From Gemmatimonadota bacterium (lineage in GTDB: Bacteria; Gemmatimonadota; Gemmatimonadetes; Gemmatimonadales; GWC2-71-9): DNA of 34,881 nucleotides. This document shows, one piece after another, positions 1 to 34,881 of this stretch. The DNA is taken from the NCBI GenBank assembly GCA_039586365.1, contig JBDHKN010000053.1:1-34881 (forward strand), written 5' to 3'. The notes under the pieces are model-generated. The model was not told where the DNA came from. It searched no databases and saw nothing but the letters and a program-made list of their open reading frames with translations. The translations under genes were made by a program, and so were the position numbers. Position 1 is the first letter of the stretch. Each line of letters begins with the position of its first letter.

Positions 1-915
1 ATGAAGGCATTAACCTATTTCAAAGCTCTGTCCGATCCGACGCGGGTGCGGATCCTCAATGTCCTGCGGCACATCGAGCTGAACGTGAACGAGATCGTGA
101 AACTGCTCGAAATGGGACAATCGAGGGTGTCGCGTCATCTGAAAATCATGAACGACAGCGGACTCCTGGTATCGCGACGTGATGGGCTCTGGGTTTTCTA
201 TTCCGCGCCGAAGAACGGCGATGTCAGCGGATTTATCGATTCCATCGGCTACCTCTTGTCCGGGGATCCCGTTCTGGATGCCGATCTGGAGCGTGCGGGA
301 GACATCCTCAACGACCGGAAGAGAGAAACATCCCGGTTCTTCGACTCGGTTGCCGAAGACTGGGAGGTGATGAAACGGACCATTATCGGCGAGCGCGACC
401 TTGCGGCGGATATCCTGAATCATATGCATTCGTGCGACGTCGTCGCGGATCTCGGCTGCGGCACGGGCGACCTCCTGGTTCCCCTGCAAAAGAAGGCGAA
501 GACGATCATCGGCGTGGACAATTCACCAAGGATGCTCGAACGGGCCCAACGCTATTGCGCGGACAACGGGATCGACGCGGATCTTCGCATCGGTGAGCTC
601 GAGCACCTGCCGATGCGGAACGCGGAAGCGGATTGCGTCATCATCAACCTCGTCCTGCACCATCTGGCGGTACCGCTAGACGGAATCCGGGAGGCGCGTC
701 GCGTGCTGAAGAAAAACGGCTGGCTGATTGTAACCGATTTTGACAAACACGAAGATGAGACGCTGCGTCGGCAATACGGGGACCGGTGGCTCGGGTTTGC
801 TAAGATGGAAGTGGAAAAATGGATGAAAAATGTTAACTTCAAGACGAAGACATTTGAACAACTCAAGGTCAAGCGAGACCTGAACATCAATCTTTATGTG
901 GCACACAGGAATTAA
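1..915 (+). CDS. ArsR/SmtB HTH + SAM-binding methyltransferase-domain regulator (SahR-like)
   Basis: N-terminal ArsR motif (FKALSDPTRVRIL...QSRVSRHLK...RRDGLWVFY), C-terminal class I MTase motif DLGCGTG; directly upstream of ahcY, the usual SahR context. Confidence 0.9.
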   Translation: MKALTYFKALSDPTRVRILNVLRHIELNVNEIVKLLEMGQSRVSRHLKIMNDSGLLVSRRDGLWVFYSAPKNGDVSGFIDSIGYLLSGDPVLDADLERAGDILNDRKRETSRFFDSVAEDWEVMKRTIIGERDLAADILNHMHSCDVVADLGCGTGDLLVPLQKKAKTIIGVDNSPRMLERAQRYCADNGIDADLRIGELEHLPMRNAEADCVIINLVLHHLAVPLDGIREARRVLKKNGWLIVTDFDKHEDETLRRQYGDRWLGFAKMEVEKWMKNVNFKTKTFEQLKVKRDLNINLYVAHRN

Positions 916-931
916 TTAACGGAGGTGTACG

Positions 932-2368
932 ATGACAACGACCACGAAAACAGAGATTCTTCCGCTGGATCTGGACTTGAAATACAAGGTGGCGGACATA
1001 TCCCTTGCCGACTGGGGCAGAAAGGAGATGCAACTTGCCGAGAAGGAGATGCCGGGTCTGATGGCGGTCCGCGAGAAATACGGCCCGAAAAAGCCGCTGA
1101 ACGGATTGAAAGTCACCGGCAGCCTTCATATGACCATCCAGACCGCCATGTTGATCGAGACGCTGGTGGAGCTCGGCGCGGATGTCCGATGGGCGTCGTG
1201 CAACATCTTCTCGACGCAGGACCACGCCGCCGCGGCTATCGCGGAGGCGGGACAGGCCGCGGTCTTCGCGTGGAAAGGCGAGACGCTGGAGGAATACTGG
1301 TGGTGCACCGAGATGGCACTGACGTGGCCCGATGGCAGCGGCCCCGACCTGATCGTCGATGACGGCGGCGACGCGACCCTCTTCATTCATGAAGGGGTTA
1401 AGGCGGAGAACCACCCGGCATTGGTAGACCAACCTTCGGATAACCGGGAATTCCAGTGTGTCCTCAACCGCCTAAAGGCAAGTCTCGAGCGAGACCCCCG
1501 GCACTGGACCGAGGTGGCGAAAAAGGTCCAGGGTGTCTCGGAGGAGACGACCACCGGCGTTCACCGGCTCTATCATCTGGCCAGCGAAAACAAGCTCCTC
1601 TTCCCCGCGATCAACGTGAACGACTCAGTCACCAAGTCGAAGTTCGACAACAAGTACGGCTGCCGCGAATCGCTTGCGGACAGTCTCAAGCGCGCGACCG
1701 ATATCATGCTCGCGGGAAAGGTGATCGTGATCCTTGGGTACGGCGACGTCGGCAAGGGCTGTGCCCAGTCGATGCGAGAGTATGGCGCACGCGTCATCAT
1801 CACGGAAATCGACCCGATTTGCGCGTTGCAGGCCATGATGGAAGGCTATGAGGTGAATACCCTGGAGAACGTCGCCGAGATCGGCGATATCTTCGTCACG
1901 GCAACCGGCAACTACAAGGTCATCCGCGGTGACCACGTCGAGCGGATGAAAGACGAGGCCATCGTCTGCAACATCGGTCATTTCGACAACGAGATCGACA
2001 TGGAGTACATCGAGTCAAACGGCACGCGAACCGTGATCAAGCCGCAGGTCGACAAGTGGACGATGAAGTCGGGCCGTTCCATCATCGTACTGGCCGAGGG
2101 ACGCCTGGTAAACCTGGGTTGCGCAACTGGCCATCCGAGTTTCGTGATGAGCAACAGCTTCACGAACCAGTGCCTGGCCCAGATGGAACTCGCGTCTCGT
2201 GAACACGAGAAAAAGGTATACACGCTCTCCAAGGAACTCGACGAAGAGGTCGCGCGCCTGCACGTGGAGGCGCTCGGCGGTAAACTGACCAAGCTCTCGA
2301 AGGAGCAGGCCGACTACATCGGCTTTCCGGTCGAAGGTCCCTTCAAGCCGGAGCACTATCGGTATTAA
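932..2368 (+). CDS. ahcY: Adenosylhomocysteinase (S-adenosyl-L-homocysteine hydrolase)
   Basis: [60 protein letters not shown]-terminal KPEHYRY; GGAGG RBS. Confidence 0.98.
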
Positions 2369-2422
2369 GAACAGACATCGTTTCCGGAAGGCCGGAACCG
2401 ACTGAAAACACCTCCGAATGAT

Positions 2423-2460
2423 AAAAGGTAGAATGTCTCCGAAAGGCGTTCTACCTTTTT
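2423..2460. terminator. Intrinsic terminator after ahcY (possibly bidirectional)
   Basis: AAAAGGTAGAATGTCT-loop-AGGCGTTCTACCTTTTT inverted repeat flanked by A and T runs. Confidence 0.8.
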
Positions 2461-2650
2461 GTTGCCAGGTCTAGCTCCAGCGGCAGGAGTATCTCGATGC
2501 CCTCTCTCCAAGAGGTTACCACACCACCAACATTTATGAGTTTCTTTTCATTGAAACAACCAACGAAATTTAACAGTAATGTAATTAAAGGCTCCAGCCC
2601 GATTCGACACCAGCAGCCACGAGCCACTGTTCTTCAGGAAGGTTGACGTC

Positions 2651-3850
2651 ATGAGACAATATAAGCTCATTTTCACGCTGATCGCCCTGCTCTTTCTCTT
2701 CCAGACCGCCTGCGACGAACCAATGCAGGCCCCAGTTACGAACCAAGGCGGCATCGTCCTGAGGAACGGCCTGCTGATCGACGGGACCGGCAAAGATCCG
2801 GTCGAGGATGCGGCCGTGCTGATCCAGAACGGGAGGATCCGGGCGGTCGGCAGGGACTCCGACATCTCAACCCCGGACAACGCGACCGTCGTCGATCTCG
2901 AGGGGGCAACTCTCCTGCCTGGTTTCATCAACGCCCACGTTCACAACGGATTCAGCCAGTATAATCTCAGGGCCTGGGCTCGAGCCGGCGTGACGACCGT
3001 GAGGGATGTCGGGGCGTATTACCACTCGACCCTCTTCCAGACGCGCGACGACCTGAACAGTGATAACGAAAACGCCCGGCTGGTCGCCGCCGGCCCGATG
3101 GTCACGGTTCCGGGGGGATACCCGATCGTCCCTTGGGGCGCGGCCTCCGCCTACACCGTATCGACGGTGTATGAGGCCAGCCAGGAGGTCGCCGGTATCA
3201 TCGACGATGGGGCCGACATGATCAAGATCGCCCTGGAGCGGGGAGATGTCTTCGGCCTGGAGATCCCCGTCTTAACTAATGACATGGCCGCTGAGATCGT
3301 TCGGGTTGCCCATGCCAGGGAGACCGTTGTCTCAGCGCACATCCTCGCCGCGCGCGACATCGAGCTAGCGATTGCCGCGGGGGTCGACGACATCGCCCAC
3401 ATGGTTCAAACCTATGCCACCGCTGGCCAGATCGACCAGGTTGTCCAGGCTGGCATCACATGGGTTCCGACGCTCGAGCTATATTACCACGTCGGTTACG
3501 GCACCTTGAACATCGCCATCAGCAACCTGACGCAATTCGTGGCTGCCGGCGGGAGGGTCGCGATGGGGACCGATTACGACGGGTACAACGCCCGATTCGA
3601 ACTCGGCATGCCGATTCTCGAAATCGGTTTCATGGCGGACGCGGGAATGACGCCAATGGAGATCATCGTCGCGGGAACCAAGAACGCCGCCCGTGTCTGC
3701 AACCTCGAGAGAGATCTGGGAACCCTCGAGACGGGAAAGATCGCCGACATCCTGGTCGTCAACGGCAACCCGCTCGAGGACATCGAAAGCGTCCTTACGG
3801 ATGTCCGGCTCGTCGTCCACAACGGGATCATCATCGTAGACAATAATTAG
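2651..3850 (+). CDS. Metal-dependent amidohydrolase family protein, probable lipoprotein
   Basis: PGFINAHVH, GVTTVRDVG, IKIA, SAH, IAH, MGTD, GKIADILV motifs; hydrophobic leader ending in QTAC. Confidence 0.88.
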   Translation: MRQYKLIFTLIALLFLFQTACDEPMQAPVTNQGGIVLRNGLLIDGTGKDPVEDAAVLIQNGRIRAVGRDSDISTPDNATVVDLEGATLLPGFINAHVHNGFSQYNLRAWARAGVTTVRDVGAYYHSTLFQTRDDLNSDNENARLVAAGPMVTVPGGYPIVPWGAASAYTVSTVYEASQEVAGIIDDGADMIKIALERGDVFGLEIPVLTNDMAAEIVRVAHARETVVSAHILAARDIELAIAAGVDDIAHMVQTYATAGQIDQVVQAGITWVPTLELYYHVGYGTLNIAISNLTQFVAAGGRVAMGTDYDGYNARFELGMPILEIGFMADAGMTPMEIIVAGTKNAARVCNLERDLGTLETGKIADILVVNGNPLEDIESVLTDVRLVVHNGIIIVDNN

Positions 3851-3998
3851 GAGATTCAGTAGTAAGGCGCTCTCGGCAGGAACCCGTCCATCTTCTCTTC
3901 CGGTAATTACAGGGAACCCTTTATTGACAATGCATTGAAATATACCCAGATACACGGTATTGACATCGGATACCGTAATCGTAACCAAGGAGTGTAAT

Positions 3999-4805
3999 AT
4001 GAATCGCCTGACGATAATCTCTTTCGTGTGTATTCTTTCTGTCATCATGCTGTCTCCCGCCCTGCACGCGAGCGTAAAGGGGGAGGATGTGGACTACAAA
4101 GCCAACGGCGTCGTGCTGAAAGGATATCTGGCATATGACGATGCAATCGAGGGTGAACGTCCCGGCGTTCTCGTGGTTCACGAGTGGTGGGGCCACAACG
4201 AGTACGCGCGCGGGCGTGCACGAATGTTGGCGGGGATGGGGTACACGGCGCTCGCGGTCGACATGTACGGCAATGGAAAAACGGCCGAACATCCGGACAA
4301 TGCCGCAAAGTTCTCCAGCGAGGTCATGAAGAACCAGGAGGTTGCCCGCGGGAGGTTCATGGCGGCCCTCGAGGTCCTGAAAGGGCATGGAACCGTGAAT
4401 CCGGATCGCATCGCCGCCATCGGGTACTGCTTCGGGGGAGGTGTGGTTCTCGCCATGGCGCGCTCAGGCGTCGATCTCGACGGTGTCGTAAGCTTTCACG
4501 GCAATCTCTCGACGACAGAACCTGCCCGGACGGGTGAGGTGAAGACGAGCATCCTCGTCTGTCACGGAGCCGACGATCCGTTCGTTTCCGAGGAACAAAT
4601 TGAAACTTTCAAGAAGGAGATGAAGTCGGCCGAAGCGGATCTCACCTTCAAATCGTACGAGGGTGCGGTGCACAGTTTTACAAATCCGGATGCCGATCGA
4701 ATCGGGAAGAAGTTCGATCTCCCCCTCGCCTACAATCAAAAAGCCGACCAAAAATCTTGGTCCGACATGCAGAGCTTTTTCGACAGAATCTTCAAAGAAG
4801 AATGA
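3999..4805 (+). CDS. Dienelactone hydrolase family protein with signal peptide
   Basis: HEWWG, GYCFGG nucleophile Cys, HGADD, GAVHSF; start moved to ATG 3999 because AAGGAG precedes it. Confidence 0.92.
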   Translation: MNRLTIISFVCILSVIMLSPALHASVKGEDVDYKANGVVLKGYLAYDDAIEGERPGVLVVHEWWGHNEYARGRARMLAGMGYTALAVDMYGNGKTAEHPDNAAKFSSEVMKNQEVARGRFMAALEVLKGHGTVNPDRIAAIGYCFGGGVVLAMARSGVDLDGVVSFHGNLSTTEPARTGEVKTSILVCHGADDPFVSEEQIETFKKEMKSAEADLTFKSYEGAVHSFTNPDADRIGKKFDLPLAYNQKADQKSWSDMQSFFDRIFKEE

Positions 4806-4929
4806 GGGCGGGTCGCCTCCCCGGATCGATCTCACATGACCCACCTGCGGCACCCAGATGAAGATCATCCCGTTCACACCCGGAACGATCTGGAGATGAA
4901 AAAATCCTGTCAATTTCACCAAGATTAAC

Positions 4930-4959
4930 TTGACAAGAATGGAGAAGGTGGGCTATCAT
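4930..4959 (+). promoter_or_regulatory. Putative sigma70 promoter of the 5055 gene
   Basis: TTGACA-N18-TATCAT. Confidence 0.55.
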
Positions 4960-5054
4960 AAACATCAGTGGGATGTGAAATGATATGAGTATTTATTCGT
5001 TCGAGGATGGTGTGATACCTGGGTTCTTACGTTGGGATTAGGGAGGCGGATAAA

Positions 5055-5576
5055 ATGAGATATCCAGTATTTATTTATCTGATCTTTTGTGTTACCTGTT
5101 CTCTCCTCGCACCTGACATCGGGGCGGATGATATCTTCTTTCCCAGCAGGGTGGACAACGGGTCATTCGAGGAATGGAGTGGCGGCTCTCTGCTCGACTG
5201 GCAAGGGGAGGGGTGGATAGATGCGGATCCAGCAGATCCCCTTCTCGGAGATTATGCCGTTCAGCTTTCAAATGTGATGCCCTGGGATGGATACCTGTAC
5301 CAGGAGTTCCCTTATAGAAGTGGGCCACTCCTGTTCGGATTTGCGTGTTGGTCCTGGTGGACGGCGGGCGACAAGATCATCGTGAGGTTTTTCGATGCTC
5401 AGATGGAGGAGATCTCCTACAGGAGATGGGACAGTTACGGAGGCGATTGGCAGATCACCTTCGAAGTATTGCGTCCACCAGCCGGTACGGCCACAATCCG
5501 GGTCGAATTGGTGCCCATGCTCGATGGGGAGGGGATACTCATCGTCGATCACCTCTTCATGATCCCGGTCAAGTAG
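5055..5576 (+). CDS. Secreted hypothetical protein, CBM4/9-like beta-sandwich
   Basis: GGAGG RBS, signal peptide, NGSFE...W...G.YAV...LYQ pattern, Trp-rich. Confidence 0.6.
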   Translation: MRYPVFIYLIFCVTCSLLAPDIGADDIFFPSRVDNGSFEEWSGGSLLDWQGEGWIDADPADPLLGDYAVQLSNVMPWDGYLYQEFPYRSGPLLFGFACWSWWTAGDKIIVRFFDAQMEEISYRRWDSYGGDWQITFEVLRPPAGTATIRVELVPMLDGEGILIVDHLFMIPVK

Positions 5577-5703
5577 AAATAGCAAGGTTTATCCCACACC
5601 GGATTCTCTTACCTCTAGCTCCATCGAAGCAAATGTTGTTCTCTTCCTGTGGTTCATCGGCACAATTCCGGAACTCTCTGAGCTTTTCTCTGCAAACTCA
5701 CTG

Positions 5704-7899
5704 TTACTTCGACAATACCATTTTCCTCGCGGACGACCCGTTTCCGGTATCGAGCCGATAGATATAGACGCCACTCGGCACCGTGTGACCGGAATCATCC
5801 CTGCCATCCCAAGAAAATTGGTGATGCCCGGCCTCAAGTTCCCCATTGAACAGGGTCACGAGATGCCTGCCACGGATATCGAAAATTTCCAAGCGGACCG
5901 GCACGACTCCCGCATCGTTCGTTCCGGAGAGATCAAATGATATAGTCGTCTGGGGATTGAACGGGTTCGGAAAATTCTGTCCGAGGCCGAACGCCCTCGG
6001 CAGAGAGATTCCGGGGCCATCCCCACCGACGGAGGTGAGACCACCCGTGCAGAAAGAGAAGACCTCGGTGCTTTCCCGGTAAAATCCCTGGTTGTTGTAG
6101 GAATAGACCTTCCAGAAATAGATCCCCCTGGAGAGTGTATCCGCTAAGGTATGAGAATTCTCGGGGATATCCCAGACCACGATGGGCTCCGTGAAAAGAC
6201 TGTCCTCCGAGATCATCAACTTGTACCATACCGATCGACCAAGGGGATCGACGGAGGCGGTCCAGCTGAACTCGATACCGGTCACCGCAACCGTATCCCC
6301 CTCGGCCGGTGAAAGGATCGAAAACGGAAGCGGTGTCAGTTCCACACCCTCGTCATAGATCGCGCTCAGTACATCGATCAGCCCGGATCCGTAGTCGTTA
6401 TCAGGTGTCGTCGCTCTGGAGGCGGTCGCCATCAGGGCTTCGCGGATCTCCATCGGGCCCCATTCAGGATGGGCCTCCAGGACGAGTGCGGCAGCTCCAC
6501 CTACGAGCGGTGTCGAGAGGCAGGTCCCCGAAGACCAGCCATAACCTCCGCCTGAAGCCGCCGCGTAGGTAAGGTCTCCTCTGGCCACGACCTCGGGTTT
6601 GATCCTTCCATCGAAAGTGGGACCGCGTGAGCTGAAATCCGCAAGGACTCCATCTATGTCGACCGCACCGCACGCGATCACGCTGTCCGCGTCGGCCGGC
6701 GTCCAGAGGCTTCCGGGACCCTCCAATCCGGAATTCGAGATTGCATTACAGACCAATATACCGCGACGAGCTGCCGCGTCGACCGCAATTGAAACGATTG
6801 TTGTGTTGCCGTCAAGTTCATTGTAGCTATGGTCGTTGACCGGATCGTCGAAATCACGGTACGCCAGAGAGGCACTGGCGATTTCGACCCCGAGCGAGTC
6901 TCCCCACTCGAGGGCTGCGACGAAGTTGTCCTCCTCGGCGGGCGTCTCCGAACGGAGGTCCTCGGTCTTGGCGAGCAGAAACGATGCGCCGTAAGCCGGT
7001 CCGATCAGTTGTCCGGGCGCGTACCCGCCGAGGACCGACCAGGACATCGTCCCGTGGGTGTCCTGGATTGGGATATCCTCCGGTTCGTTCTGGGTCTCTC
7101 CGTCATTGAACACGAAATCCCACTCCGCGATGACCTCGATATCCGTAAAGCATACATGGTCCTTGTAAAAACCGCTGTCCATCATCATGACGATCACGCC
7201 GCCGCCCGAATAGCCCGAGTCGTGGACCGCGGGGACATTGATCTGTTCGAGCTGCCCGAGGGAAGGGCCGTAATCGTGATTTTCGGATAATTGACTCTCA
7301 TCCTCCCCTCTCATCTTTTCGCGCTCCGCCGGATCGATCGGGTCGATCATCCTGATGCTGGCCACCCGCTGGATCCGCGTGACAAAGGGATAGGTCGATA
7401 TCTCCCGGATCATCGCGGGCGTGGCCTCCACGCTGACGGCATTCAGCCATTTCGAGCGTTGACGCAACATGCATCCCGAGGAAAGGACATGATCGACATA
7501 CACCGCCTTCAGAGGCAAATCGCCAAACAACGCGACATTCTCCCCAAGCGTTTTCGATCGGCGCCAGCGAACTCGCGGGGAGAATTGCCGGGCGCGTACG
7601 CTTAAAGCGCGCTGGATAGCATCCGGGTCCGAATAGCCTTTATCGCTAAATAAGATCCAGACGGCGATCCTTTCGCCGGGAGGGGTGGATCCGAGATCAT
7701 CGAGCAACCGTCCGGATATCGCCTTCTCTTCCTTACCAACCGGGTCGCTGCGTTTATTTTCCACGAGACCGAACATGTCCGTTTCGAGTACAAAAAAGAG
7801 CCCGATGATTGATGCAATCAGAATGAACAGCTTGAACTTGCAGTTCGCATCATTCAAATCTACCTCCCATGAAAAACGGGTAATCGAACGATCGTTCAC
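5704..7899 (-). CDS. S8 subtilisin-like peptidase (nucleophile position Cys) with FlgD-Ig/T9SS-type C-terminal domain
   Basis: MMDSG (Asp), HGT (His), NAISNSG oxyanion region, FSSRGPT..GRIKPEVVARG, SGTCLSTP; C-terminal QNFPNPFNP domain. Start uncertain: in-frame TTG at 7857 follows GGAGG. Confidence 0.9.
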   Translation of the reverse strand: MNDRSITRFSWEVDLNDANCKFKLFILIASIIGLFFVLETDMFGLVENKRSDPVGKEEKAISGRLLDDLGSTPPGERIAVWILFSDKGYSDPDAIQRALSVRARQFSPRVRWRRSKTLGENVALFGDLPLKAVYVDHVLSSGCMLRQRSKWLNAVSVEATPAMIREISTYPFVTRIQRVASIRMIDPIDPAEREKMRGEDESQLSENHDYGPSLGQLEQINVPAVHDSGYSGGGVIVMMMDSGFYKDHVCFTDIEVIAEWDFVFNDGETQNEPEDIPIQDTHGTMSWSVLGGYAPGQLIGPAYGASFLLAKTEDLRSETPAEEDNFVAALEWGDSLGVEIASASLAYRDFDDPVNDHSYNELDGNTTIVSIAVDAAARRGILVCNAISNSGLEGPGSLWTPADADSVIACGAVDIDGVLADFSSRGPTFDGRIKPEVVARGDLTYAAASGGGYGWSSGTCLSTPLVGGAAALVLEAHPEWGPMEIREALMATASRATTPDNDYGSGLIDVLSAIYDEGVELTPLPFSILSPAEGDTVAVTGIEFSWTASVDPLGRSVWYKLMISEDSLFTEPIVVWDIPENSHTLADTLSRGIYFWKVYSYNNQGFYRESTEVFSFCTGGLTSVGGDGPGISLPRAFGLGQNFPNPFNPQTTISFDLSGTNDAGVVPVRLEIFDIRGRHLVTLFNGELEAGHHQFSWDGRDDSGHTVPSGVYIYRLDTGNGSSARKMVLSK

Positions 7900-7904
7900 C
7901 TTGA

Positions 7905-7922
7905 TTGTAAATATATTTACAA
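7905..7922. promoter_or_regulatory. Perfect 18-bp palindrome, Rex-like operator upstream of the S8 gene
   Basis: TTGTAAATATATTTACAA; Rex consensus is TTGTGAA-N4-TTCACAA. Confidence 0.5.
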
Positions 7923-8085
7923 ACTATAATACGACCAAGAATGGTGTAAAGTTTCCGGGAGAGATCACTTCTTCCATCACAACAAAGACCCCCTGTTTTG
8001 TCTTGGAATCTAATACAAAGTGTCCAAGGAGATCTGATATAGCTACACCCATTAAGCCGTTCTATCTCCAGATTGCATGAAAATA

Positions 8086-8116
8086 GCCCTATACGGGTGC
8101 TCATCCGATATAGGGC
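8086..8116 (-). terminator. Hairpin downstream of FG-GAP gene copy A
   Basis: GCCCTATACGGGTG / CATCCGATATAGGGC stem followed by TATTTT on the minus strand. Confidence 0.55.
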
Positions 8117-8158
8117 CACTTTGTTTATATGAGTCTGAGGCATGCTCTCAGACACCAA

Positions 8159-10693
8159 TCAGTATCTTGATGAACTCCTAGGGACTGCTATCCTGCCTTC
8201 TCCCGATCCAACCACCATCACCCGGAAGGAATCCTCGTCGAGGATTTCGTCTATCAGCGACGTGGCTTCGAGGGAAACGATATAGTCGCCCAATGGATAA
8301 CCTTCATCGATAATGACCGAATCATCCCGAACCTTCTCATTCCTTCCACCCAAAGTAAATGACCGAGGGCCTTTAAATAAGGAAGCTGGTCCTCCTACCG
8401 GTTTCAACCATATGGTGAGTTCAAATGTTATTGTGGTATCTACCTCGGAGGATAAAGTAATGACGACTGGAAGGACATCACCCTGAGGTATGATATCCAG
8501 CGGGCTATCGATCTCGACATCGATCTCTTTCCAATTACCTAAAAGGATAGCAACAGAATTACCCCAATTGGCCACTGCCAGGTCCTGATGGCCATCCTCA
8601 TCGAAGTCACCGATCGCAACTGAACGCGGACTATACCCCGCGCCATAGAAAATAGCCGGCTCGAAAGAGCCGTCACCTCCTCCCAACAGGATAGCCGCAT
8701 CATCACCACTTTTATCAGCCACTGCCAGGTCCTGGTGACCGTCCTCATCGAAGTCGCCAATCGCAACTGAATATGCTAAACCGCATACCCCGTAGAAAGA
8801 AGCCAGACCGAATGAGCCTTCACCATTGCCCAGAAGGATCGATACATCTTCACTGAATTCATTGGCTGTTACCAGGTCCTGATGGCCGTCCTCGTTGAAG
8901 TCGCCGACCGCAACTGAACGTGGACAATCGCCCACGCCATAAAGAGAGGGCGTGCCGAACGATCCGTCACCATTGCCAAGTAGGATAGCCATATCATCAT
9001 AATAAACAGTAGCCACTGCCAGGTCCTGATGGCCGTCCTCGTCAAAATCGCCGATCGCTACTGAATATGGACCATTACCCGCGCCATAGAATGAAGCCGT
9101 AGCAAACGATCCGTCACCATTACCCAAAAGGATAGCCACATCATCCGTCCATATATTCGCCACTGCCAGGTCCTGATGGCCGTCCTCGTCAAAGTCACCG
9201 ACCGCAACGGAACGTGGATCATCGCCCACGTTATAGAATGAGGCTGACGCGAACGAACCATCCCCGTTGCCCAGGAGGATAGATACATCATCGCTCCATA
9301 GATTGGCCACCACCAGGTCCTGATGGCCGTCCTCGTCAAAATCGCCGATCGCTACTGAATGGGGAATATCGCCTGCACCGTAGTATGATGCGGTACCGAA
9401 GGAGCCGTCACCGTTACCTAGAAGAATACCCACATTATCACTTTCCTCATTGGCTATCGCCAGATCCAAATGGCCGTCCTCGTCAAAGTCACCAATCGCA
9501 ACTGAACGTGGCTCATCGCCCACGTCATAGAGTGAGGCTGACGCGAACGAGCCATCCCCGTTGCCCAGCAAGATCGCCACATCATCATTTGCACTAGTGT
9601 CCTCAATATTGTAACTATTGGCCACTGCCAGGTCCTGATGACCGTCCTCGTCAAAGTCACCGACCGCGAGGGATGCTGGATCTTCGCCAGCGTGATAGAA
9701 TGAAGCCGTTCCGAAGGAGCCATCACCACCGCCTGGAAGAATAGCCACGACATCACCGTAATAATTGGCCGACGCCAGATCCTGATGGCCGTCCTCGTCA
9801 AAGTCGCCCACGGTAACCGAATAGGGACCATAGCCGACAGCATAGAATGAGGCTGTTCCGAATGAGCCGTCACCGCTACCCAGTAGGATAGCCACATCAT
9901 CACTCCTATGGTTGACCACCGCAAGGTCCTGATGGCCGTCCTCGTCAAAGTCACCGATCGCAACTGATCGTGGACTATCGCCCATATCGTAGAATGAAGC
10001 CGTACTGAACGAGCCATCACCGCCGCCTATCAGTATAACCAGATCATCACCCCAATAATTGGTCACTGCCAGGTCCTGATGACCGTCCTCATTAAAGTCG
10101 CCGATCGCGACTGAATGTGGCCAACTACCCGCACCATAGAACGAGGCTGTCCCGAACGAGCCGTCACCGTTACCCAGAAGGATAGCTACATCACCATCAG
10201 GCATATAATTTGCCACCGCCAGGTCCTGATGGCCGTCCTCATTAAAGTCGCCGACCGCGACTGAATTTGGGTTCCCCCCCGCGGCATAGAATGAGGTTGT
10301 CCCGAACGAACCGTCACCGTTGCCGAGGAGGATGGACACATCATCACTGTTAAAATTGGTCGTCACCACGTCCAAATGGCCGTCTTCGTCAAAGTCACCG
10401 ATGGCGACGGATATTGGATTTTCGCCAACGGAATAGAATGAGGCTGTACCGAACGAGCCATCACCGCTGCCCAGAAGAACAGCCACATCATTACCGTCAA
10501 AATTGGCCACTGTCAGGTCCTGAAGACCGTCTTCGTTGAAGTCTCCTATCGCGATTGAATACGAACAATCCCCTGCGGGGAAACCGAATCTCGCAGGCCA
10601 AAAATGCGGCCAGTCCTGGGAATAAGAGATCTTGGGTACAATAACAATCAAAAGTAGAGCCATAAAGAGCGCAGATTGGTACCTTTTCATCAT
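8159..10693 (-). CDS. Secreted FG-GAP/VCBS-repeat protein, 14 repeats plus C-terminal Ig-like domain (copy A)
   Basis: Signal peptide; 14 GDF(D/N)EDGxxD(L/V)...ILLGNGDGSF units of about 49 aa; GGAGG RBS. Confidence 0.92.
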   Translation of the reverse strand: MMKRYQSALFMALLLIVIVPKISYSQDWPHFWPARFGFPAGDCSYSIAIGDFNEDGLQDLTVANFDGNDVAVLLGSGDGSFGTASFYSVGENPISVAIGDFDEDGHLDVVTTNFNSDDVSILLGNGDGSFGTTSFYAAGGNPNSVAVGDFNEDGHQDLAVANYMPDGDVAILLGNGDGSFGTASFYGAGSWPHSVAIGDFNEDGHQDLAVTNYWGDDLVILIGGGDGSFSTASFYDMGDSPRSVAIGDFDEDGHQDLAVVNHRSDDVAILLGSGDGSFGTASFYAVGYGPYSVTVGDFDEDGHQDLASANYYGDVVAILPGGGDGSFGTASFYHAGEDPASLAVGDFDEDGHQDLAVANSYNIEDTSANDDVAILLGNGDGSFASASLYDVGDEPRSVAIGDFDEDGHLDLAIANEESDNVGILLGNGDGSFGTASYYGAGDIPHSVAIGDFDEDGHQDLVVANLWSDDVSILLGNGDGSFASASFYNVGDDPRSVAVGDFDEDGHQDLAVANIWTDDVAILLGNGDGSFATASFYGAGNGPYSVAIGDFDEDGHQDLAVATVYYDDMAILLGNGDGSFGTPSLYGVGDCPRSVAVGDFNEDGHQDLVTANEFSEDVSILLGNGEGSFGLASFYGVCGLAYSVAIGDFDEDGHQDLAVADKSGDDAAILLGGGDGSFEPAIFYGAGYSPRSVAIGDFDEDGHQDLAVANWGNSVAILLGNWKEIDVEIDSPLDIIPQGDVLPVVITLSSEVDTTITFELTIWLKPVGGPASLFKGPRSFTLGGRNEKVRDDSVIIDEGYPLGDYIVSLEATSLIDEILDEDSFRVMVVGSGEGRIAVPRSSSRY

Positions 10694-10746
10694 ACACCTC
10701 CAGTGTAAGAAGCCAGAAGACCTTCAAAAGTTCACGACTCTCTAAA

Positions 10747-10762
10747 AGCAATCGCAATACCA
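10747..10762 (-). promoter_or_regulatory. sigma54 (-24/-12) promoter of FG-GAP copy A
   Basis: Minus strand TGGTATTGCGATTGCT fits TGGYAY-N5-TTGCW; conserved in copy B. Confidence 0.75.
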
Positions 10763-10942
10763 CTACGGCCCTTCCCCTGGATCCCTACTAATATGTTGTC
10801 AGGTAAGGAAATAGAGAATCACAATGTGGAGGTTCGTGGAAAGGGTAATCAGAAAAGGTTTAAATAATATTACCGAACAGCCGAGTAAAAACCCGTGAGA
10901 GGCAGGTTATCTTTTGATCCTATCTATAAATAGACAATAGTA

Positions 10943-12676
10943 TTAATTATTATCACTCTTTCCTTCAGGGAGGACCCGAAGCATTTTTGTCTTCAGGAAC
11001 TTGAGCGGGATATTGTATGCTTTGGATACACGCTTCAAGTCATACTGGTTCTCCTCGATATACTCCTTTATCATCGACTCCAGCTTTGACTTGAAGTTTA
11101 AGTAATTGATTCCCAACATGTTGGCTGCGGGTTTCATTTTCCAGCCACTCTGCCTGAGGGAGAGCAGGATCAGTTTTTTGTCCACCTCCTCCTGCACTTG
11201 ATAGTAGGGCCTCTTCCGCTTTTCTACTCGTCCCTTTTTCGCCGACTCTTCAAGTAGCCTTGCCATTGGTGATTCTTTGATGTCAATCATCTCCCTACCA
11301 GAAATCTCGCCAACTTCAACCTCAGGGATTACTTTTTTGGTATCGGTACTGAAGAGTAATTCGTCACTGAAGACAATATCTTTCTGGGTAATATTTCTTC
11401 CTTCCGCGGTGAGTACCGCTCTCTCCATGACGTTCTTGAGTTCTCTCACGTTATTCTCTTCATAATCGTACGCTTTAAGGAGATTCTGGGCTCCCGCATC
11501 AATACCGGTAAGGGGTTTCTCCATCTTTTCGGAGAAAAACCTCATAAAGTGACTGGCCAGGAGTAAGACATCCTGCTTCCTCTCCCTGAGGGAGGGGACG
11601 CGTATGACCTCTACCGCCAACCTGTGGAACAGCGCCTTTCGGAACCTCCCATCCTCCATTTCCCGGTGTAAATCCTTACTGGTCGCACAAAGTACCTGAA
11701 CGTCGACAGACAGTTCCGACCTCCCTCCAACCCGGCTAAATGTCCCGAATTGCAATACCCTCAATAATTTTGGTTGTAGCTCCACCGGGAGATCACCGAT
11801 CTCATCGAGGAAAATGATACCGCCGTCGGCATCCTCGAAAAGGCCCAGTTTTCGAGAAAGGGCCCCCGTGAATGCCCCCTTCTCGTGACCGAACAACTCG
11901 CTCTCCATCAAGTTCGCCGGTATCGCAGCGCAATTCACGACCACAAAAGGCTTTCCCGACCTCGATCCGGCCTGATGGATCGCTCTCGCGATCAATTCTT
12001 TTCCCGTTCCACTTTCTCCCAGGATAAGAACGCTCACCGGATAGTTAACCGCCGTTATCCTCAATATCTTCTCTTTCACACTCTTTATCGAGGGACTCCT
12101 GCCGACGATCTCAGGAAATAGGGTTTCCTTGACCAATCGCTTCTTCAGATAAGCAAGCTCACCTTCTTTATCGTTCAAATCGATCGTACGCCCGATGAGG
12201 TCTGCAATGAGCTCGACGAAAGTAAGAAAATAGCTCTTCTTTTCATCGTCGAGACGGGCCTTTTTCCCCTTTGTATCCGCGTAAATGACGCCGATCAATC
12301 TATCATCCGTCAAAATGGGGGCACATAGTATGGTTTTGATGTCGAACTTGTAAATACTATTGGAGGGTGAAAACTTCTTCCTGTCCTGCGAATTCGCAGC
12401 CATGATGAATTCACCCTTCTTTGCCCTCTCGATCACACTCGAGCTGAACTGGTGAGCCACTTCGATGAGGCCTTCCTCAATATTCACACCGTACTTGAAC
12501 ACCAGTGCTTCGCTTTTCCTGTCGAACAGAAACAACATGGTTCGATCTGCGCCGAGAATCTGTGTGGACACCTTGATCACATGCTGGAGCAGGGTCTCGA
12601 GGTCCGTTTGGGGAACCAGATCTCGGATCGTTTTAAAGAGGAGTTCCACGTCTTTTCTTTGAGCGGGTAACCTCAT
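10943..12676 (-). CDS. sigma54-dependent activator (GAF - AAA+ - tandem Fis-like HTH)
   Basis: N-terminal GAF; GESGTGKE, ESELFGHEKGAFTGA, FLDEIG, LQPKLLRVLQ, NVRELKN; two HTH-like segments at the C-terminus. Confidence 0.95.
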   Translation of the reverse strand: MRLPAQRKDVELLFKTIRDLVPQTDLETLLQHVIKVSTQILGADRTMLFLFDRKSEALVFKYGVNIEEGLIEVAHQFSSSVIERAKKGEFIMAANSQDRKKFSPSNSIYKFDIKTILCAPILTDDRLIGVIYADTKGKKARLDDEKKSYFLTFVELIADLIGRTIDLNDKEGELAYLKKRLVKETLFPEIVGRSPSIKSVKEKILRITAVNYPVSVLILGESGTGKELIARAIHQAGSRSGKPFVVVNCAAIPANLMESELFGHEKGAFTGALSRKLGLFEDADGGIIFLDEIGDLPVELQPKLLRVLQFGTFSRVGGRSELSVDVQVLCATSKDLHREMEDGRFRKALFHRLAVEVIRVPSLRERKQDVLLLASHFMRFFSEKMEKPLTGIDAGAQNLLKAYDYEENNVRELKNVMERAVLTAEGRNITQKDIVFSDELLFSTDTKKVIPEVEVGEISGREMIDIKESPMARLLEESAKKGRVEKRKRPYYQVQEEVDKKLILLSLRQSGWKMKPAANMLGINYLNFKSKLESMIKEYIEENQYDLKRVSKAYNIPLKFLKTKMLRVLPEGKSDNN

Positions 12677-12793
12677 AGTTCTTTTACCTCGAGATCCGCA
12701 AACCTTTCGCGTCCACTACCATATGTTTGGTTGGTCCGAGAATCTAAGAAATTGCTCTCTTTCAAGGCGAAATTCATACTTTACCTATTTGTA

Positions 12794-12822
12794 ATGATAC
12801 CATAGGACTGGATTCTGGTCAA
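12794..12822 (-). promoter_or_regulatory. sigma70 promoter of the activator gene
   Basis: Minus strand TTGACC-N17-TATCAT with extended -10 TG; the same boxes precede both kinases. Confidence 0.7.
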
Positions 12823-12872
12823 GTAGGGTATCAATTTTTATCACCCGAGGAATACATGGTCTTTTACTCCAT

Positions 12873-12911
12873 AAAGAAATCTGCCCCGTCTCCATACAAG
12901 AACAGGGCAGA
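12873..12911 (-). terminator. Terminator of the 19990-12986 operon
   Basis: Minus strand TCTGCCCTGTTC...AGACGGGGCAGA followed by TTTCTTT. Confidence 0.7.
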
Positions 12912-12985
12912 CCTAAATTTTTCAACGCTTATTACTTGCCCTTTGCTCTCCACCCTTAAGGATAGCCAGGAAAAACCTCTCTGTA

Positions 12986-13564
12986 TTACTTGAGCATTAC
13001 CATCTTTCGTATTGCTGTAAATTCACCCGCCACTACACGGTAGAGGTATATCCCGCTTCCCACTCGCTCACCCCGACTGTTACGTCCGTCCCAGTGAACC
13101 TTGTATGTGCCGGGTTCACTGTCCCGATCAACCAGTGTGCGAACATGCTGACCCCGTATATTGTAGATGTCGAGACGGACATGCACGTCCTGGCCCACAG
13201 TACCTGGGATGTCGAACTGGATCGTTGTGGATGGGTTGAATGGATTGGGATAATTCTGACCTAGAGCGAATGTACGTGGTAACAGGCTGCCCCCCATCGG
13301 GCTGTCACCGATTCCAACAGTCGTGAAATCATGCAGAAAGCCCCCGCTAAGCGTATATGTCGAAGACTCCAGGACCATTGCAGATGTCTGACCCACAACA
13401 TCGACAAGCTCGAATGAAGACGACCCTCTTCTCTCTCCTGCCACATCGAACACACTGCGGGTGATAACGTACTGGGCCAAGAGCAGCGAGGGCACTAGCA
13501 TCAACACAAGGAGATAAAACACAACCTTGCTTCTTGCTTTCGTTACCTTTTCACTGTATCTCAT
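12986..13564 (-). CDS. Small secreted protein: short beta-rich domain + FlgD-Ig/T9SS-type C-terminal domain
   Basis: Signal peptide, VVGQ...LSGGF segment, then LPRTFALGQNYPNPFNP...WDGRN...GSGIYLY...RKMVMLK. Confidence 0.85.
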   Translation of the reverse strand: MRYSEKVTKARSKVVFYLLVLMLVPSLLLAQYVITRSVFDVAGERRGSSSFELVDVVGQTSAMVLESSTYTLSGGFLHDFTTVGIGDSPMGGSLLPRTFALGQNYPNPFNPSTTIQFDIPGTVGQDVHVRLDIYNIRGQHVRTLVDRDSEPGTYKVHWDGRNSRGERVGSGIYLYRVVAGEFTAIRKMVMLK

Positions 13565-13587
13565 CTTAGCACTCCTTTTAACAGCCG

Positions 13588-15498
13588 TTATTTTTCGCTA
13601 AATGATCTTTGCTGAGATACCCGGCTGTTCGGTTGGCTGCCCTGCCATTCACTTGAAGGACCGGGAACACTCTCCATTCCGAGACCGTCATCCTCCATAA
13701 ACCCCCCTTCAATAATCACAGGTGGAGGGTCAACCGGATCGAAGCGGATGTCCTCCCAGCCTTTCCACCGGACAGAAACGAAATAGTCAAAGGTGGCGTT
13801 TGGCTTATCACCTGAAGTGGAGATGACTTCGAAGCCGTCCGTTCCCTTTTCGACGTAATAGCTGGCTGGCGGTGGAGAGGTAAAGGTAATGAACACCTGC
13901 ATCGGGTACTTAGCTGAGATAGTCGCGCATTCTACAAAGGTAGGATCAAGAACGACAGATGCCCGGCCGTTGACTATCTGGCCGGTGCCAAAATCCTGCA
14001 GCCACGCCTCCGGGCTCTCCGGAGCGATCAGGGCAACATCACCAATTGTGGTTGACATTACGCTCGCTGCGGCTCCACTTCCCTGGATCTTGTATTCCGT
14101 TCCACCGTCAGTCTCATAGGCTACTCTTACAGAGGGGCCTGAAACAGCCGTGAAATAACCACCTTCACGACTACCGGATGTGCTTCTAGCAGATCCATAC
14201 ACCCCGGTGTAGGTTCCAAAACCTGCTACTCCAGTGCCACCGCTAAGGTATGTTATACTCTGAGTGTTGCCAAAACCCACGACTCCGATACCAGTAGAAG
14301 ACTCGTTATTCCCAACCACACCGAAATGATCACTCGCATATGCATTACCCCAGACTCCGGTACCGCCATTTGTGTGCGTACTTACAATGGCAGAGTTGAG
14401 ACTGGAGCCACTGGAAGATACATAGATAACATTTCCCGTGGATCCATAAACAGTGATGTCATCCGAGGTAAGGGTCGGGATATCGATCGTGTCCTGCAGC
14501 TCACTGTTACCCACGGCATTCGCACCGATCTCAGCGGAACCAACGGATCCATCTTCGATTTCATCCTCATCGATAGCATTCGCTGCCACCTCTGTAGCTC
14601 CCACCGCATCGGTTGCGATCTCACTACTACCGACCGCATTCGACGCAATCTCATCACTGCCCACTCCATTCGCCGCTATGCCCAGCGTCACATCGCCCGA
14701 TATCCCTCCACCCGTCAGCCCATTGCCGGCTATCACTCCGGTTATGTCTCCATCTCCTCCCGTGTTGTCTACTCCGTCAGAAAAACCGGCCGGCATACCC
14801 GTGAGTATGTCCCAGTGTACCCTGTTCGCACCCAAATTGGGACCGGATCCGTCACTCGTGTTCAGTTCCGTCTCCGTATAATACCTGCCATCATGACTGT
14901 GACCGGCTTCTGCAAAGTCCGAGCTGTCCATTCCGTCCAGAAGATCCGAGTTGCCGGCTACAACTGCTGCATCGGCCATCTTCGCGTAACCCACACTGGA
15001 CAATGCCTCACGGGGGGTCATCGTCTCGCCCTCGACCTCGATCTCGAGATAGTAAGTCTCGGTGAAGTCGAGCCCATCGATCGGGTTAACCTCTCCAAGC
15101 GTCACACTGAATAGACCATTGTCCCCGACATCGACACTCCGCGTCTCCGTCCAGAGGGCCGTGCCGCCCGATTCGGTGTCATACAGGCTGAATGCCATGC
15201 TCTTCGTGCCAGAGGCCGGCCCGCTCCCCTCCTCAAGGAAACCCTGGTAATTCATCGTGGTCGGGACCGCGGAAGGGTTCGACATTTCACCGGAAGGCCT
15301 CTTCACAACATCATCACCGATCGATTCGTTCCCGGCTTCGATATCCTCAGTTACTTCTACCTTCCTCTGGCCAATATCACTCTCCTCCGCAACCGTAATA
15401 CTCTTCTTCGGGTTCACCGTCTGTTGTGTTAACGCCGTAGGAGGCAGACACAAGACAAGAAATAAAATTAATATTCTGACTAACAAGGCAGATTTCAT
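13588..15498 (-). CDS. Secreted tail-fibre-like protein
   Basis: Signal peptide; MNYQG...LWTE...GLFSVTLG...PR domain; HSHDGRYYTE motif; 10-aa AVGxxEIAxN repeats; GVxG beta repeats; C-terminal ESPEAW.QDFG domain. Confidence 0.75.
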   Translation of the reverse strand: MKSALLVRILILFLVLCLPPTALTQQTVNPKKSITVAEESDIGQRKVEVTEDIEAGNESIGDDVVKRPSGEMSNPSAVPTTMNYQGFLEEGSGPASGTKSMAFSLYDTESGGTALWTETRSVDVGDNGLFSVTLGEVNPIDGLDFTETYYLEIEVEGETMTPREALSSVGYAKMADAAVVAGNSDLLDGMDSSDFAEAGHSHDGRYYTETELNTSDGSGPNLGANRVHWDILTGMPAGFSDGVDNTGGDGDITGVIAGNGLTGGGISGDVTLGIAANGVGSDEIASNAVGSSEIATDAVGATEVAANAIDEDEIEDGSVGSAEIGANAVGNSELQDTIDIPTLTSDDITVYGSTGNVIYVSSSGSSLNSAIVSTHTNGGTGVWGNAYASDHFGVVGNNESSTGIGVVGFGNTQSITYLSGGTGVAGFGTYTGVYGSARSTSGSREGGYFTAVSGPSVRVAYETDGGTEYKIQGSGAAASVMSTTIGDVALIAPESPEAWLQDFGTGQIVNGRASVVLDPTFVECATISAKYPMQVFITFTSPPPASYYVEKGTDGFEVISTSGDKPNATFDYFVSVRWKGWEDIRFDPVDPPPVIIEGGFMEDDGLGMESVPGPSSEWQGSQPNSRVSQQRSFSEK

Positions 15499-15537
15499 GG
15501 TCTTCTCCTCCGAACAAAGGGGAAAAATGTTTTTAGC

Positions 15538-16116
15538 TTATTTCAAAACTATCATCTTCCGTGTGAATATCTCCCCACCTGCTTTCAAAGTGTACAGGTA
15601 AATACCTGACGCGACCGATTGACCTCGGTCGTTTCGACCATGCCAATGAATCTTGTGACTACCCGGCTCTAGGTCTGAATTGATCAACGTTCGCACACGC
15701 CGACCTCGGATGTCATAAACGGTGAGGTTTACAGATTGCTTTTCTCCTGAAATCGCCGGGATATCAAACGCGATCGTCGTCGAGGGGTTGAACGGGTTCG
15801 GGTAGTTCTGGGAGAGCGAATAGGCCTTCGGGAGGCCTGGCTGGCTTGCCAAGCCGGTTATTGCCTCTTCCTGCACCTTACCAGTTACCTCCCGTTCCAT
15901 CCACTCAAGGATGAAATGTTCACTCTCGGCTCGCATCACAGGGACCTCTTCCACCCGGACCTCCATGAGGACCAAGGATTCAGTCCGTTTATCAGCGATA
16001 ATCTGTTTGCTCACTCTCCCTTCGATGGAGGTCGCTCCCTGGATCAGGAGCCACCCGGCGACCAGGAATAGGATCCCGATGGTGCCAGTTCGTTTCGCTA
16101 TATGTTGGTGTCTCAC
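15538..16116 (-). CDS. Small secreted protein with FlgD-Ig/T9SS-type C-terminal domain
   Basis: GTG start with GGAGG; signal peptide; LPKAYSLSQNYPNPFNP...WHGRN...ASGIYLY...RKMIVLK. Confidence 0.85.
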   Translation of the reverse strand: MRHQHIAKRTGTIGILFLVAGWLLIQGATSIEGRVSKQIIADKRTESLVLMEVRVEEVPVMRAESEHFILEWMEREVTGKVQEEAITGLASQPGLPKAYSLSQNYPNPFNPSTTIAFDIPAISGEKQSVNLTVYDIRGRRVRTLINSDLEPGSHKIHWHGRNDRGQSVASGIYLYTLKAGGEIFTRKMIVLK

Positions 16117-16149
16117 TTTCCACCTCCATTCTGTTATCTGTCACTCCGG

Positions 16150-18366
16150 CTACTCACGCTCCGTCGGTCCTGCCTCCTCACGCGCCCTCAGGGATCTCTC
16201 GTATTTCTCCTGTCCTTCGGCGGTCCGGAAGTTGAACTTACCCGCCTCGCCCATTCGCTCAAGCTGACTCATCGTGGCGGCCAGAAAGTCGTCGTCCAGG
16301 GAATGTCCAGCCAGATCGCCTTCCTTGAGTTGCTCCACAGGCATAAGTATCCGGGTTATCTCAGCGGACTGGTCTTTTCGGTCGCCGGTGACCGTCCAAT
16401 AGACCTCTGTCCCGGGCTTTCCTCCGATGACAAAACGGTTGCCAGAGACTTTATCAGAGACGTAGACATCAGATGTCCCCACCCCGGTCAACTGCACCAT
16501 CGGATTCCGGTTGAGGGCATCAAAATAGTCGGGCAATTGAACCTCGGCGCGCCCCTCTGAGCCGATGATGGCTACACCGCGGTAGATAAGCACCATCTCA
16601 GGCGACTCCACGAAGTAGTGGTTCATGATCCTGTTCAACGGTTGGGTGGGATGGTCGATTGTGAATGTTCCCGCGGCCTTTGAAATCGTTCCCACGCGGG
16701 TCTGCGACGATGCAGTTGCTGTCTGACCGTTGAAAGCAGCGGAGTTTGAATAAGAAGAAGGAACGTTTGAATCATTGCCCACAGTAAAACTGTAGTCTCC
16801 ATCGGAATCGCAGTTGTACCCACCACCCACGGTCGCTGCATAGCCGTCGGCTTCATTATTGTATCCACCACCTACCGTCGCATACCAGTCGGTGGCGGTG
16901 TTGTTGTATCCACCACCCGCGGTCGCCCCAAGGTTGCTAGCGGTGTTGTTATAACCACCGCTCACGGTCGCCGCGGAGCCGCTGGCGGTGTTGGCCTCTC
17001 CACCCCCCACGGTCGCAAACCAGTCGGTGGCGGTGTTAATCCGTCCACCACCTACGGTCGCCCTGTCGCCGCTGGCGGTGTTGGAGTATCCACCCCCCAC
17101 GGTTGAATACTTACCAATGGCTGAATTATCAAGTCCACCTCCTACAAAAGCGGCAGTGTCAGTGGCTGCGTCACCTGCGAGATTGGAGTAACCAGCGGCA
17201 ACTCCACCATAGCGTGTGTTCACCGTGTCAGCATGCCCACCACCGACGGTCGCATAGTAGCCGTTGGCTGAGTTGTGTTGTCCACCACCCACGGTCGCAT
17301 ACCAGCCGCTGGCTGAGTTGGTGGATCCACCGCCCACGGTCGCATCTAGGTTACTGGCTGAGTTGTTAGCCCCACCACCGACGGTCGCATAGGAGCCGCT
17401 AGCGGTGTTGGCCCATCCACCACCCACGGTCGCAGCCCAGCTGCTGGCTTCGTGCTCGTATCCACCACCGACGGTCGCGTTGGAGCCGCTGGCAGTATTG
17501 TCGTGTCCACCAGCCACGGTCCCATAGTTCGCGCTGGCAGTGTTGTCCCGTCCACCAGCCACGATCGCATAGGAGTCGCTGGCTGAGTTGTTGGATCCAC
17601 CAGCCACGGTCGCGTAGTTCGAGCTGGCGGTGTTGTCCCGTCCACCACCCACGGTCGCATACTTGGCAGTGGCTGAATTATCGGATCCACCCCCAACAAA
17701 AGCGGCAGTGTCAGTGGCTGCGTCACCAGCAAGATTGCTGAAGCCCGAGAGTATTCCGCCATAGACTGCGTTTACTGTATCAGAATATCCACCACAAATC
17801 TCTCCAATGACGTCTAATTTGCACTGTGGATCTGTCGTGCCGATCCCCACCAAATCGGAGACCGTCGTCAGGCGGACCACTGTACCGTCATCCGTCCAGC
17901 CTCCGCCTACACCGTAAGGTACTACGACGGGTGGATCGACCACATCCGTATCATCAAACGGCGGCGTTGATCCTTCGGTGACTATATCGTTATCCACTCC
18001 CACTGTGAACAGTTGCCTGGGCGATAGCACTTCTTCATTAATTGTGATGCTTACATAGTAGGCCCGCGCATCGGATATAGGCAGGCGGGATTTCTTCCCG
18101 AGGGTGACTCTGAACTCACCATCTTTGACCGTTACACGATGATTCTCTTCCCACAACGGCAACCCAGATGTCTTTGTATCGTAGACATGAAACATCATTA
18201 GGTATTCACCCGTTAACTTCTCTCCCGTTGTACCCGTGAGTACTCCTTCATACTCTAGAAAGCGAGCGTCCTGGACTACTTGCTTCTTCGCTACCTGCCC
18301 TGTTGCCATATGAGCGATAAAGACGATACAAAATAACATCACGGTAAAAAAAGCCAGCCGTTTCAT
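16150..18366 (-). CDS. Secreted fibre/adhesin-like protein with 14-aa ATVGGG repeats (YadA-head-like)
   Basis: Signal peptide; same N-terminal domain as the 13588 gene; VGIGTTDP; many ATVGGGxxNxA repeats; C-terminal FTIDHP...HYFVESPE domain. Confidence 0.8.
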   Translation of the reverse strand: MKRLAFFTVMLFCIVFIAHMATGQVAKKQVVQDARFLEYEGVLTGTTGEKLTGEYLMMFHVYDTKTSGLPLWEENHRVTVKDGEFRVTLGKKSRLPISDARAYYVSITINEEVLSPRQLFTVGVDNDIVTEGSTPPFDDTDVVDPPVVVPYGVGGGWTDDGTVVRLTTVSDLVGIGTTDPQCKLDVIGEICGGYSDTVNAVYGGILSGFSNLAGDAATDTAAFVGGGSDNSATAKYATVGGGRDNTASSNYATVAGGSNNSASDSYAIVAGGRDNTASANYGTVAGGHDNTASGSNATVGGGYEHEASSWAATVGGGWANTASGSYATVGGGANNSASNLDATVGGGSTNSASGWYATVGGGQHNSANGYYATVGGGHADTVNTRYGGVAAGYSNLAGDAATDTAAFVGGGLDNSAIGKYSTVGGGYSNTASGDRATVGGGRINTATDWFATVGGGEANTASGSAATVSGGYNNTASNLGATAGGGYNNTATDWYATVGGGYNNEADGYAATVGGGYNCDSDGDYSFTVGNDSNVPSSYSNSAAFNGQTATASSQTRVGTISKAAGTFTIDHPTQPLNRIMNHYFVESPEMVLIYRGVAIIGSEGRAEVQLPDYFDALNRNPMVQLTGVGTSDVYVSDKVSGNRFVIGGKPGTEVYWTVTGDRKDQSAEITRILMPVEQLKEGDLAGHSLDDDFLAATMSQLERMGEAGKFNFRTAEGQEKYERSLRAREEAGPTERE
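16790..17790 (-). repeat. Intragenic 42-bp tandem repeats
   Basis: Recurring ccaccacccacggtcgc...gctggc units; the NLAGDAATDTAAFVGGG block occurs twice. Boundaries approximate. Confidence 0.85.
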
Positions 18367-18436
18367 TACAGCCTCCTATGTGAAGGTTAATAGTGTACTA
18401 TCTACTTCCGGCTACAAATTGCGTCTGTCAAGTCAA

Positions 18437-19990
18437 TCACTCAATCACCTGAATCCCGAACGACTCTTCATCGAATACGAGATTCGGATGTTGACCGATC
18501 CTCCCGACGAGCCGATAAGATCCGGCCGGAACGCTCATCGGGACATAGAGTTCATTATCCAATCTCAATGAGCTATGTGATGGCACGTTTCCTGAAAGTG
18601 GATTCGAATAGTTAAGAAAGACCTCTGGGATCAAGATTTCATTCGAACTTGGCAGTACGATCGAGAGCCAGTAATCCCCGCTTACTATATTCTCCGATGA
18701 ATTCCAGATGAGTGTATCAAAGTAGAGGGTATCATCCTTCTCCACGATCGTGGAATCGCGAGGCATAAGTACAAGATCGGCAAACCCTTCCAACCATGAA
18801 CAATCCTCTTCCCCTCCGAAGGCCCCGATATCACTCCTCTCTTCTCCCAATCCCGGGGGACGGCAAGCGTCGAGAATGGCAGGATCTCCGGCATCGACGC
18901 AGAAAGAGCTCGACTCGAGATGATACAGGGCATCCTCAAAGAGGGGATCTGAATTGATCATACCATCCCCTGCATTAAGTACACAATCTGTATCAACAAA
19001 CACAGAGTACGGCCAGTCGTCCACATCCGAGTAACTGATCGTCACGGTTGAAGGTTCCGTCTCCGTGCCGATGTAGATCTCCTTTCCTGAAACTGCCGTA
19101 TTATCCCAGAGAATCGTATTCGCAATGACGGCGGTTGATAATCTCGTGCACGCGATTCCGCCCCCACCCGAGGCCGAATTTTCCACGATCGTGTTGTTGG
19201 TGATAACGGGACTGGCTAACAGAAAGCATGAAATCCCTCCACCAAAACTGGCCGAGTTTCGGGAAATGACATTGTTATCAATGGCCGGAGATGATTGCCA
19301 GACGAGTATTCCACCCCCATCGCCATAATCGACAATGTTGTCCACGATAATGTTGCTGGTGATGCGTAAATCGGAGAAAAGACAACAGATTCCACCGCCA
19401 TAATCGCCGACATGGTTTCCCTTTATCGTGTTGTTGTGGATTCGTGACTCGGAATAGTAACTGTAAATTCCTCCGCCGCGCCAAGTCGCATAGTTATTGG
19501 AGATTGCGTTGTGTTCGATCTCAGAATCCGAGAAGTTACAATATATCCCGCCACCCCCCGGATACTCGTAGACGGAATTCCCCGTGATGATGTTGTAAGA
19601 GATTGTTGGAGAAGATACGTCGCAGTAAATACCACCCCCATTTTCCGCATAACCGCCTGTAATTGTCAAACCGGTGAGCAAGCTCGTCGAATCTTCCCCG
19701 GAATGGAAATGAAACACTCTGCTCATTGAACCCGCATCGACGATGGTTGCGGCAACTACAGCCGAATCTTCCGGATCTGTCCCCATTACAGTGATCGCTT
19801 TTCCAAGGAAATCGATGTCGTACTCATAATAAGTTCCCGGATCGATCATAACCGTATCCCCACTGACAGCGCCGTTTATCCCGCCCTGAATTGTCGTAAC
19901 ATCATCGGGCACATGGATGATGGTAGCGTTCAGGGGTGGAAACAGGATGAGAAATAGAAAAATCAGAAGAATAAAAGAATGGCTTCGCAT
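18437..19990 (-). CDS. Secreted right-handed parallel beta-helix protein with C-terminal Ig-like domain
   Basis: Signal peptide; IIHVPDD..TIQ.GI..A..GDTV...PGTYYE; GGGIxC repeats; RSDIGAFGG. Confidence 0.88.
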   Translation of the reverse strand: MRSHSFILLIFLFLILFPPLNATIIHVPDDVTTIQGGINGAVSGDTVMIDPGTYYEYDIDFLGKAITVMGTDPEDSAVVAATIVDAGSMSRVFHFHSGEDSTSLLTGLTITGGYAENGGGIYCDVSSPTISYNIITGNSVYEYPGGGGIYCNFSDSEIEHNAISNNYATWRGGGIYSYYSESRIHNNTIKGNHVGDYGGGICCLFSDLRITSNIIVDNIVDYGDGGGILVWQSSPAIDNNVISRNSASFGGGISCFLLASPVITNNTIVENSASGGGGIACTRLSTAVIANTILWDNTAVSGKEIYIGTETEPSTVTISYSDVDDWPYSVFVDTDCVLNAGDGMINSDPLFEDALYHLESSSFCVDAGDPAILDACRPPGLGEERSDIGAFGGEEDCSWLEGFADLVLMPRDSTIVEKDDTLYFDTLIWNSSENIVSGDYWLSIVLPSSNEILIPEVFLNYSNPLSGNVPSHSSLRLDNELYVPMSVPAGSYRLVGRIGQHPNLVFDEESFGIQVIE

Positions 19991-20070
19991 TGTGACCTCC
20001 CTGGATGGTTGGTTTTGAAGTTATCAGGAAACAAGGACTATATAAGAAGCGACTTTCAAAACTCTCCAAA

Positions 20071-20086
20071 AGCAACAGAAGGGCCA
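20071..20086 (-). promoter_or_regulatory. sigma54 promoter of the beta-helix/fibre operon
   Basis: Minus strand TGGCCCTTCTGTTGCT; GG and TTGCT conserved in copy B. Confidence 0.7.
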
Positions 20087-20278
20087 GGGTGTGTTATTTT
20101 ACGTTGATCGGCATAACTTATTGTTTAATAATAGGATGTAGAATTAAAGAATTGCAGGTTTAGCAGAAAGGGGTTCGTGAAGGTTTTAAATAATATAACC
20201 TTGATAGGATAAAGGAAGTTGTCAGACGGGGCTTAACACTCTGCTATATCTATAGATAAGAAGCTGTATTATTATTTA

Positions 20279-22552
20279 TTACTTTTCTTTGGTGGGCGGG
20301 TGTGCTGAGTCCTCCAGATCTTCCAGAATTTTCTGGCAGTCGGCACGGATCTCATCGGTAAGCTCGGGCGGTAACTGTCCGCAGAGTTTCAGGGCATCTT
20401 TGACAAGGCTGCGGGCGCGGGCGTGATCATTCTGTGCCAGACGACATCTGGCAAGTTCGAGTGCGCACAGTGCTTGCGAGTACTCCATTCCCACCACGTC
20501 CTGCATAACCTTCATTGCATCGCTCAACGTCTTCTCTGCCTTTTCGAGACGACCCTGTTGAAAATAGAAAATCCCAATGTCCACCTTGCAAGCTGCCTGG
20601 GTATGTTCTGACCCGGGAATACGCTGCAAGGTCTGAAGCGCCTGCTTGAAAGCATGCTCGGCTTCATCCATTCGACCAGAATCGCGGTAGACATTTCCTA
20701 GGCCACCTCCCATGCTCTTTGCCTGCTCGAGCTCCGTCCCGGGAATGCGTCGATATATCTTCAAAGACTCCTTGTACACCTTCTCTGCTTCTGAGAATCG
20801 GCCGGTAAGGTAGTAGCAATACCCCAAGTTCGCGATAGCCGCTGCCTGATAATACTCCGTCCCGGGAATGCGGCGATAGATATTCAAGGCCTCCTTGTAA
20901 TACTTCTCCGTTTCAGAGAATCGGCCGGTACTGGTCGAAATAGCAGCCAGATTCGCCAGGCATTTGGCAATCTCAAATTCGGACCCGGGTCTGCCGCGGT
21001 GGATCTCCAGGGCCTCTTTGAAGACCTTTTCCGCTTCAGGATGATGATTTGTATAGTAGAAGACACTCCCAAGGTTTGAAAGGCAATTTGCCGTCTCGAG
21101 AACATCCCCCGGAATCTGTCGAGAAATCTTAAGGGCGTTCTGCATTACCTCCTCCGCCTCGGAGTAACGTCCTATTACTACATAGAGTGCCCCCAGGTTC
21201 GAGATACATCTCGCTATTTCGCTTTCCGCCTGTGGAACATGACGAAACAGTCTCAAGGCCTCCTTGTATTTCTCCTCGGCTTCCGTGAAACGATTGGTCC
21301 AACGATAGACAGTCGCCAGGTTCATCACACACCGCGCGTGAATGAGGTCTGCTCCGGGGATCCCTTGACAGCGTCTCAATGCTTCTCTTATCGGATCTTC
21401 CGCCAGTACCCAACGGCTCAATGTCATGAACGCTTTACCCCGATGAAACCACCATTCGGCCGAATAGTCCTCCTCGATCACGGGTTTCTTGTACGTTCCG
21501 AACTCCCCTTCATGTGCATCCAGCAATGCTTTTTTCAAAGTCGACATGTCTCGGAACCGGTTTTCAGTTTCGGTTGAAAGGATTCTCGCAAGTATTCTTC
21601 TGAACACCTCCGGTAAAGATATGTCCGTGATCTCACCGACTCCATCCCTGGTAAAACTCTTGGCACTATCCCGTTCCAAACACGCTTCCCGACAGATTGG
21701 AAATGGATGGGATCCAAGGTATGACTCCAGCATCACCAAACCCATCGCGAACTGATCCGCTCTCTGATCCGCCCTGCAATCATTGGAAATGCTCTCCTCA
21801 TCCCATATCTCCCAAAAACTTGCGACTTGTTCGGGCGCCATGTACCCAGGCGTGCCGATAACATTCGTGCTGAAGTCCGTGAGCTTGAATTTCCCTTCAC
21901 CACCGATCATGACATTGTCTGGCTTAATATCCCGGTGGGCTTCGAGACCGTGTTTATAAGCGTGGAGTAGACCTTCACAGAGCTGGATCCCCAGTATCAA
22001 GGTCTCCCTGTACGTCAGTTTACCCCTATGATGGATACATCGCCTGAGGTTACCACTCGGCATGTATTCCGAGTAAACGAAGGGAATGTTCCGGTTCAAT
22101 GCCGGGTGGAGAACGTTTTCGAGGAGGTGCACGGTGATGATGTTAGGATGCTGCCCCATCTCGAGCCACGGTAGGGTTTCTTCCAGGAACACTCGGGAAA
22201 TCTCCTCCTGAAAACGTGGTGCGAGATCGAGATAATCGGGTTTAAAGAATGAGTTGAGGGTCTTCGCTGCATAAAGCTGCTTCCCCATATTCATCGATGA
22301 TTCCACGATGTAGACCACACCGATTCCACCCGATCGAAGGCCACTCACCTTGAATTCACGCTCCCCGAAAAGATCACCATGGCCCCAGGGGAGGTCGATG
22401 CCTCTGCCTGCAAGATCAGTCGCAGCCGCCTGGCTTTCCTCGTCAGGCCATTTTCCCGTTATATCCGGCTCCACTTTAACAAGCTTCTCAGGCGCTTTAA
22501 GCGCTTCTGTACGCCAGGATATCAGGGTTGTATGGATATCATTGATATGCAT
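20279..22552 (-). CDS. Hanks-type Ser/Thr kinase with C-terminal TPR array (copy A)
   Basis: SGGIGVVY, AAK, HRDIKPDN, TDFS, GTPGYMAPEQ, DQFAMG; about 42-aa TPR repeats; no transmembrane segment seen. Confidence 0.92.
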   Translation of the reverse strand: MHINDIHTTLISWRTEALKAPEKLVKVEPDITGKWPDEESQAAATDLAGRGIDLPWGHGDLFGEREFKVSGLRSGGIGVVYIVESSMNMGKQLYAAKTLNSFFKPDYLDLAPRFQEEISRVFLEETLPWLEMGQHPNIITVHLLENVLHPALNRNIPFVYSEYMPSGNLRRCIHHRGKLTYRETLILGIQLCEGLLHAYKHGLEAHRDIKPDNVMIGGEGKFKLTDFSTNVIGTPGYMAPEQVASFWEIWDEESISNDCRADQRADQFAMGLVMLESYLGSHPFPICREACLERDSAKSFTRDGVGEITDISLPEVFRRILARILSTETENRFRDMSTLKKALLDAHEGEFGTYKKPVIEEDYSAEWWFHRGKAFMTLSRWVLAEDPIREALRRCQGIPGADLIHARCVMNLATVYRWTNRFTEAEEKYKEALRLFRHVPQAESEIARCISNLGALYVVIGRYSEAEEVMQNALKISRQIPGDVLETANCLSNLGSVFYYTNHHPEAEKVFKEALEIHRGRPGSEFEIAKCLANLAAISTSTGRFSETEKYYKEALNIYRRIPGTEYYQAAAIANLGYCYYLTGRFSEAEKVYKESLKIYRRIPGTELEQAKSMGGGLGNVYRDSGRMDEAEHAFKQALQTLQRIPGSEHTQAACKVDIGIFYFQQGRLEKAEKTLSDAMKVMQDVVGMEYSQALCALELARCRLAQNDHARARSLVKDALKLCGQLPPELTDEIRADCQKILEDLEDSAHPPTKEK

Positions 22553-22643
22553 ATCGCTCTCATGGCCGTTTTTAGTTGACCGATCAATTTAAAAATCCGA
22601 AGCGCTTTTCACTGGTACGTCCGAATCTTTTCTGCACCCATTA

Positions 22644-22819
22644 ATGATACCATAGACAAGGGGGATCAGGTCAAGAAGGCTTAACCGAAAGTGAAAGCAA
22701 ATCGTGGCGATCCACGAGGCTTCCGAGGGTAAAAGAATTTGTTATTCAAAGAGTTGAAAGGTTATATTCTCAAGGCTTTCCTATTTACCATAATATCATT
22801 TTATATGGCCTACCGTCAA
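22644..22819 (-). promoter_or_regulatory. Two putative sigma70 promoters of kinase A
   Basis: TTGACC-N19-TATCAT (22674-22644) and TTGACG-N18-TATTAT (22819-22790), both retained in copy B while flanks diverge. Confidence 0.55.
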
Positions 22820-22867
22820 GTAGGAATAAAGTTGATTTGTCTATATTTTTGATCAGATGTGAGAATT

Positions 22868-22959
22868 AAAAGAGAGAACCTCTTTAAAAAGAGGTTCTCT
22901 CTGAGATTGAATGGCTCCCCCTGATCAACTCATTTCGTACTTTTTTTCTGGCTCCTTAT
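22868..22959. repeat. Junction element R1: terminator-like hairpin + TGGCTCCCC core + arm
   Basis: AGAGAGAACCTCTTT/AAAGAGGTTCTCTCT stem; core at 22912-22920; arm similar to R3. Confidence 0.75.
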
Positions 22960-22979
22960 GCAGATAGGAGGGAAATATT

Positions 22980-25511
22980 TCAGTATCTTGATGAACCCTT
23001 AGGAACTGCTATCCTGCTTCCATCGGATCCGACTACCATTATCCGGAAGGAATCCTCGTCCAGGATTTCGTCTGTCAGAGATGTCGCTTCGAGGGATATG
23101 ATATACTCACCTAATGGATAATCTTCATCGATAATGAACGATTCATCCCAGATCTTTTCATTCCCTCCACCCAAAGTGTATGAACGAGGGCCCTTCAATA
23201 AGGATTCAGTTCCTCCCACCGGTTTCAGCCACATGGTGAGTTCAAATGTTACGGTAGTATCTACCTCAGAGGAGAGAACAACAACGACTGGAAGGTTGTC
23301 ACCCTGAGGTATGGTTTCCAGCGGGCTATCGATCTCGACATCGATCTCTTTCCAATTACCTAAAAGGATAGTAACGGCATTACCCCAATTGGCCACTGCC
23401 AGGTCCTGATGGTCGTCCTCGTTGAAATCGCCGACCGCAACCGAACGCGGACTATCGGCTGTGCCATAGTAAATGGCCGGTTCGAAAGAACCGTCACCGG
23501 CTCCCAACAGGATAGCCGCATCATCACCAATGTCATCGGCCACTGCCAGGTCTTGATGGCCGTCCTCGTCCAAGTCGCTGATTGCGACTGAATAGGCTGA
23601 ACCACATATTCCATAAAAGGAGGCCAAACCGAATGAGCCGTTACCGTTGCCCAGTAAAATTGCCACATCTTCACTGTACCTATTGGCCGTCGCCAGGTCC
23701 TGATAGCCGTCTTCGTTGAAGTCGCCAATCGCAACGGAATATGGACCATCGCCCACGCCGTAGAATGAGGCCGTCCCGAACGAGCCATCACCATTGCCAA
23801 GGAGGATAGCTATATCATCACTGGATACATTGGCCGTCGCCAGGTCCTGCTGGCCGTCCTCGTCAAAGTCGCCAATCGCAACGGAATTTGGATAATCACC
23901 CGTGTCATAGAAGGAGGCCGTAGCGAAGGATCCATCACCATTACCCAAAAGGATAGCGACATTATTACTGGACATATTAGCAACCGCCAGGTCCTGATGG
24001 TCGTCCTCGTCAAAATCGCCGACCGCAACTGAACGTGGAGAATCACCCGTGTCATAGAAGGAGGCCGTAGCGAACGAGCCGTCACCGTTACCCAGTAGGA
24101 TAGCCAGATCATTACTCCAAGAATTGGCCACTGCCAGGTCCTGATGGCCGTCCTCATCGAAGTCGCCGACCACAACTGAACGTGGAATTTCCCCCACACT
24201 GTAGTATGAAGCCGTCCCAAAGGAGCCATCACCGTTACCTAGAAGAATGCCAACATTATCACTGTGATCATTGGCTGTCACCAGATCCGTATGGCCGTCC
24301 TCGTCAAAGTCGCCGACCGCAACCGAAAATGGACCATCAACCACACCGTAGAATAAGGCCGTCGTCAGCGTGCCATCACCGTTGCCCAGCAGGATCGCCA
24401 CATCATCGTTTATAGTGGTTTCCTCAATTCTGTTACAATTAGCCACCGCCAGGTCCTGATGGCCGTCCTCGTCAAAGTCGCCGACCGCGAGGGATGCAGG
24501 ATCTTCGCCCGCGTAATAAAATGAAGCCGTTCCGAAGGAGCCATCACCATCGCCTGGAAGAATAGCCACGGCATCACCGTAATAATTGGCCGACGCCAGA
24601 TCCTGATGGCCGTCCTCGTCAAAGTCGCCCACGGTAACCGAATAGGGACCGTAGCCGACAGTATAGAATGATGCTGTTCCGAATGAGCCGTCACCATTGC
24701 CCAGAAGGATAACTACGTCATCACTCCACTGGTTAACCACTGCCAGGTCCTGCTGACCATCCTCGTCGAAGTCCCCAATCGTAACTGAAGTTGGACCATC
24801 GCCCATATCGTAGAATGAAGCCGTAACGAACGAGCCGTCACCACCGCCCAGCAGTATAACCAGATCATCACCCCAATAATTGGCCAATGCCAGGTCTAAA
24901 TGGCCGTCTTCGTCAAAGTCGCCGACCGCAACTGAACCTGGACTATTACCCGCACCATAGAACGTTGCTGTACCGAACGAGCCGTCACCGTTACCTAAAA
25001 GGATAGCAACATCATCACTGGAAAAATTGGTAACCGCCAGGTCCATATGCCCGTCTTCGTCAAAGTCTTCGATCGCAACTGATCTTGGATTATTACCCGT
25101 GCCATAGAATGAAGCTGTCCCAAACGATCCGTCGCCATTGCCGAGGAGGATAGACACTTCATCACTCCAAAAATTGGCCACTGCAAGGTCTAAATGGCCG
25201 TCTTCATCAAGGTCTTCGATCGCAACTGAATATGGATTATCACCGACGCCGTAGAATGAGGCTATCCCAAACGAGCCGTCACCATTGCCGAGGAGGATAG
25301 ACACATCATTACCGTCAAAATTGGCCACTGCCAGGTCCTGACAACCGTCCTCGTTAAAATCTCCTATCGCGACTGACATCGAACTATTTCCTGCCGGGAA
25401 ACCGAACCTCGCCGGCCAGAAGTGCGGCCATTCCAGGGAATAAGAGATCGTATGCGCAATAACAACCAAAAGTAGAGCCATAAAGAACGCAGCATGGTTC
25501 CGTTTCATCAT
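22980..25511 (-). CDS. Secreted FG-GAP/VCBS-repeat protein, 14 repeats (copy B)
   Basis: Colinear paralog of 8159-10693; start set at MMKR (25511) after GGAGG, matching copy A. Confidence 0.92.
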   Translation of the reverse strand: MMKRNHAAFFMALLLVVIAHTISYSLEWPHFWPARFGFPAGNSSMSVAIGDFNEDGCQDLAVANFDGNDVSILLGNGDGSFGIASFYGVGDNPYSVAIEDLDEDGHLDLAVANFWSDEVSILLGNGDGSFGTASFYGTGNNPRSVAIEDFDEDGHMDLAVTNFSSDDVAILLGNGDGSFGTATFYGAGNSPGSVAVGDFDEDGHLDLALANYWGDDLVILLGGGDGSFVTASFYDMGDGPTSVTIGDFDEDGQQDLAVVNQWSDDVVILLGNGDGSFGTASFYTVGYGPYSVTVGDFDEDGHQDLASANYYGDAVAILPGDGDGSFGTASFYYAGEDPASLAVGDFDEDGHQDLAVANCNRIEETTINDDVAILLGNGDGTLTTALFYGVVDGPFSVAVGDFDEDGHTDLVTANDHSDNVGILLGNGDGSFGTASYYSVGEIPRSVVVGDFDEDGHQDLAVANSWSNDLAILLGNGDGSFATASFYDTGDSPRSVAVGDFDEDDHQDLAVANMSSNNVAILLGNGDGSFATASFYDTGDYPNSVAIGDFDEDGQQDLATANVSSDDIAILLGNGDGSFGTASFYGVGDGPYSVAIGDFNEDGYQDLATANRYSEDVAILLGNGNGSFGLASFYGICGSAYSVAISDLDEDGHQDLAVADDIGDDAAILLGAGDGSFEPAIYYGTADSPRSVAVGDFNEDDHQDLAVANWGNAVTILLGNWKEIDVEIDSPLETIPQGDNLPVVVVLSSEVDTTVTFELTMWLKPVGGTESLLKGPRSYTLGGGNEKIWDESFIIDEDYPLGEYIISLEATSLTDEILDEDSFRIMVVGSDGSRIAVPKGSSRY

Positions 25512-25561
25512 ACACCTCCGGTGCGAAAGGATTTGATAAGAGTTTTTCAAGAATCTCTAAA

Positions 25562-25577
25562 AGCAACAGTGATGCCA
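25562..25577 (-). promoter_or_regulatory. sigma54 promoter of FG-GAP copy B
   Basis: Minus strand TGGCATCACTGTTGCT, near consensus. Confidence 0.8.
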
Positions 25578-25772
25578 GTACAGCTCTTTCCTTGGATTAC
25601 GACTAATCTATTGAAAATAAATGAGATAGAGGATTTCTATGTGGTAGTTTGTGGAAAGGGTAATTTGTAAAGATTTAAAAAATATTACCGGACAGCCGTG
25701 AAAAAACCCGTGAGGGGAAGGTTATCTTTTTGGCATATCTATAAATAGACAAAAGTGTTAGTTTTTATCACT

Positions 25773-26061
25773 TTATCCTCCGGTGAGGACTTGGCGCATT
25801 TTTGTTTTCAAGAACTTGAGCGGGATATTATATGATTGAGACACTCGAATCAAGTCACCCTGATTCTCCTCGATATACTCCTTTATTATCGATTCCAGCT
25901 TTGACTTGAAGTTTAAGTAATTGATTCCCAACATGTTAGCTGCGGGGTTCATTTTCCAGCCACTCTGCCTGGGGGCATGAGCCGTTACCGCAACCACAGC
26001 CGAATCTTCCGGATCTGTCCCCATTCCAGTGATCGCGTTCCCAAGGAAATCGATGTCGCAT
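25773..26061 (-). pseudogene. Chimeric remnant: beta-helix 5' fragments fused to the activator HTH 3' end
   Basis: MGTDPEDSAVVA matches the 18437 gene; RQSGWKMNPAANMLGINYLNFKSKLE...LKTKM matches the activator C-terminus; original ATG at 26061 is out of frame. Confidence 0.9.
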
Positions 26062-26141
26062 TGTGACCTTCCTGGATCGTTGGTTTTGAAGTTATCAGGA
26101 AACCGGGACTATATAAGAAGCGACTTTCAAAACTCTCCAAA

Positions 26142-26157
26142 AGCAACAGACGGACCA
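26142..26157 (-). promoter_or_regulatory. Orphaned sigma54 promoter (copy of 20071-20086)
   Basis: Minus strand TGGTCCGTCTGTTGCT in the duplicated intergenic region. Confidence 0.6.
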
Positions 26158-26347
26158 GGGTGTGTCATTTTACGTTGACGGCATAACCTATTGTTTAATA
26201 ATAGGATGGGAGATCAAAGAATTGCAGATTTAGCAAAAAGGGTTCATGAAGGTTTTAAATAATATAACCTTGATAGGATGAAGGAAATTGTTAGGAGGGG
26301 CTTAACACTCTGCTATGTCTAAAGATAAGAAGCTGTATTATAATTTA

Positions 26348-28687
26348 TTACTTTTCTTTGGTGGGCGGGTGCGATGAGTCCTCAAGATCCTCCAGAATTT
26401 TCTGGCAGCCAGCACGGATCTCATCGGTACCTTCAGGCGGTAAAGGTTCGCAGAGTTTCAGAGTTTCTTCGGCCAAGCTACGGGCACTGGCGTAATCCTT
26501 TTGTGCCAGACAACATCGGGCGAGTTCGAGTGTGCACTGTACTAGACTATGCTCCATTCCCGCTATACCCTGCAAAATCTCCTTCACTTCGCTTAAGGTC
26601 CTCTCCGCCTTTTCGAGACGACCCTGCTGAAAATAAAGAATCCCCATGTTCGCCTTACATTGGGCTTGACGATGTTCTGTTCCAGGGATTCGTATCAAGA
26701 TCTTTAACGCTTGCTCGAGAGCTTGCTCGGCTTCTTCCAAACGGCCAGAGTCACGGTAAACGTGCCCCAGGCCACCCCCCAAGCACTTTGCCTGATCGAG
26801 TTCCGTCCCGGGAATGCGTCGATATATATTCAAAGCCTCCCTGTACCCCATCTCTGCCTCTGAAAAACGGCCGGCGCTGAGGTAACCATGTGCCATGTTT
26901 CCTGTCACCACCGCTTGCATATATTCCGTCCCGGGAATGCGGCGATATATCTTCAAAGCCTCCTTGTGCGCCTTCTCTGCTTTGGAAAATCGTCTTGTAA
27001 CGTCCCATACCGACCCCAAATTCGCCAGGCATCCGGCCAGTTCATACTCGGATCCGGGTGTGCCGCGATAGATTTCCAGGGCTTCTTTGTAAACCTTTTC
27101 TGCCTCTGGATAACGACTTGTAGTAAAAAAGATATTACCCAAATATTTCAAGCAACTTGCCATCTCGAGAACATTCCCCTGGATTTGCTGATAGATCTTC
27201 AGAGCATCTTGTATTGCTTTCTCAGCCTCGGGGAAGCGGCCGGTTCTACGATAAAGACCACCCAGTTTGAGGCTGCATCTCGCTATTTCACGTTCCTCCC
27301 GTGGAAGGCGACGTAGGAGCTTCAAAGCCTCTTGATATTTCTTCTCTGCATCGTGGAAGCGACAGGTCTCTCGATGAACCATCCCCAGATTCATCATGCA
27401 CTGAGCCTTAAAGAGGTCTGTCCCGGGAATCTCTTGGCTGCGCTGTAACGCCTCTTTCAATGGAGCTTCCGCCATTACCCAACGGCCCAACGTCATGAAC
27501 GCCTTCGCCCGATGAAACCACCATTCGGCCGAATCGACCACCCCAACAACAGGTTTCTCGTACGTTCCGAATTCCTCTTCATGCGCGGCCAGCAGCACCT
27601 TTTTCATGGCCGACATGTCTCGATACCGTTTTTCAGGTTCAGGCGAAAAGACCTTCGCAATGACCTTCCTGAACACTTCCGGTAAAGAATTGTACTCGAT
27701 TTTACCTACTCCATCTCTGGCAAAACTCTCGGCAATGTCCCGCTCCAAAGACGCTTCCCGACAGATCGGACAGGGATGGGACCCAAGGTATGACTCTAGC
27801 ATCACCAACCCAACAGCAAACTGATCCGCACGATGATCAACCAGATTGTTACCAGGTTCTATTTCCCCATCCCACATTTCCCACAATCCGAAAACCTGTT
27901 CGGGTGCCATATAACCCGACGTACCGATTACATTCGTGCTGAAATCCGTGAGCTTGAATATGCTCTCCCCAACAACCATAATGTTATCCGGCTTGATATC
28001 CCGATGGGACTCGAGACCATGCTTATAGGCGTGGAGCAGACTATCACAGAGTTGTATCCCTAGCGTCAGAACTTCCTTGTAATTCAGTGTACCCTTCTCC
28101 TTTAAATACTGCCTCAGATTGCCGCCCGGTACGTACTCAGAATAAACAAAGGGAATGTTCCGGTTCAAAATAGGGTGGAGAATGTTCTCTAACATGTGCA
28201 CGGAAATAATGTGAGGATGTCGCCCCATCTCGAGCCAGGGCAGTGTCTCCTCTAAAAACGCCTGTGCAATCTCCTCCTGAAGCCGTGGTGCAAGATCGAG
28301 ATAATCCGGTTTTAGGAATGAATTGAGGGTCTTCGCGGCATAGATCCTTTTCTCCTCGTTCATCGAAGACTCTACGAAATAGACCATTCCAATCCCCCCA
28401 GACCGGAGGCCGATCACCTTGAATTCACTCTCCCCAAACGTCTTACCATGGTTCCAGGGGAGGTCGATGCCTCTGCTCGCAAGATCAGTCGCAGCCGCCT
28501 GGCTTTGCTCGTCAGGCCACCTACCCATTGCCTCCGGCTTTACGCTGATGGGTCTCTCCTGCTCCTGGAGTGATGCTGTACGCCAGAGGGTCAGGGTAGC
28601 ACGGAAATCGTTTTTTTGACCATCCCTGTCATGATCGCTTCTGGTTGTCGGACCGTTCTGACAATCCGAAGTGCTCTTCTCTGGCAC
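26348..28687 (-). CDS. Hanks-type Ser/Thr kinase with TPR array (copy B)
   Basis: Colinear paralog of 20279-22552; GTG start with AAGGAG; HRDIKPDN, TDFS, YMAPEQ. Confidence 0.92.
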   Translation of the reverse strand: MPEKSTSDCQNGPTTRSDHDRDGQKNDFRATLTLWRTASLQEQERPISVKPEAMGRWPDEQSQAAATDLASRGIDLPWNHGKTFGESEFKVIGLRSGGIGMVYFVESSMNEEKRIYAAKTLNSFLKPDYLDLAPRLQEEIAQAFLEETLPWLEMGRHPHIISVHMLENILHPILNRNIPFVYSEYVPGGNLRQYLKEKGTLNYKEVLTLGIQLCDSLLHAYKHGLESHRDIKPDNIMVVGESIFKLTDFSTNVIGTSGYMAPEQVFGLWEMWDGEIEPGNNLVDHRADQFAVGLVMLESYLGSHPCPICREASLERDIAESFARDGVGKIEYNSLPEVFRKVIAKVFSPEPEKRYRDMSAMKKVLLAAHEEEFGTYEKPVVGVVDSAEWWFHRAKAFMTLGRWVMAEAPLKEALQRSQEIPGTDLFKAQCMMNLGMVHRETCRFHDAEKKYQEALKLLRRLPREEREIARCSLKLGGLYRRTGRFPEAEKAIQDALKIYQQIQGNVLEMASCLKYLGNIFFTTSRYPEAEKVYKEALEIYRGTPGSEYELAGCLANLGSVWDVTRRFSKAEKAHKEALKIYRRIPGTEYMQAVVTGNMAHGYLSAGRFSEAEMGYREALNIYRRIPGTELDQAKCLGGGLGHVYRDSGRLEEAEQALEQALKILIRIPGTEHRQAQCKANMGILYFQQGRLEKAERTLSEVKEILQGIAGMEHSLVQCTLELARCCLAQKDYASARSLAEETLKLCEPLPPEGTDEIRAGCQKILEDLEDSSHPPTKEK

Positions 28688-28936
28688 AGCCGCTCCTTTC
28701 TTTACGTATCAATGATACCATAGGCAAGGTGGGGCAGGTCAAGAACGTTTATACGAATATGAAAGTAAACCGTGGAAGATCCACGTGGAATATCGAGGTT
28801 GACTGATTGTGTGGTTCAAGTCGGTGAGGGGTTATAGTATTATGAATCGGCGATTTACCATAATACCATTTTACATGGCATACCGTCAAGTGAAAACAAA
28901 GAAGACTCGATTGTATTCTTGATCAGTTAGGAAGTT

Positions 28937-28993
28937 AAAAACGAGAGAACTCCCTTAAAAGAAGGTTCTCTCTACAAATAAGTATGGCTCCCC
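28937..28993. repeat. Junction element R2: hairpin + TGGCTCCCC core, different arm
   Basis: GAGAGAAC...GTTCTCTC stem; core at 28985-28993; similarity to copy A ends at the core. Confidence 0.7.
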
Positions 28994-29130
28994 GTTTGGT
29001 GTCTCAAAACATTATCTTGTGGCACTGAACGAAACTTTTTTGGTTTCTTAATAGTATTTAAGATAGCGCCCCATTGCTATAGCCGGGTCTCCTGGCCACG
29101 GCCCCATCGAGCAAAATGGGAGGTGTACTC

Positions 29131-30567
29131 ATGCCACACATTGTGCATACCTTCATTCTATGTTCACTTCTTTTTCAGGGACTTGCGGACCCCGCCATCA
29201 ACAGACATGAGGACGAAGAGACGGTATCGGTTGCAGAGATCCACCTTCCTGCCGATCTGGAGGTCCTCGTTGGGGATCCGACCCGTGTTCGAGACATGCG
29301 AAACCGTTTCGATCCGGTGGATGGGGAATGGTGTTCCGACAATTCTGACCGAGTGTCGATTGCGAAACGCGGCCCCAATCGTTACGGTGAAGATCCCCCG
29401 TTAACACGGGGTGGTGTCGGCTATGGTGTCTGTTTCGAATCGCATTCCCTTCTCTGGACCGACATCACAGCCGTCCTACAGGACATGATCGTTCCTCGTA
29501 CCCCCGGTGGGGACGTCTATACCGACCTGTACCTCGTGACCACGAACCGTTCGAATTGCGGTACCGAGGCATATATCTCGTATCATGCCCAGGATGATTT
29601 CAATTTCGTAATATGGGATTGGGGCCGTTGGTTCTTACATATGGATACCACGCAGACGGTTATCCCCTATGAGTATCTCGGGGATTACATCCATGACGCG
29701 TGCAATCCGGACGGGGTGTTCCGTCAGATTCTGCGGGTCATCAACATCACCGAGCGAACCGACTTCAATGACTGGAACAACATGGTCTATCTGTACAACC
29801 GCAAGGAAGGGATTTGGGATCTCGTCTATTTCTACGCTTATACGACCCTATATCCCAATCAGAACTTGTATAATACGGGCGATCCCTACGGGAGCTGGGG
29901 TCCGACCTTCGAAACCTTCCAGGACCATGATGGGAGCAACAAGCCAATTGGATTCGACGAATGCTGGATCTATCAGGATGGGGAGCTTTATATGCTGACG
30001 CCGGACAATTCCTGGATCGAGATCCAGGATCCCGATCTCGATCCGCCGATCTTTCTCGTTCCAAACCTGTCATGGGCTGTGGGGAGCACGGAGGGCGAGC
30101 CGGAGAACCAGGTCTTCGAGGCCGAAGCGGGAAGCCACGAAATCGGACAACCATACCCCCCACCAGTTCCTTTGCCCGGTAAGGGGTTATCTCCCCCTGA
30201 ACCAGGTCCCCGGAATTTTCCACTCGGCTTCGGCTGGATCGCTACACCGGCGGATGGGGAAGGATGGCTGTTGAGGGGACCATCGTGGACCCTTCCCTCG
30301 GGTCGGATGAACGCCGAGTTTCAGCTGGCAATTGCGAATGCAGATGGTTCGAATGATCCGATCTGCGTGATCGGCGTGTGGGACGAGACGACAGGGAACT
30401 ATGCCGCGGTGGATACGCTTAACCGGCACGATTTTGCCCGGTCGTCCCACGGGGAGCCCTTCCGCTACGATTTCGAGGCGATCGCCGATCACCCATATGA
30501 ATTTGTTGTCTACAGCCTGGCCGAAGAGACATTCGGTGTAGACCGGGTAATCATTGTCAAGAACTGA
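29131..30567 (+). CDS. Secreted hypothetical protein with C-terminal CBM-like domain
   Basis: GGAGGT before ATG 29131; signal peptide; aromatic-rich core; VFEAEAG...YEFVVY...VDRV beta-sandwich pattern. Confidence 0.7.
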   Translation: MPHIVHTFILCSLLFQGLADPAINRHEDEETVSVAEIHLPADLEVLVGDPTRVRDMRNRFDPVDGEWCSDNSDRVSIAKRGPNRYGEDPPLTRGGVGYGVCFESHSLLWTDITAVLQDMIVPRTPGGDVYTDLYLVTTNRSNCGTEAYISYHAQDDFNFVIWDWGRWFLHMDTTQTVIPYEYLGDYIHDACNPDGVFRQILRVINITERTDFNDWNNMVYLYNRKEGIWDLVYFYAYTTLYPNQNLYNTGDPYGSWGPTFETFQDHDGSNKPIGFDECWIYQDGELYMLTPDNSWIEIQDPDLDPPIFLVPNLSWAVGSTEGEPENQVFEAEAGSHEIGQPYPPPVPLPGKGLSPPEPGPRNFPLGFGWIATPADGEGWLLRGPSWTLPSGRMNAEFQLAIANADGSNDPICVIGVWDETTGNYAAVDTLNRHDFARSSHGEPFRYDFEAIADHPYEFVVYSLAEETFGVDRVIIVKN

Positions 30568-30595
30568 GCTGCCCGGGATTTATTACAGGGAAGAC

Positions 30596-30687
30596 AAAAA
30601 AGAACCTCCTTAGCGGGAGGTTCTTTTTTATGAATATTTTGGCTCCCCCTAGCGGACTCATTTCGAACTTTTTGCCTGGTTCCATAC
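30596..30687. repeat. Junction element R3: bidirectional terminator + TGGCTCCCC core + arm
   Basis: AAAAAAGAACCTCC/GGAGGTTCTTTTTT stem between convergent genes; core at 30640-30648; arm similar to R1. Confidence 0.75.
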
Positions 30688-30693
30688 TTTGGA

Positions 30694-33014
<2,321 letters not shown>

Positions 33015-33021
33015 ATACATC

Positions 33022-33471
33022 TCAATCACCTGTCTTGCACCGATCGCAGATCCCTTCCAGGCATACCCTCTTTCCCAGGATCGTATATTTCGTCTGCAAT
33101 TCTGCCGGGACCTCGATTGCATCGTAATCGTCGTTGCAGAAGTCGATGATGTGACCGCATTGGATGCATCGAAAATGATGGTGCGGATCGAGATTGGGAT
33201 CGAATCGCTTCGCCTCCCCGCTGAATTCCACCATACTAGCGATGTCCAACTCGCTGAAGGTTTGCAGAGTACGGCTCACCGTGTCCAAGGATATATTGGG
33301 GAAAATCTTGCGTACCTCTTCGTACACCCTGCTTGCATTGGGGTGTTGATTGGAATGGCTCAACTCCCGGTAAATCGCGATCCTCTGTGGAGTGATCTTG
33401 AGTCCCCGCTCCCGGCAGGTCACCCTGAAACGCTCGAGCTTTTCATCTGTAGAGCCGTGCCTGGTATCCAA
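33022..33471 (-). CDS. perR: Fur-family regulator, PerR-like
   Basis: GLKITPQR, HPNA, NISLDTVSRTL, RFD, HHHFRCIQC, CDRC; directly upstream of katG. Subfamily inferred from context. Confidence 0.85.
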   Translation of the reverse strand: MDTRHGSTDEKLERFRVTCRERGLKITPQRIAIYRELSHSNQHPNASRVYEEVRKIFPNISLDTVSRTLQTFSELDIASMVEFSGEAKRFDPNLDPHHHFRCIQCGHIIDFCNDDYDAIEVPAELQTKYTILGKRVCLEGICDRCKTGD

Positions 33472-33496
33472 AACTCTTTCCCCTTACGAAAAATCA

Positions 33497-33541
33497 TAGG
33501 ATCAGATTATATACTATGTAGGACTTACTCCTATTTGTCAA
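33497..33541 (-). promoter_or_regulatory. Promoter with candidate PerR/Fur operators
   Basis: TTGACA on the minus strand (33541-33536); TAGGA-N5-TCCTA at 33519-33533 and a degenerate copy at 33497-33511. Confidence 0.55.
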
Positions 33542-33634
33542 GCCTGACCTGGCCCGATCGATGTCTCGTAGCGAGCTGATCGAGCGGCTCAACTTATCGC
33601 CTAAAATTAGCCTTAATACCATTTGCGATCTCTT

Positions 33635-34363
33635 TTAACCCTGGGTTCGGAGTGTCGAGCGGCCACCGTCAACACTGAAAATCTGCCCGGTGATCCAATC
33701 CGCATCCTTGGAAATGAGGTAAGCGGTGAGTCTGGCGATATCACCGGGTGTCCCGAGACGTTGGAGGGCATGGAGCCCGGCAATGGACTCTGCCATCTTA
33801 TCGTTCGATACTATACCTTCCGAGAGCGGGGTTCGTGTTAGCGACGGAGCAATAGCATTGACGCGAACTTTCGGAGCCAGTTCAGCCGCAAGAGAGAGGG
33901 TGAGCCCACTTACTGCCCCCTTTGCCATACCCATCGAGGCGTGTAACGAAAAGCCCTGAAAAGCCGCAACACTTGAAAATAACACTACCGAAGCACCATC
34001 CGCACACTTCTTGAGCGCCGTCATTGTTGCCTTAACGGCAAGCGCCGCACCCACTGCATTGATCCTGAGGTCATTCAGGAATTCCTCTTCCGTGAACCGG
34101 CGCAGACTTCCAAGATTGAGAGTGCCCACGGCATAAACGAGACCATCCAATGGAGCTCCGGCATCTTCCGCCACCCGGAAAAAGAGATTTTCGTCACATA
34201 CATCACCCATTGTGAAACCGGCTCCAAGGTCATCCGCGATGGCGGCCAGTCTCTGCTCGTTTCGTCCCACAAGATGTAGATCGTAACCACGCTCACGAAG
34301 CACTCTGGCTGTGGCAGAACCTATGCCTCCAGAACCACCGTAAATAACAACTTTGCGCGCCAT
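33635..34363 (-). CDS. Short-chain dehydrogenase/reductase
   Basis: GGSGGIG, FSSVA, MGMAKGA (YxxxK Tyr replaced), VRVNAIAP, ITGQIFSVDGG. Confidence 0.92.
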   Translation of the reverse strand: MARKVVIYGGSGGIGSATARVLRERGYDLHLVGRNEQRLAAIADDLGAGFTMGDVCDENLFFRVAEDAGAPLDGLVYAVGTLNLGSLRRFTEEEFLNDLRINAVGAALAVKATMTALKKCADGASVVLFSSVAAFQGFSLHASMGMAKGAVSGLTLSLAAELAPKVRVNAIAPSLTRTPLSEGIVSNDKMAESIAGLHALQRLGTPGDIARLTAYLISKDADWITGQIFSVDGGRSTLRTQG

Positions 34364-34785
34364 AAGAACTCTCTCCGTTACTATACGTATGTTGCCGAGG
34401 GATTATCGGCTGTGAATCTTCGCAATGAGGCCTATAACTATCCGCGTTACCAGTCTTGACTTCAACATAATATTATATAGGCTTCATGGCTCCAGGTGAA
34501 GTCGCCACCGTTTGTTTAGAAGATAAATTATTTAGGAATGAATGCAAACCCAGAATCTTCACTTACGAGCGATTTGCGCATCTCGCAAGATAACGCGGGA
34601 GCCGTTCAGAATGATCCTCCATTTCTCATTTCGTCCCTCGAAATCGCTATCATGTTCTACTTAGTACGGGGAATAAGAAATCCAAGTCGATATCCCGTGA
34701 TCTGGTTATCCACCAAAGGGCACGACTGAAACACGGTAAAACCTGCTAGAGACATTCCCTGCGGAATGGAGCCGAAGATACTTCC

Positions 34786-34813
34786 TTGACAATTTGTGTA
34801 ATGGGACTATGAT
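34786..34813 (+). promoter_or_regulatory. Putative sigma70 promoter
   Basis: TTGACA-N16-TATGAT. Confidence 0.5.
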
Positions 34814-34845
34814 ATGCCCAAGAAGATACATTGAAAGGTCAGGAA

Positions 34846-34881
34846 ATGATCGAATTGAAACGTGATAATTTTAAGGAAGTG
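34846..34881 (+). CDS. 5' end of a gene cut by the window edge, possibly thioredoxin-like
   Basis: MIELKRDNFKEV resembles thioredoxin N-termini; only 12 codons visible. Confidence 0.35.
   Translation, partial: MIELKRDNFKEV

Follow-up and report, generated by a model that had tools for sequence, protein, structure and literature searches.

Three junctions in a Gemmatimonadota contig are probably relic att sites of large serine recombinase elements that target tRNA-Asn and tRNA-Gln genes

Three repeated junctions in this contig, R1, R2 and R3, are probably remnants of the att sites of integrative elements that use large serine recombinases (LSRs) and target the 3′ ends of tRNA-Asn and tRNA-Gln genes, and the segments that they bound were likely joined within a conserved nonamer. 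The window analysed here is the entire contig of 34,881 nt, from a genome of 5.44 Mb that is 86% complete. The original prediction was of att-like junctions arising from tandem integration at a tRNA 3′ end; the link of the core and the adjoining tail to an LSR family stood, and neither the tRNA nor an LSR was found in the window.

Each junction consists of a hairpin and, 9–11 nt further on, the nonamer GGGGAGCCA on the minus strand (TGGCTCCCC on the plus strand), as had been claimed from the sequence. The cores lie at 22912–22920 (R1), 28985–28993 (R2) and 30640–30648 (R3), and the three hairpins form one repeat family, with those of R2 and R3 sharing 83% and 71% identity with that of R1. All three are best described as ordinary predicted terminators of minus-strand genes. 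The R1 hairpin (22871–22902, minus strand), downstream of the FG-GAP2 gene, was identified by a terminator scan as an intrinsic terminator with a 14-bp stem followed by TTTTAATT (14 pairs, TTTAATTCTC). The R3 hairpin (30596–30629), which is unlisted in that scan, reads by eye as a two-way terminator with an A-run and a T-run (14-bp stem, TTTTTTGT) serving a 483-aa gene on the plus strand and KatG on the minus strand. The R2 hairpin (28943–28973, minus strand) is an imperfect copy of the R1 hairpin followed by GTTTTTAA, again read by eye; it lies upstream of the kinase-2 promoter and no minus-strand gene ends there. With 51 occurrences on both strands of the 5.44 Mb genome against about 47 expected per strand, the nonamer alone is not rare, and the proposed genome scan for a hairpin next to it returned only the three window sites among these 51 contexts, as judged by eye.

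To the right of the core, R1 and R3 have about 48 nt in common (22912–22958 and 30640–30686, 79% identity in a repeat search), confirming the earlier observation. This shared arm is, by profile and alignment scores, homologous to the C-terminal tail of LSRs with Resolvase, Recombinase and Zn_ribbon domains. The tail is present in some full-length LSRs, and the suggestion that it derives from serine recombinases whose genes overlap their att site was borne out. At R1 the tail (WLPLINSFRTFFLAPYADRREIFQY...; 22912–22986, plus strand) is a putative attP-type arm that scores 42.4 bits (E 2e-11) against an HMM built for the tail and 48 bits against the A1 profile, and the proposed tblastn comparison aligned residues 510–541 of one LSR, P0063, to 22897–22995 (E 0.002). 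The R3 tail (WLPLADSFRTFCLVPY; 30640–30687, plus strand) scores 26.4 bits over model positions 1–16, is 86–87% identical by blastn to the tails of loci L058–L074, and is broken off after 16 codons at a non-core junction, 7 nt short of the KatG stop codon. Neither plus-strand ‘peptide’ belongs to an ORF, as stop codons lie 6–10 codons upstream of the W and there is no start codon, and no LSR-like sequence was found upstream of either tail. The R1 and R3 tails are thus orphan remnants outside any open recombinase frame. Alignment of R2 with R1 shows a poorly conserved spacer, then the retained nonamer, then divergence; the R2 right arm, from 28994 onward, is neither tail-like by HMM nor tRNA-like.

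The arm pattern of R1 and R3, WLPL..SFRTF.L.P, is a member of a conserved tail, WLPFVDSFRT..., which is found as an orphan starting at TGGCTCCCC at at least 50 sites in several phyla. Searching genome contigs with the pattern CGAAATGAGTN{4,8}GGGGAGCCA gave 43 loci, 35 of them with a 7-nt gap, and all 35 of these read WLP..DSFR.. from TGGCTCCCC; a metagenome scan gave a further 17 loci, with at most three direct copies per contig. The A1 tail profile matched seven proteins that carry the tail after an LSR C-terminal domain (P0006 among them has PF13408), and the A2 profile matched 522 LSRs of about 525 aa. The LSR family comprises 5,960 representatives at E≤1e-3, and the tail is reached by 19 of the 150 best representatives. 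Among the C-termini of 276 proteins, 90 resemble WLPG.DSN... and 23 have the tail. Most relatives of the tail-bearing LSRs end in WLPGTDSNRRPSG, which is the antisense reading of the 3′ half of tRNA-Asn, indicating that the gene spans the att site and that the nonamer is the shared core. A minority have a tail of 27–45 aa (WLPFVDSFRT...) in place of WLPGTDSNRRPSG; we infer that this tail is the element's own (attP) arm and that the tail form is the excised form.

The tRNA genes of relatives bear out the proposal that GGGGAGCCA is the 3′ end of tRNA-Asn and tRNA-Gln and the att core of an LSR family. In other phyla, tRNA-Asn(GTT) and tRNA-Gln(TTG) genes end in the nonamer, CCA included; the tRNA-Asn(GTT) genes of L037, L050, L042, L025, L023 and L074 do so, and they lie 0.8–1.8 kb from the orphan core and share its orientation. 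Translating the reverse complement of the tRNA-Asn 3′ half gives WLPGTDSNRRPSG, the end of P0008, and the counterpart from the tRNA of L023, WLPGTDSNRRQGG, is the end of P0009. At three further loci (L079, L080 and L082) the LSR ORF runs antisense into the tRNA-Gln(TTG) gene, whose 3′ end carries TGGCTCCCC. A similar spacer and hairpin also follow tRNA-Asn in relatives. Comparison of the arm with the tRNA 3′ arm shows a 5-nt insertion (GGTTCGA-AATGA-GTCC...GGGGAGCCA against GGTTCGA-GTCC...GGGGAGCCA).

If segments had been joined at the core, homology between related loci should switch there, as the original prediction held, and this is what the relatives show. Comparing 35 oriented loci by blastn, 23 of 95 HSPs of at least 150 nt start between −10 and +5 of the core in both partners, a zone that makes up 0.35% of the sequence; none of the 95 has its right end at a core, pointing to units with a defined left end only. 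To the right of the core, loci L031 and L039 match at 95% identity for 2.1 kb, and on the left side they are unrelated. L023 and L044 have 2.4 kb of left flank in common (89.6% identity) and differ beside the core, and P0006 and the provirus LSR of L076 diverge straight after TGGCTCC. One contig of 3,270 nt (L026), with one core and no LSR, has an exact 141-nt terminal repeat and is therefore read as a circle of roughly 3.1 kb. For the window itself the breakpoint comparison in relatives consists of one 381-nt contig from run X2, which fits 22912–23217 at 93% identity and whose other 75 nt are unlike the window left of 22912. No circular-junction read was seen among the contigs compared with the window, a kind of data that cannot show rare forms.

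A tRNA gene had also been expected near the junctions. None was found by ARAGORN in the 34,881-nt window, although one could sit past the contig end, and none of the genome's 42 tRNAs plus tmRNA ends in GGGGAGC; its own tRNA-Asn has no encoded CCA and ends ...CCTCCGGAGC, and so differs from the junction core. As had been stated, there is no integrase between the junctions, nor one of any kind in the window's 12 large ORFs. The LSR domain PF07508 has no match in the host genome (86% complete), and in a tblastn search with eight full-length LSRs the sole window matches were the tail remnants, with none in the genome at E≤1e-3. Among 300 other genomes of the phylum none matched the tail profile, and among 400 other genomes of the order the arm-plus-core pattern matched two, each with three mismatches, against one match for a reversed-pattern control. 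The absence of the tail from those 300 genomes, the differing host tRNA-Asn and the lack of a tRNA or LSR in the window indicate that the junctions are relics, probably foreign, and with the pattern also nearly absent from the order the events may not have occurred in the host lineage. We infer that the contig, or an island within it, is foreign to the lineage of the genome; the 8–31 kb stretch is probably foreign DNA made up of paralogous secreted-protein and kinase modules.

Relic junctions could also have been inherited with no site-specific event at any of the three sites, an explanation that we regard as possible and somewhat unlikely. The unit of tail, core and terminator would then be an ordinary 3′ end for the FG-GAP2 and KatG genes, and R2 would mark where a segmental duplication of the kinase module stops, the duplication having arisen through replication or homologous recombination. 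Large diverged duplications do lie on both sides. Module A (19746–22920), with a PMP-like N-terminus, kinase-TPR gene 1, its promoter, the hairpin and the core, has a copy at 25984–28993, and the repeat blocks are offset by 6069–6071. The left side shared by R1 and R2 includes a sigma-70-like promoter found by scan (TTGACG-18-TATTAT; 22790–22819, minus strand), and the same promoter recurs upstream of kinase-TPR gene 2 (28860–28889, minus strand). The stretch at 22980–25975 is a copy, 82% identical, of 8159–11160; it contains an FG-GAP gene plus 425 nt upstream, in which lies a C-terminal fragment of a sigma-54 activator, and its homology ends with the stop codon. The R1–R2 segment is mostly a diverged (74–94%) paralogous copy of the neighbouring 8159–22920 region, and its description as a ‘cassette’ is not supported. 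The lack of a recombinase and a tRNA is also as expected from inheritance, and at L058 and L064 one gene after another is followed by a copy of a complete unit of about 260 nt, conserved on both flanks, which fits spread by duplication. Against this, the last nucleotide of the module A duplication is that of the nonamer, so that the duplication stops, as was originally noted, at the exact boundary used throughout the family; the next 59 nt (22921–22979) are tail sequence that is missing beside the other FG-GAP copy. The core is identical at nine of nine positions after a diverged spacer, and the 381-nt contig of a relative breaks at 22912. By our own estimate, however, a duplication would end in nine identical nucleotides by chance with a probability of about 0.13 at roughly 80% identity.

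It is very improbable that arm and hairpin together make up a functional RNA, either a minus-strand 3′UTR element or a small RNA of co-regulated genes, whose likeness to an LSR tail is secondary. Copies do come after the stop codons of genes, namely FG-GAP2 and KatG in the window and kinase, FG-GAP and RCC1 genes at L058, and some can form, by eye, a small ACTCA/TGAGT stem; that stem is lost in acidobacterial-type copies (by eye), no Rfam family was found, all matches in the window were below threshold, and there was none at the element in 12 loci of relatives. Both the pattern of substitutions and the open frame speak for coding on the opposite strand: the synonymous share of codon differences is highest in the tail frame (0.41, against 0.15–0.34 in the other five frames) and only 2 of 47 sequences have stops in it, and the same sequence stands in frame at the ends of full-length LSRs. 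An integron-like origin, in which the hairpins would be folded sites resembling attC and an integron-type tyrosine recombinase would move the cassettes, is the least credible of all: arrays of two or three direct sites do carry short gene cassettes, including toxin–antitoxin pairs, and intact tyrosine integrase ORFs end 2–10 nt from the core in L041 and L074, but the stems are short (6–15 bp; simple 14–15-bp stems at R1–R3) and unrelated in sequence between loci, 24 of 50 sites have no hairpin within 14 nt of the core, T-runs follow the hairpins as in terminators, no R″/R′ core motifs are visible by eye, and no contig has more than three full copies in an array. Membership of the window in an integron is not supported, with no IntI-type integrase in its 12 large ORFs and no attC core motifs by eye.

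Under the att-remnant reading, crossover by LSR integrative elements would take place within GGGGAGCCA at the tRNA-Asn/Gln 3′ end, and the 6.07-kb (22912–28984) and 1.65-kb (28985–30639) segments are likely to have entered by recombination inside this core. The latter holds a single gene, encoding the 483-aa protein (29116–30567, plus strand; no Pfam family). Beyond R3 lies KatG catalase-peroxidase (30694–32937, minus strand), which is 78–80% identical at the nucleotide level to same-genus genomes, with homology that stops at its stop codon. R1 would combine a tail arm with the left half of an R2-like site, and the matching left half would stand at R2 beside a different right arm, an arrangement expected if one circular segment of 6,073 bp had inserted at a resident core. 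The recombinase may have acted in trans or have since been lost. Serine integrases are known to need distinct attP and attB sites and to destroy attB on integration, and repeated insertion at one tRNA is therefore not textbook behaviour for them.

A broader scheme, which we put forward as speculative and rather doubtful, is that of a large LSR family spread over several phyla that carries attP in its own 3′ end and crosses over at the CCA end of tRNA-Asn/Gln. Integration would swap the element-encoded tail of 33 aa for a 13-aa peptide encoded antisense by the tRNA, and this exchange of C-termini could act as a built-in switch of recombination direction. Leftover sites of tail, core and terminator might mimic the target, so that segments without a recombinase would be captured and shuffled in trans, here those with kinase, FG-GAP and other secreted-protein genes. 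If true, this would be a serine-recombinase counterpart of cassette arrays. The odd triple repeat of the window would itself be ordinary biology, terminators plus relic att sites, and following it up has uncovered a coherent family with thousands of members, LSRs at tRNA-Asn/Gln genes with a frame across the att core, of which no published description was found in the literature searched. Serine integrases are prized as genome-engineering tools, and a natural family whose tRNA target is defined and highly conserved would offer testable att sites, while a possible C-terminal switch tied to integration state would be a new route to studying directionality control.

Three groups of known systems resemble this one. 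Genomic islands and prophages at tRNA 3′ ends form tandem arrays and integrase-less derivatives, as in the CIME-type accretion of streptococcal ICEs. As there, the core is identical to the tRNA 3′ end and recurs at the far junction, variable DNA accumulates between the tRNA and the original downstream flank (L023 and L044), and some segments lack a recombinase; in contrast, the enzyme here is an LSR where islands usually have a tyrosine integrase, and the window has neither tRNA nor recombinase. In myxophage Mx8 (IntP/IntX) and the Sulfolobus SSV1 type, attP lies inside the integrase gene and integration changes or splits that gene. The LSR ORF similarly crosses the att core with two alternative C-termini (WLPGTDSNRRPSG from the antisense tRNA, WLPFVDSFRT... 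from the arm), but Mx8 and SSV1 have tyrosine recombinases, and the tail form is here the presumed attP form. Among serine recombinases, CcrAB of the staphylococcal SCC composite islands acts at the 3′ end of rlmH, and the LSR of the Vibrio cholerae PLE integrates into superintegron repeats. As in our family, these enzymes target a repeat or the 3′ end of a conserved gene, and tandem elements, some without their own recombinase, are flanked by direct repeats of the target. The PLE has been described as using a satellite recombinase (PMC9638900). The family described here differs from these in that its target is a tRNA 3′ end and in being known from sequences alone.

Reading of the sequence, a repeat search and alignment bore out the three junctions of the original prediction, with the 9-mer core at 22912-22920 (R1), 28985-28993 (R2) and 30640-30648 (R3). 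On the minus strand each consists of the core GGGGAGCCA (on the plus strand TGGCTCCCC), a spacer of 9-11 nt, a stem-loop and a T-rich run, features from which the three hairpins are predicted to be intrinsic terminators; that of R1 was picked up by a terminator scan, and that of R3 additionally carries an A-run and is positioned for both convergent genes. An Rfam search of the window (E≤5) gave eight matches, every one far under its gathering score, and a blastn-short search of the genome with the three junctions returned only self matches.

The genes around the junctions lie on the minus strand throughout, with a single exception. From high to low coordinates, KatG (30694-32937) is followed by R3, on which the exceptional plus-strand gene (29116-30567), encoding 483 aa of no known family, converges. 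R2 and a sigma-70-like promoter then precede the second Ser/Thr-kinase-TPR gene (26348-28687), after which come gene fragments, the second FG-GAP repeat gene (22980-25550) and R1. R1 and the same sigma-70-like promoter precede the first kinase-TPR gene (20279-22552), with a PMP-like beta-helix gene next. The leaders of the kinase genes share a second conserved block (22697-22717 and 28771-28785), made up of a small hairpin, CGTGGATC(G/T)CCACG, with a T-rich run and another promoter-like sequence, TTGACC...TATCAT, behind it; this block could be an attenuator or operator. A perfect 42-nt tandem duplication in two copies (32926-33009) spans the KatG start region, and in sequencing run X2 one contig joins 32925 to 32968, leaving a single copy, so the duplication is polymorphic. 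At 5704-19990 lie several large proteins with FlgD_ig or Por_Secre_tail (type IX secretion-style) C-terminal domains, among them a subtilase and two 192-aa proteins, adjoined by a GAF-sigma-54 activator; together they form a putative secreted-protein island.

The sequence to the right of the core had been likened to the C-terminus of a serine recombinase. On the plus strand of the window, the frame that reads WLPL..SFRTF.L.P has stops just upstream and no start codon, which rules it out as a coding sequence in its own right. When one genome of each species was scanned for the arm-plus-core pattern, 43 loci were found, of which the 35 with 7-nt spacing were taken into the analysis and the other eight, differently spaced, were left out. 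All 35, in hosts from Thermodesulfobacteriota, Vicinamibacterales, Rokubacteria, Nitrospinota, Eisenbacteria and others, read WLP[FIV][VL]DSFRT... over 27-45 codons starting at TGGCTCCCC. Codon-level differences favour this frame (synonymous share 0.41 vs 0.15-0.34 in the other frames; stops in two of 47 sequences). Since a stop lies within 45 nt upstream at 17 of the 35 loci, the frame is usually closed and the tails are orphan fragments that start at W; as the start codon is also unconserved, the tail is not the beginning of a small gene.

Seven proteins matched by a profile of the tail peptides (A1) have the tail as their end, behind a large serine recombinase (LSR) C-terminal domain. The wider profile A2 matches 522 full-length LSRs, which contain Resolvase, Recombinase and Zn_ribbon_recom domains, and 5,960 cluster representatives at E≤1e-3. 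These matches confirm that the right arm is a serine recombinase C-terminus. On the window the tail profile scores 42 bits at R1 and 26 bits at R3, there over the first 16 codons only, and both are tail remnants; at R2 the core alone is present, followed by an arm unlike the tail and unlike a tRNA. Seven tail peptides had no match in Pfam (E≤10), Rfam searches of 12 relatives' loci matched tRNAs and a group II intron elsewhere with the element itself unmatched, a metagenome pattern specific to the window arms gave no matches, and the tail was not found in five LSR-holding viral records that were 29-83% complete. A simple split-gene model, in which each orphan would have an LSR body at its far end, was rejected when no such body was found: genome G415 has an orphan but lacks an LSR, and the LSRs of G414, G416 and G417 are distant or on other contigs.

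Most LSRs related to the tail carriers end not in the tail but in WLPGTDSNRRPSG or close variants; among 276 proteins compared, 90 have WLPGTDSNRRPSG-like ends and 23 the tail, the remaining 163 including further tRNA-like ends and proteins without WLP near the end. Six loci have a tRNA-Asn(GTT) at a distance of 0.8-1.8 kb from the orphan and in the orientation of GGGGAGCCA. Its 3' end, ...GGTTCGAGTCCGTCCCGGGGAGCCA, is followed by a spacer and then a terminator hairpin, and the reverse complement of its 3' half gives exactly WLPGTDSNRRPSG on translation. Moreover, on three contigs of viral collections the LSR ORF overlaps a tRNA-Gln(TTG) antisense, with TGGCTCCCC at the tRNA end. These results indicate that the LSR family sits at tRNA-Asn/Gln 3' ends, that the LSR gene crosses the att site and that GGGGAGCCA is the sequence common to both att partners; the main leads of the original prediction, an origin at such a tRNA end and an LSR tail overlapping the att site, thus hold. 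Relative to the tRNA arm the tail arm has five extra bases (GGTTCGA-AATGA-GTCC vs GGTTCGA-GTCC). The outer recognition motif of attP half-sites reportedly lies 5 bp further out than that of attB, a difference that this offset fits, and we infer that the tail arm would be the attP arm of the element.

Exchange at the core can be followed among the relatives. A blastn comparison of 35 oriented loci gave 95 HSPs of 150 nt or more, of which 23 start between -10 and +5 of a core in both partners and a further 14 in the hairpin zone; none ends at a core. Loci L031 and L039 are 95% identical over 2.1 kb right of the core, with unrelated sequence on the left. L023 and L044 have 2.4 kb of left flank in common (89.6%) and differ over about 0.5 kb beside the core, as they do throughout the right side. 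The close LSRs P0006 and that of provirus fragment L076 diverge directly after TGGCTCC. The switch in homology among relatives falls just to the left of TGGCTCCCC, and R2 retains nine and L076 seven nucleotides of the core; taken together, these observations put the exchange point inside the 9-mer. One 3,270-nt contig (L026) has an exact 141-nt terminal repeat and is therefore probably circular, with a size of about 3.1 kb. Its content is one tail-core site, an RHH-PIN toxin-antitoxin pair and a 547-aa protein without a Pfam domain (a 654-aa homologue in L031 has a SWIM zinc finger), and it has no LSR. The L026 module is found integrated in L031, L039, L044 and L055. An intact ORF for a tyrosine integrase stops 2-10 nt short of the core at both L041 and L074, indicating that other elements use tail-core sites too.

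Direct tail sites occur in arrays of two or three, and in metagenome contigs the genes between them are of the kinds found in the window (kinase-TPR, FG-GAP, RCC1 and beta-helix proteins with FlgD_ig tails), at 26-38% amino-acid identity. Terminator-like hairpins near the core are frequent and not universal: among 50 sites, a hairpin within 14 nt of the core has a stem of at least 8 bp at 19 and of at least 6 bp at 26. At L048 the hairpin lies within an open frame that runs from LSR-homologous codons into the tail. At L015 (2928-4810) a full LSR gene, its frame off by one relative to the tail, is parted from it by a MITE-like insert of about 395 nt with terminal inverted repeats of about 19 nt and a flanking 11-nt direct repeat, CGAAAAATTGG, at the core. 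At L066 (about 5990-6080) the 9-mer recurs in inverted orientation 31 nt upstream of the core, which extends the hairpin to a palindrome with arms of about 22 nt and both cores within. L058, L059 and L064 share a repeated unit of about 260 nt, kept across sites and samples, with about 90 nt before the core that include a GAAACCCCCTGCA...TGCAGGGGGTTC hairpin and, to the right, the tail and a second hairpin (CTCCCTC..GAGGGAG) after its stop. The commonest gene pair directly behind an orphan tail is a DUF433/DUF5615 (PIN-like) toxin-antitoxin module with its own promoter (L037, L055, L024, L042, L050 and L052).

In the window, R1 would combine an R2-type left half with the tail arm, and R2 the same left half with a different arm; exactly this arrangement would result if one circle of 6,073 bp had been inserted at a resident core. 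The main rival is that the junctions are passive relics, accompanied by ordinary duplication. Indeed, most of the sequence shared to the left of the cores is explained by two diverged segmental duplications, one of 19746-22920 and 25984-28993 (offset about 6,070, identity 74-94% by block) and one of 8159-11160 and 22980-25975 (82% identical), which make 22980-28993 an internally deleted copy of 8159-22920. However, the copies are separated by 59 nt (22921-22979) that are absent beside the other FG-GAP gene, whose terminator differs, and the duplicate copy ends with the 9-mer, behind a spacer already poorly conserved; neither feature fits plain tandem duplication. A low-depth contig from a sediment run matches 22912-23217 at 93% and leaves the window sequence exactly at 22912, and other contigs from the same run, which may be the source sample of the window, span R2 (no differences) and R3. 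The run contigs, which at depth 2-6 drop rare forms, hold no circular or deletion joint at the cores. On balance we consider it likely that both segments, 22912-28984 and 28985-30639, were inserted by recombination at the core, and relics with ordinary duplication a rather doubtful alternative. At the internal deletion joint (25773-26058) a minus-strand ORF of 83 aa lies where a 5' fragment of the PMP-like gene (a copy of 19746-19820) abuts a sigma-54 activator 3' end (a copy of about 10943-11160).

A tRNA bearing the core as its 3' end had been suggested to lie to the right of the window; ARAGORN finds none on the contig, which is the whole window, and this also excludes the window arm as a real tRNA 3' half. 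Aligned to tRNA-Asn, the upstream parts of R1, R2 and R3 do no better than shuffled sequence (their scores are attained in 483, 473 and 284 of 500 shuffles), so these parts are not a tRNA-Asn half. The genome's own tRNA-Asn has a 3' end that differs from the core, no LSR was found in the window or in the 86%-complete genome (5.44 Mb in 132 contigs, the window being contig C93, 34,881 nt), the tail occurs in none of 300 other genomes of the phylum, and same-genus genomes carry different DNA after KatG; together these argue against an event in this lineage. Within the order, two of the 400 other genomes scanned have the arm-plus-core pattern, in both cases with three mismatches, which is no more than chance. 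In comparison with same-genus genomes, the contig ends give matches of single genes only (66-80% nt), unlinked in the one complete genome. With a G+C content of about 52% on average (about 50% over 8-30 kb) against 60% for the genome, and tail sites found in none of the 300 phylum genomes searched, the contig may have been horizontally acquired or mis-binned. Most simply, the junctions can be read as relics within DNA that is foreign or possibly mis-binned.

In literature listings and abstracts, we found no description of a serine recombinase family whose frame crosses a tRNA-Asn/Gln att core and which has two alternative C-termini. The kind of system is already known, as tRNA-targeted integrative elements, their scars and their tandem accretion.
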